A stretch of DNA of 62,068 bases from Patescibacteria group bacterium (GTDB lineage: Bacteria > Patescibacteriota > Minisyncoccia > Phycocordibacterales > Phycocordibacteraceae). The translations under genes and the position numbers were made by a program. The DNA is taken from assembly GCA_029260935.1 (NCBI GenBank), contig JAJDCJ010000015.1, positions 1 through 62,068 of the forward strand. Reading direction: 5' to 3'. Positions 1 through 62,068 of this stretch are shown here, piece after piece. How positions within the stretch are numbered: the stretch's first letter is position 1; each line of letters starts with the position of its first letter. The notes below the pieces were generated by a model, which saw only the letters and a list, made by a program, of their open reading frames with translations, was not told where the DNA came from and did not search any database.

Positions 1-117
1 CGCTCAGCCCGCTCGAGTACTCGCGGGTCCTCGCCCACCTGCCTGCCTCTTTTCTTTATTTTTTAACATCATCCCCCCGAAAACCGTTCTCTGAAGTGGA
101 AGCAGGCAGAGTGGGGC
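1..117. repeat. Left arm of long perfect inverted repeat IR-A (partner 3075-3191); outer end cut by window edge
   Basis: Bases 1-117 are the exact reverse complement of 3075-3191 (117/117 by eye). The match stops at 118/3074 on the inner side and runs off the window on the outer side. Contains the palindrome CGAGTACTCG (14-23) and the 9-mers CATCCCCCC (70-78) and AAAACCGTT (80-88), which are also present in IR-B. Confidence 0.9.
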
Positions 118-199
118 TCGGAAAAACAACGCCTCATATACCAGGCAATTGAGGTGTTTGGTGCCTAGAGTGCATGAACTCCACCGCTCGGCCATTCGG

Positions 200-221
200 C
201 CTCGGGCATTTCCGCTAGGGC
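200..221 (+). repeat. 22-nt motif CCTCGGGCATTTCCGCTAGGGC, forward copy
   Basis: A perfect inverted partner lies at 477-498. A 2-mismatch copy lies inside the recombinase CDS at 5244-5265. Confidence 0.85.
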
Positions 222-306
222 TACTCGCACCTAGTTTTCTAGGAGCACCGCTACTCCTCGCCAGTGTCGCCTGCGGGCTCCCTGTCTTCGGGCGGCACAC
301 TTTTTT

Positions 307-331
307 GGGGGAAGGACGGCATCCTTCCCCC
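307..331. other. Strong GC hairpin (10-bp perfect stem GGGGGAAGGA / TCCTTCCCCC, 5-nt loop)
   Basis: Read directly from the sequence. Lies in the GC-rich noncoding block 118-613. Confidence 0.8.
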
Positions 332-476
332 AGCGCCTCCTCGGCTCGGCAGGGCTCGCCCAACCGTCGGCGCCAACCCCCAACCTCGTTTTCATATCCA
401 TTCGCTCGTAATGTCGCTTCCGCTTCTAAAATCAGTATTTCAAAACAACAACGGCGCTCATCCATGCACACTGGCC

Positions 477-498
477 GCCCTAGCGGAAATGCCCGAGG
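477..498 (-). repeat. 22-nt motif CCTCGGGCATTTCCGCTAGGGC, reverse copy
   Basis: Exact reverse complement of 200-221. With its flanks (about 45 nt) it resembles recombinase codons RSSGISARASVYG at 5240-5278. Confidence 0.85.
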
Positions 499-540
499 AC
501 CGGAACTGCAAAACTACAGAAAACACCACTCACTGTTCAT

Positions 541-569
541 GTGCTTGCCCCACCCACCGTGCGCGCACT
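541..569 (+). repeat. 29/30-nt direct repeat GTGCTTGCCCCACCC(A/TC)CCGTGCGCGCACT, copy 1
   Basis: Near-identical copy at 3363-3392 (1 substitution plus a 1-nt indel). Confidence 0.8.
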
Positions 570-613
570 ACTCCCACACCAATGAAAGTGGAAAAGTTGG
601 TGTGTGGCTCCCG

Positions 614-763
614 TTAGATTTTCTTTTTCAACTTATCAAAATACACGTCGAGTGACAGTTCTGCCATTTTATATAAATCGCTTCTAAGTTCCTCAACTTG
701 TTCGTCTGTCATATCTAGAGAGTCTTTACCAAGATGTTGACGGCACTGTTGGATAGAGAGCAT
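614..763 (-). CDS. Hypothetical small protein, 49 aa (MLSIQQCRQHLGKDSLDMTDEQVEELRSDLYKMAELSLDVYFDKLKKKI)
   Basis: Hand-translated ATG..TAA ORF below the 60-aa cutoff. Its composition is helical and protein-like, unlike the GC-rich block next to it. No homolog recognised. Confidence 0.35.
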   Translation of the reverse strand: MLSIQQCRQHLGKDSLDMTDEQVEELRSDLYKMAELSLDVYFDKLKKKI

Positions 764-791
764 AAATTAATGTTATCACTCGGTACCATAA

Positions 792-1043
792 CTAGACAGT
801 CGAGTCTGACTTGTCTTTCTTTAAAATTGACTTAAAGAAAATGTTTACCAAAAGATAGGGTAAGCCAAAGTAAAGAATAAGAGCAATAAAAAATTCGATT
901 GCCGCTCGTAAAAGATCACTACTAAAAGCATCAAAAACGGCGTATAAGAAAAGAAAAACACCAGTCCATTTGAAAGATTTCAAAAGCCACGCTAAGTATT
1001 CAAACTTTTTTCCTTCTTTATTTGCCATGTAAAAAGTATACAC
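792..1043 (-). CDS. Small membrane protein (2 predicted TM helices)
   Basis: ORF track; hydrophobic stretches GVFLFLYAVFDAF and FFIALILYFGLPYLLVNIFF. Alternative ATG at 1028. Confidence 0.5.
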   Translation of the reverse strand: MYTFYMANKEGKKFEYLAWLLKSFKWTGVFLFLYAVFDAFSSDLLRAAIEFFIALILYFGLPYLLVNIFFKSILKKDKSDSTV

Positions 1044-1054
1044 TAGCTTTACTT

Positions 1055-1330
1055 TTAGTTTCCAGGACTATTCCAAGAATCATGTGGAATACCAATACCA
1101 TCTGAACCAAAAAGAAATTCATTGAAAGGTCCTGCCCATTGCCAATTAAATAGCCCGCTTATAATCGTCCAGACCATAAGAGCTATAAATACAACCAAAA
1201 AAATCTTATCCCACTTGCTTGAGGTGGTCCACCACCTTTTTATACTCTTCTTTATGCTCCTGAATACAGTCGATTCATCTTCAGGCACACCAAGAGTTTT
1301 ATTTTTTGGAGGTATAAATAATGATTTCAT
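1055..1330 (-). CDS. Small membrane protein (1 TM)
   Basis: ORF track 1055..1357. The internal ATG at 1330 (MKSLFIPP...) avoids overlap with the upstream gene, whose stop is at 1332. TM segment: IFLVVFIALMVWTIISGLF. Confidence 0.5.
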   Translation of the reverse strand: MKSLFIPPKNKTLGVPEDESTVFRSIKKSIKRWWTTSSKWDKIFLVVFIALMVWTIISGLFNWQWAGPFNEFLFGSDGIGIPHDSWNSPGN

Positions 1331-1331
1331 G

Positions 1332-1628
1332 TTATTTTTTGTATAAGTAAAAGCCAATAATTGCCGCTGCTACGACATCTAAAATTTGCCAAGTTTCTCG
1401 TGCGAAATAGAATGGGAATAGTGGATTGAAGAGTATTGCCGTAATTCCAAATATCCACGTCCAAGTGAATTTCTTACTCTCATAGCTTGTATACGCTATG
1501 TAAATAGCTACAGCAGTGACTACCCATCTTAATAGTTGAAAATAGAAATAGGTCCAATCTCCGAAAGCTCCTAAAAGAAAAACGATCGCAAGAATTAAAT
1601 ACCAATTTTGTTTAAGAAAGTTTTTCAT
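1332..1628 (-). CDS. Small polytopic membrane protein (3-4 TM); resembles a widespread uncharacterised small-TM family
   Basis: ORF track. The C-terminal pattern FNPLFPFYFARETWQILDVVAAAI recalls a conserved FNP..P...R..W...D motif family. This is from memory and unverified. Confidence 0.55.
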   Translation of the reverse strand: MKNFLKQNWYLILAIVFLLGAFGDWTYFYFQLLRWVVTAVAIYIAYTSYESKKFTWTWIFGITAILFNPLFPFYFARETWQILDVVAAAIIGFYLYKK

Positions 1629-1843
1629 ATACCACTTCTATGTAAGCGTGCTTGATAATTCTCAAAATCGTTCTCACTGAATGGTTTTGATAGACTTGAC
1701 AATCCTTTTCCTTTCGAGTTCAAGTATCGATCAGAGCAGTCGCTCTTAATATTTGATGGTCTGACTTGAAACCAGTAAAAGGAAAATCCTAATATTATTA
1801 GTATTATAAAAATAATATATTTGTATTGTTTTAATTTCTCCAT
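1625..1843 (-). CDS. Small membrane-anchored protein (N-terminal TM)
   Basis: ORF track; YIIFIILIILGFSFYWF. Overlaps the downstream gene by 4 nt, which suggests an operon. Confidence 0.45.
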   Translation of the reverse strand: MEKLKQYKYIIFIILIILGFSFYWFQVRPSNIKSDCSDRYLNSKGKGLSSLSKPFSENDFENYQARLHRSGI

Positions 1844-1892
1844 ATTTTCAGCATATCATTTATGGTTCCATTGAGTGTGGTATACATAAAGT

Positions 1893-2096
1893 ATGGGCTT
1901 TATTATCATAGGAGTAATTGGAATCGTTCTATCAGCAATATTGACGCAGCACTTTGTAAAAAAGAACGGACTACCCACTGAAATGACAGAACAACTTCCT
2001 GGAACAGGGGTTATTCCTAAGTGGGTGTCATTAATAAATCTAGCTGGTTGGGCTTTAATTGTTTGGGGTGTTATTAGTTTTTTTATTGGTAGTTAA
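1893..2096 (+). CDS. Small membrane protein (2 TM)
   Basis: ORF track; two hydrophobic helices. Confidence 0.5.
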   Translation: MGFIIIGVIGIVLSAILTQHFVKKNGLPTEMTEQLPGTGVIPKWVSLINLAGWALIVWGVISFFIGS

Positions 2097-2294
2097 TCTA
2101 TTATATCAAAACCCCGTCTCAATTAAATAACGAACAATTCCAATATTTATAACGCACTAAAAGAACAGAAGAAGTATTTAGAAAAAATAGAAACCAAACT
2201 TATTTATTTTTGGTTCAGGAGATATTCTACGTCACGATTCTTGGCAAAGCCCATGAAACTAACAGTACACTTCTAATTCTTGTATACTTACTTC

Positions 2295-2495
2295 ATGACC
2301 CAATCAGAATATATTGCAGCTACGGTTTCTTATTTCCTCCCCTTTTTAATAGCCCCGATAATTGTCGGGGCTATATTCTCGTTAGTAGCTTGGTTACTCA
2401 CAAAAAAACGTTCAACTAAGAAATCTATCATTTGGTTTGTAGTAGGGTTTCTACTAGCAGCCTTTGTCATCTTTTATGGGTTAAGTCTAAAATAG
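2295..2495 (+). CDS. Small membrane protein (2 TM)
   Basis: ORF track 2280..2495. First ATG at 2295, preceded by TATACT (2283-2288). The overlapping 2210..2419 frame looks less protein-like. Confidence 0.5.
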   Translation: MTQSEYIAATVSYFLPFLIAPIIVGAIFSLVAWLLTKKRSTKKSIIWFVVGFLLAAFVIFYGLSLK

Positions 2496-2513
2496 AACTT
2501 CATATAATTTAAA

Positions 2514-2729
2514 CTAAAACGACCCTTTAATCCAACCAATAAAAGCAGCTAGTAGGAGTACAATAATTAAGAATAGCCCGCCCTTCCACGTATGCAGCCT
2601 TCTGTTTTCTTTGTATAGATAAATAAAATCACGTTTTTCGTTTTGAGATTGTACTGCATCTTCCCAACGATCCTCCGCGTCCAATTGTTCGCTTTCTTCC
2701 TGAATTGCTTTCCAGTCAATTTTACCCAT
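2514..2729 (-). CDS. Small C-terminally anchored membrane protein
   Basis: ORF track. Acidic N-terminal half followed by the TM segment GGLFLIIVLLLAAFIGWI. Confidence 0.45.
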   Translation of the reverse strand: MGKIDWKAIQEESEQLDAEDRWEDAVQSQNEKRDFIYLYKENRRLHTWKGGLFLIIVLLLAAFIGWIKGSF

Positions 2730-3031
2730 TAAGACTACTTATACCAGAACATCCAACTCCTGTATACTCAATCCAATATCTATACGGAAGGCTGAAAGTT
2801 CGGAAAGCCACACTTCGGGGTCACAAATTTTCTTAGGGCTTAGTTAAGCCGCTTGTATAAAAATACCCTACTAACACATTAAAAAAGCGCGTATCTTTTA
2901 CAAGCTTATTGAATCTATTTTTAAGATTTTTTCCTTTTTCGTTTGTTACAAATGTTAAATCAGTTGTCATATTATTTCAAAAGCTTGTCTATTCAAATAA
3001 TCGCATAAAAACAGCTAAAAAGCACTATCAA

Positions 3032-3059
3032 AAACGGCTCAACTTGGGTTGAGCCGTTT
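3032..3059. terminator. Perfect 12-bp hairpin AAACGGCTCAAC-TTGG-GTTGAGCCGTTT
   Basis: Read directly from the sequence. A/T-flanked and symmetric. Shares the stem core AAACGGCTCA/TGAGCCGTTT with the hairpin at 7962-7991. Confidence 0.45.
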
Positions 3060-3074
3060 AGGGAACAAAAACCC

Positions 3075-3191
3075 GCCCCACTCTGCCTGCTTCCACTTCA
3101 GAGAACGGTTTTCGGGGGGATGATGTTAAAAAATAAAGAAAAGAGGCAGGCAGGTGGGCGAGGACCCGCGAGTACTCGAGCGGGCTGAGCG
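3075..3191. repeat. Right arm of IR-A
   Basis: Exact reverse complement of 1-117. Confidence 0.9.
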
Positions 3192-3257
3192 CCGAGTCCG
3201 CGAGGCGCGATTAGCGCGGGTTCTGTTGGAAATAGGTTCGAGCTAGGGCGTAAAGAC

Positions 3258-3350
3258 GAGCCCAAAGTAGGTTTGATTCAGAATTTCCAGAATTTTTTCT
3301 GATGGCGCGAAGCGCTTCATAGGGGGGATGAGCGGAACCAGAAACGGTTT
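3258..3350. repeat. Left arm of perfect 93-bp inverted repeat IR-B
   Basis: Exact reverse complement of 5577-5669 (93/93 by eye). Mismatches flank it immediately at 3257/5670 and 3351/5576. Confidence 0.9.
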
Positions 3351-3362
3351 AGAGAACTAGCA

Positions 3363-3392
3363 GTGCTTGCCCCACCCTCCCGTGCGCGCACT
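3363..3392 (+). repeat. Direct repeat copy 2 of 541-569
   Basis: See 541-569. Sits 12 bp inside the IR-B left arm. Confidence 0.8.
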
Positions 3393-3432
3393 GAAAACTT
3401 TCGCCGAGTATTGGTGCTCGTCGAATGACTCC

Positions 3433-4155
3433 CTATTTTAATCCGTACTGAGTTTTTATTTTCTCCATTCTTTCTTTTTCATGTTCCTGAAGGGCTCTTA
3501 TAACACGATCCACCGCAAAGGCAGGTTCTTTGTCATAGTTTGAATACATGGTAGATGCAAAATCTAGTTTTAAAATAAATAAATCAATTGTGTCCTGAAT
3601 GATTTTTAATAATGTTCTAATTTGTAATCCAGTAATTTTCACCTCTCCTTTTTTTAAATCATCATGGGCCAAAAATTTATCTCTGTATATTTTTAGATTT
3701 TTGATTACTTTTTGATTATTTTTTAAACGACGTCGAATCTTTTTGAGATCTTCAAGCGTAAGTTCCTTATAGCCACTCATAAGTTCGGGAATAAAATCTC
3801 GTCCCTGTTGATATTTAAAGAATTCCTTTTCTGAAAAAGAACTTAAGTTTTCTTGAGCAAAGTCTAAAAGCAAACCTATAGTTAAAGATTGTTTTCGGTT
3901 ACCTTCATCAAAAAACTTAGCTATTTCTATAAAAAAATAAACTCTGGCGGCCTCTTGAATTGATGTAAAAAAGTAAAGATGTTGTCCATATGTTTTCACA
4001 TTGGCTTCTGCTTTTCTTTTCCCAACTACATTAGGCGCAGCTATTTTCCTTAGCTGTTCATATATCCTAAAAGCTGCAAGAGTATGCAGATAGCGGGTTT
4101 GCAAGCTCTTTGTCCAATCAAATACTTCCTTAAAATTGTGCTGATGAGAATGCAT
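3433..4155 (-). CDS. HEPN-domain, abortive-infection-like protein (AbiU2-like guess)
   Basis: 240-aa all-helical ORF with the R-x5-H motif RDKFLAH, which fits the HEPN Rx4-6H signature. Divergent from the recombinase. Family assignment was not searched. Confidence 0.5.
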   Translation of the reverse strand: MHSHQHNFKEVFDWTKSLQTRYLHTLAAFRIYEQLRKIAAPNVVGKRKAEANVKTYGQHLYFFTSIQEAARVYFFIEIAKFFDEGNRKQSLTIGLLLDFAQENLSSFSEKEFFKYQQGRDFIPELMSGYKELTLEDLKKIRRRLKNNQKVIKNLKIYRDKFLAHDDLKKGEVKITGLQIRTLLKIIQDTIDLFILKLDFASTMYSNYDKEPAFAVDRVIRALQEHEKERMEKIKTQYGLK

Positions 4156-4171
4156 GGAAGTGAACGTATCG

Positions 4172-4177
4172 TATAAT
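4172..4177 (+). promoter_or_regulatory. TATAAT -10 box 6 nt upstream of the recombinase ATG 4184
   Basis: Exact consensus hexamer. The spacing implies a leaderless or near-leaderless transcript. Confidence 0.35.
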
Positions 4178-4183
4178 ACTATT

Positions 4184-5725
4184 ATGCGCTTTTTTCTTTA
4201 CGTCCGCAAAAGTACTGATAAGGAGGATATGCAAGTTTTGTCTATTGAAGCACAGCTTGTAGAACTGCGAGCATTGGCGAGAAAAGAGGGGATTGAGATT
4301 TCTCAAGAGTTTGTAGAAAAACAGTCCGCTAAACAACCGGGCCGTCCTATATTTAATGAAATGATGGCGCGAATACAAAAAGGCGAAGCACAGGGCATTG
4401 TGTGTTGGAAAATTGATCGCTTGGCACGTAACCCCGTCGACGGGGGACAAATACAGTGGCTTTTGCAAAGTGGCATTATTGCCCACATACAGACACATGA
4501 CCGTGCATACTACCCAACAGACAACGTGCTCATGATGTCTGTTGAGTTTGGTATGGCGAATCAGTTTATTCGAGACCTTTCTGTAAATACAGCACGCGGA
4601 CTCCGTGCCAAAGCACGACAAGGACACTTTCCCGGAACGGCACCAGTGGGATATATAAATAATCCGCGCACCAAGACAATTGCTGTTGATAGAAAGAAGT
4701 CGCCAATCATTCGTGAAGCGTTTGCACTCTACGCGCAAGGCAATTCGCGTTTTGAAGATATCGGACAGTTTCTGTTTTCAAATGGAATTAAAAGTTTATA
4801 TGGAAATCGTATACAGAAAGACCGAGTGAAATTTATCTTAAGCAATACGTTTTATTACGGCCCTTTCCAATACGGTGGGGAATGGTACGAAGGAAAACAT
4901 ACTCCAATCATTGATAGAGTCTTATTTGAAAAAGTACAAAAAGTCTTAGTAAGACGTGGACGTCGACAGTCGACAAAAAAAGAACCGCAAGCGTTGTGCG
5001 GATTACTGAAGTGTGGGGAGTGTGGCATGAGTATAACTGCCGAAGCAAAAACAAAAACACAGAAGAACGGAAACGTGCATCAGTATGTGTATTACCGATG
5101 TACTAAGAAAGGGAAGGTCTGTTCACAACCGTTTATACGAGAAGAAGAATTAACGGCTCAGTTGAAACGAGCCGTTTCTGACTTCGCCTTGCCGAAAGAG
5201 TGGGCAGAAGAAATGTTCACATTATCAGAGAAGGACGAACGGTCCTCAGGAATTTCCGCTAGGGCGTCCGTGTATGGCGCACGTGAGAAACTGGTAGAAG
5301 CTGATACAAAATTATCACGCCTTACTGACCTCTATGTTGACCAAGATATTGAGCGCGACGCTTATCTATCGAAGCGTCGCGCTTTAGTGGATGAAAAGAG
5401 GAAACTAAATGAGCAGATTGCTCGTTTAGAGGCCGATGCACATAGTTGGCTCGAACCTCTTCGTGAGTGGATACAGGAGGCTTCAATCCTAGAGGGAATA
5501 GCAAAAAGCACTACCGTAGAGACACAAAAGGTCACCGTGCAAAATATCTTCGGCTCGAACCTGTTTTTAAAGAACAAAACCGTTTCTGGTTCCGCTCATC
5601 CCCCCTATGAAGCGCTTCGCGCCATCAGAAAAAATTCTGGAAATTCTGAATCAAACCTACTTTGGGCTCCGCGGGTAGGACTCGAACCTACAACCAACTC
5701 CTTACACGTTATCCCTTATTACTAA
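4184..5725 (+). CDS. Large serine recombinase
   Basis: N-terminus FFLYVRKSTDKEDMQVLSIEAQ (catalytic Ser context) and CWKIDRLARN (resolvase domain). Recombinase domain, Zn ribbon CGLLKCGECG...YYRCTKK, then a long coiled coil. The track start at 4154 is also possible. The last ~50 codons run through IR-B and antisense into the tRNA. Confidence 0.85.
   Translation: MRFFLYVRKSTDKEDMQVLSIEAQLVELRALARKEGIEISQEFVEKQSAKQPGRPIFNEMMARIQKGEAQGIVCWKIDRLARNPVDGGQIQWLLQSGIIAHIQTHDRAYYPTDNVLMMSVEFGMANQFIRDLSVNTARGLRAKARQGHFPGTAPVGYINNPRTKTIAVDRKKSPIIREAFALYAQGNSRFEDIGQFLFSNGIKSLYGNRIQKDRVKFILSNTFYYGPFQYGGEWYEGKHTPIIDRVLFEKVQKVLVRRGRRQSTKKEPQALCGLLKCGECGMSITAEAKTKTQKNGNVHQYVYYRCTKKGKVCSQPFIREEELTAQLKRAVSDFALPKEWAEEMFTLSEKDERSSGISARASVYGAREKLVEADTKLSRLTDLYVDQDIERDAYLSKRRALVDEKRKLNEQIARLEADAHSWLEPLREWIQEASILEGIAKSTTVETQKVTVQNIFGSNLFLKNKTVSGSAHPPYEALRAIRKNSGNSESNLLWAPRVGLEPTTNSLHVIPYY
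5577..5669. repeat. Right arm of IR-B
   Basis: Exact reverse complement of 3258-3350. Contains the palindrome GAAGCGCTTC (5609-5618), AAAACCGTT (5576-5584) and CATCCCCCC (5597-5605). Confidence 0.9.
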
Positions 5726-5961
5726 GAGCGTGGACTATATCATCATCCGGTCTGGATGCGAGGCGCTTCCCCCATAAAAATGGAGTACTCCCTTTCGGGA
5801 TAGTCTCTGAACCTTTCCCGACATTTTGTTAGGACTTGGCTGCTGATTACCCTCGGCATGACCCGTTCGGGTTTCCAGCAATTCACCTCGTTTTTCAATC
5901 TGAATTCCTTCAGAAAGCTGCCTTTTGACAGGGAGCTGCTCTACCATTGAGCTACCGCGGA
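5667..5961 (-). tRNA. Intron-containing tRNA; exons 5961-5928 and 5704-5667; spliced anticodon most likely GUU (Asn)
   Basis: Minus-strand read: acceptor UCCGCGG / CCGCGGA (7 bp), D arm GCUC-AAUGGUA-GAGC, anticodon stem GCUCC/GGAGU, T arm GUAGG-UUCGAGU-CCUAC, discriminator G, no encoded CCA. The two halves are 223 nt apart. A 5' exon ending in U35 and an intron ending in G give the loop CU-GUU-AA. U1-A72 plus G73 fit bacterial tRNA-Asn. Confidence 0.8.
5705..5927 (-). ncRNA. Group I intron (IC3-like, 223 nt, no ORF) in the tRNA anticodon loop
   Basis: Contains the catalytic-core strings GUUCAGAGACUA and GAUAUAGUCC (P7/P7' as in the Tetrahymena and cyanobacterial tRNA-Leu introns). GNRA-capped hairpins CUGAA-GGAA-UUCAG and UCCC-GAAA-GGGA. 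Possible P1 CUGU/GCAG with U.G at the 5' splice site, and a terminal G before the 3' exon. Confidence 0.75.
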
Positions 5962-5992
5962 ATATATTGTTCTGAAAGAACATCTTCGCGGT

Positions 5993-6173
5993 GCTCAAGA
6001 ATTGAGCTACTACCGGAGTGACTGAGGATCACAGGAAAGCAGTTCTTTCATATGATCGAAGTCACGAACGGGAGCAAGGATGGTTTTTCTTAAAACCAGA
6101 CTTACCGCGGAATGTATTCTGGATAGAGAATTATTCCTTCCGCGAGAGCTCAAGTTTGTGCACCGCGGAATGT
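5993..6173 (-). repeat. Degenerate partial copies of the tRNA 5' end (ACCGCGGAAT-type) upstream of the tRNA
   Basis: ACCGCGGAATRT occurs at 5954-5965 (the true 5' end), 6104-6115 and 6162-6173. ATTGAGCTAC-TACCGGA at 6001-6017 mimics ATTGAGCTACCGCGGA. GCTCAAG occurs at 5993 and 6147. Confidence 0.6.
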
Positions 6174-6328
6174 GTCTATTCTACTTAAAAAAACCACCCC
6201 TGCCAAGTGTCCAAGTGATGATATAATGGAGTATAAGGAAGTGCGCGTATGGATTCGTGGCGCAGATCATATCTATGTGTTCCTGTAGTTCCTGTTATAC
6301 ATGACCACTTCAATACAAATGTTTTAGT

Positions 6329-6823
6329 ATGAGTACCTCTGTCTTTACCCTCGCCAGCGATGTCTTTAATGACGGGGGCACTATTCCCACTGAATATACC
6401 TGTGACGGGGAGGGAATACACCCGCCTTTGAGTATCTCGGGAGTACCGACTGGCACAAAAAGCATGGTGTTATTAGTGGATGATCCGGACATACCAAAAG
6501 ACCTTAAAAAGAAGCGTGGTATTGAATGTTTTGATCACTGGGTGGTGTACAACATTCCAAAAGATACAACTGAAATTGAAGAAGGGGAGTCAGTCGGGAA
6601 AGAAGGTTTGAACTCAGGCGGTACGCGTGGGTACGTTGGTCCATGTCCACCGCCTGAATATGAACCAACAGCACACCGGTATTTCTTTCGGCTCTATGCT
6701 CTCTCCAAACAAATGCGTTTTGCAAAACCGCCAACACGCACGGAAGTGCTCACTGCTTTGGAATCGTGTGTTTTAGCAGAGACCCAACTTATGGGTATCT
6801 ATGACCGCAGTGGTCATAGATAA
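6329..6823 (+). CDS. YbhB/YbcL-family PEBP (Raf kinase inhibitor-like) protein
   Basis: Motifs GGTIPTEYTCDGEG, LVDDPD, HWVVYNIP, GPCPP, HRYFFRLYAL. Confidence 0.85.
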   Translation: MSTSVFTLASDVFNDGGTIPTEYTCDGEGIHPPLSISGVPTGTKSMVLLVDDPDIPKDLKKKRGIECFDHWVVYNIPKDTTEIEEGESVGKEGLNSGGTRGYVGPCPPPEYEPTAHRYFFRLYALSKQMRFAKPPTRTEVLTALESCVLAETQLMGIYDRSGHR

Positions 6824-6871
6824 TTTTTAGTAGCTAAAATCATACGCATCTGCGTGATACAATATAATCGT

Positions 6872-7108
6872 ATGTTTACATTATACGTTGAGACCGGCTG
6901 CCCTTATTGCGCCAAAGTATTACAAACCATTGATGAGTTGGGAATCTCAGTTGAGCAGAAAAATATTGCTGACTCTGGTGTTTCAGAAGAGCTTATTGCC
7001 CGAGGAGGGAAGCGTATGGTTCCTTATTTAGTAGATTCTGATCGCGATACTGAAATGTATGAGTCAGATGATATTGTCGCCTACCTCAAAGAGCACCACA
7101 GCGCGTAA
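6872..7108 (+). CDS. Glutaredoxin-like small redox protein
   Basis: CPYC active site at the N-terminus of a ~78-aa thioredoxin-fold-sized ORF. The track start GTG 6854 is an alternative. Confidence 0.7.
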   Translation: MFTLYVETGCPYCAKVLQTIDELGISVEQKNIADSGVSEELIARGGKRMVPYLVDSDRDTEMYESDDIVAYLKEHHSA

Positions 7109-7113
7109 CTACT

Positions 7114-7344
7114 ATGTATGTTCGGGTAGATGTGACGGCAGCGGCAAAGCGCGAGCGCTTTGCCGCTGTTTCTATAGACGCCTTCACTGTCTCAGTAAAA
7201 GAGCCGGCAGAGCGCAACATGGCAAACAAACGCGTTGTACAGTTGGTAGCCGAACATTTTAATCTACCACCAAGGGCAGTGCGGATTATCAGTGGACACC
7301 ACTCGCCCCGTAAAATTCTCTCAGTTACCCAAGCAAAAGGGTAA
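7114..7344 (+). CDS. DUF167/YggU-family protein
   Basis: 76 aa. Pattern V.V...AKR....V..D.F.V.V.EP.E...AN..V..L.A..F.....V.I.SGH.S..K typical of YggU. Confidence 0.65.
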   Translation: MYVRVDVTAAAKRERFAAVSIDAFTVSVKEPAERNMANKRVVQLVAEHFNLPPRAVRIISGHHSPRKILSVTQAKG

Positions 7345-7358
7345 GATATACTACATAT

Positions 7359-7724
7359 ATGGAAATAAAAACAAAAGTCACCGGTTCAGTGGTTATGAGT
7401 GATGAACTGGCAGTATATATAACTAATAAACTTGAAAAAATCACCATCTTTCTAAAAAAAGACCCTACTGCTATTTTTGAAGTTGAAGTAGGAACGACCG
7501 CAGGCGGTCAGCGCACCGGTGATGTGTATCGCGCGGAAATCCACGCAACGTTCGCCGGCGGTGATGTATATGCAGAGTCAACGGCAGCAAACCTCCACCT
7601 TGCAATTGACCGCACAATAAAAGAAGCACGCCGTGAGTTTAAAAAAAGACGCGGCAAAAACAATGATGCGATGCGAAAAGGAGCAATACAGGTGAAAGAC
7701 TTCTTCCGCAATTTTGGGAAATAA
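7359..7724 (+). CDS. hpf: Ribosome hibernation promoting factor / RaiA family (short form)
   Basis: 121 aa. IT..L..Y...KL.K....YRAEI...F.GG.VYAES....L..AID....K..R.. pattern. Confidence 0.75.
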   Translation: MEIKTKVTGSVVMSDELAVYITNKLEKITIFLKKDPTAIFEVEVGTTAGGQRTGDVYRAEIHATFAGGDVYAESTAANLHLAIDRTIKEARREFKKRRGKNNDAMRKGAIQVKDFFRNFGK

Positions 7725-7734
7725 AGGACGCTCC

Positions 7735-7798
7735 GGGCGATGATAGTTTCAGAACCCTGCCTGCCCTCCTGCGCGAGTTTCTGAAACTGTCATCGCCC
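7735..7798. other. Long imperfect hairpin (20-bp arms, 1 mismatch, 24-nt GC-rich loop)
   Basis: GGGCGATGATAGTTTCAGAA ... TTCTGAAACTGTCATCGCCC, read directly from the sequence. Part of a ~300-nt ORF-free spacer. Confidence 0.6.
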
Positions 7799-7961
7799 TT
7801 CCACTAAGGTGTAGAAACTCCGTGTTCTGCGGCCGCCAAAATCATCACTACCCTACGTTAGAGTTGGAGGAATTGTGTGCTTGGCTAGGCTGTCTAACTA
7901 CCCAAACAGGCCTAGCAAAACAGTGATTTTGTAGACTGAGCGATACTTGCTTCGCTAAGAT

Positions 7962-7991
7962 AAACGGCTCATTCTTAAGAATGAGCCGTTT
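7962..7991. terminator. Bidirectional hairpin between convergent hpf and fmt
   Basis: Perfect palindrome AAACGGCTCATTCTT/AAGAATGAGCCGTTT. Confidence 0.55.
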
Positions 7992-8025
7992 ATCTGAAGG
8001 ACGATTTTTCAGCTAGGCGGAAAAA

Positions 8026-8910
8026 CTAGACGCGTGTAAAATCTTTATAATCCATTTCATTTTTTCCTTCAGGAACAACACGCAGTGGGGTAAATAATTC
8101 ATCTTTGTACTCAGCTGTAACAATCTTTACGCGCACTTTTTTACCATTCTGTTCTGCAAAAAAGTACGTTCCAGGCCACCCATCGTAGGCACTGTATTTT
8201 AAATAATTAGTACGTGCATTGCCATCAAGGGAAATTTCGCCGTCCGCTTTCTCTATTTTTTTTGTAAATGTTGCGTTGCTATGGTCTTGCTCTTGAGGAG
8301 TGATATCTCCTTGTAGCCACTCAGGGATCACCTCAACGAGTAACTGTCCGCCGATGTCTGCAAGGAGGGCCGTCAATGTCTTTGAAGACAAGGGCCACTC
8401 CGTGTGTGCGGGTACATCATCAGGAGTAACTGACGCTTGGGCAACAATAGGGCCGTGGTCTAGTTCTTCGTCCAGTAACATAATAGACACACCGACTTCT
8501 TTTTCATCGTTGAGTATTTGGTTTTCAATAGGGGAGGCACCACGGAACTTTGGTAAAAGAGAAGGGTGAATATTCAGTGTTCCTTTGTGGGGAATGTCTA
8601 ACACACTTTTCGGAATAAGAGCACCATATGCAGAAACAATAAACAGGTCCCATTCAGAGTTTTTTAAAAGAGAAACAGTCTCATTTTCATCCTTGAGAGA
8701 GTCAGGTTGTAATACAGGAATCTCATTCTCCTCACCCCATTTCTTAACGGGTGAACTCTGGAGCTCCATGCCACGACCGGCTGGTTTGTCAGGGGTGGTG
8801 ACAATAATATCGGGGGAGAGCCCCGCTTCTTTCAGCGCCTCAAGGGTGTGTACCGCAAACTCCGGTGTACCAAAAAACCCCAGATTGAAATCTTTCAGTT
8901 TTTTGCTCAT
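8026..8910 (-). CDS. fmt: Methionyl-tRNA formyltransferase
   Basis: FFGTPEFAV, TPDKPAGRG, LNIHPSLLPKFRGASPI; adjacent to def. Confidence 0.9.
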   Translation of the reverse strand: MSKKLKDFNLGFFGTPEFAVHTLEALKEAGLSPDIIVTTPDKPAGRGMELQSSPVKKWGEENEIPVLQPDSLKDENETVSLLKNSEWDLFIVSAYGALIPKSVLDIPHKGTLNIHPSLLPKFRGASPIENQILNDEKEVGVSIMLLDEELDHGPIVAQASVTPDDVPAHTEWPLSSKTLTALLADIGGQLLVEVIPEWLQGDITPQEQDHSNATFTKKIEKADGEISLDGNARTNYLKYSAYDGWPGTYFFAEQNGKKVRVKIVTAEYKDELFTPLRVVPEGKNEMDYKDFTRV

Positions 8911-8997
8911 GTAAACACTATAACGTTTTCTTGTAACAAACTTTTAATATCTTTAAAGATTTGTTGAGATTCAAACGGGGCAGGAACGCTTGAGTAA

Positions 8998-9564
8998 TTA
9001 GTCATAATCTATAAAAGTGCCGTCAGGGAGCGTTTTTTTAAGGTCTGTTGCATGGTCTATAAAGAGAACACCATTCAAATGGTCTACTTCATGTTGAAAA
9101 ATTTCTGCTAACAATTCACTACCACCACGTTGAAACTTTTTCCCGCTCGCGTCATGCGCCACCACGGTGACTTTCTCAGCACGCTCAATCGTGCCATACA
9201 CATTAGGGACCGACAGACACCCCTCTCCCGTAACAGATATTTTTTTTCGTGACGAGTTTACTATTTTTGGATTTATAAAAACTACATCAGGGTCATCATC
9301 ATTGCGCTCATTACCGGCGACCACAAAACCACGCACCGTAAAAATCCGATACGACACACCTATTTGGGGAGCGGCGATTGCAACACCAAATTCTGCACTT
9401 CTCAGTGATGCCTCCATAGCAGAAAGAATACCAGTGAGTTCTTTAGTGCCAAACAGTTCCTTTGGTACCTCAGGTGCCACCACTCTTAAAACTGGTGCAC
9501 CCGCAGTTACAATAGGGGTTGGATGTGTATCTTTCATATGAGGTAAATGTACTACATCTGGCAC
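8998..9564 (-). CDS. def: Peptide deformylase
   Basis: Motifs GVAIAAPQIG, EGCLSVP, HEVDHLNG. ATG at 9537 is an alternative start. Confidence 0.9.
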   Translation of the reverse strand: MPDVVHLPHMKDTHPTPIVTAGAPVLRVVAPEVPKELFGTKELTGILSAMEASLRSAEFGVAIAAPQIGVSYRIFTVRGFVVAGNERNDDDPDVVFINPKIVNSSRKKISVTGEGCLSVPNVYGTIERAEKVTVVAHDASGKKFQRGGSELLAEIFQHEVDHLNGVLFIDHATDLKKTLPDGTFIDYD

Positions 9565-9577
9565 GTATTTTAAATGG

Positions 9578-9600
9578 ATGTAGCTGTCCGACAGCTACAT
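9578..9600. repeat. REP-like 23-nt palindrome ATGTAGCTGTCCGACAGCTACAT
   Basis: Perfect palindrome around central C/G. One of six copies in the window. Confidence 0.9.
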
Positions 9601-9614
9601 TTTTTCCATCCCCT

Positions 9615-9655
9615 CCACCCAACATATGGACACGGCGTGTCCATATGTTGGGTGG
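9615..9655. repeat. 41-nt perfect hairpin (19-bp arms CCACCCAACATATGGACAC / GTGTCCATATGTTGGGTGG)
   Basis: Read directly from the sequence. A different palindrome family in the same spacer. Confidence 0.85.
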
Positions 9656-9744
9656 GTAACACTATAACTCACACTCTGTACGCTCTGTGTCTATACGATT
9701 TCGTCGGGGTCGACAGCACTGTGCCATTTATTGCTTACACAGAA

Positions 9745-9776
9745 ATGTAGCTGATGTAGCTGTCGGACAGCTACAT
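9745..9776. repeat. REP-like palindrome (9754-9776) preceded by a 9-nt partial duplication ATGTAGCTG
   Basis: ATGTAGCTG-ATGTAGCTGTCGGACAGCTACAT. Confidence 0.9.
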
Positions 9777-9821
9777 TTTTTCTACATTTTTCCAGCTTTC
9801 AGTTCTCCAAAAACTAGGACA

Positions 9822-9840
9822 TCGGATGTCGGACATCCGA
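9822..9840. repeat. REP-related 19-nt palindrome TCGGATGTCGGACATCCGA
   Basis: Shares the central GTCSGAC core with the 23-mer. Confidence 0.75.
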
Positions 9841-9856
9841 ATATTTATTCGTTTTT

Positions 9857-11767
9857 CTATACAATCTCGTCGGGATCAACTGAAACGTGTACTTCAGGTG
9901 GAAGTGATAAAAGCTCACCGCGGAGTGTGTGGTGAGGCCACTTTCCTGACTCAAGGCGAATAACGGCGCGTGCGATGTATCGGTTTTTTCCAATATATCG
10001 TGGTGGCAGGGGCCCAATAATTTCCCAATCTTTAAGGACGTCACGAACGATTTCGTTTGTTTTTTCAATAGCCCTTTCGGTGCCAGTCCAGGTCAGTCCA
10101 ATAAATGTAGTAAATGGTGGATAGCCAAACTGCTCACGTTCTTTTAATTCTTCTCGTATAAAGTCAGTCGGATTACCTGAGGCAAGAGCACGCATGACAG
10201 AACTGTCGGCGTTGCGCGTTTGAACGAAGAGTGGCCCTTGGGTGTGGTCGCGTAAGTAGAAAAGTGTAGTGAGTGCGTACTCATGCGCACGCCACGCCGA
10301 AATTGAAAGAAGTGAGTCAATTGAGGCGACTACTGAAAGGTCAACCGGTTCGGTCAGATACGGAAGTGCCCGCTCTGTCCCTATCAACAGTGCACCTGAT
10401 ATTTCAAAAAATTGTTTCTGTATTTTTTTCGCCTTGCTGTGTGTTGACGCATTGTCAGCCGTGATTGAAAATACCTGATACTTTTTAAATAATTTTTGCG
10501 CCTCATCAATCACTCTCTCAACACCAATACCTAAACTCACCAAATTCCAACTAGTACACTGTTTGCATGAAATATTCGCAGGCACTACCGCACCCGAGCG
10601 GTATGACATAAATACGTTCCCTTTTTCAGTTTTATGTAATGTCATTGGAGTATCACTACTAGGATCGGTAATAGGAGTGCCACAGTCATTACATACAGTC
10701 AGCGGCGCCAGTCCTTTACGTTGTGCAAAGACAAACACACGCCCACCACGTTCTAACTCTTTTCGTATAGCGTGTTCTGCCTGCTCAGTAAATACACTAA
10801 ACGGTCTCTTTTTTTTTGGTATTTGGTTTTCGGTCTCTTTTTTTCGCGCGTCAATAATACTCACGGGGGTTCTGTTTTGTGCTGAAACTTGCATACGCAT
10901 GAGCTCCTCAAGTTCGCCCCTTTGGAGTCTGTTGCGTGTGGTGACGCGCAGAGGGAAGTCAGCATAAATAATTCGTGCTCCTTGTTTTTTGGCTATATAT
11001 TCTGCCGTTATGCGCGCATCAATGGCATTCTGTTCAAACCCTCTATAGGTGCGGGCACTTTCTCTTTCAATAATATATGCACCGACGTTAGATCGTGGAA
11101 TCGCTAAGAAAGAAGGGGTAGTAACAATAAGGAGTGGTTCAGGGTCAGTCGTTGCGCGATTCCAAATAGAGAGTATTGCCTTTTTTGTTATTGAGGAAGT
11201 AATTAACACAACTTGTTCTTCAATACCGCGATGCAGTTTTTCATATAAGTTTTCAGCTTCAATACTAGTGGGTGCAATAAGGATAATTGATGTACCACGA
11301 GCAAATGCTTCGCGTGCAATGTTGCGATACATACGCACACGTTCTTCTGATTCAGCTTGAAGTACCAGTGCATCCGATGTGGTTTCAACTCTTTCTTCTG
11401 TAACGGGGGCGTTATTAATTTTATCCAAAGAGTCAGTAATAACGCTCGGTGTGAAGTGCGCAAGCAGTGCGCCAATAGGGAGTGCGTGGTAGATGGCACT
11501 ATCGCGTAATCCCTCAAGTATGGCGGAGGGAAGAACGCGCTTACTCGTTCGTGATGTTATTTTTTTAAGCGCGAAAGAGCTTTCGCGAAGTTCTTGCCGT
11601 TCCGTGCGCACATCAGTGATTGATACCACCACGGCAGGAGTTGCCTTACCGCGAACCGGCACCGTAACGACAGAGCCCACTTCAAACTTTGTTTTTGAAA
11701 AAAAGGATAGTGTTCCTTTTAAACCCCTTTTGCTCATTGGAGTAACTTGGACAACAAACATATGCAC
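9857..11767 (-). CDS. priA: Primosomal protein N' (replication restart helicase)
   Basis: 636 aa; N-terminal 3'-DNA-binding-like region, helicase core, Cys-rich Zn insertion (CNDCGTPI...CKQCTSW). Confidence 0.85.
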   Translation of the reverse strand: MHMFVVQVTPMSKRGLKGTLSFFSKTKFEVGSVVTVPVRGKATPAVVVSITDVRTERQELRESSFALKKITSRTSKRVLPSAILEGLRDSAIYHALPIGALLAHFTPSVITDSLDKINNAPVTEERVETTSDALVLQAESEERVRMYRNIAREAFARGTSIILIAPTSIEAENLYEKLHRGIEEQVVLITSSITKKAILSIWNRATTDPEPLLIVTTPSFLAIPRSNVGAYIIERESARTYRGFEQNAIDARITAEYIAKKQGARIIYADFPLRVTTRNRLQRGELEELMRMQVSAQNRTPVSIIDARKKETENQIPKKKRPFSVFTEQAEHAIRKELERGGRVFVFAQRKGLAPLTVCNDCGTPITDPSSDTPMTLHKTEKGNVFMSYRSGAVVPANISCKQCTSWNLVSLGIGVERVIDEAQKLFKKYQVFSITADNASTHSKAKKIQKQFFEISGALLIGTERALPYLTEPVDLSVVASIDSLLSISAWRAHEYALTTLFYLRDHTQGPLFVQTRNADSSVMRALASGNPTDFIREELKEREQFGYPPFTTFIGLTWTGTERAIEKTNEIVRDVLKDWEIIGPLPPRYIGKNRYIARAVIRLESGKWPHHTLRGELLSLPPEVHVSVDPDEIV

Positions 11768-11845
11768 AGTTTATATGTTTTATTGGATAGGGTACACCCC
11801 CCGCTATTATGCCAAAGCTAGGGTCGGGGGTATAATTGAGAAATT

Positions 11846-13126
11846 ATGAATATGTTTGTAGTTGATGGGCTCTCAGGAAAAGCATCACTTTCAGGTGAGG
11901 TTTCAATTGAAGGAGCAAAAAACGCAGCGCTTCCTATTATGGCAGCGGCGCTGGTTGTGTCAGGCGAAACAGTCCTTACGAATGTTCCTGACATAGCAGA
12001 TGTTGCTTCAATGAGCACTCTTCTTGAAGGGGTGGGTGCATATGTTACCTGCAAAGACGGTCAGTGTTCAATTAGAACGCAGGATGTCAATCGTTCAGTA
12101 CTGGACCCCACCATAGCAAAATTATTACGCGCCAGTGTTTTACTTACCGGCTCAGTTCTTGCGCGAGTGGGGAAGGTGGTCTTTCCACATCCGGGTGGGT
12201 GTGTTCTCGGCTCTCGGCCCATTGATATTTTCTTAGAAGGTTTTGAAAAGTTAGGATGCACTATTTCAGAAAGGCACGATGCCTACACCATCACGGCAGA
12301 AAATGGTATTGAAGGTGGTGAAATTTTCTTCAAAACAATCTCAGTTACTGCAACTGAGACATTTATGATTGCATCAACAAAAGCAAAAGCTCCGGTCGTG
12401 CTTAAAAATTGTGCAATGGAGCCTGAAATTGTGGCAACCGCTGAATATCTAGAGGCATGTGGTGCACGCATAGAAGGCGCGGGCACATCCACTATCACCA
12501 TTCACCCCTCACATCTTGAAGCACCACCCGATCTAGTGCGTATTATTCCAGACCGTATTGAGGCGGGAAGTTTCCTTCTTCTCGGCGCACTTCTAGGAAA
12601 AAAAATAACATTACGCAACTGTGAGCCAAAACACCTTGAAGCAGTTACTGAAACACTTCGTTCAATGGGGGTTACCATTACCACCACCTTTAACACTATG
12701 TCAGTGTCTGCGCCAAGCACACTAACCGGTGTTTCTATTCGTACGCATGAATATCCTGGTTTCCCAACTGACTTACAGGCGCCGTTTGCAGTACTTCTTA
12801 CTCAGGCAAAAGGGGAAAGCTCAATACTAGAAACTGTTTTTGATGGGCGATTAAATTATCTGCAAGATCTTTCTAGTATGGGAGCTCACGCACAGGTATG
12901 GAATCCGCATAAAGCCACTATAAAAGGACCAACGCCACTCAAGGCCCGCGATATTGATGGACCTGATATTCGCGCAGGACTTGCGTTTCTGTTGGCAGCT
13001 GCTGTTGCTGAAGGAAAATCAAAAGTAGGTAACGCACACCTTATAGACCGCGGATATGAACGTATTGAAGATAAACTTGCATCTCTCGGACTTCCCATAC
13101 AGCGCATTACCCATACCCACGATTGA
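11846..13126 (+). CDS. murA: UDP-N-acetylglucosamine 1-carboxyvinyltransferase
   Basis: GAKNAALPIMAAAL, GGC.LGSRPID, typical 426-aa length. Confidence 0.9.
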   Translation: MNMFVVDGLSGKASLSGEVSIEGAKNAALPIMAAALVVSGETVLTNVPDIADVASMSTLLEGVGAYVTCKDGQCSIRTQDVNRSVLDPTIAKLLRASVLLTGSVLARVGKVVFPHPGGCVLGSRPIDIFLEGFEKLGCTISERHDAYTITAENGIEGGEIFFKTISVTATETFMIASTKAKAPVVLKNCAMEPEIVATAEYLEACGARIEGAGTSTITIHPSHLEAPPDLVRIIPDRIEAGSFLLLGALLGKKITLRNCEPKHLEAVTETLRSMGVTITTTFNTMSVSAPSTLTGVSIRTHEYPGFPTDLQAPFAVLLTQAKGESSILETVFDGRLNYLQDLSSMGAHAQVWNPHKATIKGPTPLKARDIDGPDIRAGLAFLLAAAVAEGKSKVGNAHLIDRGYERIEDKLASLGLPIQRITHTHD

Positions 13127-13196
13127 CGCCCTACATCAGTTGCAAAACACAGGCATACTCTCTTTCCACGCACTTTTGCTATACTATGCCTAACGT

Positions 13197-14213
13197 ATGA
13201 ACATGTCTTTCTTTTCTCCAAAGCTAGGGATTGACCTTGGCACCACCACTACACTGGTTTATGTGCCGGGAATTGGTGTGGTACTTAATGAACCTTCAGT
13301 TGTTGCGGTGTCCCAAAATGACCGCTCTATTTTAGCCATTGGAACTCAGGCAAAGGAAATGATTGGGCGCACTCCTGAGTCAATCATTGCGTACCGTCCC
13401 ATGAAAGACGGCGTCATTGCAGACTACCGTGTGACTGAAGCTATGCTCAAACACTATATTAAAAAGGCACTCGGCAGGTGGAACTTATTTAAGCCGGACG
13501 TTATTGTCTCGGTTCCTGCAGGTGTTACGTCAACGGAGAGACGTGCGGTTGTTGAAGCGGCACTCAGGGCGGGCGCCAAAAACGCCTTTGTTATTAAAGA
13601 GCCGATACTGGCTGCAATTGGCGCTGGTATTCCTATTCATGAACCACGTGGCTACATGATCGTTGACATAGGCGGTGGCACCACGGACGCCGCAGTTATC
13701 TCGCTCGGCGGGATCGTTGCCTCAACGTCAGTTAAATGTGCGGGCAACAGAATAGACCAATCAATCATTGATTATATTAAAAAAACATACAACCTCGCAA
13801 TCGGTGACAAGACCGCCGAGGATATTAAAATTCAGATAGGATCCGCGGTGCCTCTTGAAGAGGAACTTTCAATTACTATAAAAGGAAGAGACCTTCTGTC
13901 AGGATTACCACGGACGGCAACGGTGGAAACAAATGAAATTGTGCGCGCTATCTCCCGCAACCTCAGAGAAATGATAAAAGCAATGCGCAACGTCTTACAG
14001 GAGACACCACCGGAGCTGGCAGCCGACATTATTGACCATGGCATCATAATGACGGGTGGCACCAGTCAGCTCAGGCACTTACCTGAACTGGTTTTTCGCA
14101 GGACAGGCGTGCCGGCAACACTGGCAGATGACGCCGTCTTCTGTGTTGCCAAAGGTACCGGTATCACACTTGAGCATCTTGATGTGTATAAAAAAACGGT
14201 CACCAATAAATAA
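13197..14213 (+). CDS. mreB: Rod-shape actin homolog MreB (paralog 1)
   Basis: GIDLGTTTTLVY, NEPSVVA, MIVDIGGGTTD, MTGGTSQLR. Confidence 0.9.
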   Translation: MNMSFFSPKLGIDLGTTTTLVYVPGIGVVLNEPSVVAVSQNDRSILAIGTQAKEMIGRTPESIIAYRPMKDGVIADYRVTEAMLKHYIKKALGRWNLFKPDVIVSVPAGVTSTERRAVVEAALRAGAKNAFVIKEPILAAIGAGIPIHEPRGYMIVDIGGGTTDAAVISLGGIVASTSVKCAGNRIDQSIIDYIKKTYNLAIGDKTAEDIKIQIGSAVPLEEELSITIKGRDLLSGLPRTATVETNEIVRAISRNLREMIKAMRNVLQETPPELAADIIDHGIIMTGGTSQLRHLPELVFRRTGVPATLADDAVFCVAKGTGITLEHLDVYKKTVTNK

Positions 14214-14229
14214 TTTCATTTTCTATACC

Positions 14230-14883
14230 ATGGACCCTTTTGAGTATCTCATCAATACAGAAGAGTTAGCACACTCATATATAGTGCGCGGAGACGTTGA
14301 GGAAGTGTATGCACCACTAACCAATCTGATTTCAAAAAGAGAGTTTGAGGGAAAGGGGAGTGTTGATTTTATGCACGGCATCTATGAAAGTTTCGGTGTT
14401 GACGAAAGTCGCGCTATCGTCTCATTTGCGTCATTGCGCCCAATAGGGAGTCGCAAAGTTATTCTCATCGCGGCCCACTCAATGACGGCAGAAGCACAGC
14501 ACGGTCTCCTCAAAGCGACAGAGGAGGGGATAGGGCATACACATTTCTTTTTTGTGTTTGAAGTTGGCGCTCCCGTATTACCCACACTACTGTCTCGGAG
14601 TGTGGTGCTCAAAACTGACGGTGATCAAGTTGGAAAAGAACATTCTCTTGGTAAAGAGTTTTTAGAAAAAACCTATCCAGAGCGACTCACATATGTAGAA
14701 AAGCTCGCAAAAGAACAAAACAGGAACGAGGCACGTGCAGTTATTACTTCACTTCTGTACACGGCAAACAGTGCACACTATAATGCACACACACTCCGTG
14801 ATTTACTTGAGGCGCATCAGCATCTCACCCTTACCGGATCATCAATAAAAAGCGTGTTGGGGCACGTGGCGTTAGTGTTGTAA
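14230..14883 (+). CDS. holB: DNA polymerase III delta'-like clamp-loader subunit (short)
   Basis: Track ORF 14056.. overlaps mreB, so the first non-overlapping ATG is 14230. HSYIV..., VILIAAHSMTAEAQHGLLKATEE resembles the SRC/sensor region of delta'. Confidence 0.55.
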   Translation: MDPFEYLINTEELAHSYIVRGDVEEVYAPLTNLISKREFEGKGSVDFMHGIYESFGVDESRAIVSFASLRPIGSRKVILIAAHSMTAEAQHGLLKATEEGIGHTHFFFVFEVGAPVLPTLLSRSVVLKTDGDQVGKEHSLGKEFLEKTYPERLTYVEKLAKEQNRNEARAVITSLLYTANSAHYNAHTLRDLLEAHQHLTLTGSSIKSVLGHVALVL

Positions 14884-14892
14884 TACTGTTTG

Positions 14893-15069
14893 TTATTTTT
14901 TTCTATCAATAACATTTCTAACTGCAATAAACAGTCCTCCGACGATAGAAATAAGTATGAACACTTCACCACTAAAGAGTACCCATTCTTCAGGACCCCA
15001 CGTGTCAAAGTCAGCGAATATAATGTCCAAAACACTCCGTGACCCTTCTTGGTATGATTCATTTTCCAT
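14893..15069 (-). CDS. Hypothetical 58-aa C-terminally anchored membrane protein
   Basis: Hand-translated: MENESYQEGSRSVLDIIFADFDTWGPEEWVLFSGEVFILISIVGGLFIAVRNVIDRKK. More protein-like than the overlapping track ORF 14817..15062. Confidence 0.35.
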   Translation of the reverse strand: MENESYQEGSRSVLDIIFADFDTWGPEEWVLFSGEVFILISIVGGLFIAVRNVIDRKK

Positions 15070-15151
15070 ACCCTCTATTATACCTCCACACTGTATCGCA
15101 TGCTCTGAAAATGCTTTTCCTTATGTCCTCTTTCCCGTATACTGCTTCTAT

Positions 15152-15691
15152 ATGGCATACAACACAACACAATTACAAAAAAGCATTAACGAAACAAAGC
15201 TATGGTTTGAAGAGGAGCTTAGCTCACTGAGGACTGGGCGCGCTACTCCAACACTCCTTGATGGTGTGTCGCTTGAAGTGTACGGTAGTCGGGTTAAATT
15301 GAATCAGGTAGCAACTATTTTAGTTGAAGACGCACGCAGTTTGTATGTTTCCCCATATGACACTGAGCAGATAAAACTTATTGAAAAGGCAGTCACTGTT
15401 GCCGACCTCGGTGTATCGGTAGGGTCAGATGAAAGAGGGGTGCGTGTTTCTTTTCCTGAGTTAACCGCAGAGCGCAGACAACAGCTTATTAAGATACTGA
15501 AAGGGAAGCATGAAGAGGCGCGAATTGCACTCAAACAAAAAAGAACGGAGGCAATCAGCACACTTGAAAAAGAACAGTTAAGTGAAGATGAGGTACGTGA
15601 CGGAAAAAGTGATATTCAAAAAATTATTGACGACGGCAATAAAGTACTTGAGGACATTGCCGATAAAAAAGAAAAAGATTTAAGCTCATAA
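15152..15691 (+). CDS. frr: Ribosome recycling factor
   Basis: LSSLRTGRATP.LLD.V.VE.YG; ATG 15152 chosen within track ORF 14957... Confidence 0.9.
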   Translation: MAYNTTQLQKSINETKLWFEEELSSLRTGRATPTLLDGVSLEVYGSRVKLNQVATILVEDARSLYVSPYDTEQIKLIEKAVTVADLGVSVGSDERGVRVSFPELTAERRQQLIKILKGKHEEARIALKQKRTEAISTLEKEQLSEDEVRDGKSDIQKIIDDGNKVLEDIADKKEKDLSS

Positions 15692-15887
15692 AGTAACTCT
15701 ATCTATGGAAGGTTTTTTACAAAGAGAATATTGTAGGGAAGTATCAGAGCGATGGTCGTGTGATACGTGTCAGAAAGTCCACACAAAGACTGTTAAGGAG
15801 ACACGAATCAAAAAGATAGATTCATCTGTAAAACAGACGTGCCCACGGTGTAATTGCAAAACAAAGCATACGAAGGTTGCGTAATAT

Positions 15888-16985
15888 ATGACAGTATTTA
15901 TCTTTATTGCCGTCTTAGTTGTTCTCATTGTTGGCCATGAAATGGGGCATTTTTTTGCGGCAAAGTGGATGAAGATGCGTGTGCTTGAGTTCGGTGTTGG
16001 TTTTCCACCAAAAATTTTCGGGAAGAGGTTTAAAAAAGACGGTACTGAATACACCCTTAACTGGATACCTTTTGGTGGATTTGTGCGCATTCTTGGGGAA
16101 GACCCAAAAGATGCTGAAGATCCAGATGCTTTTACAAAAAAGTCACCCTTAGCACAAGCGTTCGTTCTCTTCGCCGGCCCCTTTGCAAACATTGTATTGG
16201 CACTTGTCTTATCATCGGTTGCATTTATGATAGGGGCGCCCACTATCGTAGACTCGCTTGAAGGGAATGAACAGGTACATGACACACGTGTACTTATTGG
16301 TGTGGTGCTCCCTGACTCGCCGGCAGGCAACGCAGGAATTGAAGTGGGTGATGAAGTAGTTTCATTTACAGTAGATGGCACTGTTCAAAAAGTTATAAAC
16401 TCAGAGCACATAAGCGAGGCGGTTCTTCAGTCGTTGGATCCGGTTACTCTCGTTGTCAAAAGAGATGGTAGAGAGCTTCCTTTTGAAGTAGTTGCTGTTT
16501 CCGGTTTAGTTGAGGAAGAGCCAGAACGTCGCGCTATTGGCATTTCAACGGCACTCGTCGGCACTGTTTCCTATGGGCCGTTTGAAGCAGTCGCTCGCGC
16601 ATTCACTAGAACCATAGACAACCTTATCTTTATTACCATTTCTCTTGTGGGACTTTTGGCAAGTGCAGTCACTCTTTCAGCTGACGTCTCGCAAGTGGCC
16701 GGCCCCATTGGTATTGCAGGACTCACCGGGCAGGCAGCCGCATTTGGCTTTGGTTCATTGCTTAGTTTTGCAGCACTCCTTTCTATCAACCTTGGGATTA
16801 TTAACCTATTCCCGTTTCCAGCGCTTGATGGCGGGAGGCTTCTTTTCCTTGGTATTGAAAGTATCTCACGCAGAAAAATCCCTTCGGGGGTTGCCGCTTC
16901 AATCAATACCGTTGGTTTTGGGCTCCTTATTCTCCTCATGATTGCCGTGACCGTGGGGGATATAGGCCGTATTTTTAATATGTAG
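15888..16985 (+). CDS. rseP: RIP site-2 metalloprotease (M50) with PDZ domain
   Basis: HEMGHF zinc motif, PDZ-like segment, C-terminal NLFPFPALDGG. Confidence 0.9.
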   Translation: MTVFIFIAVLVVLIVGHEMGHFFAAKWMKMRVLEFGVGFPPKIFGKRFKKDGTEYTLNWIPFGGFVRILGEDPKDAEDPDAFTKKSPLAQAFVLFAGPFANIVLALVLSSVAFMIGAPTIVDSLEGNEQVHDTRVLIGVVLPDSPAGNAGIEVGDEVVSFTVDGTVQKVINSEHISEAVLQSLDPVTLVVKRDGRELPFEVVAVSGLVEEEPERRAIGISTALVGTVSYGPFEAVARAFTRTIDNLIFITISLVGLLASAVTLSADVSQVAGPIGIAGLTGQAAAFGFGSLLSFAALLSINLGIINLFPFPALDGGRLLFLGIESISRRKIPSGVAASINTVGFGLLILLMIAVTVGDIGRIFNM

Positions 16986-17009
16986 ACAGTTGTGGTATAC
17001 TGTTTGTAT

Positions 17010-17168
17010 ATGATTAATGAAGGATTACAACAAAGATTTGAAACAGACGAAGAAAGGGAGACAAATTTCAGTGTTCCTGAATATGGCTCTAAATCGGAGG
17101 TTATCACACTGGCTGTACTGTCGGTGCTTCTGGGTCTTACTATTGCTTGGCTGGTTATTGATTATTGA
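17010..17168 (+). CDS. Hypothetical 52-aa tail-anchored membrane protein
   Basis: Hand-translated: MINEGLQQRFETDEERETNFSVPEYGSKSEVITLAVLSVLLGLTIAWLVIDY. Confidence 0.35.
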   Translation: MINEGLQQRFETDEERETNFSVPEYGSKSEVITLAVLSVLLGLTIAWLVIDY

Positions 17169-17190
17169 GACAATCTAAAAAATAAGTTTT

Positions 17191-17218
17191 TTGCTTCACT
17201 CAATTTTCAAGGTACAAT
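17191..17218 (+). promoter_or_regulatory. Putative promoter TTGCTT-16 nt-TACAAT, 9 nt before proS ATG
   Basis: Hexamers read directly from the sequence. No Shine-Dalgarno sequence fits in the 9-nt gap. Confidence 0.4.
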
Positions 17219-17227
17219 AGCGCTATT

Positions 17228-18469
17228 ATGCGCGGGTCACACCTTTTTACCAAAACCCGAAGGGAAGCACCAAAAGACGAGGTGTCTAAAAACGCTCAGC
17301 TTTTAATACGTGCTGGCTATATTCATAAGGAGCTTGCGGGGGTGTATAGTCTTTTACCGCTTGGTTTAAGGGTCATTAAAAAAATTGAGCAGGTTATTCG
17401 GGAAGAAATGGAGGCAATTGGTGCGCAAGAAGGCGCCCTTTCCAGTTTACAAGATCCGGATATTTGGAAGAAAACCGATCGGTGGGAAGGAAAGGCCGAC
17501 GATATCTGGCTTAAGACGAAGCTCGCAAATAATACTGAACTCGGCCTTGCATTTTCTCACGAAGAGCCATGGACACGTATTATGCAGGACCACGTCAATT
17601 CGTACCGCGACTTGCCGTTTTCCGCATATCATTTTGCACAGAAGTTTCGTAACGAGTTACGAGCAAAAAGCGGTTTAATGCGCGGGCGTGAGTTTTTAAT
17701 GAAAGATCTTTACTCATTTTCAAAAAACCAAGAGGAACTGGATTCATTTTATGAAGATGTGCGCGTTGCCTACGAAAATGTATTTAAAAGAGTGGGGATA
17801 GGCAACACCACATACTTTACGTTTGCAACAGGGGGGGTGTTTAGTAAATGGAGCCATGAGTTTCAAACGGTTTCTGAGGCAGGAGAAGACACTATTTATA
17901 TTGATAATGAAAAACGTATTGCAGTAAACAAGGAAGTGTATACCGACGATGTTCTGAAAGACCTTGGTCTTACAAAAGAAAATCTTATTGAAGCAAAATC
18001 AATAGAAGTAGGAAACATCTTTAAACTCGGCACACACTATTCAGATGCGCTTGGTTTAGTATTTCAAGACGAGGACGGACATGAAAAACCAGTGGTCATG
18101 GGCTCATACGGTATTGGGCTGGGGCGTCTCATGGGCACAGTTGCTGAAATATTGAGCGACGAGAAAGGTCTCGTGTGGCCTGAGTCAATTGCACCATTTA
18201 CGTATCACATTGTATCTCTTGCAGGAGGTGACGAAGCAACTGAGGCACGGGCGACTTCTTTATATGAGGCAATGATAACGCGCGGTATTTCTGTACTCTA
18301 TGACGATCGCGAAGTGCGGGCAGGTGAAAAGTTTGCCGACTCAGACCTTATCGGTATCCCATACCGCATTGTGGTCGGCAAAAAAAGCACCGATGACTTG
18401 TTTGAAGTAATACGTCGCTCAAACGGTGAAGTGCTCTCAATGACCCGCGACGAATTAGTCGGCGGATAG
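17228..18469 (+). CDS. proS: Prolyl-tRNA synthetase, compact form (413 aa, no INS editing domain)
   Basis: N-terminus MRGSHLFTKTRREAPKDEVSKNAQLLIRAGYI...LPLGLRVIKKIEQVIREEM; class II motifs; C-terminal anticodon-binding domain. Confidence 0.85.
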   Translation: MRGSHLFTKTRREAPKDEVSKNAQLLIRAGYIHKELAGVYSLLPLGLRVIKKIEQVIREEMEAIGAQEGALSSLQDPDIWKKTDRWEGKADDIWLKTKLANNTELGLAFSHEEPWTRIMQDHVNSYRDLPFSAYHFAQKFRNELRAKSGLMRGREFLMKDLYSFSKNQEELDSFYEDVRVAYENVFKRVGIGNTTYFTFATGGVFSKWSHEFQTVSEAGEDTIYIDNEKRIAVNKEVYTDDVLKDLGLTKENLIEAKSIEVGNIFKLGTHYSDALGLVFQDEDGHEKPVVMGSYGIGLGRLMGTVAEILSDEKGLVWPESIAPFTYHIVSLAGGDEATEARATSLYEAMITRGISVLYDDREVRAGEKFADSDLIGIPYRIVVGKKSTDDLFEVIRRSNGEVLSMTRDELVGG

Positions 18470-18473
18470 GAAT

Positions 18474-19538
18474 ATGAAATGGAAACTTCCCAAAAGTATT
18501 ACAGGACAATTTTCTCGCGCAATTGGTATTGACCTTGGTACGGCAAACACGTTGGTATATGTGGAAGGTAAGGGCGTCTTAATCAATGAGCCATCAGTAG
18601 TTGCCCTCAACCAAAAAACAGGTCAAGTGGTTGCTGTCGGATCTCAGGCAAAAGACATGCTGGGCCGCACCCCCGGACACATTACTGCTGTGCGTCCACT
18701 CGTTGAAGGTGTCGTGTCTGACTTTGAAGTGACTGAGGAGATGCTGGCATATTTAATACACAAAGCACAAGGAGATGACAAACCTCTCTTAGGTCCGAAA
18801 GTTGTTATAGGGGTACCAAGTGGTATTACAAACGTTGAAATAAGAGCAGTACGTGATGCTGCAAAAAATGCCGGCGCGCGTGAAGTGTATATTCTTGAAG
18901 AGCCCATGGCAGCGGCGGTCGGTGCACGTCTTCCGGTGCATGAGGCCCTCGGTACCATGATTATTGATATTGGTGGCGGCAACACCGACATTGCACTCAT
19001 GTCGCTCGGCGGTATTGTGCGTTCAAAAAATGTACGCATTGCAGGTGACACCCTCAACCAAGATATTGCAGGTTACATTAGGAACGAATTCAAGATTTTA
19101 GTAGGAGAAAAAACGGCCGAAGATATTAAAATTGCAGTCGGTAGTGTCGTAAAACAAACAGTCCCATTACAGACAACTATTCGCGGACGTGATTTAGTAA
19201 GTGGTCTTCCCAGAGAAATCGTAATTACTGATGCTGATGTGCGTGAAGCCATCGCCTCATCAGTCGCGTCAATTATTGAAGCGGTAAAAGAAGTTATTGA
19301 AACGGCGCCACCTGAGATTGTTGCTGACGTTATGCGTCTCGGTATTTACATGACGGGTGGCGGTTCACTTTTGCGCGGTCTTCCTGAGTTGTTTGCACTA
19401 GAGCTTAAAGTACCTATGCACGTAGTTGATGAGCCACTCACTACCGTTGTCCGCGGTACAGGTTTAGTGCTTGCTGAGTTAGAAAAATATAGAGCGGTCT
19501 TATTAGACGACGATGATTATGCACTTCCGTTCCAATAA
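18474..19538 (+). CDS. mreB: Rod-shape actin homolog MreB (paralog 2), heads the mreBCD-PBP2 operon
   Basis: GIDLGTANTLVY, NEPSVVA, MIIDIGGGNTD, MTGGGSLLRGL. Confidence 0.9.
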   Translation: MKWKLPKSITGQFSRAIGIDLGTANTLVYVEGKGVLINEPSVVALNQKTGQVVAVGSQAKDMLGRTPGHITAVRPLVEGVVSDFEVTEEMLAYLIHKAQGDDKPLLGPKVVIGVPSGITNVEIRAVRDAAKNAGAREVYILEEPMAAAVGARLPVHEALGTMIIDIGGGNTDIALMSLGGIVRSKNVRIAGDTLNQDIAGYIRNEFKILVGEKTAEDIKIAVGSVVKQTVPLQTTIRGRDLVSGLPREIVITDADVREAIASSVASIIEAVKEVIETAPPEIVADVMRLGIYMTGGGSLLRGLPELFALELKVPMHVVDEPLTTVVRGTGLVLAELEKYRAVLLDDDDYALPFQ

Positions 19539-20283
19539 AAGAGTCAAACCAACTGCCGTTATCGTTCCAGTTTTTTTCGGTATTGTATTTTTGGTTGCAG
19601 TATTTTTTCATAACACATTATTTGGATATCTGACTGCTCTTGTTAATCTTTCTTCAGTATCTAAAACCGACCAATACGCTCTGCTGTCCAAAAAGGATTT
19701 ATCAGCACGCCTAGTTGAAGCTGAAGAGAGGCTCAGTCGGGTTTCCTACCAGGCGGTTCTGTACACTATTTTATTTGAGGAAAACAAAAAACTAGAGAGG
19801 GCGCTTGCACTGCGTCCTGATATGGCAGTGGGTACAGGTCGCGTTATAGCGCGTCCACCGCGCACCCACTTTGATACTTTTTTAGTGGAATTAAATGCAG
19901 ACAACGTGGTGCGTGTCGGTGACCAGGTCTTTTTTGAAAACTTTCTCTTAGGTGAAGTGGTGACTGTGTCAAAACAGTCTGCGCGGGTCTCTCTCTTTTC
20001 ATCCTCAGGAACCACCATTGATGCGCGAGTGGGAGCGCCCTCAGGTATTGTGGTGATGCGTGGTTTAGGCGGAGGTTCGTTTGTATTTGATATCCCTGAT
20101 CAAGTAGTTATTTCAGTTGGTGATCCAATCACTGACCAGTCTCAAGGCACACACATCATTGCCTTTGTTGATAGCATTGTTGAACATCCTGACTCTACGT
20201 TAAAAACAGTGCGCGCCTATACTCCTGTGTCGTTTTCAAATATTAATTACGTAACGTTTGTCAGAACAAACTCTGACCTATGA
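19513..20283 (+). CDS. mreC: Rod shape-determining protein MreC
   Basis: N-terminal TM, coiled-coil (LEEENKKLERAL), beta-rich C-terminal domain; position after mreB. Confidence 0.75.
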   Translation: MIMHFRSNKRVKPTAVIVPVFFGIVFLVAVFFHNTLFGYLTALVNLSSVSKTDQYALLSKKDLSARLVEAEERLSRVSYQAVLYTILFEENKKLERALALRPDMAVGTGRVIARPPRTHFDTFLVELNADNVVRVGDQVFFENFLLGEVVTVSKQSARVSLFSSSGTTIDARVGAPSGIVVMRGLGGGSFVFDIPDQVVISVGDPITDQSQGTHIIAFVDSIVEHPDSTLKTVRAYTPVSFSNINYVTFVRTNSDL

Positions 20284-20534
20284 TTCGGATTTTTTTTGTA
20301 ATACTTTTTTTCATAAGTGTCTTTGTGACTCCGTGGTGGGTGATTGTACCGTTGGGCATTGTACTTCTCGCATACTTTGAAGCATATCTGTCTGTACTTC
20401 TTGGAGGGCTTATTGTAGACACACTTTTTGGTGTACCGCTGTCAGGGGTGTTTGGTATCACATATTTTTACACGGCTGTTTTTGTCATCCTCATCTTTTC
20501 AACCCTTCTATTAAGACTGCGTTTGCTAGAATAA
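20280..20534 (+). CDS. mreD: MreD-like small polytopic membrane protein
   Basis: 84 aa, 3 TM, 4-nt overlap with mreC; position between mreC and PBP2. Confidence 0.55.
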   Translation: MIRIFFVILFFISVFVTPWWVIVPLGIVLLAYFEAYLSVLLGGLIVDTLFGVPLSGVFGITYFYTAVFVILIFSTLLLRLRLLE

Positions 20535-20538
20535 AGGT

Positions 20539-22215
20539 ATGCGTATACGGCGAAAGAAAAAATATCAACCAATAGAGCCAGATGAAATACTTATTGATGC
20601 ACAAAACCTTCCCGGTTTTGACACGACGCAACTTGAGGGGCGTATTGAAAGTCCAATAGAACGAACGGCGTTTAGGAACTTTTCTATCATCGTGGCTTTA
20701 GTGTTTACTGTCTTTCTTGCACAACTTCTGAATTTACAAATAGTAAGTGTTGATACATTCAAAGCCCGCGCTGAGGCAAACCGCCTTGATCAGACATTAA
20801 TTATTTCAGAGCGTGGACGTATCGTTGACAGAAACGGAAGTCCGCTTGCACTTAATGACCCACAAGAGGAATTAGGATATGCCGAACGTTTGTATCCACT
20901 CGGTGAGGCATCGGCGCATATTTTAGGATATGTATCCTATCCAAAAAAAGATACGAATGGATTTTGGTTTCAAACGTCGCTTGATGGTGTTGCGGGTATT
21001 GAGTCTTCAGATAACGAAGCACTTGCGGGCATAAACGGTGTTGAAATTAAGGAAACAAATGCAATTGGAGACATCGTCTCAGGAAGTATTGTGCGCCCTC
21101 CTAAAAGCGGGCAAGAGCTTCAACTGTCGCTGGACGCTGGGTTACAAAAAAAACTCTATGACTTGATTGAAGAGCGCTCAATTGATGCTTCTTTTGTGGG
21201 AGGGTCGGGGATTATCATGGACGTTACCACGGGACAAATACACGCACTTGTCAGTTATCCTTCATTTGACCCAGCGACCCTCACGTCAGGAGAGCCACCT
21301 GAGCTCGTGCAATCTTATTTATTAGACGCGCGAGCACCGTTTCTTAATAGGGCACTTTCCGGGCTCTATACCCCGGGCTCAGTGGTGAAGCCATTTGTAG
21401 CGGTTGCCGCACTTGAGGAAAATATTATCACTCCGGAGAAAAAAATCCTCTCCACAGGTTCCATTTCAGTTCCTAATCCGTACAATCCCACCCTTCCCTC
21501 GGTGTTTCGCGACTGGAAGGCACACGGCTGGGTAAACATACGCGAGGCGATCGCCGTGTCGTCTGATGTTTATTTTTACGAAGTCGGTGGCGGTTTTGAA
21601 GATCAACCAGGTTTAGGTATTAGTACTCTTGAAGAGTACATGCGCCTGTTTGGTTTTGGCGCGCCCACTGGTATTGCTCTTTTAGGCGAGGAACGTGGCG
21701 TCATTCCAAATCCTGAATGGAAGGCACATACTTTTGGTGGAGAGCGGTGGTTTCTTGGCAACACGTACCACACAGCAATTGGACAATACGGTTTTCAAGT
21801 GACCACTCTACAGTTGGTTCGTGCAATAGCAGCAATTGCAAATGGTGGCACGTTAGTGACTCCAACTCTTGAAAAAGGAGCGTCAGGTAAAAAAAAGAAA
21901 ATAGGTGTGGATGGAAAAAATATCACCATAGTGCGCGAAGGGATGCGTATGGCAGTCAGAGAAGGAACTGCAGCGGCACTCAACGTAAGCGGAGTATCAG
22001 ATGCTGCAAAAACAGGAACCGCAGAAGTGGGTCTGCATAAGGAATTTATCAACTCGCTTGTGGTAGGTTTTTTTCCGTATGAAGAACCAAAGTTTGCGTT
22101 CGCCGTCGTCATGGAGCGCGCAAAAGCAGGCACAGTAGCTGGTGCACCGTTGGTTATGAAAAATATACTTGAATGGATGAAAACAGAACGCCCCGAAGCG
22201 TTTACCGTTCAGTAA
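20539..22215 (+). CDS. mrdA: Penicillin-binding protein 2 (elongasome transpeptidase)
   Basis: SVVKP (SxxK), SSDVYF (SxN-like), KTGTAE. Confidence 0.85.
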   Translation: MRIRRKKKYQPIEPDEILIDAQNLPGFDTTQLEGRIESPIERTAFRNFSIIVALVFTVFLAQLLNLQIVSVDTFKARAEANRLDQTLIISERGRIVDRNGSPLALNDPQEELGYAERLYPLGEASAHILGYVSYPKKDTNGFWFQTSLDGVAGIESSDNEALAGINGVEIKETNAIGDIVSGSIVRPPKSGQELQLSLDAGLQKKLYDLIEERSIDASFVGGSGIIMDVTTGQIHALVSYPSFDPATLTSGEPPELVQSYLLDARAPFLNRALSGLYTPGSVVKPFVAVAALEENIITPEKKILSTGSISVPNPYNPTLPSVFRDWKAHGWVNIREAIAVSSDVYFYEVGGGFEDQPGLGISTLEEYMRLFGFGAPTGIALLGEERGVIPNPEWKAHTFGGERWFLGNTYHTAIGQYGFQVTTLQLVRAIAAIANGGTLVTPTLEKGASGKKKKIGVDGKNITIVREGMRMAVREGTAAALNVSGVSDAAKTGTAEVGLHKEFINSLVVGFFPYEEPKFAFAVVMERAKAGTVAGAPLVMKNILEWMKTERPEAFTVQ

Positions 22216-22263
22216 AACGCTCCACATTGACTCCCTCGTATAACACTATAGAATACTGATACT

Positions 22264-22761
22264 ATGATATCTAAAAAATTACCAGCTTCAGATGATCAGG
22301 AAAATGAAAATTTCTTGACACAGGAGAAGTTTGATTCCCTAAAAGAAGAGTTAGAAAAACTGACTACTATTACCCGAAAGGAAATTGCGGAAAGTCTTGA
22401 GTACGCGCGAAGTCTCGGCGATCTATCTGAAAATGCAGAGTATCAAGCGGCGCGTGAATTACAGGCCGCAACAGAAGACCGTATTGCCAGATTTGAAAAA
22501 CTTATTAAATCAGCCGTTATCATTTCTGAGAAGAAAAAAGGCATTGTTGGTTTTGGCTCAGAAGTGACTATTTGCAAAAAGGGAGATAAGGAAAAACACA
22601 CCTATACTATTGTAGGGAGTGAAGAAGCAGATATGCGAGAGAAAAAAATCTCTCATCTCTCACCGTTAGGGCAAGCGCTTATGGGCAGAAAAAAAGGCGA
22701 GAAATTTTCATTTAAAACCCCCAGCGGCATGCAAGACTACGCAATAGTTGGTATTGTCTGA
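22264..22761 (+). CDS. greA: Transcription elongation factor GreA
   Basis: GDLSENAEYQAARE coiled-coil tip, C-terminal FKBP-like domain. Confidence 0.9.
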   Translation: MISKKLPASDDQENENFLTQEKFDSLKEELEKLTTITRKEIAESLEYARSLGDLSENAEYQAARELQAATEDRIARFEKLIKSAVIISEKKKGIVGFGSEVTICKKGDKEKHTYTIVGSEEADMREKKISHLSPLGQALMGRKKGEKFSFKTPSGMQDYAIVGIV

Positions 22762-22832
22762 TCCCGCATGTGCTATTTTTCTCATCATACATCTCTTCAT
22801 AAAGTCAGCAGAAGAGAAAGTAATTTGATATT

Positions 22833-24401
22833 ATGCAGACAATGAAAAGTGGGAGAAGATTTAGTTTTTCAAAAGTAAAAAACGGAGCTTTGTGGGCGTC
22901 CGCGGTGGCGGATGAAATTATTGCCACCCATCCGGACGCAGCGCTCTATACGACCGCCGCCGGTATCAGTCCCTCAGGAGTAGTACACTTTGGGAATTTT
23001 CGTGATGTCGTAACGTCACATCTTGTGCGAGAAGCGCTCAAAGAAAAAAGGAAAAACACTCGACTTATTTTTTCATGGGATAATTTCGACCGTTTTCGCA
23101 AAGTACCGAAAGGAGTACCTGAATCATTTATCGAACACATTGGTAAACCCCTTTCAAAGATCCCTGATCCATTTGGAGAGCTTCCTTCTTATGCTGAGCG
23201 GTTCCAGCGCCCTTTCGTTGAAGCCATGAAAATGCTTGATATCGAGATCGAATACCGCAACCAAACCGAACTCCACGAAAGCGGAGTATATGATGAAGCG
23301 ATTTTCCATGCGCTTAGTGAACGTCTGAAAATCGCCGACATTCTTCTTTCATTTATGACTGAAAAAGCAAAAGGTGAGAAGGGAATTGATCCTGAAGTGT
23401 ACCGGGAAAATTATTACCCGATTGCAGTTTACTCAAAATTTACTGGCAAAGATGCAACAAAAATACTGAATTACGATGGTGGTACGTGTATTACATATCT
23501 TTGTGCTGAAACCGGAAAAGAAGATACCGTTGATTTATCAAAGGAACACATTGCTAAGCTTGCATGGAAACCTGACTGGGCAATGCGTTGGCGACATGAA
23601 CAAGTGCACTTTGAGCCAGGTGGTCACGATCATGCCTCACCAGGAGGAAGCTATGATACCGCGTCAACTATTACAAAAGAAGTGTTTAATTACGAACCCC
23701 CAGTTTTTATTGAATATAAATTTGTAGGTATTCAAGGACTTGGTTCAAAAATGTCTGGCTCAAAAGGAAATGCAATATCTCCACTGGAGCTGCTTGATAT
23801 TTATGAACCAGATCTTCTTAAATGGCTCTATTTCCGCAAATCACCAGATCAGTCATTTGAACTCGCTTTTAATACTGAGATATATCGTCAATATGACGAG
23901 TATGATTTAGCGCATCCTGAGCATAATGTTGTACCATTTCGACAAGTAGTTGGTTTTGGACAAATTGTTCAGTGGCAGAAAGATAAACTAGAAACGGTTT
24001 TAACCGCGCATGGTTTTAATTATTCCAAGGAAAGTATTACGTCTCGAATTCCGCTTGCAAAAAATTGGGTGACAAAATATAACCCAGACGAGCTTATTGT
24101 ATTAAATGTGGATCTTAATACAGTCTATGTTGCTACGCTCACTGACCTACGAAAACAACAAATACGCACGCTTCATGATCAGTTAATGAAAGGCGAAGGA
24201 GTAAGTATTTCTGAATTAGAGACAATGATTTATCATGTACCAAAAACACCAGGATTAGAGGGGGTGGAGTTAAAAAAAGAACAACGAGATTTTTTTAAGG
24301 ATGTATACAACCTGCTTATAGGAAGGGATATTGGTCCGCGCCTCAGCACGTTTCTGTGGGCAGTAGACAGAAACCAAGTACTCAAACTCTTAGCGCTGTA
24401 A
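22833..24401 (+). CDS. lysK: Lysyl-tRNA synthetase, class I
   Basis: SPSGVVHFGNFRDV (HIGH-type) and KMSGSKGN (KMSKS-type); ~520 aa, typical of LysRS-I rather than the class II LysS. Confidence 0.85.
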   Translation: MQTMKSGRRFSFSKVKNGALWASAVADEIIATHPDAALYTTAAGISPSGVVHFGNFRDVVTSHLVREALKEKRKNTRLIFSWDNFDRFRKVPKGVPESFIEHIGKPLSKIPDPFGELPSYAERFQRPFVEAMKMLDIEIEYRNQTELHESGVYDEAIFHALSERLKIADILLSFMTEKAKGEKGIDPEVYRENYYPIAVYSKFTGKDATKILNYDGGTCITYLCAETGKEDTVDLSKEHIAKLAWKPDWAMRWRHEQVHFEPGGHDHASPGGSYDTASTITKEVFNYEPPVFIEYKFVGIQGLGSKMSGSKGNAISPLELLDIYEPDLLKWLYFRKSPDQSFELAFNTEIYRQYDEYDLAHPEHNVVPFRQVVGFGQIVQWQKDKLETVLTAHGFNYSKESITSRIPLAKNWVTKYNPDELIVLNVDLNTVYVATLTDLRKQQIRTLHDQLMKGEGVSISELETMIYHVPKTPGLEGVELKKEQRDFFKDVYNLLIGRDIGPRLSTFLWAVDRNQVLKLLAL

Positions 24402-24496
24402 TCTGTTAGACATAGTTATTCCCCCTCATGCGTCCGAAAGAGTAACTATATTTGTCGTTTGACAGGTGGGGCCATTTTTTGTATAGTCTTTTATAT

Positions 24497-24709
24497 ATGA
24501 ATGAAAACCCTCTTAGAGCTTCATTTCACGGTGGCCCTGACCACCATAACCATCATCACAGTGGAGGAGGAGATAAATGGGAGTGGATTGTTCCGTTGGG
24601 CTTTATAACTATTGTTGCTGCCATCGGGTTTGGTAAAATGTTTATTGAGAACTGGATGATAGACACTGGTCTGCTCCCGGACCCGAACGATTGTATTTGC
24701 CCTGAATAA
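24497..24709 (+). CDS. Hypothetical small membrane protein with His-rich N-terminus
   Basis: MNENPLRASFHGGPDHHNHHHSGGG then TM segment IVPLGFITIVAAIGFG. ATG 24497 within track ORF 24452... Confidence 0.45.
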   Translation: MNENPLRASFHGGPDHHNHHHSGGGDKWEWIVPLGFITIVAAIGFGKMFIENWMIDTGLLPDPNDCICPE

Positions 24710-24779
24710 TTTTTTCTGAAAAACTCTCCTCACTGCACTGCGGGGTTTCTGCTATACCATACCCCATACCCCTCAGAAT

Positions 24780-24802
24780 ATGTAGCCGTCCGACAGCTAC
24801 AT
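24780..24802. repeat. REP-like palindrome (1 mismatch) abutting the RAYT stop codon
   Basis: ATGTAGCCGTCCGACAGCTACAT. Confidence 0.85.
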
Positions 24803-24805
24803 ATT

Positions 24806-25486
24806 TTATTCAAGGGTGACGGACTCTTCAACATCAAAACCTTTTAATTCGCGTGCTATGGTTTTCTTATAATTTTGCTCGCCACCGAATATTTCAAGAA
24901 AGAACTTTCGGTTCGTGACCGAAGGAAAGTTTTGAAGACCAAGATAATCGCGATGGCTTGACCAACGGTATTGTTCAAGAAACTCTATAGCCTGCTTTGG
25001 TTTGGCGGGACACTGGCGTCGCCATTCTGGGGTATGCATATCAAGCGGGTTGAAGTGAATGTAAAAAGGGATGAAGTTAAAGTGTGCCTGCGTTGTTATA
25101 GGCACCGATTTATATCCCCCTTGCCACAACGCACCCACGCGATCGTTTTTATTATTGAAATACTGGGTGTAACCTGCATTCAACTTTTTCATAAAGAGCG
25201 GAATGCCATTTTCAACAATAGGGGAGAGTAAGAGGTGATAGTGGTTCGGCATCAGTGCAAAACAATGAATATGCACCAGAAGTTCACGTTTCCGTTTTCC
25301 CCTGTTTTTAAAATGTAGCTGTCGGACAGCTACATTTTTATTAAAACGAGTAGTCCCACGAGTTCCTACGGGAGCGGTGTCATTGAATTCATACATATCG
25401 TGGATAAAGCGCAGATAATCTTTCTCATTGAGGAAAACCTTTCGTTTATCAACTCCACGGTTTAGAATATGAAAAAAATCAAGCAT
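24806..25486 (-). CDS. REP-associated tyrosine transposase (RAYT; IS200/IS605-like Y1 HUH enzyme)
   Basis: FHILNRGVDKRKVF, HUH motif LMPNHYHLLL, later Tyr-containing helix region. Flanked on both sides by the REP palindrome. Confidence 0.8.
   Translation of the reverse strand: MLDFFHILNRGVDKRKVFLNEKDYLRFIHDMYEFNDTAPVGTRGTTRFNKNVAVRQLHFKNRGKRKRELLVHIHCFALMPNHYHLLLSPIVENGIPLFMKKLNAGYTQYFNNKNDRVGALWQGGYKSVPITTQAHFNFIPFYIHFNPLDMHTPEWRRQCPAKPKQAIEFLEQYRWSSHRDYLGLQNFPSVTNRKFFLEIFGGEQNYKKTIARELKGFDVEESVTLE
25313..25335. repeat. REP-like palindrome located in frame inside the RAYT ORF
   Basis: ATGTAGCTGTCGGACAGCTACAT encodes NVAVRQLH on the minus strand. Confidence 0.9.
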
Positions 25487-25495
25487 ATATGCAAT

Positions 25496-25518
25496 ATGTA
25501 GCTGTCCGACAGCTATAT
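25496..25518. repeat. REP-like palindrome (1 mismatch) 10 nt upstream of the RAYT start
   Basis: ATGTAGCTGTCCGACAGCTATAT. Confidence 0.85.
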
Positions 25519-25526
25519 ATTAGCAG

Positions 25527-25621
25527 GGGTGGGGGCTTGGGAGGTGGAGGTGGGTGTGGATAAGAGACTATAGGGTGGGATAAAGTGTCATATAATATAC
25601 CTCAGGTGGGAAAAAGTGGGA
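25527..25621 (+). promoter_or_regulatory. Putative Pmra region: G-rich GTGGR repeats, TATAAT (25591-25596) and three GTGGGA boxes (25575, 25606, 25616)
   Basis: The last two boxes are exactly 10 bp apart and the first is 31 bp upstream. This resembles the MraZ operator architecture of TGGGN direct repeats. Confidence 0.5.
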
Positions 25622-25651
25622 TAGAGTCATTTTTCTTATCACACACGGCAT

Positions 25652-26086
25652 ATGCTCATAGGTGAATATCTTCATACCATTGATCCAAAAAAGCGTTTGT
25701 CGCTTCCAGTTAAGTTCCGTAAGGAGCTTGGGAAAACCGTCGTGATAACGAGAGGGCTTGATCAATCTCTCTTTGTGTTTCCGCCTGCTGCGTGGAAAAA
25801 GCTTGTTGCTAAGTTCAGCGAGCTATCCTTCGGCTCCTCCGAGTCAAGAAGCTTCAACCGCTTCATGCTCTCAGGGGCTGTGGAGGTTGATGTTGATTCG
25901 GCGGGGCGGATTTTACTTCCTGAGTTCCTGAAGGGGTTTGCGGGACTCAAAAGTAAAGTTGTCCTTGCCGGTGTCAACGACCGCGTTGAAATTTGGGATG
26001 AAGAGCGTTGGAGTACATACAAAACGCACATTGAATCTCAAGGTGATGCTATCGCTCAGAAATTAGGAGAAATCGGCGTCATTTAA
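25652..26086 (+). CDS. mraZ: Transcriptional regulator MraZ
   Basis: Two SpoVT/AbrB-like repeats (D.K.R...P..FR and D..GRI.LP..L). Confidence 0.9.
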   Translation: MLIGEYLHTIDPKKRLSLPVKFRKELGKTVVITRGLDQSLFVFPPAAWKKLVAKFSELSFGSSESRSFNRFMLSGAVEVDVDSAGRILLPEFLKGFAGLKSKVVLAGVNDRVEIWDEERWSTYKTHIESQGDAIAQKLGEIGVI

Positions 26087-26090
26087 TTTC

Positions 26091-26984
26091 ATGGATAACC
26101 ACGTATCTGTTCTTTTACACGAATCTGTTGAAGGTCTTAACGTACATTCTGGCGAAACTGTAGTTGACGCCACGCTTGGCTTGGGTGGACACAGTAACTA
26201 TCTATCCAAAATTGTAGGCAAAGAGGGGACAGTGATTGGTATTGAAGTTGATACTAACGCACTCTCCACTGCAAAAAAAATACTTGCCACAGCTGACGCA
26301 CAGTTTCATTTTGTCCTTGGTAATTTCAAAGACATAGATGAGCACCTGTCTTCACTTAAACTGAGTGAAGTAGATGGCATACTCTTTGACCTCGGGTGGA
26401 ACTCAACACAAATGAACGCAGGAAGGGGCTTAAGCTTCAGGGCAGATGACCCACTCATAATGACATTATCGGCAACTCCTGATGAGGGAGCGGTAACTGC
26501 AAAAGACATCATTACTTCATGGAGCGAAACAGACCTTGCAGAAATTATTCGCACTCTTGGTGAAGAACGTTTTGCAGGAAGTATCGCGCACGCCATTGTG
26601 ATGGCGAGAAAAGCTGAGTCCATTGATACTGCACGAGAACTCGCTCAGATAATATCCGATGCAGTGCCGCCGTGGTATCGCAATGGTAAAACACATCCGG
26701 CGACGAAGACATTTCAAGCACTTCGTATTCTCGTTAACGACGAATTATCAACACTCACACTATCTCTTGATAAAGCGTTTGCACTCTTAAAAAAAGGAGG
26801 GAGGATCTCAGTCATTTCCTTTCACTCTTTGGAAGACGGATTAGTAAAGCGAATTTTTAAAAAACTCGCACATGATAAAAAAGCAACCCTCATTACCAAA
26901 AAACCCATACGACCCACTCGTCACGAGGTCCAGAGTAACCCACGTGCCCGTAGCGCACGATTACGTATTATAGAAAAAATATGA
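26091..26984 (+). CDS. rsmH: 16S rRNA (cytosine1402-N4)-methyltransferase
   Basis: HVSVLL.E, DATLGLGGHS, FDLG.NS.Q, SFHSLEDG, NPRARSA.LR. Confidence 0.9.
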   Translation: MDNHVSVLLHESVEGLNVHSGETVVDATLGLGGHSNYLSKIVGKEGTVIGIEVDTNALSTAKKILATADAQFHFVLGNFKDIDEHLSSLKLSEVDGILFDLGWNSTQMNAGRGLSFRADDPLIMTLSATPDEGAVTAKDIITSWSETDLAEIIRTLGEERFAGSIAHAIVMARKAESIDTARELAQIISDAVPPWYRNGKTHPATKTFQALRILVNDELSTLTLSLDKAFALLKKGGRISVISFHSLEDGLVKRIFKKLAHDKKATLITKKPIRPTRHEVQSNPRARSARLRIIEKI

Positions 26985-27301
26985 ACACACGAATCCAAAA
27001 ATTATCTTTTACACTTGAGAAAAACATACTTCTCTCACTCGGAGCCGGGTTCATAGTATTTGCCTTTGCCTATACCTATTTTTTAATACTTTCAATTAGC
27101 GCAGTGGTCGCGAGGGAAGAGTTTGTATACAAAACACAAATTTTGTCTGAGAAAGTAGCAACCCTTGAACAGCAGTATTTATTTGCGTCAAATGCCATCA
27201 CCGAGCATTATGCTTTTGATCAAGGTTATGTACCAGTGTCTAGACGTACTTTTGTAGAGCGTGGTACGCTTACTCTAGGTACTCTAGGTAATGCGCGCTA
27301 A
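26981..27301 (+). CDS. ftsL: FtsL-like bitopic division protein
   Basis: 106 aa, single TM then helical region; position between rsmH and ftsI; 4-nt overlap upstream. Confidence 0.5.
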   Translation: MNTRIQKLSFTLEKNILLSLGAGFIVFAFAYTYFLILSISAVVAREEFVYKTQILSEKVATLEQQYLFASNAITEHYAFDQGYVPVSRRTFVERGTLTLGTLGNAR

Positions 27302-29030
27302 TTTCACAAGACGAATACGGGTTATTGCACTGATAGTAGTACTACTGTCGTTTGTTTTAATATTTAGACTCTATACCCACCAGATAGTTAACGGAAGCAA
27401 GTATAGGATTCGTGCCGAAGGTCAATACGCACAGCCCAGCGCACAGCATTTTGACCGTGGATCTATATTTTTTACTTCAAAAAACGGCTCACTTATTAGC
27501 GCGGCTACACTTGATAGTGGTTTTACAGTGGCGCTTCTTCCAAATCAAGTCAGCGACGTTGCTCAGACATATAACACACTTTCTGATTATCTTGATATTG
27601 ATAGTATTGAATTTCTGGAAAAAGCGGCTAAAAAAGATGACCCCTATGAGGAATTGGCGCGGCGTGTCTCCCCACAAGTCGGCTCCTCTGTTCGTGAAGC
27701 GAATATTGATGGGGTAGGAGTCTACCCTGAAAGGTGGCGTCTCTATCCGGGGGCACGCACCGCGGCGCAAACGATAGGGTTCCTCGGGTTTGGCAGTGGT
27801 AACACTCTCAAAGGGCAATATGGGTTAGAGCGTTTTTATGATGAACAGCTCACGAAACAAAACACAGGACTCTATGTAAACTTTTTTGCAGATATTTTTG
27901 GAGACTTACGTTCACGGATTTTCGTTCCAGACACGCACCCAGGTGCTGATGTTGTGACCGCAATTGAACCCACAACACAAACATTTCTTGAGGAGCTCAC
28001 GTTGCGTTACCAAAAAAAATGGAACGCACGAGAGGTGGGGGCTATTATTCTTGACCCTAAAACTGGTGAAGTAATAGCGCTTGCGACACTTCCTAACTTT
28101 GACCCAAACGATGTGTCTCATTCAGATCCGCTGGCATTCTCTAACCGCCTCGTTGAGCGTGTGTACGAGTTTGGCTCTATTGTAAAGCCACTCACGGTGG
28201 CAGCAGGTATTGATGCAGGAGTGATCACTCCTGAAAGTACCTACAACGACCGCGGTTTTGCTGAGTATGACGGTTCACGTATTTCAAACTTTGATGGAAA
28301 AGGTCGCGGAGTAGTTGAGATACAGCAGATACTCAGTCAGTCACTCAACACGGGCGTTGCTCACATTGTTGAGGAATTAGGGACTGACACGTTCCGATCA
28401 TATTTAAAAGCATATGGCATTGCCGAAGAAACCGGTATTGATTTACCTAATGAAGCAGCACCTATTGTGAGCAATCTTGAAAGCCCTCGTACAATTGAAT
28501 ATGTGACTGCCTCTTTTGGGCAGGGAATAGCACTCACACCCATTGCCATGGCGCGTGCGCTCGCCACTCTTGCAAATGAGGGAAAAGTACCATCTCCACA
28601 TATTGCAACACGTTTGAAGTATCCAGGAGGTGTGTCTAAAAAGTTAGGATGGTCTCCAGAGCGCCGTGCAATAAGTAAACACTCTGCAGAAACAGTAACG
28701 CGTATGCTCGTTGAGGTTGTTGATACGGCGCTCCGTGGTGGGACGGTAAAAATACCTGAGTTATCAGTTGCTGCAAAAACAGGAACTGCTCAAATTGCCG
28801 AAGAAGGACAGAGGGGCTATTCTGAGAGTAAATTCCTGCACTCATTTTTTGGCTACTTCCCAGCGTATGAACCAGAGTTTCTCGTGTTCCTTTACGCGGT
28901 TGAACCACAGGGTGCACGATATGCTTCAGAGACGTGGACCGAATCATTTATGGAAGCAGTGCGATTTTTGGTATCATATTACGATATACAACCAGACAGA
29001 ATCCCTGTTGAGTCACCACAAGATATTTAA
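27291..29030 (+). CDS. ftsI: Division-type penicillin-binding protein (FtsI/PBP3-like transpeptidase)
   Basis: GSIVKP (SxxK), SLNTG (SxN), KTGTAQ. Confidence 0.85.
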   Translation: MRANFTRRIRVIALIVVLLSFVLIFRLYTHQIVNGSKYRIRAEGQYAQPSAQHFDRGSIFFTSKNGSLISAATLDSGFTVALLPNQVSDVAQTYNTLSDYLDIDSIEFLEKAAKKDDPYEELARRVSPQVGSSVREANIDGVGVYPERWRLYPGARTAAQTIGFLGFGSGNTLKGQYGLERFYDEQLTKQNTGLYVNFFADIFGDLRSRIFVPDTHPGADVVTAIEPTTQTFLEELTLRYQKKWNAREVGAIILDPKTGEVIALATLPNFDPNDVSHSDPLAFSNRLVERVYEFGSIVKPLTVAAGIDAGVITPESTYNDRGFAEYDGSRISNFDGKGRGVVEIQQILSQSLNTGVAHIVEELGTDTFRSYLKAYGIAEETGIDLPNEAAPIVSNLESPRTIEYVTASFGQGIALTPIAMARALATLANEGKVPSPHIATRLKYPGGVSKKLGWSPERRAISKHSAETVTRMLVEVVDTALRGGTVKIPELSVAAKTGTAQIAEEGQRGYSESKFLHSFFGYFPAYEPEFLVFLYAVEPQGARYASETWTESFMEAVRFLVSYYDIQPDRIPVESPQDI

Positions 29031-29039
29031 AATGAAACC

Positions 29040-30341
29040 ATGCTATCTATGAAAGAATTTGTTAGAAACATTATCCTCTTTATACTCACTCTTCAAGCGA
29101 AGGCGATATTAAAAAAGTACCAGCCAAAAATTATTGTGGTTACTGGATCAGTGGGGAAGACATCAACAAAAGATGCAACGTACGCAGCATTAAAGAAATG
29201 TACCTTTGTTCGTAAAAGTGAGAAAAGTTATAACTCAGACATTGGTGTGCCGTTAACTATTTTAGGGGTGCCAAACGGATGGGCGAACTTACTGAAGTGG
29301 ATGCACAATATTATTGATGGATTTTTATTAATTCTCATTACTACTCCGTACCCACGATGGTTAGTTATTGAAGTTGGAGCAGATAGACCTGGGGACTTAT
29401 CAAAGTCACTTTCTTGGCTTCAACCGAACATTGTCATCACGACACTTTTTCCCGAGATGCCCGTGCATGTAGAATTCTATTCTTCACCGAAAGCTGTCAT
29501 AGAAGAAGAATTATTCCCTGTGTCACTTTTATTAAAAGGAGGTGTGGTCGCGGTAAACAAAGACTACGAAGAGAACATTTCTCTCCCTTTGAAAGATGGT
29601 GTTCGTACAATAACGTATGGGTTTGATAAAAAATCAGACGTACGAGCTCTGCGGTACCACATTCTCGTCAGGCAAGGAGTTCCAAGAGGTATTAGTTTTA
29701 CTCTTTCGTATCAAAACACTTCTGTGCCTGTCTCTCTTGTGGGTGTGATTGGGACCAGCCATGTGTATGCCATACTTGCAGGCATTTCAGGAGCTCTGGC
29801 AGCTGGAGCAACGCTAGATACTATACATACGATCGCCGAGCAGTATGACGCACCTCCAGGTAGGTTACGTCTCGTGAGCGGTATATCTCAGTCAATTATT
29901 ATTGATGACAGTTACAATGCTTCTCCTGTTGCAACCAAAGAAGCGCTTAAGACACTTTTGGACGCTCCGGCGAAAAGGCGTATTGCAGTAATCGGTGATA
30001 TGTTAGAGCTCGGCACGTACTCAAAAGATGAGCATATAAAAATAGGAGTCTTAGCATATCAGTCTGCCGACATATTCGTAACTGTCGGGGTGCGCGCCAA
30101 AGAGAGTGCCGAAGAAGCTCTCCGCCAGGGTATGAACCAGAATGCTGTGTATCAATTTGATCGTAGTGAGGAAGCTGTCGTGTTCTTGACGTCTACCTTG
30201 AAAGTAGGTAAGGGTGATGTTGTTTTGATAAAGGGGTCTCAAAGTACTCGTATGGAACGAGTTACCAAGGCACTCATGGAAAATCCGGAAAACGCCGAAC
30301 GATTACTTCCTCGTCAAGACCCCGAGTGGCTTTTGAGATAA
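29040..30341 (+). CDS. murF: UDP-N-acetylmuramoyl-tripeptide--D-alanyl-D-alanine ligase
   Basis: VTGSVGKTSTKD P-loop, DDSYNASP, IGDMLELG. Confidence 0.85.
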   Translation: MLSMKEFVRNIILFILTLQAKAILKKYQPKIIVVTGSVGKTSTKDATYAALKKCTFVRKSEKSYNSDIGVPLTILGVPNGWANLLKWMHNIIDGFLLILITTPYPRWLVIEVGADRPGDLSKSLSWLQPNIVITTLFPEMPVHVEFYSSPKAVIEEELFPVSLLLKGGVVAVNKDYEENISLPLKDGVRTITYGFDKKSDVRALRYHILVRQGVPRGISFTLSYQNTSVPVSLVGVIGTSHVYAILAGISGALAAGATLDTIHTIAEQYDAPPGRLRLVSGISQSIIIDDSYNASPVATKEALKTLLDAPAKRRIAVIGDMLELGTYSKDEHIKIGVLAYQSADIFVTVGVRAKESAEEALRQGMNQNAVYQFDRSEEAVVFLTSTLKVGKGDVVLIKGSQSTRMERVTKALMENPENAERLLPRQDPEWLLR

Positions 30342-30417
30342 CCAACAGGTGCACCACGCACTTTGTTTTCAACAGTCTAAAATATACTTACGCCAAAAAG
30401 AGCTATAATTTAAGTAA

Positions 30418-31872
30418 ATGAAATACATATTTTTTCTCCTGACGCCGCTATTATTTATTCCCTTACTTACCAACGCAGAAGAAGCTTTTGTTGACTCCTC
30501 TGTTTTAAACATAACCACTGAGACGTTTGAATCAGACGACGACTTTGCTCGGTCAATCGGGAAGGAATCCTTTGAAGATGTTGAGTTTTACAACGGTCTC
30601 TATTCAGAAGATGTGCAGTTCACACTTTCCGTTCCTGGGGCAATAAGTTGTTTTGACCACTATGAGTTTGGTAGCGTTGAGGTAGTACTGGAGTCTGCAA
30701 TAGAGACAGCGCTCCCAGGGGTGCCGGTTGATTTTTCGGTAGTGGTACGCAACAACAATCCATATCCGATTATTGACGGCTCAGTCATCATTAAAATTTT
30801 TCGGGAAAACAGTGATATTGATGTACGCCTCACACAAGGCAACCATACCATTGACCAGTTCAATGCCTTAAATGGCATTAACCTTGGAGCTCATGAAGAG
30901 TCAACCTATACTTTCACCTGGGTACCACCACTTGAAATTTCTGGAGGCCGTTACTATGCAGCAACACATTTTGCAACCGCAGGTCGGTTTAACCTCTCAG
31001 GGCTCACATTCACCGATGACATTGTAGGGAGTACGTATATGTTCAGGGTAGTTTCGGACAACACTCCGATCTACTTTGAAAAAAACTCAGTACAAATCAA
31101 TGATGCGCGGTACTTCTTTATCGGACAACCGCAAGCTGTTCCTGATACTCCAACTGATATTCAGGTAACACTAAGAAATGATTCAGATATTGATAGAGAA
31201 TTGAATATAGTCTGGTTCCTCTACCGATGGGACGCACTCCGGGCTGAAAACCTTATTGAGCAAATACCACAACGAGTTGTTGCCCCTGCCGGAGGTAGTG
31301 TAGATGTAACGTACATTGCAAGGGATATTGATTATTCAGCATATCTTGCAGTTCCTGTTCTGTATGATGCCAGCGGTAACCTCTTAGGATCATTTCTCAA
31401 CATTCGTTTCTTGCGTGAAAATGTTGACGTGCCACGCATTAACTTCCCGACAGTATTGTCGTACCCAATAGTTGCGGGTGAAGAAGTCTCTCTCTTTGCG
31501 TGTTTGCATAACGCAGGCCTTGGCGACGTAGTGGGGGATGTCGCTCTTGATTTAGAATTGGTTGATTCACGTAACCGTACGCTCCACAGCTATTCGTATG
31601 AAGGTGACATTACAGGCGCTATGCTTGGATTTTTAGACAGTTTTACACCGCGCAGAGACTACGACAGCTTTACTTTAATTGCCAGTGTATCTGCCGACGG
31701 GGAACTGCTTGACCGTGTTGAAATTGACTATCAGTGCGACGAGCTCAACCCTGCCACTCAGTGTCAAGAGGAGGGCGATTTTGCCGGTGGGGGGATCGTA
31801 CTTACGTTATTTACTGGGCTCTCCATACTATTATTAATTTTCTTTGTGTTCCTTTTAAAGAGAAAAGCATAA
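30418..31872 (+). CDS. Secreted surface protein with C-terminal GGG + TM + KRKA anchor (CARDB-like beta domains guessed)
   Basis: Signal peptide MKYIFFLLTPLLFIPLLTNA; C-terminus DFAGGGIVLTLFTGLSILLLIFFVFLLKRKA. TATAAT at 30404-30409. Confidence 0.7.
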   Translation: MKYIFFLLTPLLFIPLLTNAEEAFVDSSVLNITTETFESDDDFARSIGKESFEDVEFYNGLYSEDVQFTLSVPGAISCFDHYEFGSVEVVLESAIETALPGVPVDFSVVVRNNNPYPIIDGSVIIKIFRENSDIDVRLTQGNHTIDQFNALNGINLGAHEESTYTFTWVPPLEISGGRYYAATHFATAGRFNLSGLTFTDDIVGSTYMFRVVSDNTPIYFEKNSVQINDARYFFIGQPQAVPDTPTDIQVTLRNDSDIDRELNIVWFLYRWDALRAENLIEQIPQRVVAPAGGSVDVTYIARDIDYSAYLAVPVLYDASGNLLGSFLNIRFLRENVDVPRINFPTVLSYPIVAGEEVSLFACLHNAGLGDVVGDVALDLELVDSRNRTLHSYSYEGDITGAMLGFLDSFTPRRDYDSFTLIASVSADGELLDRVEIDYQCDELNPATQCQEEGDFAGGGIVLTLFTGLSILLLIFFVFLLKRKA

Positions 31873-31874
31873 CT

Positions 31875-34157
31875 ATGAAACACATACTACGACTTTCACT
31901 TATACTGACCTTCCTTATGGTCTTACTGGTACCAACGGGAGCTTTTGCGCTTTCAAAGAACTTTAGTACTACCGTTAATGGCACGTTCCAATACTTCTGG
32001 AACTGGGGGGCGGAGTATGCCAGCGCAGTGGGGGCATCGCAGTCCTCAAACTGGACTGACGGTTTAATTAATCCGAACGTTACCGTTACATACGAAGCCG
32101 ACGTTCTTGACAACACCACCGGCGCTCTTATTCCAAACAATTCAACTATTCCTGTGGGAACTAAATTACGCTTTGCTCCTAAAGATTTTGAAGATACTGA
32201 CATCTACTGGTTTGGCACAGGTAAAAGTGCAGACAGTCCATACGGGCACTGGGTGTCTGGTGCTGACTTTCCTGCAGGTTCAATAAGTTGCCCACAACAA
32301 GACTATGTTTCAACGTATATATATCCAACACCGAAAGTGGGACCGATAAAAGTGTACGTGCCTCTTTCTGTTAACCCCCCACAAGTGACCATTAGTCATT
32401 CCGGAACAGCCGATCTTTCATGTAATTCTGGTAACACCGTGTGTACCGTTAATTCAGCAGGAACCATTGATTCAAGCTTTATTTTTGAGCCAACTATTGG
32501 TAAGTTTTATTATCGCTATGATGATCCACAAATTAAAAGCAGGTTGACCCTTTACGGGACAGGGCAATTACTTAAAATTAACCTGAGAGATCCCCAGTGT
32601 GTTGGTAACGAAGTTCCTCTGCGTCTCGGGTCTGCTACTGCTCAAAACGTCTATACTATTCCTCGCTCAGAACAAGATTTGGAGCAACGTATACAAAAGG
32701 CAGGTGGGGGAACCTATCGGTTTTATGATGAGGACAACGAGGAACAGCTACAATTCCGGTCTAGTCGTTTTGAAAATAGAAGAATAGGATTTGGCGGAGC
32801 GCAACAAAATAGTAGTCAACCAACATTCAGTAGCTTTATAGCCGCTGTGTTCGCTCCATTTTCTAACGGTTCATTTGCCGTTGGAGATCGGTTTGATCCA
32901 TTTGATTTTACCTTTGAGACTACTGTACGAACCCCAACGCCAACTCAAGAAGTATCACCAGCGCTCCCTACTATCTCAGGGGCCACTTCAGGGGATATAG
33001 ATATTGAATATTCATTTCAACTTTCCCCAGGAAATTTTCGGGACCTTAGACCGATTGCGTATGAAATAGACTGGAACGGTGACAGTGTAGTTAACCAAAG
33101 AACCCCGACCACTGGTTTTGTGGTTCCAAGTAGTTTCCAAACAGTTTCAAAATCATGGAACTCTTTCGGCCCTAAGACCTTCAAGGTACGCTCAGTCGTA
33201 TCTGGTTTTACCTCAAACTGGAAGACATACACAATAAATATTGTTACACCTCAGCAAGTCATTATTAATGTAAGCTCAACTAACACTACTAACTCAGATG
33301 ACGGCACCTATGTTTTGGATGTCCCAGAGGTCGTTATTACTTCAAACCTCAACGCAACCGGAGGAAATACGCCACCATCGGCCCCAATCATAAACGGTCC
33401 TACGGCGGGTGTAGTTGATACCTCCTACACATATACTTTTGACGCAACTGATGCTGATAATGACCAGATTCGTTACCGCATTGACTGGGACAATAACGGT
33501 ACTATTGATCAAACAGTGCCAGGCAGTGGTTATACTGCCTCAGGTACACAACTTCCTGCCTCTCGTCTATGGGGACCGGTGGGCACCTATACTTTTCAGG
33601 CACACACACAGGACGATCAAGGAAACAGCTCAGGGTGGCAGTCATTCACTACCGTTATTTCTCAGACAAGCACTCAGTGTTCCGACGGAATTGACAACGA
33701 CGGTGATGGCAATGTTGATTTCCCTTCAGACTCGGGATGTATTTCAGGTGGTGATGATACCGAAGCGCCAAACCCTCCTACACCTCAGTGTTCAGACGGA
33801 ATTGATAACAATGGCAACGGTTTGATTGATTACCCAAATGATCCTGCATGTTCATCATCAAACGACAATAACGAAGAGACTATCAATGCCGATATCTCTC
33901 TTTCTGCTACTCAAACATTAGTGCAGAGCGGTGGTACGACAGTACTTAACTGGTCAGCACAAAATGTACGTGCCGACTCGTGTACACTCTCAGGCACTAA
34001 TGGCGACTCATGGAGTCTCTCTGGTGCTTCAGGAAGTCAAACAACAGGGGCTCTTATGGGTGAGACCACCTACACACTAACCTGTACCAATCTGAGCGAT
34101 GAGACGATATCGGCAACGCTGATATTAAAAGTTACTCCGAGTTTTGAAGAGATTTAA
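31875..34157 (+). CDS. Large secreted surface protein: PKD-like domains, two Cys-rich CSDGIDN(D/N)G(D/N)G Ca-binding-type repeats, Ig-like C-terminal module ending PSFEEI
   Basis: ATG 31875 gives the signal peptide MKHILRLSLILTFLMVLLVPTGAFA (the track ORF starts upstream inside the previous gene). Domain calls are from sequence patterns only. Confidence 0.75.
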   Translation: MKHILRLSLILTFLMVLLVPTGAFALSKNFSTTVNGTFQYFWNWGAEYASAVGASQSSNWTDGLINPNVTVTYEADVLDNTTGALIPNNSTIPVGTKLRFAPKDFEDTDIYWFGTGKSADSPYGHWVSGADFPAGSISCPQQDYVSTYIYPTPKVGPIKVYVPLSVNPPQVTISHSGTADLSCNSGNTVCTVNSAGTIDSSFIFEPTIGKFYYRYDDPQIKSRLTLYGTGQLLKINLRDPQCVGNEVPLRLGSATAQNVYTIPRSEQDLEQRIQKAGGGTYRFYDEDNEEQLQFRSSRFENRRIGFGGAQQNSSQPTFSSFIAAVFAPFSNGSFAVGDRFDPFDFTFETTVRTPTPTQEVSPALPTISGATSGDIDIEYSFQLSPGNFRDLRPIAYEIDWNGDSVVNQRTPTTGFVVPSSFQTVSKSWNSFGPKTFKVRSVVSGFTSNWKTYTINIVTPQQVIINVSSTNTTNSDDGTYVLDVPEVVITSNLNATGGNTPPSAPIINGPTAGVVDTSYTYTFDATDADNDQIRYRIDWDNNGTIDQTVPGSGYTASGTQLPASRLWGPVGTYTFQAHTQDDQGNSSGWQSFTTVISQTSTQCSDGIDNDGDGNVDFPSDSGCISGGDDTEAPNPPTPQCSDGIDNNGNGLIDYPNDPACSSSNDNNEETINADISLSATQTLVQSGGTTVLNWSAQNVRADSCTLSGTNGDSWSLSGASGSQTTGALMGETTYTLTCTNLSDETISATLILKVTPSFEEI

Positions 34158-34165
34158 GAGATTTA

Positions 34166-35125
34166 ATGAAGTATACTATTTCTATGAAGAGACGGGTACT
34201 GCGCTACGGAGGCATCGGTTCGCTCTTAGTGGTGCTGCTTTTTATCTTCGTGTTCATCACGACACAAGACTCGTGGAGCGTAAATTCTCGTTATTTTTTT
34301 CAACTCTTAAATGCACCACAGTCAGTAAAGAATGCAATTTTTATTACCACTCATGGTGAAGAAACAGCACTCGCTCGTGTTGCCTTTGGTGGCATTGTAA
34401 CCACTGTGTACCCTGAAAGAAATATTTTAGAAGTGGCACGTACCAATGGAGTGATGGTGGGAGTCCTTGAAGATGCCCAGAGTGGCGCCGTTGATGTCTT
34501 TTTAATACAGGGCAAAAAACTAACCCCTCTTACCACGGACGGTTTACCAAAATCAAGTATTACCATTTCTCCCGACGGGTCACGAGTTGCGTTTGCAGTC
34601 AAGGGTCCCGCTTTTGAAGGCATCCGAGAAGATGCCTATGACGTGCGTCGCTACGAAATTTCCGTGTTACGTATTAGTTCGCCAGACGTCGTTGGGGTCT
34701 ATAAAGGAAACCATCCGCGCTTTTTTGACAGAGACTCACTCTTTGCCTTTTCCGAACAAGGCCTGACCGTTTACGAACTACAAACAGGTTCCTCGCGTTT
34801 TTTCGCCGACAGTCTTGCTTTTACTGCGAGCGAGCGGCCCGTGTTTGGAGAAGGGGGCCCTTTTATGGTGCGTGATCCATTTGGCGGTTCACAGTTTTTG
34901 GTCATGAACATGGTGTCGCTGAACCCCATTTTTTATCAACTCGTTGGCACTCTTTCCACATCAAACGAACAAGACTTTTTTACCACGCAGGGTAATACTG
35001 TTTTTAAAGGTTCATTTGTGGACGGCGTGTTCCAATTGAGTGACTATGCCAACCTGGAAGAGGACCCGGAGGTTGTCTTATCCTTACCAGAGGAATACTT
35101 TAAACCCATTACTGTAATTTTCTAA
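34166..35125 (+). CDS. Membrane-anchored TolB/PD40-like beta-propeller protein
   Basis: N-terminal TM; repeats such as LTTDGLPKSSITISPDGSRVAFAV typical of PD40 blades. Confidence 0.55.
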   Translation: MKYTISMKRRVLRYGGIGSLLVVLLFIFVFITTQDSWSVNSRYFFQLLNAPQSVKNAIFITTHGEETALARVAFGGIVTTVYPERNILEVARTNGVMVGVLEDAQSGAVDVFLIQGKKLTPLTTDGLPKSSITISPDGSRVAFAVKGPAFEGIREDAYDVRRYEISVLRISSPDVVGVYKGNHPRFFDRDSLFAFSEQGLTVYELQTGSSRFFADSLAFTASERPVFGEGGPFMVRDPFGGSQFLVMNMVSLNPIFYQLVGTLSTSNEQDFFTTQGNTVFKGSFVDGVFQLSDYANLEEDPEVVLSLPEEYFKPITVIF

Positions 35126-35128
35126 TAT

Positions 35129-36742
35129 ATGAAACTATCTTATATGTCATTTAAAAAAATATTTTTTGCGCTCGCGCTACCGTTGTTTATTCTGGTACCG
35201 TTTTTTGTCGCACCTCAAAACGCGTTTGCCACCTGTATCACAAAGTACGTTGTCGTTGGTGGATTCACGTTCCCGGTTTCCGTCGGTGACTGTTCCGGCA
35301 CAAGTACCAGTAAACCAACAGTTACGTTTTCGGCGACCCCCGAAACCGTTTCCACGAACGGCGCGTCTTCAATTTTTTGGAAAGCTACAAACGCAACGAG
35401 CTGTACCGGTACCGGTTTTTCAACCGGAGGCAAAACAAACGGTTCAGTTATTGTGTACCTACAAAACGCTTCAAAGACATTCAGTATTTCCTGTAGCGGA
35501 TCTTCAGGTTCGGTAACTGACAGTGTTACGGTCACGGTAATACCGACGCAATCGTCGGGAACCAATACTAATCCGGTAACATCGGCGGGCGCGACACCCG
35601 GCGGCGGTTTTTATTTTGGTGTGCCCTGCGGTTTTTTTGAACCATGCAATAGCCCGCCATTTACTCCGCAAACATGCAAACCTGCGTTAAGCAGCAACAA
35701 ATCGTCGGTTGTGGCTGGGCAAAGCGCCACTCTTACCTGGAGCGCGACTATGACGAAACCAAGCTCTACATACTTTGGCATCATGCCTACTACCATATCA
35801 GTCAGCAATGTTGGGGAGGTGGCATCAACACCCGCCGGTACGATAACACCAGATTTAAGCGGTACCGTCTCGGTAAGCCCGACAGAACCAACCACATACA
35901 TTACAGTCTGCAAGATGGAAGATGCATTTTTTGGGTCAACCACTAATTCAAGTCCTGTAACTATTACCACTCTTGCCCCTGTTGGTGGTTCTTGTAGTGC
36001 CTCGCCAGGCAGTATTACAAGTGGGCAATCGTCCACCTGGACCGCAACTCCTTCCGGAGGGGATGGCGCATACACCTATGTATGGAGTGGTACTGATTCA
36101 CTCGCCGGAACCTCACAATCAGTTATCAAAACATATACATCAGTAGGAACAAAAAGCGGTTCAGTTGCCATCACCTCTGCCGGTTCGTCAAAAACAATCA
36201 GCTGTTCAAATACAGTGACTGTAATTAATCCTCAACCTCAATGCTCAGACGGCATTGATAATGATGGTGATGGAAAAATTGACAGTGCTGACTTCGGTTG
36301 CTACTCCACAGGAGGTGGTGGTGGAGACGTATACGACCCAAACAAAAATAACGAATTCCCTAACCCTCAATGCTCAGACGGTATTGACAACAACGGTAAC
36401 GGGTTCGTTGACTATCCTAATGACCTCACCTGTTCATCGTCTAGCGACAACAATGAAGAAGTGGCGCCAGTGGCAGGAATCACCCTCTCGGCAACGCAAA
36501 CTCTGGTACAGAAAAACCAAAGTACCACACTCACCTGGTCTGCAAGCAATGTGAAGACAGACTCCTGCAGTCTTGCAGGAACCAATGGCGACTCATGGAA
36601 CCTCTCCGGCACCGCGGGAAGTCAAGTCACGGGTGCGCTCGTAGGGGAGACCATCTACACCCTTTCGTGTACCGACCTCAATAAAAAATTAGTTTCAACA
36701 CAGGTCACCGTCAAGGTTGTACCAAGTTTTGAAGAGATTTAA
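35129..36742 (+). CDS. Secreted surface protein with repeated Ig-like Cys-pair modules, two CSDGIDN(D/N)G(D/N)G repeats and C-terminal module ending PSFEEI
   Basis: Signal peptide. The C-terminal ~165 aa are about 65% identical to the C-terminus of 31875..34157, and the last 18 nt are identical. Confidence 0.75.
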   Translation: MKLSYMSFKKIFFALALPLFILVPFFVAPQNAFATCITKYVVVGGFTFPVSVGDCSGTSTSKPTVTFSATPETVSTNGASSIFWKATNATSCTGTGFSTGGKTNGSVIVYLQNASKTFSISCSGSSGSVTDSVTVTVIPTQSSGTNTNPVTSAGATPGGGFYFGVPCGFFEPCNSPPFTPQTCKPALSSNKSSVVAGQSATLTWSATMTKPSSTYFGIMPTTISVSNVGEVASTPAGTITPDLSGTVSVSPTEPTTYITVCKMEDAFFGSTTNSSPVTITTLAPVGGSCSASPGSITSGQSSTWTATPSGGDGAYTYVWSGTDSLAGTSQSVIKTYTSVGTKSGSVAITSAGSSKTISCSNTVTVINPQPQCSDGIDNDGDGKIDSADFGCYSTGGGGGDVYDPNKNNEFPNPQCSDGIDNNGNGFVDYPNDLTCSSSSDNNEEVAPVAGITLSATQTLVQKNQSTTLTWSASNVKTDSCSLAGTNGDSWNLSGTAGSQVTGALVGETIYTLSCTDLNKKLVSTQVTVKVVPSFEEI

Positions 36743-36859
36743 AAGTATCGTTTGGCTCTCTATATCACAGGAATGTGTAGTTTATTTTTACACTATAAAA
36801 TGGTATATTTCTCAACGTTGTTCTTGGTTTCCTAGCCCCTATCACCTAGAACTTAGTTT

Positions 36860-36931
36860 GGCCCCATCGTCTAACGGTTAGGACACAAGCTTCTCAAGCT
36901 TGTAATCGGAGTTCGATTCTCCGTGGGGTCA
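36860..36931 (+). tRNA. tRNA-Glu (anticodon CUC)
   Basis: Acceptor GGCCCCA/TGGGGTC, D arm GTCT-AACGGTTA-GGAC, anticodon arm CAAGC-TTCTCAA-GCTTG, T arm GGAGT-TCGATTC-TCCGT... read by hand; no encoded CCA. Confidence 0.85.
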
Positions 36932-36941
36932 CAGATATGTT

Positions 36942-36969
36942 AATACCTAATGTGGATACATTAGGTATT
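36942..36969 (+). terminator. 12-bp perfect hairpin after tRNA-Glu
   Basis: AATACCTAATGT-GGAT-ACATTAGGTATT followed by TTT. Confidence 0.5.
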
Positions 36970-37096
36970 TTACTTATCTGCATTCCCTACGGGGAATCGA
37001 AGAGAGGCTACGCGAAGCCTGTGAGTATACACAGTTGTAGCCGACGGGGTCGCGTCGCTTGGTGTTTTGTGAGGAACGAAACAAAACACTTAGCAA

Positions 37097-37146
37097 AGGT
37101 GACCGATGCGTGCGAGCGAAGCGAAGACACTTCTCCGTGGGGTCAC
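37097..37146 (+). repeat. Direct repeat unit ending in a 16-nt copy of the tRNA-Glu 3' end (TTCTCCGTGGGGTCAC = 36917-36932)
   Basis: 37131-37146 is identical to 36917-36932. 37097-37138 is repeated at 37421-37463 with a 1-nt insertion. Confidence 0.85.
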
Positions 37147-37327
37147 TAGGCTAAAAACGCAAACTGCTTTGCTTGCGGCGGGGAATCGAAGGGCGGAATG
37201 CCACACCTCGCGAGGTGTGGCATGAGTCGGGGTCGCGGAAATTTCCAAGTAGCGACGAGGAAATTGAAAATGTAGCTGTCCGACAGCTACATTTTCACAA
37301 ACCGCTTTGCGTTTTTAGCCTAGTGAC
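37142..37327. repeat. 22-bp inverted repeat (37142-37163 / 37306-37327) enclosing palindrome 37200-37221 and a REP copy
   Basis: GTCACTAGGCTAAAAACGCAAA and its exact complement; the inner GCCACACCTCG/CGAGGTGTGGC is a perfect palindrome. Confidence 0.8.
37270..37292. repeat. REP-like 23-nt palindrome
   Basis: ATGTAGCTGTCCGACAGCTACAT, perfect. Confidence 0.9.
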
Positions 37328-37420
37328 GGCCGGAAGCATAGTTTTACCAGCAGGCAAAACAGCTGAGGCGGGGCCGGCGACCAAAACTTTACGACGGTAA
37401 AGTTTTGAGTTGTGGGCCAC

Positions 37421-37463
37421 AGGTGACCGATGCGTGCGAGCGTAAGCGAAGACACTTCTCCGT
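37421..37463 (+). repeat. Second copy of the 42-nt direct repeat, ending in a truncated tRNA-Glu 3' end (TTCTCCGT)
   Basis: AGGTGACCGATGCGTGCGAGCGTAAGCGAAGACACTTCTCCGT. Confidence 0.85.
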
Positions 37464-37466
37464 CTT

Positions 37467-38006
37467 TTAATTCGGAGAAGGGAAAAGCACTATATTATAG
37501 TCAGCGGTATTTTGACTCATATCCGCACCAGAGCATATATCTTTTCTCAACCCCGGGGGGGTTCCTTCGGCTTTATTAAAAGCAAGTGTTGCTCCACGTG
37601 GTCCATCGCACGCACAGCTACCTCGCACTAGATCACTGCAATGAATCGGGTCATATGAATAGAAATAGGTAACCCCATCGTACAGTGGATCTTTAGGGAT
37701 AGCGGTTAAATATTGAGCAAGTGCTTGCTCTATGGGGCCATTATCATCGCCTATTATTTCACCTAAATTAGAAACACCATCATCGGCATTACTTGGATAA
37801 CGTCTGTTATCATCAAAAAAGAAGTTCAGGGCAATATCTAGTTGTTTCATATCTGAAATCCGCCGTACATCACGTGCTTTTTGTCTGGCGGAGCCAATAC
37901 TTGAAACAACAATAGAGGACAATACACCAATGATGGCGATGACTACCAAAAGTTCAACAAGCGTAAAACCGCGTTTGGTTGTCTTACCATTTACTGAAAA
38001 ATGCAT
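37467..38006 (-). CDS. Type IV pilin / pseudopilin (prepilin-type N-terminal methylation signal)
   Basis: KRGFTLVELLVVIAIIGVLSSIVV class III signal; Cys pair in the C-terminal globular part. Confidence 0.85.
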   Translation of the reverse strand: MHFSVNGKTTKRGFTLVELLVVIAIIGVLSSIVVSSIGSARQKARDVRRISDMKQLDIALNFFFDDNRRYPSNADDGVSNLGEIIGDDNGPIEQALAQYLTAIPKDPLYDGVTYFYSYDPIHCSDLVRGSCACDGPRGATLAFNKAEGTPPGLRKDICSGADMSQNTADYNIVLFPSPN

Positions 38007-38135
38007 AGTTATGTAAATAAATAATGTAACACTAACAAAGTGAAAAACAGCTGTTCACTGCCTCCTTATATTTTACCATTACACTTTGCTCTGTATGTGA
38101 GTAGTGGGGAAGAGTGTTCTCTTTTTCTTGCAACA

Positions 38136-38167
38136 AAAAATGACAGAGTTATCTCTGTCATTTTTTA
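38136..38167 (-). terminator. Hairpin AAAAAATGACAGAG-TTAT-CTCTGTCATTTTTT
   Basis: Perfect 14-bp A/T-flanked stem 11 nt after the stop of the 43-aa ORF. Confidence 0.6.
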
Positions 38168-38177
38168 AGTTATTTTT

Positions 38178-38309
38178 TCAAAAACACCCCCCTTTTAAAA
38201 CGCAACTGTCGCAGAGTTCAACGCATCTGCCGTTAATGGGGCTAATGGATGCACCGCAAGGACACGGGTTACAATAAATTCTTTCTATGCTTCCAAAATT
38301 CGTTTCCAT
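38178..38309 (-). CDS. Cys-rich micro-protein, 43 aa (7 Cys)
   Basis: Hand-translated: METNFGSIERIYCNPCPCGASISPINGRCVELCDSCVLKGGCF. Followed by a terminator. Confidence 0.4.
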   Translation of the reverse strand: METNFGSIERIYCNPCPCGASISPINGRCVELCDSCVLKGGCF

Positions 38310-38329
38310 ATTATAAAGTTCTTTATTAT

Positions 38330-38506
38330 TTAATCATCACCAAATTCGCCATAGTCACCATCGTCGTCATCATACTCATCATCATCGTCGTCACCGGGGC
38401 ATGTTGGAGAACAGTACCACGGACACACCAAGCCCTTTGTAGTAAATCTTTTTCCACATCCGTCGCACTCACATATCTTATGTATTTCTCCAAATCTTTG
38501 TTCCAT
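38330..38506 (-). CDS. Cys-rich (zinc-ribbon-like) micro-protein with poly-acidic tail, 58 aa
   Basis: Hand-translated: MEQRFGEIHKICECDGCGKRFTTKGLVCPWYCSPTCPGDDDDDEYDDDDGDYGEFGDD. Confidence 0.5.
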   Translation of the reverse strand: MEQRFGEIHKICECDGCGKRFTTKGLVCPWYCSPTCPGDDDDDEYDDDDGDYGEFGDD

Positions 38507-38522
38507 ACTAATGTACTTTTAT

Positions 38523-38687
38523 TTAAACCCAGTCATAATTATCATTATGATGACCCCCTCCACCATTACCCGGTTGAGGTTTATTTTTTGGTTTTGCTTT
38601 TGGTTCAGGAGCACCGCGTTGACTGCCTTCATTGCCATCATGTTCAAATGTTTGAATTGCGCGCATAGTAAAAGGGTTTTCAATCAT
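38523..38687 (-). CDS. Gly/Pro/His-rich micro-protein, 54 aa (or 47 aa from ATG 38666)
   Basis: Hand-translated: MIENPFTMRAIQTFEHDGNEGSQRGAPEPKAKPKNKPQPGNGGGGHHNDNYDWV. Confidence 0.35.
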   Translation of the reverse strand: MIENPFTMRAIQTFEHDGNEGSQRGAPEPKAKPKNKPQPGNGGGGHHNDNYDWV

Positions 38688-38710
38688 AAAATTTATTTAT
38701 TATAGATTTT

Positions 38711-38932
38711 TTAAGAAAATTGATCCTCCTCTGCTTGTGCTTCTTCAGCTGCCTGTTCTCTCTTTCTTTGTATGCGTGCATCGTTGCTATCTGCTTTTTT
38801 TCTTTTCTTTTTAGCTGTTGCTATACCACCTGCTCTGCCCATTTTGCCCAATTTTTCAGTGTCATCAGAATGCCGTGCGTCGTCAACCTTTTTGGGGCGA
38901 GGTTTTAAGAGTCTGGTAGGGAATCCTTCCAT
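38711..38932 (-). CDS. Highly charged Lys/Arg-rich small protein, 73 aa
   Basis: ORF track. Same strand as its neighbours; the two overlapping + strand ORFs are Cys/Phe/Leu-rich shadows. Confidence 0.45.
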   Translation of the reverse strand: MEGFPTRLLKPRPKKVDDARHSDDTEKLGKMGRAGGIATAKKKRKKADSNDARIQRKREQAAEEAQAEEDQFS

Positions 38933-39007
38933 AAATTGTTTTATACCACTAATGTAGAATTAGCGCAAGTCCTCAGAATAGTATTTTCCACAGAGGGCAT
39001 TTTCTGG

Positions 39008-39121
39008 CTAATCGTCAGGGTCTATGTCCAAGTCCCACCACAAGTCAAAGCCGTCCGGCTCTTCGTCAGGGATGAGCGTGTAGGTGGTGTGCGGTTTTTC
39101 GTTATGTCCAAAATAGCTCAT
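39008..39121 (-). CDS. Acidic micro-protein, 37 aa
   Basis: Hand-translated: MSYFGHNEKPHTTYTLIPDEEPDGFDLWWDLDIDPDD. Starts 10 nt after the yqeY-like stop. Confidence 0.3.
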   Translation of the reverse strand: MSYFGHNEKPHTTYTLIPDEEPDGFDLWWDLDIDPDD

Positions 39122-39130
39122 AGGTTTCTC

Positions 39131-39580
39131 TTAAAAAAAGCTGTCAATCACCACTTTTACATCTTCACTGTTGGCTTTGCCGGCGGTTTCCTTCATCACC
39201 GCGCCCATAAGGCGTCCGCTGTCTTTTGCTTCCGTAATACCCAACTCTGCTTTTTTAGCGTGTGCTATTTTTTGTATTTCTTCACTGCTCATCTGGGCAG
39301 GGAGGTAGGCTTCCAAAAGGGCTCGTTCAGCTTCTTCTTTTTGCGCCGATTCTTCACGCCCACCTGAACGGAATGCGGTAGCGGCTTCTTTTCTTTTTTT
39401 CACTTCACGGCGAATAACTCCAAGCGCCTCTTCTTCAGTCAGTTCGTCGGTAGGTTTTCTTTTGGTGGCAACTAGCTCATTCGTAAACGCGGCAGTAAGT
39501 CCTCGTAATGTATTTGTTTTCAGAGGGTCTTTTGCTTTCATAGCAACTATAATTTCATCTTTTATACTTTTTTGCATCAT
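39131..39580 (-). CDS. GatB/YqeY-domain protein
   Basis: MMQKSIKDEIIVAMKAKD...LRGL.AAF...EEEALGVIRREVKKRKEA...YLP..MS.EEI; ATG 39580 chosen within track ORF ..39721. Confidence 0.8.
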   Translation of the reverse strand: MMQKSIKDEIIVAMKAKDPLKTNTLRGLTAAFTNELVATKRKPTDELTEEEALGVIRREVKKRKEAATAFRSGGREESAQKEEAERALLEAYLPAQMSSEEIQKIAHAKKAELGITEAKDSGRLMGAVMKETAGKANSEDVKVVIDSFF

Positions 39581-39629
39581 ATGAGTCCAGTATAGCATTT
39601 TTAGGCATTTAACTTGGTATACTTTTCTT

Positions 39630-42272
39630 ATGCAAAGTCCGTGGTATGCACAGGGAAGGGAAGATCTCCTTAAGCAATTTACTGTGTCTGAAAACAGGGG
39701 ATTAGAAGATACGGAAGTCACGAAACGTCTTTCACTCTATGGTTCTAATTCTTTGGAGGAAAAATCCAAAGGTTTTGGTGTGTTGGTGTTTTTTAAACAG
39801 TTTACCAATCCATTAGTTATTATTCTGCTCGTTGCATTTTTAGGGACACTGTATTTACAAGAAACCGTTGACGCATTTGTCATTGCCACTGCTCTTTTGG
39901 TAAATGTAGTGATTGGTTTTATCCAAGAGTATCGGGCACATCGGGCGTTTGAAGCTCTGGTGAGCACAGAAACACATTCCGTGTTGGTGTTACGTGCCGG
40001 CACCAAACTTCTTGTACCAACCAAAGAGCTCGTGCCCGGCGATATTATTTTTCTTGAACCAGGGGTACTCATTCCTGCTGATCTATACTTGTTGTCATCA
40101 ACTGACTTCTCGGTGTCTGAAGCGCATCTTACTGGCGAGTCTCATCCCGTTGAAAAACATACTGGGATTCTCCCTGAAGGGATCCCTGTCTACGAACGGA
40201 GCAACATGCTTTTCATGGGCTCTTCCGTACTCTCGGGCACTGCAACGGGGCTGACGGTGGCAACGGGACTAACGGCGGAGGTCGGCCGTATTGCAGAGAG
40301 TCTTAAAAATTACAGTGCGACAAAAACACCTATTGAAAAAAGTGTAGAACGTTTGGCACGGTTTCTCTCACTTTTAATAGTGGGTGTCATTGCGATATTG
40401 TTTTTAGTCGGTGCCTTACAGGAAACACCTTTTACTGAAACTCTTTTGTTGGGTATTGCTTTGGCTGTTTCTGTAGTTCCAGAAGGCCTCCCCGCCGCAG
40501 TGACCGCAATATTAGCAATCGGTATGGAGAAAATCTTGAAAAAACGAGGATTAGTACGTAACCTACTTGCGGCAGAAACACTGGGCTCAACTACTATTAT
40601 TCTCACTGACAAAACAGGCACTCTCACTGAAGCAAAGATGAAATTGGCGGATATTGTTACGTGGCACTCAACAGGGTGCAACATCAATAACCTTGATGAC
40701 GATCAGGTAGAAACCCTCACCGCTGCACTATATGCCTCCGATGCACTCGTATTGAACCGGCAAGAAAAGACATTGCATGGACAGCCCACTGAAAAAGCTA
40801 TCGCATCAACGGCGCTTGATGCAGGTATCTATGAATCTGCCATGGGCAATGCTAATGAGCGTATTGATTTTCTCAAGTTCTCTTCGCGTCGTCGCTATGC
40901 AGCAGCGCTGTATACACACGAAGACCATACCAGTGTGTATATAAGTGGAGCGCCAGAGAAACTTCTTCTTTCGGCTCGTTATTATCATGATGCAGGAGTG
41001 AAAAAGAAAATGACCGAAGAAGCGCGAGGCATGTTCAAAGAAAAAATGGACCTACTGACTCAAAAAGGGAACCGGGCAATTGCTGTTTCTGTGGTTACCG
41101 TAGCTGGCAATTCTTTGCATACTTCTAAAAAAGACGGTGTATTAAAAGAAAGTGAATTTCTCGGCATTATAGCGTTTACCGACCCAGTGAGAAGCGACGT
41201 TCCCAAGGCAATTAAGGAGGTACAAGAGGCCGGTGTACGAGTAGTTATGGTAACGGGAGATACACCAAAGACAGCTTTGGCAATAGCTCAAGAGGTGGGT
41301 ATCGCAGGGGAGGAGGCACGTGTCATCATCGGGCAGGAAATTGAAAATATGAGTGACCAACAGTTGAGTGACGCTTTGCGTGGTGGATATGTTTTTGCAC
41401 GTATTTTGCCACACCAGAAGAAAAGACTAGTTGAAGTGTTGCAGGCGCAAGGGGAAGTGGTGGGTATGACGGGTGACGGTGTGAACGACGCACCGGCGCT
41501 TCAGTCGGCCGCCATTGGTATTGCTGTTGGTTCAGGCACTGAAGTTGCACGTGAGGCATCTGACCTTATTTTGCTTGATGATAGCTTTTCAATAATTGTC
41601 GCGGCTATTGCCGAAGGAAGGCGTATTATGGATAACCTTAAAAAAGCAGTGGTGCATCTTATTACCACAAGTTTCCATGAGGTGTTTATTATTAGCGTTG
41701 CCGTGCTTTTCGCTTTACCGCTTCCCATACTGCCGGTTCAGATTTTGTGGGTAAATATCCTTGAAGAGGGCTTCCTCACTTTTGGTTTTGCGTTTGAGCC
41801 ACAGGAGAAGGGAATTATGAAGCAAAAACCACAGTCACAAAAACTACGTACCATTCTGACCAAAGAGGTAAAAAATCTTATTATATTAGCAGGAGTGATC
41901 ACCGGAGTGTTCAGCACCGGCCTCTTCCTTTGGTTGCTCGGGCGTGGCACTCCTGTTGAGGAAATACGCACTATTATGTTTGTGGTACTCTCGCTTGATT
42001 CCTTGTTGTTTGCCTTCTCTTTAAAACAACTGCACCACCCCGTATGGACGGCAAATATCTTTAATAACCGCTACTTGCTGACCGCAATTAGTGCTTCTGC
42101 CGTTGGTATTTTTATAACATTTGCATTTGAGCCACTGCGAACCATCCTCTCGCTGTCACTCCCGAACACGTTTGACATAGTAGTGCTTGTCTTTGTAGCA
42201 TTCGTTAATATAGCCACCATTGAGATTTCAAAAATGGTCGTTTTCAGATCAAGTGCTAAAATACCTGTATGA
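39630..42272 (+). CDS. P-type cation-transporting ATPase (P2/Ca- or Mg-type)
   Basis: TGES, DKTGTLT, MVTGD, TGDGVNDAPAL; 880 aa, ~10 TM. Confidence 0.9.
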   Translation: MQSPWYAQGREDLLKQFTVSENRGLEDTEVTKRLSLYGSNSLEEKSKGFGVLVFFKQFTNPLVIILLVAFLGTLYLQETVDAFVIATALLVNVVIGFIQEYRAHRAFEALVSTETHSVLVLRAGTKLLVPTKELVPGDIIFLEPGVLIPADLYLLSSTDFSVSEAHLTGESHPVEKHTGILPEGIPVYERSNMLFMGSSVLSGTATGLTVATGLTAEVGRIAESLKNYSATKTPIEKSVERLARFLSLLIVGVIAILFLVGALQETPFTETLLLGIALAVSVVPEGLPAAVTAILAIGMEKILKKRGLVRNLLAAETLGSTTIILTDKTGTLTEAKMKLADIVTWHSTGCNINNLDDDQVETLTAALYASDALVLNRQEKTLHGQPTEKAIASTALDAGIYESAMGNANERIDFLKFSSRRRYAAALYTHEDHTSVYISGAPEKLLLSARYYHDAGVKKKMTEEARGMFKEKMDLLTQKGNRAIAVSVVTVAGNSLHTSKKDGVLKESEFLGIIAFTDPVRSDVPKAIKEVQEAGVRVVMVTGDTPKTALAIAQEVGIAGEEARVIIGQEIENMSDQQLSDALRGGYVFARILPHQKKRLVEVLQAQGEVVGMTGDGVNDAPALQSAAIGIAVGSGTEVAREASDLILLDDSFSIIVAAIAEGRRIMDNLKKAVVHLITTSFHEVFIISVAVLFALPLPILPVQILWVNILEEGFLTFGFAFEPQEKGIMKQKPQSQKLRTILTKEVKNLIILAGVITGVFSTGLFLWLLGRGTPVEEIRTIMFVVLSLDSLLFAFSLKQLHHPVWTANIFNNRYLLTAISASAVGIFITFAFEPLRTILSLSLPNTFDIVVLVFVAFVNIATIEISKMVVFRSSAKIPV

Positions 42273-43309
42273 CAGAAGGGATTTTGATTGTACTTGTTGT
42301 TTTGGTGTTAGGTATCAATATCGGAGTTGTTGTTCTACTGTTTCTTAGAAAGAAACCAGAATCAGACACTTCAGGACTCTCTCTTATTCAACAGCAGGTG
42401 CAAGAGCTTTCAAAAACACTTGACGCCCGTGTGTCCGAATCGTCACGCGCTATGCAGGAAAATGCCCACCGGCAGTTTTCAGAGTCTTCAAAACTCATAA
42501 AGGAAATTACTCAGGAGGTAACGAGTGTAAAAGAGATAGGAAGGCAGACACAGAACTTTGCAGAACAACTCAAGAGTCTTCAGGATATTTTAAAAAATCC
42601 AAAACAACGCGGTGTGTTGGGTGAATATTATTTGGAAACGGTACTTAAAAATGTATTACCGCCGGGCATCTACCAAACACAGTATCCATTCAAGAATGGC
42701 GAGATTGTTGATGCGGTGGTATTTATCAATGAAAAAATAGTACCGATTGACTCAAAGTTTTCACTTGAAAACTACAATCGTCTGGTGCAGGCCGCACCGG
42801 AAGAAAAACCTGCACTTGAAAAAGCATTTGTAAACGACCTCAAGTTACGTATTACCGAGACTGCAAAGTATATTCGTCCTGAGGAAAATACTATGGACTT
42901 TGCTTTTATGTTTATTCCGTCCGAGGGTATTTATTATGATTTACTCACGAACCAAGTGGGTGCAGGTGACGATGAAAACCTTATTCAGCGCGCCGCAAGT
43001 AAACATAAAGTAATTATTGTTTCACCAACTTCATTTTTGGCATATCTTCAAACGGTGATGCAGGGACTCAAGGCCTTGAGTATTGAAAAGAAAGCTGAAG
43101 AAATCCAGAAACGAGTCGGGGAGTTAGGTAAGCATTTGCAGACCTATGAGGGGTATATGCAGAAGCTGGGGAACACACTGGGAACAAGCGTAAACCACTA
43201 TAATGCCGCCTACAAAGAGCTTGGGAAGGTAGACAAAGACGTCCTGCGCATTACGGGCGAAGCCCCCGGGTTTGAGGTAGAAACCCTCCATGGACCTGAT
43301 AGGGAATGA
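42269..43309 (+). CDS. rmuC: DNA recombination protein RmuC
   Basis: N-terminal TM + coiled coil, RGVLGEYYLE..L, C-terminal nuclease-like FMFIPSEG...SPTS. Confidence 0.85.
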   Translation: MTEGILIVLVVLVLGINIGVVVLLFLRKKPESDTSGLSLIQQQVQELSKTLDARVSESSRAMQENAHRQFSESSKLIKEITQEVTSVKEIGRQTQNFAEQLKSLQDILKNPKQRGVLGEYYLETVLKNVLPPGIYQTQYPFKNGEIVDAVVFINEKIVPIDSKFSLENYNRLVQAAPEEKPALEKAFVNDLKLRITETAKYIRPEENTMDFAFMFIPSEGIYYDLLTNQVGAGDDENLIQRAASKHKVIIVSPTSFLAYLQTVMQGLKALSIEKKAEEIQKRVGELGKHLQTYEGYMQKLGNTLGTSVNHYNAAYKELGKVDKDVLRITGEAPGFEVETLHGPDRE

Positions 43310-43462
43310 CCGAAACAACCCCCCCCTTTTTTTTTCGCTAGCGAAGAGGGGTTTGTTTGAGCAAGGACGGTCCTTGCTCAGGGGTCCTTGCGGTAAAAAT
43401 AAAAAAGGGAGGGACAGAAGGGGGGTTGCTAAAAAGCTCATAATCCAGTATATTTGCTTGAT

Positions 43463-43777
43463 ATGAAACTGGTAGTAATAAAAACAGGGGGCAAACAGTA
43501 CCTAGCTGAAAAGGACACTATCCTCACCGTTGAAAAATTTGGAAAAGACCTGAAGAAAGGGGACAAAGTATCTTTTGATAAAGTGCTCCTTACTGACGAT
43601 GGAAAAACCACGAAAGTGGGGGAGCCGATGATTGACGGGGCCGAAGTAAAAGCCGAAGTCTTGGAGGTAGGAAGGGGTAAGAAAAAGCTTATTTTTAGAT
43701 ATAAAGCAAAGAGTAATTACCGAAAGAAAAAGGGCCATCGCCAGCCGTTTGTGAAGGTAAAAATCACTGATTTGTAA
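43463..43777 (+). CDS. rplU: 50S ribosomal protein L21
   Basis: MKLVVIKTGGKQY...; ATG 43463 within track ORF 43454... Confidence 0.9.
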   Translation: MKLVVIKTGGKQYLAEKDTILTVEKFGKDLKKGDKVSFDKVLLTDDGKTTKVGEPMIDGAEVKAEVLEVGRGKKKLIFRYKAKSNYRKKKGHRQPFVKVKITDL

Positions 43778-43814
43778 ACAAAAATAGACTATTGACAAAA
43801 TAGTCTATTTTTGT
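43778..43814 (+). terminator. 16-bp perfect hairpin directly after rplU
   Basis: ACAAAAATAGACTATT-GACAA-AATAGTCTATTTTTGT. Confidence 0.6.
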
Positions 43815-43862
43815 TATTATATCTTAGTATTGTTAATACATTAATTATAAAAATATTATATT

Positions 43863-43970
43863 ATGGAAGGACCATCAATTCTTGAAAATATTGCACTTCA
43901 CTCTATAGGGGGTCTAGTGCTTGCAGGGTTAATTTGGGTTATCTGTGAAAAGGTTTCTAATAACGACTAA
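43863..43970 (+). CDS. Hypothetical 35-aa membrane micro-protein
   Basis: Hand-translated: MEGPSILENIALHSIGGLVLAGLIWVICEKVSNND. Weak support. Confidence 0.25.
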   Translation: MEGPSILENIALHSIGGLVLAGLIWVICEKVSNND

Positions 43971-44572
43971 CCTCTACTGGTAAAGGCACTACGCAAAGTT
44001 TCTTGGTCGGCATATTCAATTTCAGCTCCCAAAGATAACCCACGTCCAAGAGTAGATACTACTAAACCGGGCGCTTCACTTTGAAGCGCCTTTTTTAATT
44101 CCTGCGCCGTAAAGTCCCCTTCAGGGGTTGTGGCAAAGGCAAGGATAATTTCAGTGTAGGCGTTGTGCTCGCGTATGTGTTTAATAAGAGCATCAACACG
44201 GGGTGTGGTGGCACTCTTACGTTGCTTTGCAAGTGGTATAAGTGCGCCCAGTACAAAATAGCGCCCAGTATAGGTTCCAATACTTTCAACTCCCTCTATA
44301 TCAACATCCTTCTCAACCACTGTTAAAATATGGTCGTCGCGATTTTTGTCATTACATATCCGACACAAGCTGTGATCACTAGTATCGTCATATCGGAAAC
44401 ATTGAACGCATTGTTTTATATGCTCATTAATATGCACTATTGCTTCGCTTACATCCGTGCGATATGTAGGATTGCTACGTAATAAAAACTGCACAACTCT
44501 GCGCGCCTGCCGTGGTCCAATACCAGGCATTTCAGAAATAAGATCCACTAGTTTTTGAATGGAGTGTGGCAT
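43967..44572 (-). CDS. recR: Recombination protein RecR
   Basis: LPGIGPRQA-type HhH (MPGIGPRQARR), C4 zinc finger (CVQC...CRIC), Toprim domain. Confidence 0.9.
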   Translation of the reverse strand: MPHSIQKLVDLISEMPGIGPRQARRVVQFLLRSNPTYRTDVSEAIVHINEHIKQCVQCFRYDDTSDHSLCRICNDKNRDDHILTVVEKDVDIEGVESIGTYTGRYFVLGALIPLAKQRKSATTPRVDALIKHIREHNAYTEIILAFATTPEGDFTAQELKKALQSEAPGLVVSTLGRGLSLGAEIEYADQETLRSAFTSRG

Positions 44573-44575
44573 ATC

Positions 44576-45961
44576 TTAGAAATCTTCATTCGTAGCTGTG
44601 GCACCAACTGGCTGTGCTCCATAATTACTTTTATCAAGTGACATAAATGTTGTACGTTTTTCATCAAAGTAGAGGTCAACTTTTCCAACTGCGCCATTTC
44701 GGTGTTTTTCAATGAGAATTTCTGCCATATTATTTTGCTCAGCTTCGTCATTCATTCGGTCTTCCCGATGAATAAACATCACCACATCGGCATCCTGTTC
44801 AAGAGCACCAGAGTCGCGTAAATCGCTGAGGCGTGGTTTACCGCGTCTTTGTTCAATGGCGCGCGAGAGTTGTGAGAGCGCCAACACAGGCACTTCAAGT
44901 TCACGCGCCAGTGTTTTAAGTGAGCGGGATATTTCAGTCACTTGTTGCACCATAGAATCAGATGCGCGCGTTGCAGTTGGTGCCATCAGCTGAAGATAGT
45001 CAACAATAAGGAGTCCGATGCCATGTTCGCGTTTTAAGCGTCGCGCAACGGAACGCATAATAACGGCGTTTGTTGATGGCTGGTCATCAATATAAATAGG
45101 TGCTTTTGAAAGTTTTTCCATACCATCACGCACGCGTTGAAACTCCTCATCTGAGCGAATGCGACCGGTGCGAAGATCCCATGCATTTACTTTTGCCTCA
45201 GCCGATAGCATACGGTCAACGAGCTGTTGCGAGCTCATTTCAAGAGAGAATATACCCACAGGGGTGCCGTAGTTAATTGCAGTTTGTCGCGCAATATCAA
45301 GCGCAAGCGCAGTCTTTCCCATTGAGGGGCGTGCCGCCAAAATAATAAGGTCGGCTGGTTGGAAACCAGCGAGAATGTTATCAAGCGCGGGGAATCCACT
45401 AGGAACACCACGCAACTCATGGTCTGACCCGTGCAGTTTTTCAAATCGGTCCCATGCTTCGCCCAGCATGTCTTTCATCGGAATAAACTTACGCATAGTA
45501 GGGGATGAGGTAACCTCAGTCATACGTTTGTCGGCAGTATCTAAAAGATCCTCAATATTAAGAGCTTCGTTGTATCCCATTTCACTAATTTCACCTGCAG
45601 CATCAATCAGGTTTCGCATCATTGATTTTTTCTGAACAATTTCAGCATAGTATTTTAAGTTTGCTGACGTTGGGACTTGCCCCACAAGTTCAGCGAGATA
45701 TACATTACCACCTATGCGGTCAAGTGCACTCATATCTTTGAGTCGGTTCCCGACACTCAACAGGTCAATAGGATTGCTAGCGCTCATGAGGTCAAGCATG
45801 GCGCGGAAAATTGTTTTATTTTTTTCAACGTAAAAAGATTCAGGAGAGATAATATCAACCGCATCATGAATGGCATCTGCCTTAAGCATGATTGATCCCA
45901 GCAGTGCTCTTTCAGCGTCAATGTTTTGAGGAGGCACTCTTCCTGGTGTTGCGTTTGCCAT
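44576..45961 (-). CDS. dnaB: Replicative DNA helicase DnaB
   Basis: PPQNIDAERALLGSIM, Walker A ARPSMGKTA, DYLQLM, SQLSR. Confidence 0.92.
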   Translation of the reverse strand: MANATPGRVPPQNIDAERALLGSIMLKADAIHDAVDIISPESFYVEKNKTIFRAMLDLMSASNPIDLLSVGNRLKDMSALDRIGGNVYLAELVGQVPTSANLKYYAEIVQKKSMMRNLIDAAGEISEMGYNEALNIEDLLDTADKRMTEVTSSPTMRKFIPMKDMLGEAWDRFEKLHGSDHELRGVPSGFPALDNILAGFQPADLIILAARPSMGKTALALDIARQTAINYGTPVGIFSLEMSSQQLVDRMLSAEAKVNAWDLRTGRIRSDEEFQRVRDGMEKLSKAPIYIDDQPSTNAVIMRSVARRLKREHGIGLLIVDYLQLMAPTATRASDSMVQQVTEISRSLKTLARELEVPVLALSQLSRAIEQRRGKPRLSDLRDSGALEQDADVVMFIHREDRMNDEAEQNNMAEILIEKHRNGAVGKVDLYFDEKRTTFMSLDKSNYGAQPVGATATNEDF

Positions 45962-46054
45962 AGACCTATTTTAACAGAGTCGGACAATTTCAGTATCATT
46001 TAAAATACGCACTTACAAACATTTTTTCCACTAAGTTATACCACTATTGAAATA

Positions 46055-46082
46055 TTGACATTGTGCAATATCTACGTATAAT
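46055..46082 (+). promoter_or_regulatory. Near-consensus promoter TTGACA-16 nt-TATAAT
   Basis: Hexamers at 46055-46060 and 46077-46082. ATG at 46093, 10 nt downstream of the -10 box. Confidence 0.55.
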
Positions 46083-46092
46083 CTTCTCATAT

Positions 46093-46251
46093 ATGACGGA
46101 AAGATCAAAAAAAGGAAGTGAGCACTTTAATTTCAATCAAACGTATGTGACGTACTCTCTCCTAGTCGTGCTATTACTGGTGGCCGCCGGCACCTGGAGT
46201 CTTGTCAACTATCAGGATCATCTTAGTATGGCTAAATTTGATTTAGACTAG
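46093..46251 (+). CDS. Hypothetical 52-aa membrane protein
   Basis: MTERSKKGSEHFNFNQTYVTYSLLVVLLLVAAGTWSLV...; internal ATG of track ORF 46063.., placed right after the consensus promoter. Confidence 0.45.
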   Translation: MTERSKKGSEHFNFNQTYVTYSLLVVLLLVAAGTWSLVNYQDHLSMAKFDLD

Positions 46252-47192
46252 AACCATTTTCTTAATTTAAAGTAGGCGAAAAAGAGAACTGTCAGGATGC
46301 CCATTCCTACTAAAATAATAATAAAATCGTGAGGAGCGCCAACAATAGGGGTGTCTCGGGTATTCATTCCGAACACGGCGGCAATAAGGGTAAGTGGGAA
46401 TGTCACAAAGGCCATAATAGTGAGGTTTTTCATTATTTCGTTCTGTCTCGTTGAAAGGAGGGCTATGTTTGTTTCGCGCAGTTCATTAATAACATCACTC
46501 ATAATAAGCGCTCGGCTGTGAACACGATAGTGTAGTGTGTTTGCTGCCTTAATATAACGCCCAATGTCATCTCCAAGGAGTGAGGTAGCGGCATTTTCAA
46601 GCGCCCCAAGCACATCATGATGTGACCCTAAAAGACGTTTGTGTGTGAATAGTTCTCGGCTGGCAATTGAAATAGCACTGACCATTTCTTTCTCCTTCCC
46701 TTCAAAAATATTGTCTTCTATTGTGCGGATAGTATCTTCAAGCGCATCAAGCTCATTGTCGGCCGCCTGGTACAGACGTTGTGCTAGTTCCAAAAAGATA
46801 ATACCGACGTTTGTGTTTTTTTTGTCGTCCCTCATTAAAGCTGCCGCTTCAAACATTTTAGTCAGATCATACGTTGCGCTTTCTGCGGTGTAGTGGACGG
46901 TAATAATGAAGTCTTTTCCAAGCACGATGTCAATTTCATGGCTCGTTTCAAGTCCATGGGTAAAACGTAGGGCGGGGAAGTGAAGTACGGTGTACACAAA
47001 ACCCGGATATATATCAACGTGTGGTTTTGCCGTTGGTGTGAGTAATTCCTCAACAAAAAGCGAGCCAAGGTCAAACTCATTAGTGACAGCAACAATTTCG
47101 TCAAGTGTTGGATTTTCTAAGTCCACCCATATGGCGCCTTTCTTTTCGTAGCGGGATAACATATGTCTTTTAGTATACCCCACCAGGCGCAA
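46248..47192 (-). CDS. corA: CorA-family magnesium/cobalt transporter
   Basis: GMN motif (AAVFGMNTRD) before the last TM. ATG 47162 is an alternative. Confidence 0.88.
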   Translation of the reverse strand: MRLVGYTKRHMLSRYEKKGAIWVDLENPTLDEIVAVTNEFDLGSLFVEELLTPTAKPHVDIYPGFVYTVLHFPALRFTHGLETSHEIDIVLGKDFIITVHYTAESATYDLTKMFEAAALMRDDKKNTNVGIIFLELAQRLYQAADNELDALEDTIRTIEDNIFEGKEKEMVSAISIASRELFTHKRLLGSHHDVLGALENAATSLLGDDIGRYIKAANTLHYRVHSRALIMSDVINELRETNIALLSTRQNEIMKNLTIMAFVTFPLTLIAAVFGMNTRDTPIVGAPHDFIIILVGMGILTVLFFAYFKLRKWF

Positions 47193-47241
47193 AGGTATTC
47201 CACGGTATGTGGGATAGTAGGAGTAAATTTTTTATGGCACA

Positions 47242-48495
47242 ATGTCTTCTATGACTCAGGACTCAGAAAAAATAGAACAGAAAAAAGGAAGAAACATAAC
47301 AGGGGCACTGGTACTATTGGTCGGTGTTTTCCTCGGGGGTCTTTTTCTTGGTTCGTCTCAGTCAATTTCTGTATTAAGTCCATCCTTTGGTGCCAGCTCA
47401 GTTTCCGAATTGCCACCAGAGGATGTTAATTTCGGAGAACTATTTAAGGCATGGAGGATTCTAGAGACTAATTTTGCGCCAGCAACAACTACAGACGAAG
47501 TGAGTGATCAAGAAAAAGTATGGGGTGCTATCAAGGGACTCGCCAAATCATATGGTGATGACTACACGGTGTTTTTTCCTCCCGTTGAAAAAGAATTTTT
47601 TGAAAGCGAGGTCCGTGGTGATTTCGTTGGTGTCGGCATGGAAATTGGACTACGCGACGAAATACTGACTGTCATTGCTCCACTCAAAGACACGCCAGCG
47701 TATAGAGCAGGTCTTTTAAGTGGTGACAAGATTTTAACCATTGATGACGAGGATACTCGAGGCCTTGGTGTTGAGAGTGCAGTGAGTAAGATTCGTGGCG
47801 AGATAGGGACGCCAGTTGTATTTACGATTCTACGCGAAGGAGGAGCTCCATTTGAGGTAACCGTAATTCGCGACACAATTATTCTTCCTACTATTGAAAC
47901 AGAACTTACCCCCGAGGGAGTATTTGTCATACGACTGTTTGGTTTTAATGCACAAGCGCCACAATTTTTTCGTACCGCAGTACGAGAGTTTGCGGATTCA
48001 GGAAGCGACAAGATGATCATTGATCTGAGAGGAAACCCCGGAGGTTTTTTGGAAGTTGCCGTTGATATTGCGAGCTGGTTCCTGCCGGTAGGAAAAGCAA
48101 TTGTCATTGAAGACCACAATGATGATTCACAAAATACTTCACACCGAAGTCGTGGTTATAACGTTTTCACTGACCAACTCAAGTTAGTGGTTTTAATAAA
48201 CGAAGGATCTGCGTCTGCATCTGAAATCCTGGCAGGTGCATTGCGAGAACATGACAAAGCAACACTGATTGGGGAGACGTCGTTTGGAAAAGGATCAGTA
48301 CAACAAGTATTTCCTGTTTCCAGCGACACGTCACTGAAAATAACTATTGCCCGATGGCTCACCCCAAACGGTAACTCTATTTCAAATGGCGGTATCGTAC
48401 CTGACATAGAAGTGCCTTTTACCTCTGAGGATAGGGAAGCGGGGAATGACCCTCAATTAAAACGTGCCATTGAGTTTCTTGTTAACGGAGCATAG
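47242..48495 (+). CDS. S41 carboxy-terminal processing protease with PDZ domain
   Basis: N-terminal TM, PDZ (GLLSGDKILTID), LRGNPGGFL, SASASEILAGAL, G..SFGKGS. Confidence 0.88.
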   Translation: MSSMTQDSEKIEQKKGRNITGALVLLVGVFLGGLFLGSSQSISVLSPSFGASSVSELPPEDVNFGELFKAWRILETNFAPATTTDEVSDQEKVWGAIKGLAKSYGDDYTVFFPPVEKEFFESEVRGDFVGVGMEIGLRDEILTVIAPLKDTPAYRAGLLSGDKILTIDDEDTRGLGVESAVSKIRGEIGTPVVFTILREGGAPFEVTVIRDTIILPTIETELTPEGVFVIRLFGFNAQAPQFFRTAVREFADSGSDKMIIDLRGNPGGFLEVAVDIASWFLPVGKAIVIEDHNDDSQNTSHRSRGYNVFTDQLKLVVLINEGSASASEILAGALREHDKATLIGETSFGKGSVQQVFPVSSDTSLKITIARWLTPNGNSISNGGIVPDIEVPFTSEDREAGNDPQLKRAIEFLVNGA

Positions 48496-48505
48496 ATTAG
48501 TGTGT

Positions 48506-48940
48506 ATGAAAGTTATACTACTTGTTGACGTAAAAAATGTAGGAAGGAAAGATGAAATTAAAATGGTGGCAGACGGCTATGCACAGAATGTGTTGTTGCC
48601 GAAAAAATTAGTACTTCCTGCAACGCCAGAACATATAAAACAACTTGAAAAAAAATCTACAAAAATAGCTGACAAAAAAGCACTTGACGAGATGTTGTTA
48701 ATAAATACACTCAAAGATATTGCAGGTAAAGAGCTAGTGCTTTCGCCTCGTGTTAATGAAACTGGAACGTTGTTTCAAACACTCCACACAAAAGATATCA
48801 TACACGCAGTTACAGAAACCTTTGGGGTAACTATCCCAGAGTCGGCTATTTCAGTTGCAGATATAAAAAATACCGGGACGTACCCGGCAACTCTTTCGTC
48901 TGGTTCATTTTCAGCTACCTTGACCGTAGTGGTAGGGTAG
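48506..48940 (+). CDS. rplI: 50S ribosomal protein L9
   Basis: MKVILLVDVKNVGRKDEIKMVADGYAQNVLLP; ATG 48506 within track ORF 48464... Confidence 0.88.
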   Translation: MKVILLVDVKNVGRKDEIKMVADGYAQNVLLPKKLVLPATPEHIKQLEKKSTKIADKKALDEMLLINTLKDIAGKELVLSPRVNETGTLFQTLHTKDIIHAVTETFGVTIPESAISVADIKNTGTYPATLSSGSFSATLTVVVG

Positions 48941-48947
48941 AATTTCT

Positions 48948-49220
48948 CTAAGAAACTTTTACTAATTTCCTTGAGGTACGTGAACCATCAAAGCGTATTT
49001 TTCTAATATTTTTGTACGATACGATACCAGCGATTTTTGCAAAAAGAGTGTGATCTTTACCCATTGCAACTCCATCTCCTGCTATAAATTTAGTACCCCT
49101 TTGGCGCACAATAATATTACCTGGCGTCGCTTTCTGACCCGAGGCAAGTTTAAGACCCAAGTATTTTGGATTTGAGTCAGTTAGGTTTTTGGCGGAACCT
49201 CCCGCTTTTTTATGTGCCAT
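48948..49220 (-). CDS. rpmA: 50S ribosomal protein L27
   Basis: [12 protein letters not shown]...[11 protein letters not shown]. Confidence 0.92.
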
Positions 49221-49290
49221 ATAGTACTGTTTAGGGGCTAGGTGTGATGCTCTAGAGAAAAGAGGAACACTGATATACTAGCTAGGAGCT

Positions 49291-49674
49291 ATGATACAGA
49301 ATATAGTGGATAAAATCAAGGGTGTATCGTATGACGTATGGAGAGATATAGGTATTATTACCGTTATTGTTTTGGTGGCATTAGCGTCCTTTGGTATAGG
49401 GCGTTTATCCGTCATATATGGCCAAAAAGAGGACTTTGAGATTATATACCCACATCAGGGTGCGTCGGCCTTAGAGGCCGTAAATACAGCGTCTCAGGAG
49501 GGGCAGGGAGTGGTCAGTGGGGGATTTGTGGCCTCAAAAACAGGTTCAAAATATCACCTTCCGTGGTGTTCCGGTGCCCAGAGAATAAAAGAGTCAAACA
49601 AAGTCTTTTTCGGAACGAAAGTAGAGGCGGAAGCCGCTGGATACACTCCAGCCAAAAACTGCAAAGGACTTTAA
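49291..49674 (+). CDS. Membrane-anchored protein with C-terminal Ada-like/'sunset'-type Cys motif domain
   Basis: TM near the N-terminus; SKYHLPWCSGAQRIKESNKVFF.TKVEAEAAGYTPAKNC. Confidence 0.55.
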   Translation: MIQNIVDKIKGVSYDVWRDIGIITVIVLVALASFGIGRLSVIYGQKEDFEIIYPHQGASALEAVNTASQEGQGVVSGGFVASKTGSKYHLPWCSGAQRIKESNKVFFGTKVEAEAAGYTPAKNCKGL

Positions 49675-49758
49675 AAGGTTGTAGGGAAAAATAAAAGTTA
49701 CCTGTGTTGATGTGAAAACTAGCACCTACAAGCCAAAAGCTGTAAGCTGTAGTTACCT

Positions 49759-50367
49759 ATGATTATTTTAGACATTGAAGCGTCGGGTACTAATTACCAA
49801 AAACATTCCATTGTTTCAATTGGGGCACTTGATTTTGATAACCCAACAAACCAGTTTTACGACGAGTGCCGTATTTGGGACGGAGCACATATTGACGAAG
49901 GTGCGCTTGCAGTAAATGGTTTTACAGAAGAAGAGCTTCGCGATCCGTCTAAGAAAACAGAGGCAGAAATAACCAAAGCGTTTATCGCATGGGCGCAAGA
50001 ATTAAGTGACTGGACTATTGTTGGCCAGAACCCATCATTTGATCGCGATTTTTTAAACGCCGCAACCACACGTGCTCATATAGACTTTCCTTTTGCATAC
50101 CGCACTATTGATACACATACACTGGCGTATATGCACATGGTGAATCATGGCGTGGAGCCACCGTTTGACCAACAAAGACACCGAACGGCACTTGATTTAG
50201 ATGCAGTGCTCAACTACACAGGTATCCCTGAAGAGCCCCACCCACATAATGCGTTAACAGGTGCACTGAGTCATGGAGAAGTTGCTTCGCGTCTTTTGTA
50301 TGACCGAGGACTTCTTCCTGATTTTGAACAGTATCCAATACCCTGGACGGTGCGTAAAAAACACTAA
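49759..50367 (+). CDS. DEDD-family 3'-5' exonuclease (DnaQ/RNase T-like)
   Basis: ILDIEASG (Exo I), GQNPSFDRDFL (Exo II), HNALTGAL (Exo III-like). Confidence 0.75.
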   Translation: MIILDIEASGTNYQKHSIVSIGALDFDNPTNQFYDECRIWDGAHIDEGALAVNGFTEEELRDPSKKTEAEITKAFIAWAQELSDWTIVGQNPSFDRDFLNAATTRAHIDFPFAYRTIDTHTLAYMHMVNHGVEPPFDQQRHRTALDLDAVLNYTGIPEEPHPHNALTGALSHGEVASRLLYDRGLLPDFEQYPIPWTVRKKH

Positions 50368-50434
50368 TGGTAACATAAGCTATATACAGCCAAAGATTAG
50401 AGCTGGTAGTACTATCTAACTAAAAGAAAGACCT

Positions 50435-51133
50435 ATGCAAACACCTGATGAACGCAGACTGGAAGATGATTTTCGCCAATGCGACCCTGATAAAGTTAAC
50501 CACACTGACCGAGACGACCCCTCACGTATTACGCGAATATCACGTGAATTAGAAGAGGGCTTTGAGTTACTAAAAAAATATAAACTGTCGGCTACCTTTT
50601 TTGGGTCAGCGCGTTGCGGTGTGGGCGATTCAATATATGAAGATGCAACAGCGCTTGCGCATAAATTGGCACTTTCAAACTTCACTGTTATAACTGGTGG
50701 GGCAGGGGGTGTAATGCAGGCGGCAAATAAAGGCGCTTTTGAGGCAAAAAAAGATTCAGTTGGATTGAATATTACATTACCTAATGAACAGTCAACTAAT
50801 AAGTACCTTACCGACGAGAAAACATTTACCTATTTCTTCACTCGCAAGGTAATGCTTACGTTTGCCTCTGAAGTCTATATTTATTTCCCTGGTGGATTTG
50901 GCACATTTGACGAGTTGTTTGAAATACTTACACTCATTCAAACTAAAAAAATTAGACGTATCCCGGTAGTGCTCTACGGAAAAGAATATTGGGACCCTAT
51001 CGTTGACCTTCTCAAAAATCACCTCGTTGCTAAATACAAAACTATCAGCCCTGAAGACCTTGACCTATTTGTCGTGGTTAATTCAGTTGAAGATGCCTAT
51101 ACAAAAATTATAGATTCTGTTGAGTGCGCATAA
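50435..51133 (+). CDS. LOG-family (TIGR00730-type) nucleotide phosphoribohydrolase
   Basis: VITGGAGGVMQAANKGA and PGGFGTFDELFE. Confidence 0.85.
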   Translation: MQTPDERRLEDDFRQCDPDKVNHTDRDDPSRITRISRELEEGFELLKKYKLSATFFGSARCGVGDSIYEDATALAHKLALSNFTVITGGAGGVMQAANKGAFEAKKDSVGLNITLPNEQSTNKYLTDEKTFTYFFTRKVMLTFASEVYIYFPGGFGTFDELFEILTLIQTKKIRRIPVVLYGKEYWDPIVDLLKNHLVAKYKTISPEDLDLFVVVNSVEDAYTKIIDSVECA

Positions 51134-51184
51134 AATGGGCATTTTTAGGGAAATACATACTATAAAATAGCTTCAGAGAGGTAC

Positions 51185-51213
51185 TTGACAAGACTATTTG
51201 AAACTGCTATAAT
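51185..51213 (+). promoter_or_regulatory. Perfect consensus promoter TTGACA-17 nt-TATAAT
   Basis: 51185-51190 and 51208-51213. Followed at 51223-51246 by a short hairpin plus T-run, about 70 nt before the next ATG. Confidence 0.55.
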
Positions 51214-51315
51214 CTTGAAAAGAGCTCGTATGTACGGGCTTTTTTTATTGGGCAGCTTTGATGTAATTTTAACGTCTTTATAGATGAGAATTAAGGAAAA
51301 GCAGGCCTAAAAAAT

Positions 51316-51720
51316 ATGTTTATATCAATACTATTGTTTCTTGCCAGCGCTACATTTGCAGCGCCAACAGTTCTCTCACAGAGCGAGGTTATTGAAATTC
51401 CACCCACGGTTGAATCGCTTGGAGAGCATGTAAGAGAATACTACTCAGAGACCCCGGTGCTTGCCGACATTGCATGGTGTGAAAGCCGTATGCGTCATGT
51501 TGGTGAAAATGGGGCTGTCCTTCGTGGAATGGTAGATTCCGATGACATAGGTGTGATGCAGATCAATACACGGTACCACCAAGCTACAGCAGATGAACTA
51601 GAATTAGATATTTATTCACTCCATGGCAACCTAGACTACGCCCGTTTCCTTTACGATACGCAGGGCACACGACCTTGGAATGCCTCCCGAAAATGTTGGG
51701 ATAAAATTGCCTCTTTATAA
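51316..51720 (+). CDS. Secreted lytic-transglycosylase/lysozyme-like protein
   Basis: Signal peptide; WCESRMRH (catalytic Glu context) and GVMQIN. Confidence 0.6.
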   Translation: MFISILLFLASATFAAPTVLSQSEVIEIPPTVESLGEHVREYYSETPVLADIAWCESRMRHVGENGAVLRGMVDSDDIGVMQINTRYHQATADELELDIYSLHGNLDYARFLYDTQGTRPWNASRKCWDKIASL

Positions 51721-51766
51721 TATCAAAACCCGCTATTTTAGCGGGTTTTCTATATTTTAAGACACT

Positions 51767-52048
51767 ATGATAGTATACAAATATATGATTGAGGCACCTA
51801 AAAATATAGAAAGTAAGACAGAAGAGTCCATTTCACTACCTTCAATGGTGCTTGCAGTAATTCTCAGTTTGGTTGCCACTGGGTCTTTGTTTCCAATTCA
51901 TGAGTATTTAGTGAGTCCAAACCTTGATGGTGTAGACAAGATAGTCACAATGTTTGGATTAGGTGCGTTGTTAATTCCTACCGCCGCGAGTGCTGGCTCA
52001 GTGGCGGGCTTATATATAGAAAAAAAAGCACTTTCACCACGAAGGTAA
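51767..52048 (+). CDS. Hypothetical membrane protein (2 TM)
   Basis: ORF track; followed by the terminator at 52066-52089. Confidence 0.5.
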   Translation: MIVYKYMIEAPKNIESKTEESISLPSMVLAVILSLVATGSLFPIHEYLVSPNLDGVDKIVTMFGLGALLIPTAASAGSVAGLYIEKKALSPRR

Positions 52049-52065
52049 TATACCGCAACAAAAAA

Positions 52066-52089
52066 CTTCTCGGGAACGAGAGGTTTTTT
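52066..52089 (+). terminator. Intrinsic terminator (7-bp stem, GGAA loop, T6)
   Basis: CTTCTCG-GGAA-CGAGAGG-TTTTTT. Confidence 0.65.
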
Positions 52090-52144
52090 ATTTTGAGAGA
52101 GAATGACAACTGTGGAAAGACGAAAATAGGGGAGTTAGAATAGT

Positions 52145-52276
52145 ATGTATATGAATCCTGGATACGAGGGCTATAAAGTTCCACGCAGGTTCCGACTCAG
52201 CCACCTGCTTGCCTTAACCGCAGTTGTTATATTTATAGTGGGAGTACCCAGCTTCCTTTATTTCTCCCAAGACTAA
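52145..52276 (+). CDS. Hypothetical 43-aa membrane micro-protein
   Basis: Hand-translated: MYMNPGYEGYKVPRRFRLSHLLALTAVVIFIVGVPSFLYFSQD. Confidence 0.3.
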   Translation: MYMNPGYEGYKVPRRFRLSHLLALTAVVIFIVGVPSFLYFSQD

Positions 52277-52391
52277 ATTGAGATCCCTTCAAGCAGGGAA
52301 GTGTTGCCCCATAGGAAATTCTAAGGTGCGCACAATATATCTTTTGCGCAGATACGGCCGATAGACCCCCAGCGAGGTACTATGAATAGAT

Positions 52392-52559
52392 ATGGAGAAT
52401 CATATTGAACGATGTGGTTCCGTGGACACTTCACTGCTTCTGATTGTACTAGTGGTGTTTTTATCTGGCACTTTAGTGTCTGCAGCGTATATGCTTGGAC
52501 GGAAACATGCTTATAACGAAACTACAGCAGAACTACCTCCGTATTGGAAAGAAAAGTAA
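52392..52559 (+). CDS. Hypothetical 55-aa membrane micro-protein
   Basis: Hand-translated: MENHIERCGSVDTSLLLIVLVVFLSGTLVSAAYMLGRKHAYNETTAELPPYWKEK. Confidence 0.3.
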   Translation: MENHIERCGSVDTSLLLIVLVVFLSGTLVSAAYMLGRKHAYNETTAELPPYWKEK

Positions 52560-52587
52560 CAGTACTTCCCTATCTGTTTTATATATT

Positions 52588-53949
52588 TTATAGATATGAC
52601 AAAGGGTTCAGATATGCCTTTGTTGGGGCCACTGGTATATAGGCATTGGCACAGTTGGTTCTAGTTTTGATGTCACCAAGACGGACAATTTTAACGGCAT
52701 CTGCTGCAAAAACCGTAAAATGCAGGTGTGGACCAGTTGAAAATCCTGTATTTCCTGAATAACCTACGAGAGAACCTGTGGCGACTGGTTCCCCTTTAGA
52801 TACACTAATATGTGAAAGGTGCGCATATAAAGATGATAAACCATTAGTGTGCTTTACCAAGGCCCATTTACCGTAGCTGTAGCATCCACGTATCTTATCA
52901 GTGTTACCGGTTGCCTCCACAATACCTGAGAGTGCAGAAACTACCTTAGTGCCTTCAGGGGCGCCAAAATCAATGCCGTTGTGACCTTTTCCGTTATAAG
53001 CACCACCTCGGGCAAACGCCGTGTTACCAAAAGACTGAGTAAGACAATAAAGGTTCCCAAAAGTAGCTTTCCTATCCCCACAACGGCTAATAAAGCTTGG
53101 ATCAAGTGGAAATGTTAAAACACCGCTACCGGTTGCCGGTAGTGTGGATGGGTCAAGGGTAAACACAAGTTGTGCCTCAAAATCACGCAGCTCAGATTCT
53201 AACTGTTCGCGCGCTTCCCTTTTTTCTCGTATTAATTTTTGAAATTCTGTTTCTTTTTGTTTTGTTACAGAAAGAACACTGGATTGTTTCTTTTTATTTT
53301 GATCAAGAATTGTCTTTTGTCCGGAAAGTTCTCGTTTAAAAGAAACCAGCTGTCCTTGTTTTTTTGCAACGGACTTGTAGTTTTCTTCTAATGACTCTTT
53401 CACTGTCTCAAGTTGTATAACTTCTTCAGTCAATACTTCCTGCACTTTTCTTAGTTGATCTGCATCTTCCCACGCTAAAGAAAATGAACTCCCTGCAAGA
53501 AAATGTTCAACGATAGTGATGTCATCAATACGTGAAATAAGTCGGAGTGATTTTTGTATTGCTTTATTACTCTCATCAATACGCTGTATATTTTTATCAA
53601 TTCTTCCATCAAGCTCTTCAAGCTGTAAACCAGCTGTTGCAATACGGTTTACAGTAACGGCAATATCCGTTGCTATTTTCTTTCGTGATATGTCCAAACG
53701 GGCAATTTCAGCTTCTAACGTCTTACGATCCGCACCTACTTTCAGCAAATCTGCTTCAAAACGAGCAATTTCAGACTCCAAATCCTGTAGTTGTTGGTTT
53801 CTTTCAGTTATTTTTGCCTGCAGTTGAGAGACGATATCTGCATTAGCTGGTGTAACACTTAAGGCAAGTGCCAAAAGCACAAAAAAGGCACCAAGGATAA
53901 CCTCAGGGAAGTTTAGAGATTGCAGTTTGAATACGCGAAATAACTTCAT
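52588..53949 (-). CDS. M23 peptidase with long N-terminal coiled coil (EnvC-like murein hydrolase/activator)
   Basis: Signal/TM, ~230-aa coiled coil, HNGIDFG, YAHLS, GNTGFSTGPHLHF. Confidence 0.85.
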   Translation of the reverse strand: MKLFRVFKLQSLNFPEVILGAFFVLLALALSVTPANADIVSQLQAKITERNQQLQDLESEIARFEADLLKVGADRKTLEAEIARLDISRKKIATDIAVTVNRIATAGLQLEELDGRIDKNIQRIDESNKAIQKSLRLISRIDDITIVEHFLAGSSFSLAWEDADQLRKVQEVLTEEVIQLETVKESLEENYKSVAKKQGQLVSFKRELSGQKTILDQNKKKQSSVLSVTKQKETEFQKLIREKREAREQLESELRDFEAQLVFTLDPSTLPATGSGVLTFPLDPSFISRCGDRKATFGNLYCLTQSFGNTAFARGGAYNGKGHNGIDFGAPEGTKVVSALSGIVEATGNTDKIRGCYSYGKWALVKHTNGLSSLYAHLSHISVSKGEPVATGSLVGYSGNTGFSTGPHLHFTVFAADAVKIVRLGDIKTRTNCANAYIPVAPTKAYLNPLSYL

Positions 53950-55246
53950 CTTTACCTAGTATACCAGCAACTTCAAACGGGTCTGGTGATTTTTCTCGTC
54001 CGGTGAGTGCAAATCGTAGTGGCCATAATACGTCTCCACGCCCCTCTTTCTCAGCGTATTGCCATATCCCCTCTTTTATGGTGTTATATGTCCAATTATT
54101 TTCAGGTACAGCAGATAAGTATTCAGCGGTTTTTTCTAAATGTTTTTTTGTTTGTGCTTCGTCTGGATTTTTATGCCAGAGAAGTCCTTCTTTTTTATAT
54201 TCAGGATGGAAAACAAAATACCCTAACTCCCCTTCCCTTTCCATTTCTTCAAGTTCATGAAATATTCCAATACGTTCGCGTATAACAGGAAGGACTTGGT
54301 CAAAACGTCCAGACTTCTCTAGTGCTTCGCCAAATCCAGCGCTGATATGTTTTTTAACTTCTTCTTTAAAGGTTTCGTCCGGTATCAGGTGAAGGTGTTC
54401 TTTATTAAACCAATGTAGTTTCGTCTCATCATATATAGCACCTGACTTCTGCACCTGACTTAAATCAAAACGTTCAATGAGTTGTTCTTTGCTAAACAAC
54501 TCTTCGTCAGTTCCGGGATGCCATCCCAACATTGAAAGATAATTTAAAATCGCCTCTGGTAAATATCCAAGGTCGCGATATTCAAGTAGCGCACGGGCGC
54601 CCTTTCTTTTTGAAAGTTTTGAACGATCAGGGGCAAGCACGAGTGGCAAATGCACATACTTTGGAAGATGCGCACCGAGCGCTTGGTAAATGAGCATTTG
54701 ACGTGGTGTATTTGAAATATGATCTTCTCCACGAATGACATGTGTTACTCCTTGTAAAGAATCATCAACAACATTTGCTAAGTGAAACACGGGCTCAGTA
54801 AAACTTTTTCCAATCACGAAATCTCCTAAGTCGGTTGTATCAACGGTTATGTCACCGCGTACAATGTCAGTGAATGTTATCTCTTTATTAGGGTTTCTAA
54901 AACGAATGATTTCCTTATCTTCTCCGTCTCTATTTTTTTCTTTTGAAACATAGGCACTGTCACGACTTACAAAATCACGGAGCACACGTTCATGGTCCTC
55001 CACCCACTCACTTTGGCGGTGCATTGAATCATATTCCAAACCAAGCCACACAAGAGACTCAATAATATTATCTTCATATTTTTTCTCGGATCGTGTTTTG
55101 TCGGTGTCTTCAATACGTAATACAAAAGTGCCGTTAGTGTGACGCGCGAAAAGATACGCAAAAACTGCCGTGCGGTAGTTTCCGGCGTGTAAAAACCCCG
55201 TTGGGCTTGGCGCAAAGCGTGTTACATATTGCATTGTGTTATGCAT
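53903..55246 (-). CDS. gltX: Glutamyl-tRNA synthetase
   Basis: RFAPSPTGFLHAGN (HIGH) and KLSKRKG (KMSKS). Confidence 0.9.
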   Translation of the reverse strand: MHNTMQYVTRFAPSPTGFLHAGNYRTAVFAYLFARHTNGTFVLRIEDTDKTRSEKKYEDNIIESLVWLGLEYDSMHRQSEWVEDHERVLRDFVSRDSAYVSKEKNRDGEDKEIIRFRNPNKEITFTDIVRGDITVDTTDLGDFVIGKSFTEPVFHLANVVDDSLQGVTHVIRGEDHISNTPRQMLIYQALGAHLPKYVHLPLVLAPDRSKLSKRKGARALLEYRDLGYLPEAILNYLSMLGWHPGTDEELFSKEQLIERFDLSQVQKSGAIYDETKLHWFNKEHLHLIPDETFKEEVKKHISAGFGEALEKSGRFDQVLPVIRERIGIFHELEEMEREGELGYFVFHPEYKKEGLLWHKNPDEAQTKKHLEKTAEYLSAVPENNWTYNTIKEGIWQYAEKEGRGDVLWPLRFALTGREKSPDPFEVAGILGKDEVISRIQTAISKLP

Positions 55247-55303
55247 AGTGTCTGTAATAATACCTTAAAATATGACGTAAATGGAATTTTTTAATAGTGC
55301 GGT

Positions 55304-56443
55304 TTATGTTTCGTGCGCGAGCGCCATATCAAGAAGAGCTTCAGCCACCACGTGCGCTGCGTCTGGTTTTGCAAATGTACGTGCCGCTTCAGCCATATCA
55401 TTTCGTGCCTTCGGATTGGTAAAGAGTCGTTTAATTTCAGCTAAAAGAAGGTGTGGCGTAAAGTTATTCTGATCTATCACTATTGAAGCTCCTGCGTGTG
55501 CGTATGCAAAGGCGTTGAGTCTCTGGTCACGGCTTACATTTTCAGGAATCGGAACAAGAATTGATGCTTTGCCCCAGGATGCAATCTCTGCAATGTTTCC
55601 TGAACCGGCTCTGCTTACCACTAAGTCGGCAACACCAGCCGACATTTTTGTAGCCAATGGAGAAAGAAAGTCAAATGCTTTATAGCGAAACCGCTTTTCG
55701 TTTTTTTCTAAAATTACCCGCGCGGTCTCTTTCACCAATTCAAAGTTTTTTTGACCAGTTTGATGTATTACTTGGTAGTCAGCAACCAGTTCAGAAAGTG
55801 CAGAAAGCACTACATCGTTGATTTTTTCAGAACCAGATGACCCACCGAGGATAAGTACTGTCGGTATATTTGTCTCTAACTCAAGAAAAGCATGCGCCCC
55901 ATCAGTGGCCGGTGTCCGCACATCTCGGCGAATAGGATTTCCAGTGAGGGCAATACGTGATTTTATTTTTTCGGGGAAATATTCCAAGGCGCCTTCGTAC
56001 GATAGCGCTATTTTTTTTGCATACGGGGCGGCCATTAATGTGGCCCGACCCGGAATAGCATCAGAGTCATGGATAAGGATGGGGATTTTTAGAAAACGCG
56101 CAGCAATCAGTGTTGGCACTGAACCATACCCCCCTTTTGAAAATACGACATCTGGGTACACTTGGTAGAGTTTGAACATTGTACCAAGAATACCAAAAAA
56201 TGTTTTGAAGACATCAAAGAAGTTTTGTATGGAAAAATAGCGTCGCATCTTCCCTGCCGGTGTCTTTATAAAACTAATATTGTTTTCAAACAGTAGACGT
56301 TCGTCATACGGGGCGGGTCCAAAAAAATATAACTCCGGTTCAAGGATTTTCTTCTCTTTTATTAAATCCTTCAACTCTTCGGCAACGGCAATAATTGGGT
56401 AGAAGTGCCCGCCTGTTCCTCCTCCAGTAAAAACAATTTTCAT
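55304..56443 (-). CDS. murG: Lipid II synthase MurG
   Basis: KIVFTGGGTGGHFYP, C-terminal GGSSGS..IN and SRAGSG.IAE. Confidence 0.9.
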   Translation of the reverse strand: MKIVFTGGGTGGHFYPIIAVAEELKDLIKEKKILEPELYFFGPAPYDERLLFENNISFIKTPAGKMRRYFSIQNFFDVFKTFFGILGTMFKLYQVYPDVVFSKGGYGSVPTLIAARFLKIPILIHDSDAIPGRATLMAAPYAKKIALSYEGALEYFPEKIKSRIALTGNPIRRDVRTPATDGAHAFLELETNIPTVLILGGSSGSEKINDVVLSALSELVADYQVIHQTGQKNFELVKETARVILEKNEKRFRYKAFDFLSPLATKMSAGVADLVVSRAGSGNIAEIASWGKASILVPIPENVSRDQRLNAFAYAHAGASIVIDQNNFTPHLLLAEIKRLFTNPKARNDMAEAARTFAKPDAAHVVAEALLDMALAHET

Positions 56444-56446
56444 AGT

Positions 56447-57550
56447 TTATTTAGTTTTTGCAAATCGCGAAATATTTAAGAGAATACCCACTGATGCTAG
56501 TGCCATAAATAGCGCAGTCCCTCCGTGGCTTATAAAAATAAGCGGGAGGCCAGTTAATGGAAAAACAGCAAGCATTGAGCCAATGTTTAAAAACGACTGA
56601 ACCAAAATCAGTATAGCAATACCAACCGCTACCAGTCCACTAAACATATCCGGGGCACGAGAGGCAATAGAAAGACTTTTCAGCGCCAAAACAAGGAATC
56701 CAAAAATTAAGATTACCCCCCCTATAAAGCCAAACTCCTCTGCAAAAACCGCAAAGATTGAATCTGATGTCGGCTCTGGTAAATGGGTAAACTTCTGGAT
56801 ACTTTGCCCAAAGCCACGGCCAAAAATCTGCCCTGAACCGACAGCAATCAGTGACTGTCTCACTTGAAAACTTGAACCGAGTGGGTCAGACGTTGGGTTG
56901 ATAAATGTTTTGACACGGTCAAATGCATAATCGCGAGAGAAGATTAATCCACTCAGTCCAATTACCCCAATTAAAAACAGTACTGCGATATCTTTAAACT
57001 TGGCGCCAGAGGCAAAATAAAGTGCACCGCCCGTCATTGCGATAACAAGAAATGTTCCTGTGTCAGGTTGTATTAACAATAGGAGAGCAACTATTCCTGT
57101 AGTAAATAAAAATGGGCCAACCCTTTGCAGAAAAGGTAATTTTTTTGAACGTCTTTTTGAAAGCCAGGAGGCAAGGTACAAGACATAGGCAATTTTCAGT
57201 AACTCAGAAGGTTGAAATGTAGTGACACCTAAGTCAAGCCATCGTCGGGCACCATTCAACTCAAGACCAACGCCCGGTACAAACACTAACAGCGTTGCAA
57301 TACTCGCAAGAATAAAAATATACAACGAATACTGCCGCCAGAAACGGTACGGAATATGACTCGTTACATAGAGTGCGATAAATCCCCCCACAATACCTAA
57401 TACAAATTGAGATGTTGCGATATCTGAAAACTGATACCCTTCGCGCGCCAATAATCCCAGTGACGCAGAAATAAATATAAGAAAACCCCCTATAACAAGT
57501 GTAACTACCGAGAAAAATATAGTTGCGTCAAATGGTTTTTTTCTATACAT
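56447..57550 (-). CDS. ftsW: SEDS-family glycosyltransferase FtsW/RodA
   Basis: 10-TM protein, RRWL.LG...FQPSELLK, P...DSIFAV..EE.GF.G. Confidence 0.88.
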   Translation of the reverse strand: MYRKKPFDATIFFSVVTLVIGGFLIFISASLGLLAREGYQFSDIATSQFVLGIVGGFIALYVTSHIPYRFWRQYSLYIFILASIATLLVFVPGVGLELNGARRWLDLGVTTFQPSELLKIAYVLYLASWLSKRRSKKLPFLQRVGPFLFTTGIVALLLLIQPDTGTFLVIAMTGGALYFASGAKFKDIAVLFLIGVIGLSGLIFSRDYAFDRVKTFINPTSDPLGSSFQVRQSLIAVGSGQIFGRGFGQSIQKFTHLPEPTSDSIFAVFAEEFGFIGGVILIFGFLVLALKSLSIASRAPDMFSGLVAVGIAILILVQSFLNIGSMLAVFPLTGLPLIFISHGGTALFMALASVGILLNISRFAKTK

Positions 57551-57574
57551 CTCTTCAATAGTACATGAAATATG

Positions 57575-58267
57575 TTACGCTCCCCTCTTTTTCATGTAGA
57601 GAACCCAGTAATTTCTTTTATAGACACGTCCGCTCAGACGCGAATAGTTGGTCTTTTTTTTGATTTTCTCAATAATAAAATAGGGTGCGTAAAGCGCTGT
57701 AATGTCTTTTTCAGTAAACACCCTCTCGTATAGTGAAAGTTCTGGCATCACATAGGTGTCTTTTTCTTTCCCCGGCGACGTTTTAAGAAGGGTCTGTGCG
57801 TTTTTGTCGCCGTCTTTTGACAGCGCTTTTACAAAAAATAAACCATCATTTTTTAGCACTCTGTATGTTTCTTTTATGTACATATCCCGCTCATTTTCTG
57901 TCAATGAGTTTGAGGAAACCACATCCAGTGCAACATCAAAATAATCGTCTTCAAATGGGTATATTGTGCCTATGTCGTGTGGATAGTATAGTGCGGGTAA
58001 TTCATGCTCTGAAGCCCTTTTTTGAGCCTCTAAGACTGCATTGTGGGCTATTTCAAGCCCTTTAACAGTGCTTCCGAGGGAAGCAAAGTAGTTACCATTC
58101 TTCCCTACCCCACTTCCCAAATCTAGGACTGTAAGGTCGTTAAAATTAAGCTTCTTTTCCTTTCTTAGGTAGCGTCCGTAGTCGCGGGTATCTCGCGAAG
58201 GTACGGCTCCCCCTGTTACCAAACTTCTTTTTGCCCACTCATTTTCCCAGACTTGTTTTTGTGCCAT
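57575..58267 (-). CDS. Class I SAM-dependent methyltransferase
   Basis: Motif I VLDLGSGVGKNG, post-I LEI, motif II FDVALDV. Confidence 0.75.
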   Translation of the reverse strand: MAQKQVWENEWAKRSLVTGGAVPSRDTRDYGRYLRKEKKLNFNDLTVLDLGSGVGKNGNYFASLGSTVKGLEIAHNAVLEAQKRASEHELPALYYPHDIGTIYPFEDDYFDVALDVVSSNSLTENERDMYIKETYRVLKNDGLFFVKALSKDGDKNAQTLLKTSPGKEKDTYVMPELSLYERVFTEKDITALYAPYFIIEKIKKKTNYSRLSGRVYKRNYWVLYMKKRGA

Positions 58268-58284
58268 TTTCTATAAGGTCGTCC

Positions 58285-59355
58285 CTAACCAAGAAGAGCA
58301 AAAACGACTCCGACAAACGAAAGCACCGCCGTGATAACCCAATACCGCATGGTTACTTTATAACTTGGCCATCCAATTGCCTCAAAGTGGTGGTGAAGTG
58401 GCGCGACACGAAGTAGCTTTTTACCTCTAAACTTCTTAGAACTAATTTGTGCAATATTTGAAAGAACCGTTGCCGAAAGTGGGAGTGCAATAATACCGAG
58501 TGTTAAAAAACCATGACCGTCACCCAATGTGTCAGTCATGAAAGCAACAACAGTCAGCGTCATAGTGAGCGCCATAGTGCCGGTTTCCGTCATCCAGAAG
58601 CGCGCAGGAGGAATGTTAAACCACAGAAACGCTAATATACCTCCTGCTATTGTTGCGGAAAATGCAGCAAGGTCTATTTGGTTTTGGAAAAACGCGATAC
58701 TAGCGTACGCTCCAAAAATGAGTGCAAAAACACCGCCTGCCAACCCGTCAATGCCGTCAATTACTCCTGAAGCATAGAAAAAAAGTGAGACCAGAACAAA
58801 CAAAGGAACAATAAGCCATCCTATTTCAAGCGGTGCATGAAAAGGAATACCAATTGAAGTGACGTCTAGTTTGTCAAAAAACCACCATCCAGCAAACAGC
58901 GAAACTGTACCGACTATAATAAGTCTCGTACGAAGAGAAATACCACGTGCCGTTTCTGTAGTGACATCCAACAAGTCATTTATAAAACCAACCGAAGCAC
59001 CAATAAGGAGCGCCACTAAAGGAAGCCATGTTTGATTACGTGAAATAATATTTAACTCGTCAAGGAATGTATTATCAGTCAGACTAGCAACGATGCCAAA
59101 AATAAAAACGGTTGCAACCACACTCCCCCATATCACAATGCCACCCATGCGTGGGGTCTTTGTTTCGTTTTCGCTATGCAGTTTATTAAATTCTTCAGCT
59201 TGGCTACCGTCTAGTGCTTTTTTTCCACCGGACTTTTTCCATATTTTATGTGCGTAGAGGTAGTGGGTCAGGAGTGGTGTCCCTATGATCCCTATAGTAA
59301 AAGCAAAAATTGCCGGGAGAAAAACTTTGATAACGTCAATTATAAGAACATCCAT
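58285..59355 (-). CDS. mraY: Phospho-N-acetylmuramoyl-pentapeptide transferase
   Basis: K..TP.MGG, NDLLD-like FINDLLD, DGIDGLAGG, APLHHHFE. Confidence 0.9.
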   Translation of the reverse strand: MDVLIIDVIKVFLPAIFAFTIGIIGTPLLTHYLYAHKIWKKSGGKKALDGSQAEEFNKLHSENETKTPRMGGIVIWGSVVATVFIFGIVASLTDNTFLDELNIISRNQTWLPLVALLIGASVGFINDLLDVTTETARGISLRTRLIIVGTVSLFAGWWFFDKLDVTSIGIPFHAPLEIGWLIVPLFVLVSLFFYASGVIDGIDGLAGGVFALIFGAYASIAFFQNQIDLAAFSATIAGGILAFLWFNIPPARFWMTETGTMALTMTLTVVAFMTDTLGDGHGFLTLGIIALPLSATVLSNIAQISSKKFRGKKLLRVAPLHHHFEAIGWPSYKVTMRYWVITAVLSFVGVVFALLG

Positions 59356-59367
59356 GGTCTGTGCTTT

Positions 59368-60315
59368 TTATTGGTTAATGCGAGTATTAGTACAGAGTGT
59401 ATCACGCTTGATATTGTTTTGAACAAACCTAAACAGGGTTGTGAGGTCTTTGTCCCTCCCCTCCTTTCCTGAGGCAAGTACCACGAGTGCTACAGGATGT
59501 CCCACGATTGGCTCTGCAATAACAGCTAAATTACCACCTGCTAGGTCAGTGAATCCAGTCTTTGCCAGTATCCAACCGGGAAGCTCTCCAGAAATAGCGC
59601 TCGTATGGATAGCATCATAAAACTTTCCTGATACAGAGGTGATTGTTTTTTTAGGAATATTTGATGCGCTAAAAGTATCGCGATCTCTCTCGTATACCTC
59701 AACCAAAAGATGAGCAAAATCCCGCGCTGAACCATATGCACCAGCTGTTTTTTCACTCACATCAAGACCGGTATCATTTAGAAAATATGTCTGACGTAAA
59801 TTAAGCTGACCTGCAAGTGTGTTCATTCTTTGAACAAAAGTATCAAACGGCTCCCCTTTTGAGTTAGTGGTGGCAAGCGCAAGCGCGTGGGCACCATCGT
59901 TTGATGACGTAATAAGTGTAAAGTCTATTAAGTCTTGTACTTTCCACAGCTCACCGACTGTAAAACCTGAGTCTCCTTCAGGGGTGAGTGCCTCCGGTGT
60001 AATGGTAATAAATTCATTAGGGTTAAGTACGCGGGACGCAATCAACACGGTCATTATTTTTGTTAAAGATGCCAAAGGAACTTGTGCTGTTTCATTTTTT
60101 TGATACAGAACACGTCCTTTATTTAGGTCAAACACATACGCCGCCTTTGCCTCAATGCGAGGCAACGGTGCAGAACATGCAGCACTGGCGACAAGACCAT
60201 TAGTTGGAGTTTCTATGTGGAGTGTAATCAGTTGGTTAACATAAAACCCCATACCAATAACAAAAACGACAAAAACACCTATACCAGCGCCAATATAACT
60301 ATTCATGTTCTTCAT
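59368..60315 (-). CDS. D-alanyl-D-alanine carboxypeptidase (S11, PBP5-like)
   Basis: SLTK (SxxK), SSND (SxN), KTGFT (KTG). An internal start (60315 or 60306) avoids a long overlap with scpB. Confidence 0.8.
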   Translation of the reverse strand: MKNMNSYIGAGIGVFVVFVIGMGFYVNQLITLHIETPTNGLVASAACSAPLPRIEAKAAYVFDLNKGRVLYQKNETAQVPLASLTKIMTVLIASRVLNPNEFITITPEALTPEGDSGFTVGELWKVQDLIDFTLITSSNDGAHALALATTNSKGEPFDTFVQRMNTLAGQLNLRQTYFLNDTGLDVSEKTAGAYGSARDFAHLLVEVYERDRDTFSASNIPKKTITSVSGKFYDAIHTSAISGELPGWILAKTGFTDLAGGNLAVIAEPIVGHPVALVVLASGKEGRDKDLTTLFRFVQNNIKRDTLCTNTRINQ

Positions 60316-60847
60316 TTGTTTCTTGTTCATCAAGCACTTTTTGCACATCTGCTTTGATCTGTTCAAACTCAGGAGCGTCACGTAATGTGGAAAGCCCAAG
60401 TGATGCAGGAAGCTCTGGTGTGCCTTGATAAAGAAAACTTCTTTTATCTTTTGGGTGTGGTGTTTTTTCAACAAGCCCACGGATAAGGAGCGTACGTAAA
60501 ATAGATGATGAGTTTACACCGCGGATATATTCAATATCGCTTTTTGAAAGTGGTCCGTGGTAGATAATAATTGCCAGAGTTTCAAGACCAGCTTTACCTA
60601 ACGGGCCGTCTAACTCTTCTCGTCTCATACCTTCAATGATCTCGTGTGTTTCAGGAGCTGTTGCCAGTCCAACGTAACCATTCTCCTGTACTACACGAAT
60701 ACCTCTTTGCAAAAGGGAGTCAGAAAGCGCCATAATATGCACAGCAAGATCCCCTTCTTTTATAGTGAGAATGTTGGCAAGTGTACTGAGTCGCATTGGT
60801 TCGCCATGATAAAACAGAATTGCTTCAATTTTTTTTTCATTATCCAT
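60299..60847 (-). CDS. scpB: Segregation and condensation protein B
   Basis: KIEAILFYHGEPM..., two winged-helix repeats. ATG 60847 follows the scpA stop at 60852. Confidence 0.85.
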   Translation of the reverse strand: MDNEKKIEAILFYHGEPMRLSTLANILTIKEGDLAVHIMALSDSLLQRGIRVVQENGYVGLATAPETHEIIEGMRREELDGPLGKAGLETLAIIIYHGPLSKSDIEYIRGVNSSSILRTLLIRGLVEKTPHPKDKRSFLYQGTPELPASLGLSTLRDAPEFEQIKADVQKVLDEQETNEEHE

Positions 60848-60851
60848 ACAC

Positions 60852-61580
60852 TTAATCGTATCGTGGTGCACGAGGCGCCCCTGCATAGTGTAACGTAATA
60901 TCTGAAAAACGCCCCTCTTGCTCTACTAAAAGAGTTCCTCGCTTTACCAACTCAAGTACAGCTAAAAAGCCAACAACAATTTCCCGTGTATCCTCAGGAC
61001 TTCCAACAAAGTCTTTAAAAGTAGTTGAGAGTGCCTGTTCAAGACGAGACGCAAGGTTGCCCATCATTTCATCAAGTGAAATTACTGACTTGATTGAAAC
61101 TTCGCGTTTCTTTTCTTGTTGTGGCGCACGCATCAGAACAGCAGTTATTGCCTCTTGTATACTTTCCACACCCAAGTCAGGGCTTGGTGAAAACAGGGGT
61201 GAGATGTCACGTTTTAATCCGCCGAAAAATAAACGTCGGTCAAGTTGTCCTAAGGTACGTCCGGCATTTCTGAATATCTTGTATAAACTCAAACGTTTTT
61301 CTAAGTCAGAAATATTTTCTTCTTCCTCTTCCGTCAAAGAGAGCACAGGGAGGAGTGAACGTGACTTGAGCAAAAGAAGCGTTGCCGCAATCAGTATAAA
61401 ATGAGCGGCTTGTCCTGCTGGAAACGAGTCGTGACTCTTTACAAAAGCAACAAAATCATCCGCTACTTTTGAAAGCGACACATCAGACACCAGCATCTTA
61501 CGCTCCTCAATCAATGTCAAAAGCAGGTCCAAAGGACCTGAAAACTCACCCATATTCACTTGAAATTGCCCACTACTCAT
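60852..61580 (-). CDS. scpA: Segregation and condensation protein A
   Basis: F.GPLDLLL.LI...K....DV.L..V.D.F. Confidence 0.85.
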   Translation of the reverse strand: MSSGQFQVNMGEFSGPLDLLLTLIEERKMLVSDVSLSKVADDFVAFVKSHDSFPAGQAAHFILIAATLLLLKSRSLLPVLSLTEEEEENISDLEKRLSLYKIFRNAGRTLGQLDRRLFFGGLKRDISPLFSPSPDLGVESIQEAITAVLMRAPQQEKKREVSIKSVISLDEMMGNLASRLEQALSTTFKDFVGSPEDTREIVVGFLAVLELVKRGTLLVEQEGRFSDITLHYAGAPRAPRYD

Positions 61581-61633
61581 TGCCCATAGTATATCATTGA
61601 CTACATTATATTTTTATGAAGAAGCGGTCCTTG

Positions 61634-62068
61634 TTACTTCTTTTTCTTCTTAATTTCCAAATTCAACTCATTAAGCTGTTCCTTACTTAATTCTTTTGGC
61701 GCATTCATAACAGCAGTTTGACCACTGCGAGTCATAGGGAAAGCTTGTACTTCTCTTAAAAATCCTTCATTGGCAAGGTTCATAATATTCCGCTCAATAC
61801 CGAGGGCGATACCACCGTGTGGCGGGGTTCCATAATTAAATGCTTGAAGCATATGTCCCACTTTCTCTTCAATTTCTTCATCCGAGTGACCCATTATCTT
61901 GTATGTCGCTTTAAGTATTTCAGATTTATGAGCACGAATAGAGCCTCCACCTGTTTCAAAGCCGTTGCAGACGAGGTCATATTGTGTTGTTAAAATTTGG
62001 TCAATATTCTTACCTTTAAGGAGCCAGTCTACATGTTCCGGGAGTGGCATTGAAAACGGGTTATGACT
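61634..62068 (-). CDS. aspS: Aspartyl-tRNA synthetase, C-terminal part (5' end outside window)
   Basis: Class II motif 3 region GGGSIR.H, PPHGGIALGIERNIM. The ORF is open to the window edge. Confidence 0.8.
   Translation of the reverse strand, partial: SHNPFSMPLPEHVDWLLKGKNIDQILTTQYDLVCNGFETGGGSIRAHKSEILKATYKIMGHSDEEIEEKVGHMLQAFNYGTPPHGGIALGIERNIMNLANEGFLREVQAFPMTRSGQTAVMNAPKELSKEQLNELNLEIKKKKK

Follow-up and report, generated by a model that had tools for sequence, protein, structure and literature searches.

What are the two perfect inverted repeats that abut near the left end of this contig, and how do they relate to the recombinase gene beside them? Both lie at the start of the window, the stretch of 62,068 nucleotides that was analysed. 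We think it probable that positions 1-5669 are an integrated mobile cargo island specific to Patescibacteria, which a large serine recombinase (LSR) would have inserted next to the 3′ terminus of a tRNA gene and which carries an inverted internal copy of its own site, Y′-core-X.

Inverted repeats, core and probable tRNA target

The left arm of the first repeat (IR-A, Y arm; 1-117) is, as had been reported, the exact reverse complement of 3075-3191, the perfect in-window part of the right arm; 2957 nt separate the two, and a perfect inverted repeat of 117 nt cannot be due to chance. The second pair (IR-B) consists of a non-coding X arm (3258-3350) and its X′ counterpart (5577-5669), which match at 100% over 93 nt. 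No further copy of IR-A or IR-B was found in the 62-kb window. The suspicion that the outer edge of IR-A lies beyond the window start was borne out, the left arm being cut at position 1. Positions 3192-3257 are homologous to the outer ends of the right IR-A arm in L002, L029 and other relatives, and represent the predicted outer end, Y′. The left arm should continue for 69 nt more, to the equivalent of 3260, giving 186 nt in total; in complete relatives the homologous arm reaches as far as the core, with lengths of 158-286 nt.

Two further ideas in the earlier note did not hold. IR-A, if longer, was expected to absorb the IR-B arm; in complete relatives it stops at a core of 3-5 nt, common to IR-B and the tRNA, past which the DNA is unique. 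The two repeats were also suggested to be related families. The four short words cited for this (CATCCCCCC, AAAACCGTT, CGAGTACTCG and GAAGCGCTTC) each occur where they had been placed, the start of AAAACCGTT falling one base outside IR-B. The shared 9-mers are marginal, since 5% of shuffles have one or more and 1.2% have two or more, and the local alignment of IR-A with IR-B is within the range of shuffled controls, rising above it in only one of seven loci. Together they make up a single composite att-like site, 3075-3350, IR-A being its left half and IR-B its right half.

Position 1 probably marks a contig end that the repeat brought about, because the arm starts exactly there and its length of 117 equals the MEGAHIT k-mer size seen in at least one related deposit (k117_...). 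The same coincidence would be expected of an assembly artefact, a fold-back at the contig end, to which we give almost no credence: an assembler can be expected to break off k bases into a true inverted repeat, which requires no false join, and the two-pair layout, with the structured element described below inside the left arm, recurs within long contigs. It is also present in two complete long-read chromosomes (OY970175.1 and OY970354.1), which excludes a fold-back misassembly.

The right end of the island meets a tRNA-Asn(GUU) gene on the minus strand (5667-5961), which is split by a group I intron of 223 nt (5927-5705; Rfam RF00028, 81 bits) and was delimited by exon mapping and comparison with the tRNA-Asn genes of relatives. 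This gene is the probable integration target, the attB side. The X′ arm supplies the tRNA trailer (hairpin and T-run) and encodes recombinase residues ~465-495, the last codons of the LSR traversing IR-B and then running antisense into the tRNA 3′ exon. The core, GAG at 3258-3260, is common to the start of IR-B, to tRNA nt 71-73 (5669-5667) and, presumably, to the end of IR-A. The T-loop of the tRNA, GGTTCGA, lies at 5688-5682, 12 nt ahead of the core; the same heptamer is found in Y′ at 3235-3241, 16 nt ahead of it, and the outer tip of Y thus bears a T-loop mimic, AAATAGGTTCGA, set 4 bp farther from the core.

These features are shared by the relatives. A regular-expression search found the +4 offset of the mimic in 30 of 36 loci, the remaining loci being in the same register. 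At the relatives' junctions the IR-B arm always starts with tRNA nt 72/73 plus CC, and the second IR-B copy is always preceded by the conserved sequence ...AAAATAGGTTCGA-N16/17. A convergent tRNA gene abuts the 3′-end of the LSR in 53 of the 63 loci with flanking sequence, and 13 amino-acid identities are represented. The type of core tracks the tRNA discriminator: AGC accompanies Gln and Asn, and CAC accompanies Arg, Val, Leu, Ile, Tyr and Ala.

From this arrangement we propose the following mechanism. The right end reads tRNA T-arm and acceptor, 3-nt core and X (IR-B), where X gives the tRNA its discriminator/CC end and a terminator-like trailer, its opposite strand encoding the C-terminus of the LSR. 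The left end is Y (IR-A), a junction deduced from relatives only. Excision joining both ends would create Y′-core-X, that is, attP. The mid-island segment 3075-3350 is a second complete Y′-core-X, inverted relative to the end junction, and two abutting inverted repeat pairs are seen because the halves of this internal site match the left end (IR-A) and the right end (IR-B). It divides the island into module A, with a structured RNA-like element and small membrane proteins, and module B, with an AbiU2-type protein and the LSR. Recombination of the internal site with either end would flip one module and regenerate the same junctions, and recombination of end with end would presumably excise the island.

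Cargo of the two modules

The contrast in composition described for module A is real, 118-613 having 57.5% GC and 614-3074 having 34.4%. So are its reading frames, an ORF of 49 aa and seven of 67-100 aa, each of the seven with at least one hydrophobic segment of 19 residues. The 49-aa ORF (614-763, minus strand) has no hydrophobic segment and no family match. By the ORF list and hydrophobicity, small membrane proteins of 83 aa (792-1043), 100 aa (1055-1357) and 72 aa (1625-1843) are encoded on the minus strand, as is an ORF of 71 aa (2514-2729) whose hydrophobic segment is C-terminal; ORFs of 67 aa (1893-2096) and 71 aa (2280-2495), with two hydrophobic segments each, are on the plus strand. 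The remaining one, of 98 aa (1332-1628, minus strand), is a DUF6804 membrane protein (Pfam PF20619, E 1.5e-24), homologues of which were located by tblastn and context in module A of L045, L135 and L144. Pfam, PHROGs and PADLOC lent no support to the holin, immunity or exclusion roles suggested for these proteins, DUF6804 being the only family recognised. An additional 45-aa ORF (2833-2970, minus strand) gave weak tblastn matches (E 0.045 and 0.24) in L004 and L001 at the equivalent site beside the right IR-A arm, and may be what is left of the N-terminal part of a large cargo protein.

The GC-rich block contains a conserved structured element of ~430 nt (180-608, probably minus strand), detected by nhmmer in 131 loci. 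It includes a long-range stem (200-221/477-498); its consensus has 54 pairs, with 95.9% of cells paired and double changes at 18 pairs, a level of covariation matched by 0 of 500 shuffles. Rfam yielded no match to it, and we regard the element as a candidate new non-coding RNA. It is not obligatory, because it is missing or undetected in two relatives with both modules (L021 and L076). At its distal end a consensus scan weakly suggests a terminator-like hairpin with a T-run (130-147, minus strand). A motif within it, GTGCTTGCCCCACCC.CCGTGCGCGCACT (541-569), is conserved in relatives and precedes a hairpin and CTCCC. It is directly repeated at 3363-3392, where the second copy, again with a hairpin and CTCCC, belongs to a conserved element of ~80 nt (3351-3432) that is matched in many loci and adjoins the 3′-end of the module B cargo gene, which is on the minus strand.

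That gene (3433-4155) encodes an AbiU2-type HEPN protein of 240 aa (Pfam PF18734, E 2.7e-14), and L053 and L004 have homologues in the corresponding place. The LSR gene is on the plus strand (4184-5725, with an alternative start at 4154), and its product has Resolvase, Recombinase and Zn_ribbon_recom domains. The protein is a distant match to the structures of SPbeta SprA and the A118 integrase, is at most 28% identical to any phage integrase, and has no close relative in IMG/VR. No recombination directionality factor was visible.

Relatives and module orientation

GTDB genomes contain 151 relatives of the LSR, and every one comes from a Patescibacteria-type MAG. Of the 80 loci kept, about 50 have an inverted repeat of 80-244 nt with one arm on the 3′-end of the LSR gene, and a second pair abuts the first in nine. 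The relatives carry mainly restriction-modification, GmrSD, OLD/AAA_15, AbiEii-like, SIR2 and HerA genes. Most of that cargo is defensive; the island analysed here carries AbiU2 and the small membrane proteins.

All four relative module orientations occur among the relatives: 23 loci are in the standard state, one (plus two judged by tRNA side) has module B flipped, three have module A flipped, and five have both flipped. For L188, L105, L061 and L068 both the junctions and the side on which the tRNA lies were confirmed. L131 and L081 differ by a recent inversion of the segment that bears the recombinase, 1507 nt being 95.7% identical in inverted order beside a collinear flank. The earlier note had proposed two tandem invertible or mobile modules served by one serine recombinase. 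Because four states occur and a 96%-identical pair differs by a clean inversion, this proposal is supported across relatives; its comparison with a shufflon, taken strictly, is not, as no coding end is swapped. The tRNA faces the LSR end in 53 loci and the other arm in three, a strong bias from which we suggest that flipping may be rare.

The modules could instead be separate elements in tandem, each with its own terminal inverted repeats: B autonomous by virtue of its LSR, A a non-autonomous satellite with the structured RNA, and both forming circles with a perfectly palindromic attP (X′|X or Y′|Y). Each module is indeed bracketed exactly by its own pair of arms, the recombinase is never in module A, arrays of more than two modules exist (L040, L063 and L014), and a core common to all junctions is predicted here too. 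A palindromic attP should insert both ways, however, which the orientation bias contradicts. Conserved Y′ lies outside the left IR-B arm in 37 of 37 listed loci (L014 has Y′ inside both arms), no locus has a module B without a Y′ neighbour, and Y′ is similar to the tRNA half-site, the likeness expected between an attP arm and its attB. We judge tandem elements unlikely.

A somewhat better, though still doubtful, case can be made that the LSR only integrates and excises, and that flipping is RecA-dependent homologous recombination between the arms, without regulated function. At 93-286 nt the arms far exceed the LSR half-site requirement of ~25 bp. Over ~110 nt they are 97-100% identical inside each locus and diverge between loci, which is a signature of gene conversion, and rare events would fit the strong bias. 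Homology alone, on the other hand, needs neither core nor T-loop mimic, yet the internal site retains the full Y′-core-X with both in every locus; and a consistent ~10-nt indel at 111-120 nt of the non-coding X arm, whose outer 110 nt are perfect, suggests a constraint on the outer part. We favour action of the LSR at the core over that of RecA within the arms. LSRs are not known to recombine attL with attP, however, and LSR-driven flipping would therefore depend on an unusual kind of synapsis, whereas arms of such length and identity would permit RecA-driven flipping instead.

The flip of module A might also be a shufflon-like phase-variation switch, turning the small membrane-protein genes on or off against an outside promoter. 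In the commonest state nearly all cargo and the structured element are co-oriented (minus strand here), so read-through from module B could drive module A and a flip would break it; module A does occur both ways round in nature. Against such a switch, no promoter was established, the sites found by consensus scan being no more numerous than in shuffled sequence, and a flip exchanges no coding sequence. The position of the structured element in module A, distal in 24 loci and proximal in eight, fits evolutionary drift equally. Such a switch seems improbable to us.

Comparison with known systems

In its enzymology the island that we propose resembles the phage large serine integrases (A118/LI integrase, SPbeta SprA, Bxb1 and phiC31), which share the domain order of catalytic domain, recombinase domain and zinc ribbon with coiled coil, and short att sites with a tiny common core and an attP arm resembling the attB arm. 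For LI integrase the recognition motif lies ~4-5 bp farther out in attP than in attB, comparable to the +4 shift of the T-loop mimic. Unlike the phage systems, the island targets the 3′-ends of many different tRNA genes, has a second, inverted attP-like copy and near-perfect arms of 93-286 nt, uses the integrase gene's own 3′-end as an att arm, and is without phage genes or a visible directionality factor.

The tRNA islands with tyrosine integrases (P4-like elements and tycheposons) likewise sit at tRNA 3′-ends and supply the displaced tRNA end. Their insertion duplicates the 3′ portion of the tRNA gene as direct repeats; the island has a serine enzyme, identity limited to the 3-5 nt core, and a tRNA-like Y′ that is an inverted mimic. 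The R64 shufflon (Rci), Gin/Cin/Pin/Hin and hsdS shufflons resemble it in having adjacent segments with inverted sites and one recombinase gene alongside, a likeness extended by the multi-segment arrays of L040 and L063. Inversion there is catalysed by tyrosine recombinases or small serine invertases, at sites of 19-26 bp that are not att sites of a mobile island, and it exchanges a promoter or the alternative 3′-ends of a single gene. In the yeast 2-micron plasmid (Flp/FRT) and the plastid IR flip-flop, too, long identical inverted repeats embed the recombinase target, two unique segments occur in both relative orientations, and the arms show concerted evolution. Flp belongs to the tyrosine recombinases, and the 2-micron flip serves copy-number amplification of a replicon; the island is integrated in the chromosome and no replication gene was seen in it.

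The staphylococcal cassette chromosome (SCC/SCCmec) and its composite islands (CcrAB/CcrC) offer a parallel in LSR-mobilised cargo at the 3′-end of a housekeeping gene that is conserved, with recombinase-less modules in tandem beside a recombinase-bearing one. SCC modules have short direct repeats and short imperfect inverted ends, and excise rather than invert. Their target is rlmH, as opposed to tRNA genes, and they lack a conserved structured RNA such as the island carries. Defence systems are among the cargo of SCC islands (PMC11470126), as in the relatives of the present island.

Apparently, then, this is a widespread and previously undescribed kind of mobile island in Patescibacteria. 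The likeliest effect of flipping would be to bring cargo operons into or out of line with the transcription of the neighbouring module.

Inverted repeats and cargo of the two modules

As the earlier note had claimed, 1-117 and 3075-3191 (IR-A) are perfect reverse complements of each other, and a second perfect pair, 3258-3350 and 5577-5669 (IR-B), begins 66 nt after the first. No further copy of either occurs within the 62-kb window, and a 30-mer of IR-A found no match in the metagenome scan. The two-part, 2957-nt interior of IR-A had also been described correctly: 118-613 (57.5% GC) contains no credible gene, and 614-3074 (34.4% GC) carries one ORF of 49 aa and seven of 67-100 aa; the seven each contain one or more hydrophobic segments of 19 residues. 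The short words and palindromes said to relate IR-A to IR-B lie where the note placed them but are marginal as evidence of relatedness. Direct alignment of the two repeats scores within shuffled controls for the window and above them in only one of six relatives; homologous repeat families were rejected, the scores being mostly in the shuffled range and exceeding it in one of seven loci.

Between the IR-A arms (module A) a 98-aa protein alone falls in a family, DUF6804 (Pfam); it is found again in module A of three relatives (L045, L135 and L144), its neighbours there being other membrane proteins or unknown ones. PHROGs gave nothing meaningful for the small membrane proteins and PADLOC nothing. 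The suggestion that the set is immunity, exclusion or holin-like is a guess, no such profile being matched in Pfam, PHROGs or PADLOC. A 45-aa ORF at 2833-2970 (minus strand; …RFFNVLVGYFYTSG…) weakly resembles the N-terminus of a large cargo protein found in the same place in L001 and L004, which hints that an older cargo gene, perhaps for defence, has been lost.

Module B (3351-5576) carries a 240-aa ORF (3433-4155, minus strand) and a large serine recombinase (LSR) gene (4184-5725, plus strand). The former matches PF18734 (AbiU2) at 53.5 bits against a cut-off of 26.8, over profile positions 6-185 of 193, and is by this profile a predicted AbiU2 (HEPN) abortive-infection protein; homologues occupy the same place in L053 and L004, and PADLOC returned no match for the ORF. 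The LSR has the catalytic resolvase domain (PF00239, E 2e-22), then the recombinase domain (PF07508, E 1e-12) and then the zinc ribbon (PF13408, E 2e-10), the order of its class, and its N-terminal YVRKST holds the expected serine. It is distantly related to SPbeta SprA, which phmmer matches to residues 6-407, and to the A118 integrase. Since no close relative of the system was found among deposited GenBank phages or in IMG/VR, a prophage reading was dropped.

The right IR-B arm comprises the last 31 or so codons of the conserved part of the LSR gene and extends 3 nt into the 3′ end of a tRNA on the minus strand, itself split by a group I intron (Rfam, 81 bits). ARAGORN, with introns allowed, called this tRNA Thr(UGU). 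Its exon body is almost identical to the tRNA-Asn(GUU) genes of relatives, and an equally legal splice (exons 5961-5928 and 5704-5667, intron 5927-5705) yields Asn(GUU). As tRNA-Asn(GUU), the gene (5667-5961, minus strand) has a 223-nt group I intron in the anticodon loop, and the splice ambiguity arises from a GU/UG repeat at both intron junctions. The target tRNA of L004 (6410-7082) also has a group I intron. Upstream of the window tRNA, at 5963-6180 (minus strand), there are three copies of its first 10 nt or so with the 5′ flank (ATTCCGCGGT), near 5965, 6113 and 6170, and a D-arm-like piece, GTAGCTCAATTCTTGAGCA, at 5992-6010; they may be what is left of tRNA 5′ ends, or a promoter-proximal repeat.

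Two other repeat families were seen in the window. Six palindromic units, ATGTAGCTGTC(C/G)GACAGCTACAT, usually with a T-run (9578-9614, 9754-9790, 24780-24816, 25313-25349, 25496-25532 and 37270-37306), look like a dispersed hairpin or terminator (REP-like) family of this genome. Two neighbouring genes contain diverged direct repeats (families D2 and D3; 33666-33820 and 36230-36402; 33944-34093 versus 36529-36678) encoding a …CSDGIDNDGDG-type motif, which suggests that the products are paralogous surface proteins with predicted calcium-binding repeats.

Relatives and the anatomy of the junctions

The genome collection yielded 151 relatives of the recombinase, all from Patescibacteria-type MAGs and the best 70% identical; 80 loci were kept for comparison. 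When each was compared with itself, about 50 proved to have an inverted repeat (80-244 nt), one of whose arms lies on the 3′ end of the recombinase gene; nine have a second pair, 47-286 nt long and 97-100% identical, that abuts the first pair. Two of these loci belong to complete chromosomes, 899 and 829 kb long (chromosome-level MAGs OY970175.1 and OY970354.1), so the layout is not a short-read artefact, and the fold-back misassembly that had been raised as a possible source of the repeat is set aside. A convergent tRNA abuts the recombinase end in 53 of the 63 loci with flanking DNA, the adjoining tRNAs spanning 13 amino-acid identities. The cargo of both compartments in relatives is mainly defence: type II and type III restriction-modification, GmrSD, OLD/AAA_15, AbiEii-like ATPases, SIR2, HerA, DUF4411 and deaminases.

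More than two modules with alternating arms are found in L040, L063 and L014. The stretches concerned are 2245-2653, 5142-5549, 11487-11872 and 15056-15441 in L040, 7548-7947 and 11140-11474 in L063, and 6936-7188, 9289-9575 and 11385-11522 in L014. Some relatives have at least three compartments between alternately inverted copies of the composite site Y′-core-X (3075-3350 in the window, where Y′ is the outer tip of IR-A and X the IR-B arm), and some have complete Y′-core-X copies on both sides of module B.

We infer that position 1 is a contig end caused by a genuine inverted repeat longer than the assembly k-mer rather than by a false join. The window starts 117 nt into IR-A, and the MEGAHIT contig names of one related deposit have k = 117. 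Many contigs begin inside IR-A or at the point, 100-140 nt beyond the left IR-B arm, at which IR-A would start. Besides position 1 of the window, contig starts at these repeats were seen in 15 relatives (L007, L008, L012, L015, L018, L020, L025, L027, L030, L033, L035, L041, L046, L057 and L066). The repeats systematically break independent short-read Patescibacteria assemblies at the same, predictable place, which accounts for many contig ends in such MAGs.

Read in the tRNA sense, the right end of every locus consists of GGTTCGAnnCC, the acceptor, the boundary, the core and X. X begins at tRNA nucleotide 72/73 plus CC and continues into a hairpin and T-run. The other copy of X is always preceded by Y′, in which a conserved AAAATAGGTTCGA stands N16/17 from the boundary. 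The T-loop heptamer of Y′ is 4 nt further from the boundary than that of the tRNA in 30 of 36 loci by regular expression, and the loci missed are in the same register; in the window (heptamer at 3235-3241) the spacing is 16 nt in Y′ versus 12 nt in the tRNA. An origin of 3060-3257 by inversion and decay of a copy of the 3′ half of the tRNA was considered and rejected, only GTTGG...TAGGTTCGAG matching; after comparison with relatives, this match was reread as the conserved T-loop mimic of Y′. TATAAT at the Y′ tip, considered as a conserved promoter, is present in many relatives and absent from the window (TAAAGA), L002 and L021, and a promoter consensus scan did no better than shuffles; no promoter is claimed there.

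Where relatives are complete, Y′ forms the outer tip of IR-A, which stops at a core of 3-5 nt (GAGC, AGCC, AGC or CAC). Because 3192-3257 is homologous to this outer tip, IR-A in the window should span 3075-3260 (186 nt), instead of running on to absorb IR-B as the note had envisaged. The core overlaps the first IR-B bases and the tRNA end, with unique DNA beyond the left arm. A core common to the end of the tRNA, the start of IR-B and the end of IR-A, as would be expected of an integrative element, was found in complete relatives, the left end of the window being off the sequence. The core type tracks the discriminator base of the tRNA used. A transposon with terminal inverted repeats was rejected: nothing is duplicated beyond the 3-5 nt core, and insertion is always at the 3′ end of a tRNA.

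Orientation states and possible causes of inversion

The two ends of the island, tRNA-core-X and Y′-core-flank in direct orientation, resemble attL and attR of an element moved by a serine integrase. In such a model attP would be Y′-core-X and attB the tRNA 3′ end, and the middle of the island (3075-3350) would be a complete inverted copy of attP. An internal inverted attP would give rise to both inverted-repeat pairs and to the split into two compartments, and predicts four orientation states. All four were found among the relatives when orientation was scored as that of the conserved structured element relative to the recombinase: 23 loci, the window included, are standard, one has B flipped, five have both flipped and three have A flipped. 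The tRNA is on the non-recombinase arm in L061 and L068, an X′-core-Y junction follows the recombinase end in L188 and others, and L105 has the tRNA at the recombinase end with the structured element beside the internal site. L131 and L081, from different samples, share, in opposite orientation, 1507 nt of 95.7% identity, and alongside is a collinear flank of 91% identity; by this comparison the difference is a recent inversion bounded by the arm.

The proposal that these are invertible segments is therefore borne out to the extent that inverted repeats bracket them in the window and in relatives and that both orientations occur across relatives. They are not a shufflon in the strict sense: whole cargo operons flip, with no alternative 3′ gene segments opposite a fixed 5′ part, and the recombinase is an LSR with arms of 93-286 nt, as against short sfx-type sites and a dedicated invertase.

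The X arms within a locus are 97-100% identical over about 110 nt, and between loci they differ freely; this pattern of aligned sequences is concerted evolution, which implies gene conversion. RecA-mediated flip-flop between the arms, alone or as a contributor, thus stays in play as a live alternative to inversion by the recombinase. Against it, the full core and T-loop mimic are kept at the internal site in every repeat-bearing locus, which argues that the recombinase uses that site. Past about 110 nt the X arms have a recurrent indel of about 10 nt and then 75-91% identity to about 160 nt. In the IR-B of 37 loci this indel distinguishes the non-coding from the coding arm, 111-120 nt from the core, and sits between the near-perfect outer 110 nt and the 75-91% identical inner 40 nt or so. 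The window IR-B is shortened, 93 nt without the inner part; a second GGTTCGAGCC word, at about 5547-5556 of the coding arm, belongs to this missing inner part.

The tRNA side is biased 53 to 3, so either flips are rare or one state is favoured. In the favoured state the structured element and nearly every cargo gene, in either module, have the same orientation; since these genes are co-oriented, flipping could remove a compartment from the shared transcription line.

The structured element and the island as a whole

Relatives have the GC-rich block too, conserved in DNA sequence and placed immediately inward of the IR-A arm, and a conserved word from it identified at least 120 further loci in the metagenome scan. 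The homology of the structured element (180-608 in the window) was seen only with a profile search, which placed it in 131 of the loci L001-L200; the exact window motif GCCCCACCCNCCGTGCGCGCAC had no exact match in the first 80. It went undetected in L021 and L076 and is thus non-essential to the layout. A consensus structure of 54 pairs was derived from 51 non-redundant copies. Of its cells 95.9% are paired, and sliding the partners lowers this to 40-45%; both sides have changed in 18 pairs (3-7 after sliding), and 146 cells are compensated (5-15), values that none of 500 shuffles reached. Consensus folding energy is far below that of column-shuffled alignments on either strand.

The structured strand is probably the minus strand: the consensus energy is -74 kcal/mol there versus -55 on the plus strand, 41 of the 51 single sequences fold better on it (p = 5e-6), and it is G- and A-rich and co-oriented with the cargo genes. 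Counts of G-U versus A-C on a GU-free structure (7 versus 11) were uninformative on strand. Apart from the group I intron, Rfam has no match at E≤1 in window positions 1-6600, and none in nine relatives besides two chance-level matches elsewhere; judged from these searches and the alignment, the structured RNA is probably new. Its last 80 nt or so (motif GTGCTTGCCCCACCC.CCGTGCGCGCAC, a hairpin and CTCCC) recur in module B, after the left IR-B arm.

Two other origins of the block were rejected. Inspection argued against a coding region: the long ORFs are of low complexity, and insertions of variable length interrupt every frame. Against a decayed copy of the 3′ end of the recombinase gene or of the tRNA/intron, only 30 nt (473-502) match the recombinase gene, and the order is not collinear. 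This stretch, in the main stem, is complementary at 27 of 30 positions to 5240-5269 of the LSR gene (residues ~353-362) in the window only; an exact-pattern search of the relatives' recombinase genes found no third copy.

The enzyme belongs with the large serine recombinases, and the system behaves like a serine-integrase island. SCC composite islands are closest in lifestyle, the 2-micron plasmid has a similar two-arm flip geometry, and shufflons share the inversion of multiple segments; strictly defined, the system is neither a shufflon nor a TIR transposon. In full-text literature searches we could not find a published description of this layout, or of two flippable cargo bays formed by an internal inverted attP. 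A wider reading, which we regard as improbable, is an undescribed mobile, multi-compartment array of Patescibacteria. Its LSR would recognise the universal tRNA T-loop, so that many tRNA genes could be used, with a mimic of that loop in attP; the internal inverted attP would be kept to flip defence and accessory compartments in and out of the shared transcription line; and the RNA of about 430 nt at the island end would have a part in controlling the reaction, replacing a protein directionality factor or acting as an antisense regulator of the recombinase.

If true, a T-loop-reading serine integrase with a core set by the discriminator base would be a natural multi-target integrase with predictable rules, of interest to genome engineering. 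The internal inverted attP poses a testable question, whether one serine integrase performs both integration and inversion from the same sites, and the GC-rich block is a large, well-covarying structured element outside any Rfam family. The genomes of Patescibacteria (the candidate phyla radiation) are tiny, and few mobile elements have been recognised in them. With at least 200 loci retrieved and a cargo of restriction, abortive-infection and other defence genes, this family would offer these organisms a main means of acquiring and reshuffling accessory genes.

Follow-up and report, generated by a model that had tools for sequence, protein, structure and literature searches.

What is the segment of DNA that carries a large serine recombinase gene and a HEPN gene between perfect inverted repeats and abuts the 3′ end of an intron-containing tRNA gene in a Patescibacteria contig? 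The whole 62-kb stretch analyzed is called the window, and its features are listed in Table 1. An earlier note on this DNA, made from sequence alone, offered two readings: a recombinase-driven invertible switch, or a compact 2.4-kb mobile unit bounded by terminal inverted repeats (TIRs).

The two arms, b′ and b, are 93 nt long, 100% complementary and separated by a 2,226-nt spacer; the reported match of 93/93 was obtained again on re-checking. Besides this pair, the entire 62-kb contig contains a single inverted repeat longer than 43 nt (1–117 with 3075–3191, 100%), so the 93-bp repeat is far beyond chance. The second pair, a′ and a, adjoins the first and is absent from the earlier note. Repeat a presumably continues beyond 3191 through a conserved motif, m, up to a short core. 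The first 3 nt of b′ (GAG, in inverted polarity) are the last 3 nt of b (CTC), which is the core in the window. Right arm b contains a GC hairpin that is conserved with covariation across loci. As previously described, the arms enclose exactly two divergent genes.

Table 1. Features of the repeat-bearing region at the left end of the window
Feature	Position	Strand	Basis and remarks
Distal copy a′ of second inverted repeat	1–117	.	Cut by contig start; 100% complementary to 3075–3191
Arc 1 (seg1), cargo between the two copies of the second repeat	118–3074	.	ORFs, Pfam
GC-rich (~58%) conserved noncoding element, ~400 nt	175–583	+	Just inside a′; nhmmer, RNAalifold
Proximal copy a of second inverted repeat	3075–3225	.	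3075–3191 is the part matched on the contig
Motif m, T-arm-like half-site	3226–3257	-	32 nt, family-conserved; PWM
Left arm b′	3258–3350	.	Noncoding inverted copy of recombinase 3′ end
Arc 2 (AbiU2-HEPN and recombinase)	3351–5576		
30-nt motif GTGCTTGCCCCACCCTCCCGTGCGCGCACT	3362–3391	+	Second copy at 539–568, 3′ end of GC-rich element
Cargo gene, AbiU2-family HEPN protein, 240 aa	3433–4155	-	PF18734 and RDKFLAH (Rx5H)
Large serine recombinase	4184–5725	+	513 aa from M11; ORF also possible from 4154
Right arm b	5577–5669	.	Within recombinase 3′ end; encodes ...TVSGSAHPPYEALRAIRKNSGNSESNLLWA
tRNA-Asn(GUU) 3′ exon	5663–5704	-	In-silico splicing, then ARAGORN
Group I intron, 223 nt	5705–5927	-	Inserted after U35 of the anticodon; RF00028
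tRNA-Asn(GUU) 5′ exon	5928–5961	-	In-silico splicing

The assignment to the serine recombinases holds. Pfam profiles Resolvase (PF00239, E 2e-22, residues 14–157), Recombinase (PF07508, E 1e-12) and Zn_ribbon_recom (PF13408, E 2e-10) all match, and the protein has the organization of the large serine recombinase (LSR) family, with a catalytic resolvase domain bearing the nucleophilic Ser followed by the RD and then a zinc ribbon. In a 28-sequence recombinase alignment, R8, K9, S10, T11 and D12 are invariant, as are C272, C277, C280, C306 and C313. The likely translational start is M11 at 4184, because database protein P0001 is 513 aa long and the alignment with homologues, which places the catalytic Ser in YxRKS, begins at that residue. 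This start leaves an intergenic gap of 28 nt to the HEPN gene, in agreement with the 0–28 bp reported between the start codons. Homologues number 2,962 at E ≤ 1e-20; an exact look-up of the window recombinase sequence returned no record. Among solved structures, SPbeta YokA (1.9e-13) and A118 integrase (2e-8) match most closely by sequence. Identity to any phage or plasmid homologue is only ~23–31%, viral contigs contained no relative of the recombinase, and no candidate RDF was identified for it. The right arm does lie inside the last ~50 recombinase codons, and the last of these cross the tRNA 3′ exon in antisense and extend into the intron. The alternative C-terminal tail after a flip, ...NLLWARLYALARTYFQQNPR and a stop, was likewise reproduced.

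The divergent gene encodes a HEPN protein, as proposed. It matches Pfam HEPN_AbiU2 (PF18734) over model positions 6–185 of 193 (E 2.7e-14, 53.5 bits against a cutoff of 26.8), and its translation contains the Rx4-6H motif RDKFLAH. Judged from these sequence features, this AbiU2-type cargo is probably an abortive-infection RNase. The same slot in loci L007 and L057 encodes proteins 56–61% identical to it. PADLOC gave no model match for either window protein (HEPN or recombinase).

The convergent gene is tRNA-Asn(GUU) with a group I intron in its anticodon loop, recognized by the core fold, the splice-site bases and the fold of the spliced tRNA. Rfam RF00028 matches 5712–5941(−) at 81.4 bits (E 4e-20, gathering threshold 50), a U precedes the 5′ splice site and a G ends the intron. 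ARAGORN missed the tRNA in the unspliced sequence and recovered tRNA-Asn(GUU) once exons 5961–5928 and 5704–5663 were joined. Brute-force enumeration of splice sites gave ambiguous tRNA identities; the identity was settled by group I splice rules and by the homologous tRNA-Asn at the syntenic locus L003/L005. The earlier observation that the right arm ends 3 nt into this intron-containing tRNA stands, with the overlap at 5667–5669 at the tRNA 3′ end.

Recurrence was assessed in 80 homologous loci from species-representative Patescibacteria genomes. In 46/80, the recombinase 3′ end forms the right arm of a repeat that measures at least 80 nt (median 158 nt, 93% identity), and in 32 of these 46 the repeat overlaps a convergent tRNA by 3–7 nt. 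Overall, 16 isoacceptors are targeted, and recombinase genes at least 90% identical in nucleotide sequence are found at different tRNAs. Within 90%-identity recombinase clusters, members share the same b arm and after the core enter different tRNAs or m′, giving tails such as HLYETARTYF, HLYSTARTIF, TLYDQVRTFF and GLYTSIRTHF. Both repeat pairs are present in L022 (OY970354.1) and in L079 (OY970175.1), each on a record titled 'chromosome: 1'. These two loci have in common only a′, the a/b′ region, the recombinase and b, while cargo, outer flanks and tRNAs differ. Not every family member has the duplication: in four loci (L021, L034, L053, L062), 8 kb of left flank contains neither repeat nor m.

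The conserved motif just outside the left arm (3226–3257) is likewise absent from the earlier note. Motif m has the consensus CTCTATACGACCAAGTTCGAACCTATTTT across loci, the same whichever tRNA is targeted, and is found in 32 of 44 left flanks. With a position weight matrix (PWM), the copy in the window scores 36.2, close to the family median of 36.9, and is the sole site in the 62 kb. In all 32 informative loci, the GAAC of m lies 4 nt farther from the repeat boundary than the GAAC of the tRNA T-loop. The flank was also considered as a decayed local copy of the tRNA, a reading rejected because m does not change with the tRNA and the spacing shift is a constant 4 nt. In the A118/LI integrase, attP and attB differ by a 5-bp shift of the ZD motif (PMC3783163). 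The 4-nt GAAC offset may be compared with that published 5-bp shift, the ZD assignment here being by analogy. On this analogy, m is read as the P′-type half-site of an inverted attP copy. Right arm b is read as the P-type arm of attR, with the T-arm and acceptor 3′ strand of tRNA-Asn as the putative B′-type half-site. No covariation of the b arm with the T-stem of the target tRNA was seen by eye in the aligned loci.

Five loci (L005, L016, L022, L050 and L079) contain three junctions that share a 3–5-nt core; the records of two of these loci are titled as complete chromosomes. J1 reads X·core·m′, J2 reads m·core(inverted)·b′ and J3 reads b·core·tRNA. In each, the overlap between a and b at J2 is the core and nothing more, and the distal repeat copy begins with the core and m′. 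Reverse-complemented, J2 thus reads b·core·m′, which is what joining the left side of J3 to the right side of J1 by recombination would give. The core is non-palindromic (CAC/GTG) in L050, L079 and L087, where it is inverted at the left junction.

On balance, the locus is best read as an integrated composite Patescibacteria element, driven by the LSR, that uses tRNA 3′ ends as attB and consists of two arcs and two inverted attP repeats. Between arc 1, with the GC-rich element, and arc 2 would lie a long repeat in two inverted copies, each containing an attP made up of the recombinase 3′ end (b), the 3–5-nt core, the T-arm mimic m′ and the a sequence. The LSR would make the crossover at the core, and attP × attB integration via the recombinase-proximal copy would split that copy there. 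One half would become attR (b·tRNA, 5577–5669 joined to 5670) and the other attL (X·m′a′), which would start just off the contig and have its inner part at 1–117. The second attP copy would be left intact and inverted at 3075–3350. The 93-bp repeat would then consist of b from attR and its complement b′ from the intact attP, and the 117-bp repeat of a′ from attL and its complement a from that same attP. Junction J1 of the window should lie ~66–69 nt past the contig end, and for this reason the model is transferred from the other loci. The free form is presumably circular. The relative orientation of the arcs may switch; the simplest routes would be homologous recombination between the near-identical repeats and integration by way of one or the other attP copy. 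One junction is not predicted by this model, the left junction of L084, where a truncated b′ is fused to a Mur-ligase-like fragment.

Forms with intact attP copies were found. The recombinase-proximal attP is intact in L084 and L086, and both copies are intact in L067. L086 and L087 are 99.96% identical up to the core, after which L086 enters m′a′; this is not a graph mis-thread, since b-specific variants lie ~113 nt from the core, less than k=127. In L067, two complete repeat copies (m·b′ and b·m′a′) flank cargo and recombinase, and the GC-rich element directly follows a′; a cut at the recombinase-proximal core yields the order seen in the window. Viral-contig and metagenome searches found no closed circular contig and no empty attB site. 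Metagenome scans with a 24-mer from the window arm and with a predicted empty site (X-GTG-tRNA-Val, L087) gave 0 matches each and are uninformative.

The cargo-plus-recombinase arc occurs in both orientations, in related and in near-identical elements. At a tRNA-Leu(UAA)-Cys-Ser cluster in related species, L070 and L071 have it opposite to L076, L068, L069 and L017, and L084 and L012 are 99–100% identical with opposite relative arc orientation. The other arc also occurs both ways (L067 and L049). In the flipped contigs L070 and L071 the arms are 100% identical, and a wrong short-read path could account for these two.

These orientations raise the alternative of a reversible switch, in which the LSR itself recombines m·b′ with b·tRNA around the HEPN and recombinase arc. 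The inner half-sites are identical, so inversion would regenerate the same two sites and need no directionality factor, and a flip would change the gene converging on the tRNA as well as the recombinase tail. Both orientations of either arc fit this scheme, as do the repeat boundary exactly at the core and the many contigs that break at the arms. The same two states are produced by integration through either attP copy, and perfect arms of 93–170 bp suffice for RecA-dependent flipping without the LSR. The half-site reading makes the pair attP-type × attR-type, and characterized LSRs normally do not synapse such pairs (PMC3783163). The recombinase also adjoins the tRNA in at least 44/80 assemblies, and the window contig is unbroken through both arms, so one orientation dominates there. 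A reversible switch is accordingly considered unlikely. The compact 2.4-kb unit of the earlier note fares worse. Its left outer flank is the family-conserved half-site m and a second repeat instead of host DNA, the backbone that moves between tRNAs covers both repeat pairs, and no direct duplication of the kind left by IS-like TIR transposons is present. The left junction and the tRNA junction have the core in opposite polarity, which fits an inverted attP copy and not the end of a TIR element. The part of that reading that survives is a recombinase-associated, mobile unit with defence-type cargo.

A variant has two TIR elements inserted successively at the tRNA, an older non-autonomous a/a′ element and then the 2.4-kb autonomous b′/b element. 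In its favor, a separate near-perfect inverted repeat encloses each arc, nothing but the recombinase lies between the b arms of five loci, and the b-bounded arc is seen in either orientation. However, had b·core·b′ inserted into m·core·tRNA, the core should have one polarity at the two ends, and in L050, L079 and L087 the left junction has it inverted. Nor is b′ flanked by arbitrary host DNA; it is flanked by m in 32/44 loci, and a, m, b and the recombinase move together between different tRNAs. Arc 1 lacks a recombinase, and target-site duplication is absent. Core polarity and the linkage of m to b′ thus disfavor nested insertion, which is rated very improbable. A chimeric inverted duplication from the assembler or from amplification has two features in its favor, a contig that begins inside a repeat (1–117) and the perfect identity of both repeat pairs, which could come from a collapsed or duplicated graph path. 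It is rejected, with hardly any doubt, by the recurrence of the architecture in dozens of independent assemblies, with arms diverged to 85–99%, and on two records titled as complete chromosomes. The assemblers differ (contig names NODE_, k141_, k127_, scaffold_ and contig_), and the repeats end at positions that make biological sense, the core and the end of the tRNA.

Returning to the composite element, its GC-rich sequence is found by nhmmer at full length in L003/L005 (same contig), L012, L028, L050, L067 and L049, and in part in L064, L030 and L054. RNAalifold predicts 78 pairs; 22 pairs are changed on both sides, against 12.7 ± 2.2 in shuffles (0/500) and 4–9 in slid controls. No Rfam family matched at E ≤ 1. 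The folding model makes it a candidate structured RNA of the mobile element. The 30-nt motif is 93–100% identical across at least 12 loci, among which the recombinase proteins share only ~55–70% identity; in the seven loci checked it lies at most ~100 nt inside b′. A 30–35-nt similarity between 468–502 and 5240–5273 suggested antisense control of the recombinase by the GC-rich element. This idea was dropped because none of the other loci checked has the copy inside the recombinase gene.

The cargo of both arcs is mainly anti-phage defence. In the window, arc 1 encodes small membrane proteins and proteins of unknown function, including a DUF6804 protein. Its equivalent elsewhere encodes GmrSD, a methyltransferase (MTase) with MvaI/BcnI, a type III restriction-modification (R-M) system, or ThiF, E2 and ubiquitin-like genes with a C5-MTase. 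Cargo across loci includes methyltransferases, R-M components, AbiEii/AAA_21, AAA_15, HEPN_AbiU2 (3 loci), ThsB_TIR, DUF3800, SocA_Panacea, GmrSD, MvaI/BcnI and type III R-M.

The layout recurs across ultra-small (CPR) bacteria, and no description of it was found in the literature searched. That search returned no account of LSRs at CPR tRNA genes or of duplicated inverted attP, and an earlier report is possible. Serine integrases catalyze unidirectional attP × attB recombination that is reversed only with an RDF. Those of phages and ICEs (A118/LI, SPbeta SprA/YokA, Bxb1, phiC31) have the same three domains and an integrase gene beside attP. They also have a short crossover core, and one motif in element and host half-sites at different distances from the center, for which the shared core and the GAAC of m and of the tRNA are the putative counterparts here. 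In contrast, the proposed attB is the T-arm/acceptor end of many tRNAs instead of a single particular gene, the ORF of the recombinase extends into the tRNA, a second, inverted attP region is present with near-perfect arms of 90–290 nt, and the element is small with defence cargo instead of a phage genome. TnpX (Tn4451/3) and TndX (Tn5397) are LSR transposases that excise to a circle and reinsert without a separate directionality factor. Their elements likewise place a large serine recombinase on a small cargo element; unlike the Patescibacteria element, they are not known to carry long terminal inverted repeats or to prefer tRNA genes.

Serine DNA invertases (Hin, Gin, Cin, Pin/PinQ) also lie beside or inside a segment bracketed by inverted repeats, and these systems are reportedly linked to phage–host interaction. 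Hin, Gin, Cin and Pin are small serine recombinases of ~190 aa that act on identical 26-bp sites with an enhancer and Fis. The window LSR has 513 aa with RD and ZD in place of the ~190 aa and C-terminal HTH of a small invertase. Its two sites are not equivalent; they are identical in their inner halves and differ systematically in their outer halves (m versus tRNA). Tyrosine-integrase islands (P4-like) share the tRNA 3′ end and hypervariable defence cargo beside the integrase. The present element has a serine recombinase, shares 3–7 nt with the tRNA instead of a 15–50-nt direct repeat, has junctions with only a 3–5-nt core in common, and has inverted instead of direct flanking repeats. The yeast 2-micron plasmid carries FLP/FRT inside 599-bp inverted repeats, and plastid inverted repeats give 'flip-flop' isomers. 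Both resemble the Patescibacteria element in having two unique arcs, two long inverted repeats with a recombinase target, and isomers in either orientation; on the Patescibacteria side, a circular free form and recombinase-driven flipping are putative parts of this likeness. The 2-micron plasmid differs in that its enzyme is a tyrosine recombinase, and the Patescibacteria element would integrate into the chromosome via one repeat copy. A bolder version, speculative and rather doubtful, is a self-contained, RDF-independent flip-flop defence island. Its second, inverted attP with identical inner arms would allow the LSR to invert either arc reversibly and/or would make the resident attP a site where defence cassettes land and are exchanged at any tRNA, with the conserved 400-nt RNA as regulator or cofactor of recombination. 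If true, it would represent a new LSR mode of action and a generic integrase targeting the tRNA T-arm.

If the composite model holds, these recombinases would form an LSR clade whose attB is the universal tRNA T-arm/acceptor end and whose elements carry a T-arm mimic spaced as in attP. Such a clade would offer a natural way to test the ZD-spacing model of att-site identity. Because tRNA genes are in every cell, the integrase could be broadly portable. The architecture would be that of a serine integrase with an inverted attP duplication, two flipping arcs and an intact attP kept after integration, which raises how the elements exit the chromosome and why the repeats stay identical. It would also explain systematic contig breaks and possible mis-joins in CPR metagenome assemblies, and would flag an unannotated covarying ~400-nt RNA-like element tied to these islands. 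For Patescibacteria/CPR bacteria, with their tiny genomes and poorly described mobile elements, it would represent a vehicle for defence genes.

A large serine recombinase (LSR) gene and a HEPN gene of the AbiU2 family lie divergently between the arms (b′ left, b right) of an inverted repeat, and b stops 3 nt inside the 3′ end of a tRNA-Asn(GUU) gene. All factual elements of the earlier note's finding hold. The perfect 93-bp repeat, the two divergent genes between its arms (ORFs and Pfam profiles), the RDKFLAH motif and the intron-containing tRNA were each recovered. The recombinase assignment, for which a profile search had been proposed, was borne out by three domains, and the alternative recombinase tail, ...NLLWARLYALARTYFQQNPR followed by a stop, was reproduced. 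A second inverted repeat (a′ distal, a proximal), which the earlier note does not mention, lies to the left, with a 66 nt left of b′; these two pairs are the only inverted repeats longer than 43 nt in the 62,068-nt window. The longest contig listed for P0001, the database copy of the window recombinase, is 62068 nt, the window itself. Feature coordinates are collected in the table.

Coordinates and supporting evidence for features in the window
Feature	Position	Strand	Evidence or remark
Second inverted repeat, a′/a	1-117 / 3075-3191		100% complementary; distal copy clipped by contig start
Arc 1 (between a′ and a)	118-3074		
GC-rich element, ~400 nt	175-583	+	~75-82% nucleotide identity among loci
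Motif m	3226-3257		PWM score 36.2
93-nt inverted repeat, b′/b	3258-3350 / 5577-5669		repeat search; 100% complementary; spacing 2226 nt
Arc 2 (cargo and recombinase)	3351-5576		
AbiU2-family HEPN gene	3433-4155	-	PF18734, E 2.7e-14; RDKFLAH present
LSR gene	4154/4184-5725	+	Resolvase, Recombinase and Zn_ribbon_recom domains
Group I intron, Rfam match	5712-5941	-	81.4 bits
Palindromic-unit copies	9578-9614, 9754-9790, 24780-24816, 25313-25349, 25496-25532, 37270-37306		

LSR homologues begin at the M11 position (4184), and Ser10 in a YxRKS context and five Cys are invariant in the alignment. By its sequence, the window enzyme is a genuine LSR. Among solved structures, those of the SPbeta YokA integrase (E 1.9e-13) and of the A118 integrase (E 2e-8) are closest to it, and identity to phage and plasmid homologues is at most ~31%. 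A GC hairpin (e.g. CGCGGCGC-GAA-GCGCCGCG) lies at 5590-5625 within the C-terminal coding region. It is also present in the b arms of five fetched homologous loci (L005, L012, L022, L050 and L079), covaries between loci and coincides with breakpoints in the truncated b′ of L084 and in the tails of database copies P0144 and P0145.

ARAGORN called no tRNA at the right-arm end in the window. Splicing 5961-5928 to 5704-5663 yields tRNA-Asn(GUU), with a 223-nt intron (5705-5927, minus strand) after U35; U precedes the 5′ splice site and G is the 3′ end of the intron. The same tRNA lacks the intron in a syntenic genome (L003/L005), and L007 and the P0126 tail, like the window recombinase, adjoin intron-containing tRNAs.

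The window recombinase has 2962 homologues at E<=1e-20, and those named are from Patescibacteria/CPR metagenome-assembled genomes. Eighty loci were fetched from species-representative genomes and analyzed by script. An inverted repeat of 80 nt or longer with the recombinase 3′ end as its right arm was found in 46 of the 80 (median 158 nt, 93% identity), and in 32 of those 46 the arm overlaps a convergent tRNA 3′ end by 3-7 nt. A tRNA lies at the recombinase 3′ end in 44/80 loci. Targets comprise 16 isoacceptors (Gln, Asn, Leu, Arg, Val, Tyr, Ile, Glu, Ala, Gly), and the T-arm, translated antisense, gives the ...G(L/F/I)EP... with which called recombinase proteins end. Both repeat pairs are present in L022 (OY970354.1; 266 nt at 100% and 141 nt) and L079 (OY970175.1; 286 nt and 171 nt, both at 100%), whose records are titled 'chromosome: 1', and on the 51.9-kb scaffold carrying L087. 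The recurrence of the architecture in these and other loci rules out a chimeric inverted duplication produced by assembly. Many short-read contigs break off either at the 3′ end of the recombinase gene or ~k-1 nt to the left of b′, as expected where flanking sequences are repeats. Both the repeat and m are absent within 8 kb in L021, L034, L053 and L062. L043 contains four copies of a ~390-nt unit (m′, the reverse complement of m, plus a) at 245-653, 3142-3549, 9487-9872 and 13056-13441, which alternate in orientation and bracket three segments beside tRNA-Leu(GAG); this locus may have the same architecture with multiple arcs.

Three junctions were compared in the loci where all lie on one contig (L005, L016, L022, L050 and L079). 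With X as the DNA outside the left end, J1 reads X / core / m′ a′, J2 reads a m / core (inverted) / b′, and J3 reads b / core / tRNA. The core is 3-5 nt long (GCTC, TGCTC, GTG), and at J2 the overlap of repeats a and b is exactly the core in all five loci. In the window it is GAG at 3258-3260 and CTC at 5667-5669. Read on the opposite strand, J2 is b·core·m′, a recombinant that joins J3's left half to J1's right half. On these sequences, the relation is that predicted for attP (b·m′) × attB (X·tRNA) giving attL (X·m′) and attR (b·tRNA), plus one inverted intact attP. The 93-bp repeat would then be b of attR paired with b′ of the intact inverted attP, and the 117-bp repeat would be a′ of attL paired with a of the same attP. 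The LSR would catalyze exchange at the core, and the free form would be circular.

The 66 nt between a and b′ include a T-arm-like sequence, GGAAATAGGTTCGAGC. Its interpretation as a decayed copy of the local tRNA was rejected, since motif m is conserved across loci with different target tRNAs. The consensus of m from 33 loci is CTCTATACGACCAAGTTCGAACCTATTTT; it was found in 32/44 left flanks and occurs only once in the window. The GAAC of m is 4 nt farther from the repeat boundary than the tRNA T-loop GAAC in 32/32 informative loci (nine offset values of 10 are regex matches on the T-stem, and L064 is the lone outlier). For the A118/LI integrase, the ZD-binding motif is 5 bp nearer the center in attB than in attP (PMC3783163). 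By analogy with this shift, m is read as a putative P′-type half-site and the tRNA T-arm/acceptor as a B′-type half-site. The X sides at J1 have no consensus among loci with all junctions on one contig, so the tRNA half is apparently what determines attB recognition.

Partners are exchanged at the core. Within 90%-identity recombinase clusters, one b arm is joined to differing partners beyond the core, either several tRNAs (tails such as PRVGFEPTTNSL..., GGLGLEPR... and PGVGFEPTTYSLH...) or m′ (HLYETARTYF in P0124, HLYSTARTIF in P0200, TLYDQVRTFF in P0251 and GLYTSIRTHF in P0190). Pairs of recombinase genes with 90% or more nucleotide identity adjoin different tRNAs in L053 and L062 (Arg(TCG) and Val(TAC), 93.8%), L021 and L035 (Asn and Gln, 91.7%), and L010 and L017 (Arg and Leu, 90%). 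L022 and L079 have in common only a′, the a/b′ region, the recombinase and b, and differ in cargo, outer flanks and tRNAs; from this pattern, the mobile part is apparently the J1-J3 backbone.

Some forms have one attP copy, or both copies, intact. The k127 contig L086 matches L087 at 99.96% identity as far as the end of b, recombinase included, and then runs on into core, m′ and a′. The positions distinguishing b from b′ are ~113 nt from the core, less than k, so the join is backed by real k-mers. In L067 both repeat copies are complete (m/b′ left and b/m′a′ right, ~88% identity) and surround AbiEii cargo and the recombinase, with the GC-rich element directly after a′. If the L067 order is opened at the core next to the recombinase and joined to X/tRNA, the result is exactly the window order: a′, GC-rich element, arc 1, a·m/b′, cargo, recombinase, b/tRNA.

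Arcs occur in both orientations. L084 and L012 are 99-100% identical with arc 1 reversed in L084, the orders being a′-arc 1-a·m/b′-cargo-recombinase-b/tRNA in L012 and b′(truncated)-cargo-recombinase-b/m′a′-arc 1 reversed in L084. The attP × attB model does not predict the left junction of L084, where a Mur-ligase-like fragment is fused to truncated b′. In L049 the GC-rich element is reversed and at the far end of arc 1, so arc 1 too exists in both orientations. L070 and L071, whose recombinases are 100% identical, jointly give tRNA-Leu(UAA)(+)/b′-cargo-recombinase-b/m′, which is flipped compared with L076, L068, L069 and L017, loci at that tRNA cluster; the arms of this pair are 100% identical, so a short-read path error is possible for it.

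Inversion of the arcs by the LSR itself is possible. It would pair attP with attR, and by published LSR rules (PMC3783163) these two should not synapse, so this route is less favored than two others: homologous recombination between the near-identical repeats (93-290 bp), or integration via either attP copy. A switch of the small-invertase type would also flip a segment between inverted sites, but it fails on enzyme size and on the two sites not being equivalent. The earlier note had offered a compact 2.4-kb mobile unit bounded by terminal inverted repeats. Such an autonomous transposon is disfavored, and so is a nested pair of such elements: wherever the core is non-palindromic (CAC/GTG) it is inverted at J2, m and b′ are linked, and target duplication is absent.

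Cargo was scanned in arc 2 as 76 ORFs between b′ and the recombinase in 50 loci. Matches include DNA methyltransferases and other restriction-modification components (among them HindIII and EcoRI-type), AbiEii/AAA_21, AAA_15, ResIII, ThsB_TIR, DUF3800, SocA_Panacea, and LexA/S24 and HTH regulators. HEPN_AbiU2 cargo is present in three loci, and in five loci arc 2 has the recombinase without other cargo. Arc 1 carries cargo too: GmrSD in L022, a methyltransferase with MvaI/BcnI and GmrSD_N in L079, and type III Res and Mod in L012. Arc 1 of L087 (1638-3643) encodes ThiF, a prokaryotic E2 and a multi-ubiquitin-like gene, a ubiquitin-conjugation-type set adjoining LexA/S24 and a C5 methyltransferase. 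Arc 1 of the window contains small membrane or unknown ORFs.

The GC-rich element is noncoding and adjoins the a′ arm in at least seven loci. Recombinases of loci with the conserved element are only ~54-67% protein-identical to that of the window. The fold predicted for the element comprises 78 pairs and is closed by a helix of 22 bp. Twenty-two pairs are changed on both sides, versus 12.7±2.2 in shuffles (0/500 reach 22) and 4-9 in slid controls. Invariant G-U pairs favor the plus strand. Rfam had no match to the element, a candidate new element-associated structured RNA whose secondary structure has covariation support. A 30-nt motif, GTGCTTGCCCCACCCTCCCGTGCGCGCACT, conserved at 93-100% in at least 12 loci, lies just inside b′ (3362-3391) and again in the GC-rich element, at its 3′ end (539-568). 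A stretch of the closing helix (468-502) is 88-90% complementary over 30-35 nt to 5240-5273 in the recombinase gene; this internal copy is missing from the other loci checked.

Other repeats were noted in the window. Six copies of a ~26-nt palindromic unit, ATGTAGCTGTC(C/G)GACAGCTACAT, are each followed by a T-run and look like REP-like or terminator-like intergenic repeats. In the region 36860-37442, tRNA-Glu(CUC) (36860-36932) is followed by a 25-nt direct repeat (37094-37118/37418-37442, 96%) and by a 30-nt inverted repeat (37142-37171/37298-37327) that surrounds one palindromic unit. At 33666-36745, direct repeats that have diverged (150 nt at 70%, spacing 2585), together with a 44-nt unit in four copies encoding ...CSDGIDNDGDG..., suggest tandemly duplicated genes with repeated Cys/Asp-rich modules.

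A literature search did not find this architecture, an LSR at tRNAs with duplicated inverted attP regions, described. A 2025 survey of Patescibacteria genomic islands reports defense and restriction-modification islands and does not mention recombinases or tRNAs (PMC12455944). From the sequences, the integration logic looks canonical for LSRs. The elements differ from known LSR systems in generic tRNA T-arm targeting, an ORF overlapping the tRNA, duplicated and inverted attP regions, mainly defense cargo, and the structured-RNA candidate alongside. The two-arc layout resembles that of the 2-micron plasmid. Inversion of the arcs by the LSR itself, if it occurs, would be the most novel outcome.

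Follow-up and report, generated by a model that had tools for sequence, protein, structure and literature searches.

A putative tRNA-Asn(GUU) gene split by a group I intron, beside a serine recombinase cassette, in a Patescibacteria genome

The window analysed here is a stretch of 62,068 nucleotides from contig JAJDCJ010000015.1 of a Patescibacteria group bacterium. Positions 5667-5961 of its minus strand very probably hold a tRNA-Asn(GUU) gene with a 223-nt, ORF-less group I intron between U35 and U36. The gene converges with a large serine recombinase ORF, which is part of a cassette enclosed by inverted repeats. The window gene was compared with 49 homologous split genes (50 listed genes in all), and the parts of the gene are as follows.

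5928..5961, minus strand: tRNA-Asn 5' exon, nt 1-35 (sequence read and script-checked coordinates; ARAGORN names the spliced form tRNA-Asn(gtt))
5705..5927, minus strand: group I intron, 223 nt, ORF-less (Rfam Intron_gpI; boundaries from the U35.G wobble and omega-G, backed by the 49 homologues)
5667..5704, minus strand: tRNA-Asn 3' exon (sequence read and script-checked coordinates; U1-A72 and G73 in 50 of the 50 listed class genes)

The 5' exon (5961-5928) reads UCCGCGG-UA-GCUC-AAUGGUA-GAGC-A-GCUCC-CUGU and comprises the acceptor strand UCCGCGG, the D arm, the 5' anticodon stem GCUCC and the loop nucleotides C32, U33, G34 and U35. The 3' exon (5704-5667) reads UAA-GGAGU-UGGUU-GUAGG-UUCGAGU-CCUAC-CCGCGGA-G, that is, U36 A37 A38, the 3' anticodon stem GGAGU, the variable loop UGGUU, the T arm, the acceptor strand CCGCGGA and the discriminator G73. 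Joined, the two exons form a canonical tRNA, and a script check found the coordinates of the original prediction all correct on the minus strand. CCA is not encoded by the gene; the 3' exon is followed by GCCCA. Partial copies of the tRNA 5' end are present just upstream of the locus.

Window positions 5640-7987 are matched at 100% identity by a Logan contig from run SRR15505513, indicating that the locus sequence was recovered in a second assembly. The gene order recombinase, tRNA(intron), glutaredoxin, YggU, S30AE, fmt, def, murA and mreB is syntenic with the Patescibacteria genome CP174360.1, and a related locus (L058) has a gene order similar to that around the tRNA(intron) in the window. 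Judged from gene order, the split tRNA-Asn gene holds a conserved chromosomal position in a CPR/Patescibacteria lineage.

Fold of the group I intron

The Rfam Intron_gpI scan that had been proposed as a check on the original prediction gave a match to RF00028 at window positions 5712-5941 (minus strand), with 81.4 bits and an E value of 3.9e-19 over model positions 1-253, which is the full model. The gathering score of RF00028 is 50 bits, and the match is far beyond chance. With this score, and with exons that join to a canonical tRNA, the claim that a group I intron interrupts a tRNA gene here was upheld. The segments GUUCAGAGACUA (5812-5801, minus strand) and GAUAUAGUCC (5741-5732, minus strand) lie inside the intron. 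RNAalifold, applied to 26 homologous introns, recovered the anticodon stem and P1, P2, P3, P4, P5, P6/6a, P8 and P9. Compensatory changes were seen at 36 of the 51 pairs. All invariant core positions of the 26-intron alignment are kept in the window sequence. The elements of the fold, in the order in which they are transcribed, are as follows.

5918..5931, minus strand: P1, formed by C32-U35 and intron C1 (CUGUC), an AAAA loop and the guide GGCAG (sequence; guide conservation; covariation beside the wobble)
5899..5914, minus strand: P2 hairpin UCUGAA-GGAA-UUCAGA, GNRA loop (all 6 pairs covary in RNAalifold)
5884..5890, minus strand: P3 5' strand CGAGGUG (partner 5759-5765; compensatory changes in 3 of 7 pairs)
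5841..5880, minus strand: P4-P5 domain, with P4 UGCUGG/UCAGCA, J4/5 AAA, P5 CCC/GGG plus a small apical stem, and J5/4 UAA (RNAalifold and sequence; alignment columns 71-76/114-119 for P4 and 80-81/109-110 for P5)
5811..5840, minus strand: P6/P6a hairpin (columns 120-130/158-167; compensatory changes in 6 of 8 pairs)
5801..5806, minus strand: P7 5' strand AGACUA of the guanosine-binding helix, within AGAGACUA (conservation; Rfam consensus match)
5770..5800, minus strand: two P7.1/P7.2-like hairpins between P7 and P3', UCCC-GAAA-GGGA (5800-5789) and CUCCAU-UUUU-AUGGGG (5785-5770) (sequence; insertion relative to the Rfam model)
5759..5765, minus strand: P3 3' strand CGCCUCG (RNAalifold)
5744..5758, minus strand: P8 hairpin CAUCC-AGACC-GGAUG (RNAalifold columns 236-240/263-267)
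5732..5743, minus strand: J8/7 and P7 3' strand AUGAUAUAGUCC (near-invariant in the alignment; Rfam consensus match)
5713..5728, minus strand: P9 hairpin CUCUUA-GUAA-UAAGGG, GNRA loop (columns 283-289/294-300; compensatory changes in 6 of 7 pairs)
5705, minus strand: omega-G, the last intron nucleotide, just before U36 (G next to UAA in 50 of the 50 listed genes)

The group I core, consisting of P3-P8, P4-P6 and P7 with J8/7, is present in the window intron, P7 by conservation only: AGAGACUA is invariant in all 26 aligned introns and the P7 pairing never varies among them, so the support for this helix is its conserved sequence. The intron also has the U.G wobble of P1 (U35.G7) and omega-G (G5705). 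The P1 register of the Rfam alignment, which has no U.G wobble at a splice site, was replaced by the register supported by covariation. The GCAG guide had rightly been placed at intron nt 7-10; P1 is in fact a 5-bp helix, CUGUC/GGCAG, closed by the AAAA loop. Two points weigh against the splicing model: P1 is short, and a search for a P10 pairing of this intron with the 3' exon gave no convincing one. GNRA-capped hairpins are present as described earlier, but there are three of them (P2 GGAA, P7.1 GAAA and P9 GUAA) rather than two. Nor is the intron "minimal", as it had been called: at 223 nt it falls within the range of 211-335 nt among the genes listed for the class.

It is very unlikely that the intron or the gene has decayed, with the precursor unspliced or unexpressed and another tRNA-Asn serving the cell. 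The locus adjoins a mobile cassette and has the partial copies of the tRNA 5' end close by on its upstream side, as might be seen at a relic, but the core helices and invariant positions are all intact and both exons are flawless, the acceptor stem being fully paired (7/7). The locus is also syntenic in related reduced genomes that carry the intron as well, and CPR genome studies have found some tRNAs solely as group I intron-containing genes (PMC8172020). The split gene may be the sole tRNA-Asn gene of this reduced genome, in which case all Asn decoding would hinge on ribozyme splicing. The window gene is one more example of reduced-genome translation possibly dependent on a ribozyme; what is known of group I introns is unchanged by it.

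Splice site and tRNA identity

Two sites in the window gene follow the rule of a U at position -1 and an omega-G, one after U35, giving Asn (GUU), and one after U33, giving Thr (UGU) with omega-G at 5707. Splicing after U33 would yield the loop CU-UGU-AA and a tRNA-Thr(UGU) in the "Thr.2Ug" setting. This outcome is very unlikely, even though U33 and G5707 satisfy the rule, ARAGORN in intron mode gives Thr for the window gene and 20 other class genes, and the Thr.2Ug seed (Pgr210) of Williams 2020 has the same cuguc/GGCAG P1. The conserved P1 puts U33 in a Watson-Crick pair with A, and the wobble is at U35. A GCAG guide stands opposite CUGU in 48 of the 50 listed genes, which places U35 in the U.G wobble. 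The adjoining pair, between intron +1 and the base 5' of GCAG, is formed in 44 of these 48 genes and occurs as five types (A-U in 18, G-C in 11, C-G in 7, G-U in 5 and U-A in 3).

At the 3' splice site, omega-G lies immediately 5' of UAA in every one of the 50 listed genes. The G that the Thr reading requires, two positions before omega-G, is found in 38 genes and absent in 12, indicating that Asn is the sole possible reading for those 12. The acceptor end points the same way: U1-A72 and G73, features of tRNA-Asn that had already been cited in favour of this identity, are present in 50/50 listed genes, all of which also have a 7/7 acceptor stem. In bacterial tRNA-Thr the terminal pair is G1-C72, and position 73 is A or U. 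The spliced body is closest to annotated tRNA-Asn genes, and of its 40 top BLAST hits in phage records the annotated ones are nearly all tRNA-Asn or tRNA-Asx, with one tRNA-Thr.

The guide, the covariation and the G before UAA in 50/50 genes confirm the original prediction of splicing after U35, with omega-G at 5705 and the mature loop CU-GUU-AA of a tRNA-Asn. By these comparisons of sequence, the fold and the splice sites of the window intron are established. The exons carry Asn identity features (U1-A72, G73 and, once spliced, GUU), and the intron follows the 4th anticodon-loop nucleotide with U(-1) and omega-G (CUGU/c...g/UAA), the arrangement of the "Asn.4Ug" setting.

Membership in the group I family suggests that the intron is catalytic. 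In the precursor, C32-U35 and the first intron base would pair with the guide GGCAG to form P1 with its U35.G7 wobble. Exogenous guanosine bound in P7 would attack after U35, omega-G (5705) would then take the same site, and the freed 3'-OH of U35 would attack before U36. The outcome would be the loop CU-GUU-AA. The anticodon stem would keep the exons together, in the role of P10.

The expectation that automatic annotation may miss or miscall this gene proved right. With default settings ARAGORN found no tRNA at the locus; with introns allowed it reported a tRNA-Thr(tgt) with a 223-nt intron there, and it gave the Thr label to 22 of the 50 listed class genes. Its Thr(tgt) call was rejected as using the wrong splice site, according to the comparison of guide, wobble and omega-G. 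According to its authors, tRNAscan-SE was not built to find group I introns (PMC8450103). Mislabelled split genes distort tRNA-complement checks as well as completeness and codon-usage inferences for CPR genomes. The call can be resolved by a comparative rule, in which the GCAG guide and the U.G wobble are located and then the omega-G right before UAA.

Related introns and their hosts

The number of group I tRNA settings was raised from four classical ones to 21, "Asn.4Ug" included, by Williams 2020 (bioRxiv 10.1101/2020.01.27.920355). A scan of species-representative genomes found at least 49 further Asn-type split genes in several phyla. An Asn host and a 35/36 insertion site had been thought unusual; the arrangement was catalogued in 2020, is common and is not novel. 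The Asn.4Ug seed, Pam37.Asn.4Ug, agrees with the window gene in its host tRNA (Asn GUU), in its insertion point after the 4th loop nucleotide (U35/U36), in U(-1) and omega-G, and in a core that has hairpins between P7 and P3'. In a global alignment, 166 of 226 positions are identical between the two introns. The window intron is shorter (223 nt versus about 273 nt), lacks the extra post-P2 hairpins of Pam37, has a tight P1 with a 4-nt loop and resides in a different host, a CPR-type genome.

The classical IC3 introns of tRNA genes occur in cyanobacterial and plastid tRNA-Leu(UAA), cyanobacterial tRNA-fMet, Azoarcus tRNA-Ile(CAU) and Agrobacterium tRNA-Arg(CCU). They share with the window intron the location in the anticodon loop, a compact size (about 200-250 nt), the lack of an ORF, GNRA-capped P2 and P9, and exons held by the anticodon stem. 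The host tRNA differs, however, and so does the site, which is 35/36 in the window gene; Williams 2020 (10.1101/2020.01.27.920355) gives 34/35 for Leu (Leu.3Ug) and 36/37 for Ile and Arg (Ile2.5Ug and Arg.5Ug). IC3 introns have no helices between P7 and P3', whereas the window intron carries 33 nt there that the Rfam model lacks, as judged by structural inspection only, with the two P7.1/P7.2-like hairpins. The proposed assignment to the cyanobacterial tRNA-Leu (IC3) type was given up because of these hairpins.

In the seed alignment of Williams 2020 (10.1101/2020.01.27.920355), hairpins at the P7-P3' position are present in the Asn.4Ug, Phe.2Ug, Lys.2Ug, Leu.1Ug and tmRNA introns, and those of the tmRNA introns stand in the P7.1/P7.2 position as in the window intron. 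Introns of phages (for example in DNA polymerase genes of Bacillus phages, and in Alteromonas and Synechococcus phages) likewise have hairpins between P7 and P3', and their core is 74-80% identical to that of the window intron over 85-135 nt. The phage and tmRNA introns are inserted in protein-coding genes or in the tmRNA T-loop, often with homing endonuclease genes, whereas the window intron is ORF-less. A homologous intron at another locus (L046) contains an HNH-like ORF with a weak Pfam match (E 0.0024).

The recombinase cassette beside the tRNA

The cassette next to the split gene consists of the following features, together with an AbiU2 gene.

4154..5725, plus strand: large serine recombinase ORF, 523 aa, convergent with the tRNA (Pfam Resolvase, Recombinase, Zn_ribbon_recom)
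5577..5669, no strand: right arm of the inverted repeat, 93 nt, perfect (encodes recombinase residues 476-505)
3258..3350, no strand: left arm of the inverted repeat (repeat search)
3213..3257, plus strand: conserved left flank of the recombinase element (contains T-loop-like GGUUCGAGC, 3235-3243)

The domains of a large serine recombinase were found in the ORF (PF00239, 2e-22; PF07508, 1e-12; PF13408, 2e-10). The two repeat arms enclose this ORF and AbiU2 (3433-4155, minus strand; Pfam match E 2.7e-14), and the outer 3 nt of the right arm belong to the tRNA, as its final G71 A72 G73. Read on the opposite strand, the last ~20 codons of the recombinase (...WAPRVGLEPTTNSLHVIPYY) correspond to the tRNA 3' exon and the end of the intron, and this tail matches a related locus (L014) through the tRNA sequence only. 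It is extremely unlikely that the region encodes protein, through ORF 5735-5998 (minus strand) or the recombinase tail (plus strand), with an incidental likeness to RNA, because, open as both ORFs are across the region, the covariance-model E value is 4e-19, the helices covary, ORF 5735-5998 is without a Pfam match and falls wholly over the RNA (it had already been regarded as spurious), and the tail (..RVGLEPTT..) is the antisense of the T arm, conserved elsewhere only alongside the tRNA.

Related recombinase elements sit at the 3' ends of tRNAs of almost any isotype, mostly intron-free. Their repeat arms measure 44-242 nt (median 130), many being nearly perfect, and the outer edge of the repeat coincides with the last few nucleotides of the tRNA (discriminator and CCA). 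The adjacency of cassette and tRNA noted earlier is real, but the cassette is independent of the intron. About 40 related elements at different tRNAs have the same left flank, indicating that it is not host sequence. Measured from the edge of the repeat, the T-loop-like flank lies ~4 nt farther out than the genuine T-loop.

The recombinase family is widespread, mostly in groundwater and CPR-type metagenomes. Viral contigs hold just 6 relatives, all distant, which does not favour a prophage integrase. Phage-type serine integrases share with the cassette the domain set (Resolvase, Recombinase and zinc ribbon), the association with tRNA gene ends and the carriage of cargo (AbiU2 here). In contrast, the cassette has long inverted rather than direct repeats, an outer edge at the tRNA end, a T-loop-like sequence on the other flank and few relatives in viral contigs. 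No direct repeat of the tRNA 3' end, as in the attR of a classical island, was found in window positions 1-5600, where only inverted copies are present. The repeats were also considered as attL/attR of a serine integrase with a palindromic attP, and this was rejected on account of misfitting junction dinucleotides and a left flank that is not host sequence. The left-flank motif is not a remnant of a second recombinase gene either, the order of motif and repeat being reversed relative to the real gene.

A literature search for a serine recombinase/tRNA/inverted-repeat element in Patescibacteria returned nothing relevant. Exact-protein look-ups gave no match for the recombinase, AbiU2 and DUF6804 ORFs; the PEBP gene alone led to a contig. 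Novelty at this locus probably lies in the cassette rather than in the intron. The cassette could, tentatively, be a tRNA-end-specific element, invertible or mobile, of a kind not yet described, whose recombinase would recognise the true T arm on one flank and an imitation of it on the other. Its architecture is unexplained, which makes it a more interesting lead than the intron, and it may merit a study of its own. It is a point against the tRNA-Asn reading that, on the strand opposite the tRNA, the long recombinase ORF overlaps the 3' exon and that the last 3 nt of that exon lie inside the repeat.

Structure of the split tRNA gene

The region at 5667-5961 is a real tRNA-Asn(GUU) gene split by a group I intron, as originally predicted. 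The exons and the predicted intron pairings are as follows.

5961-5928, minus strand, tRNA 5' exon, UCCGCGG UA GCUC AAUGGUA GAGC A GCUCC CUGU
5931-5918, minus strand, P1, CUGUC / AAAA loop / GGCAG
5914-5899, minus strand, P2, UCUGAA-GGAA-UUCAGA
5890-5884 and 5765-5759, minus strand, P3, CGAGGUG / CGCCUCG
5880-5841, minus strand, P4-P5
5840-5811, minus strand, P6/6a
5806-5801 and 5737-5733, minus strand, P7, AGACUA / UAGUC
5758-5744, minus strand, P8
5728-5713, minus strand, P9, CUCUUA-GUAA-UAAGGG
5704-5667, minus strand, tRNA 3' exon, UAA GGAGU UGGUU GUAGG UUCGAGU CCUAC CCGCGGA G

The 223 nt between the exons matched the whole Rfam Intron_gpI model with 81.4 bits (E 3.9e-19; gathering score, 50). 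Both exons are intact, and the exon sequences and the Rfam scan confirmed the split at these coordinates. Positions 5640-7987 were identical in a Logan contig from run SRR15505513.

RNAalifold analysis of 26 aligned class members recovered the anticodon stem, P1-P6, P8, and P9, with compensatory changes at 36 of 51 pairs. Three GNRA loops were counted, one more than predicted. The P7-to-P3' interval holds two hairpins (UCCC-GAAA-GGGA and CUCCAU-UUUU-AUGGGG) that are an insertion relative to the Rfam model. In the seed alignment of Williams (bioRxiv 2020, 10.1101/2020.01.27.920355), hairpins lie at the same position in Asn.4Ug (tRNA-Asn, intron after the fourth anticodon-loop nucleotide), Phe.2Ug, Lys.2Ug, Leu.1Ug, and tmRNA introns. 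By inspection rather than formal classification, we infer an IA-like architecture with P7.1/P7.2. The classical tRNA-Leu and Azoarcus introns are, in contrast, of the IC3 type, and the proposed kinship with the cyanobacterial tRNA-Leu class was not upheld. The closest BLAST matches of the intron were introns in phage genes.

Upstream of the gene, two colinear segments about 92 nt apart partially repeat the tRNA 5' end, at 5992-6010 (D-arm segment, 84% identical over 19 nt) and 6103-6118 (acceptor 5' strand plus 7 upstream nt, 94% over 16 nt). Possible origins are a duplicate that has decayed or a promoter region that was copied.

Splice site and tRNA identity

Two placements satisfy the need for U as the last 5' exon base and G as the last intron base. 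Splicing after U35, with the last intron nucleotide (omega-G) at 5705, gives the loop CUGUUAA (Asn); splicing after U33, with omega-G at 5707, gives CUUGUAA (Thr), and ARAGORN with introns allowed picks the latter for this gene. The placements were compared in 50 genes, namely, this gene and 49 loci with the identical CUGU/.../UAA setting among the matches listed (at least 120) in a scan that looked for the intron core and a following T arm in a single genome of each species. The G required for the Thr reading was absent in 12 of the 50 genes, and a G immediately preceded UAA in all 50. U1-A72, G73, and a fully paired acceptor stem were likewise present in 50/50; U1-A72 and G73 are identity features of bacterial tRNA-Asn, not tRNA-Thr. 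A GCAG guide early in the intron (pairing C32-G, U33-A, G34-C, and U35.G) was found in 48 genes, bearing out its predicted pairing with CUGU. The pair beside the wobble, between the first intron base and the base 5' of GCAG, was formed in 44 of these 48 and was of five types (A-U, 18; G-C, 11; C-G, 7; G-U, 5; U-A, 3), which fixes the register of P1 so that U35 supplies the wobble U. When the spliced sequence was compared with annotated phage genomes by BLAST, the best 40 matches were nearly all to genes annotated as tRNA-Asn or tRNA-Asx. On this comparative evidence (guide and covariation, omega-G, Asn identity features, and BLAST matches), the predicted splice site after U35 and the anticodon GUU are well supported, and U1-A72 with G73 held up as support for Asn.

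The fold, the U.G wobble, omega-G, and the intact exons are established by sequence and comparison. Judging from family membership, a GTP-initiated two-step transesterification would join U35 to U36. Since no strong P10 could be drawn for this intron, the anticodon stem is proposed to hold the exons together in its place.

Distribution and annotation of the class

Williams mapped group I introns in approximately 80,000 bacterial genomes, widened their tRNA settings from four classical ones to 21, and included Pam37.Asn.4Ug, Asp.4Ug, Tyr.4Ug, and Thr.2Ug in the seed alignment (10.1101/2020.01.27.920355). The intron is identical to Pam37 at 166 of 226 aligned positions. The one-genome-per-species scan yielded at least 49 further Asn.4Ug genes, in Patescibacteria/CPR, Acidobacteriota, Nitrospirota, Cyanobacteriota, Elusimicrobia, Margulisiibacteriota, and others, with introns of 211 to 335 nt among the matches listed. 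Given this catalogue and scan, neither an Asn host nor insertion at 35/36 is unusual, and the 223-nt intron cannot be called minimal, contrary to the original prediction; the gene is one more case of a class already catalogued and common.

Its worth lies in annotation, where the anticipated risk of a missed or miscalled gene proved real. ARAGORN with default settings reported as the sole tRNA of the window a tRNA-Glu elsewhere and none at the split gene. In intron mode, it labeled 22 of the 50 genes tRNA-Thr. The exon sequences joined after U35 were called tRNA-Asn(gtt) by ARAGORN. tRNAscan-SE is, by its authors' account, not designed for group I introns (PMC8450103), and a CPR genome-finishing study found that such introns conceal tRNAs (PMC8172020).

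The same scan (loci L001-L120) also contained, among the matches listed, about 30 CAU-anticodon tRNA genes with an intron after loop nucleotide 5 (CUCAU/...g/AA), mostly from Gammaproteobacteria (Lysobacter, Luteimonas, and Steroidobacteraceae), which ARAGORN miscalls as Gln(ctg) or Arg(ccg). A few split Leu(UAA), Phe(GAA), and Tyr(GUA) genes were present as well.

Chromosomal setting and the adjacent recombinase element

The window is chromosomal, since it carries fmt, def, priA, murA, and mreB. The window and L046, a locus of the complete Patescibacteria genome CP174360.1, have in common the gene order recombinase, tRNA(intron), glutaredoxin, YggU, S30AE, fmt, def, murA, mreB, and gene order at another scan locus, L058, is similar; by this synteny, the intron-bearing tRNA-Asn is a long-standing resident of the locus. 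The syntenic L046 tRNA-Asn (1644-2268, minus strand) has a longer intron (about 550 nt), in which an HNH-type endonuclease-like ORF is inserted near P1/P2 (weak Pfam HNH match, E 0.0024; CxxC...CANCHxxLH motif seen by eye), which suggests that the intron family is or was mobile.

The element beside the tRNA (3213-5725 with its left flank) comprises the following features.

3258-3350 and 5577-5669, perfect 93-nt inverted repeat enclosing AbiU2 and the recombinase
3433-4155, AbiU2, between the left arm and the recombinase
4154-5725, large serine recombinase ORF, convergent with the tRNA

The last approximately 20 recombinase codons are antisense to the tRNA, whose last 3 nt start the right arm. 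The abutment originally noted is real. Among the best 80 (L122-L201) of at least 578 recombinase relatives in a metagenome scan, a convergent tRNA adjoined the right arm at 38 loci, with 22 different anticodons, and just 3 of these 38 tRNAs had introns. The adjacency is clearly a property of the recombinase element family, unrelated to the intron. Among the same 80 loci, 61 had an inverted repeat with its right arm over the recombinase 3' end (arms of 44 to 242 nt; median, 130; 75 to 100% identical), 34 lacked cargo in the interval from the left arm to the recombinase, and one (L126) had the tRNA on the opposite side. The repeats are often nearly perfect, and the final few nucleotides of the convergent tRNA form the outer edge of the right arm. 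L046 (66-1672) shares this layout and has a 93-nt repeat of its own, with a recombinase just 40% identical to that of the window. Relatives were rare in viral contigs.

The left flank is conserved regardless of the tRNA (a GC hairpin and T-run, then TTTTTGATAAAATARGTTCGAGC-N6-GTATAAATA) and can be interpreted both as a terminator-plus-promoter and as a mimic of the T-loop; this putative mimic begins 24 nt from the edge of the repeat, compared with 19 to 20 nt for the genuine T-loop. A third T-loop-like sequence, AAAAACAGGTTCGAGCC (5545-5567, minus strand), lies inside the recombinase ORF just within the right arm. It encodes G-S-N-L-F, a motif invariant in the recombinase, and may be both coding sequence and DNA site.

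The architecture is more unusual than the split tRNA gene, and no account of the recombinase/inverted-repeat/tRNA layout was found in the literature. The segment can be read in three ways: as an invertible segment, as a mobile element flanked by terminal inverted repeats, or as an unusual serine-integrase att arrangement.

Another perfect inverted repeat, of 117 nt (1-117 and 3075-3191), surrounds small ORFs, one of which encodes a DUF6804 protein (1332-1628). The left arm of this repeat begins at base 1 and may extend past the window. Second repeat pairs adjoining the first also occur in the related metagenome loci L163, L164, L165, and L174. Positions 100-620 are GC-richer, with long ORFs on both strands that gave no Pfam matches. 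Within this stretch, the 22-nt motif CCTCGGGCATTTCCGCTAGGGC is present as two copies inverted relative to each other (200-221 and 477-498), and the recombinase gene contains a further copy of 91% identity (5244-5265). A 46-nt direct repeat (37094-37138 and 37418-37463; 96% identical) lies 160 to 530 nt downstream of tRNA-Glu(CUC) (36860-36932), a tRNA that often adjoins the recombinase family in other genomes.
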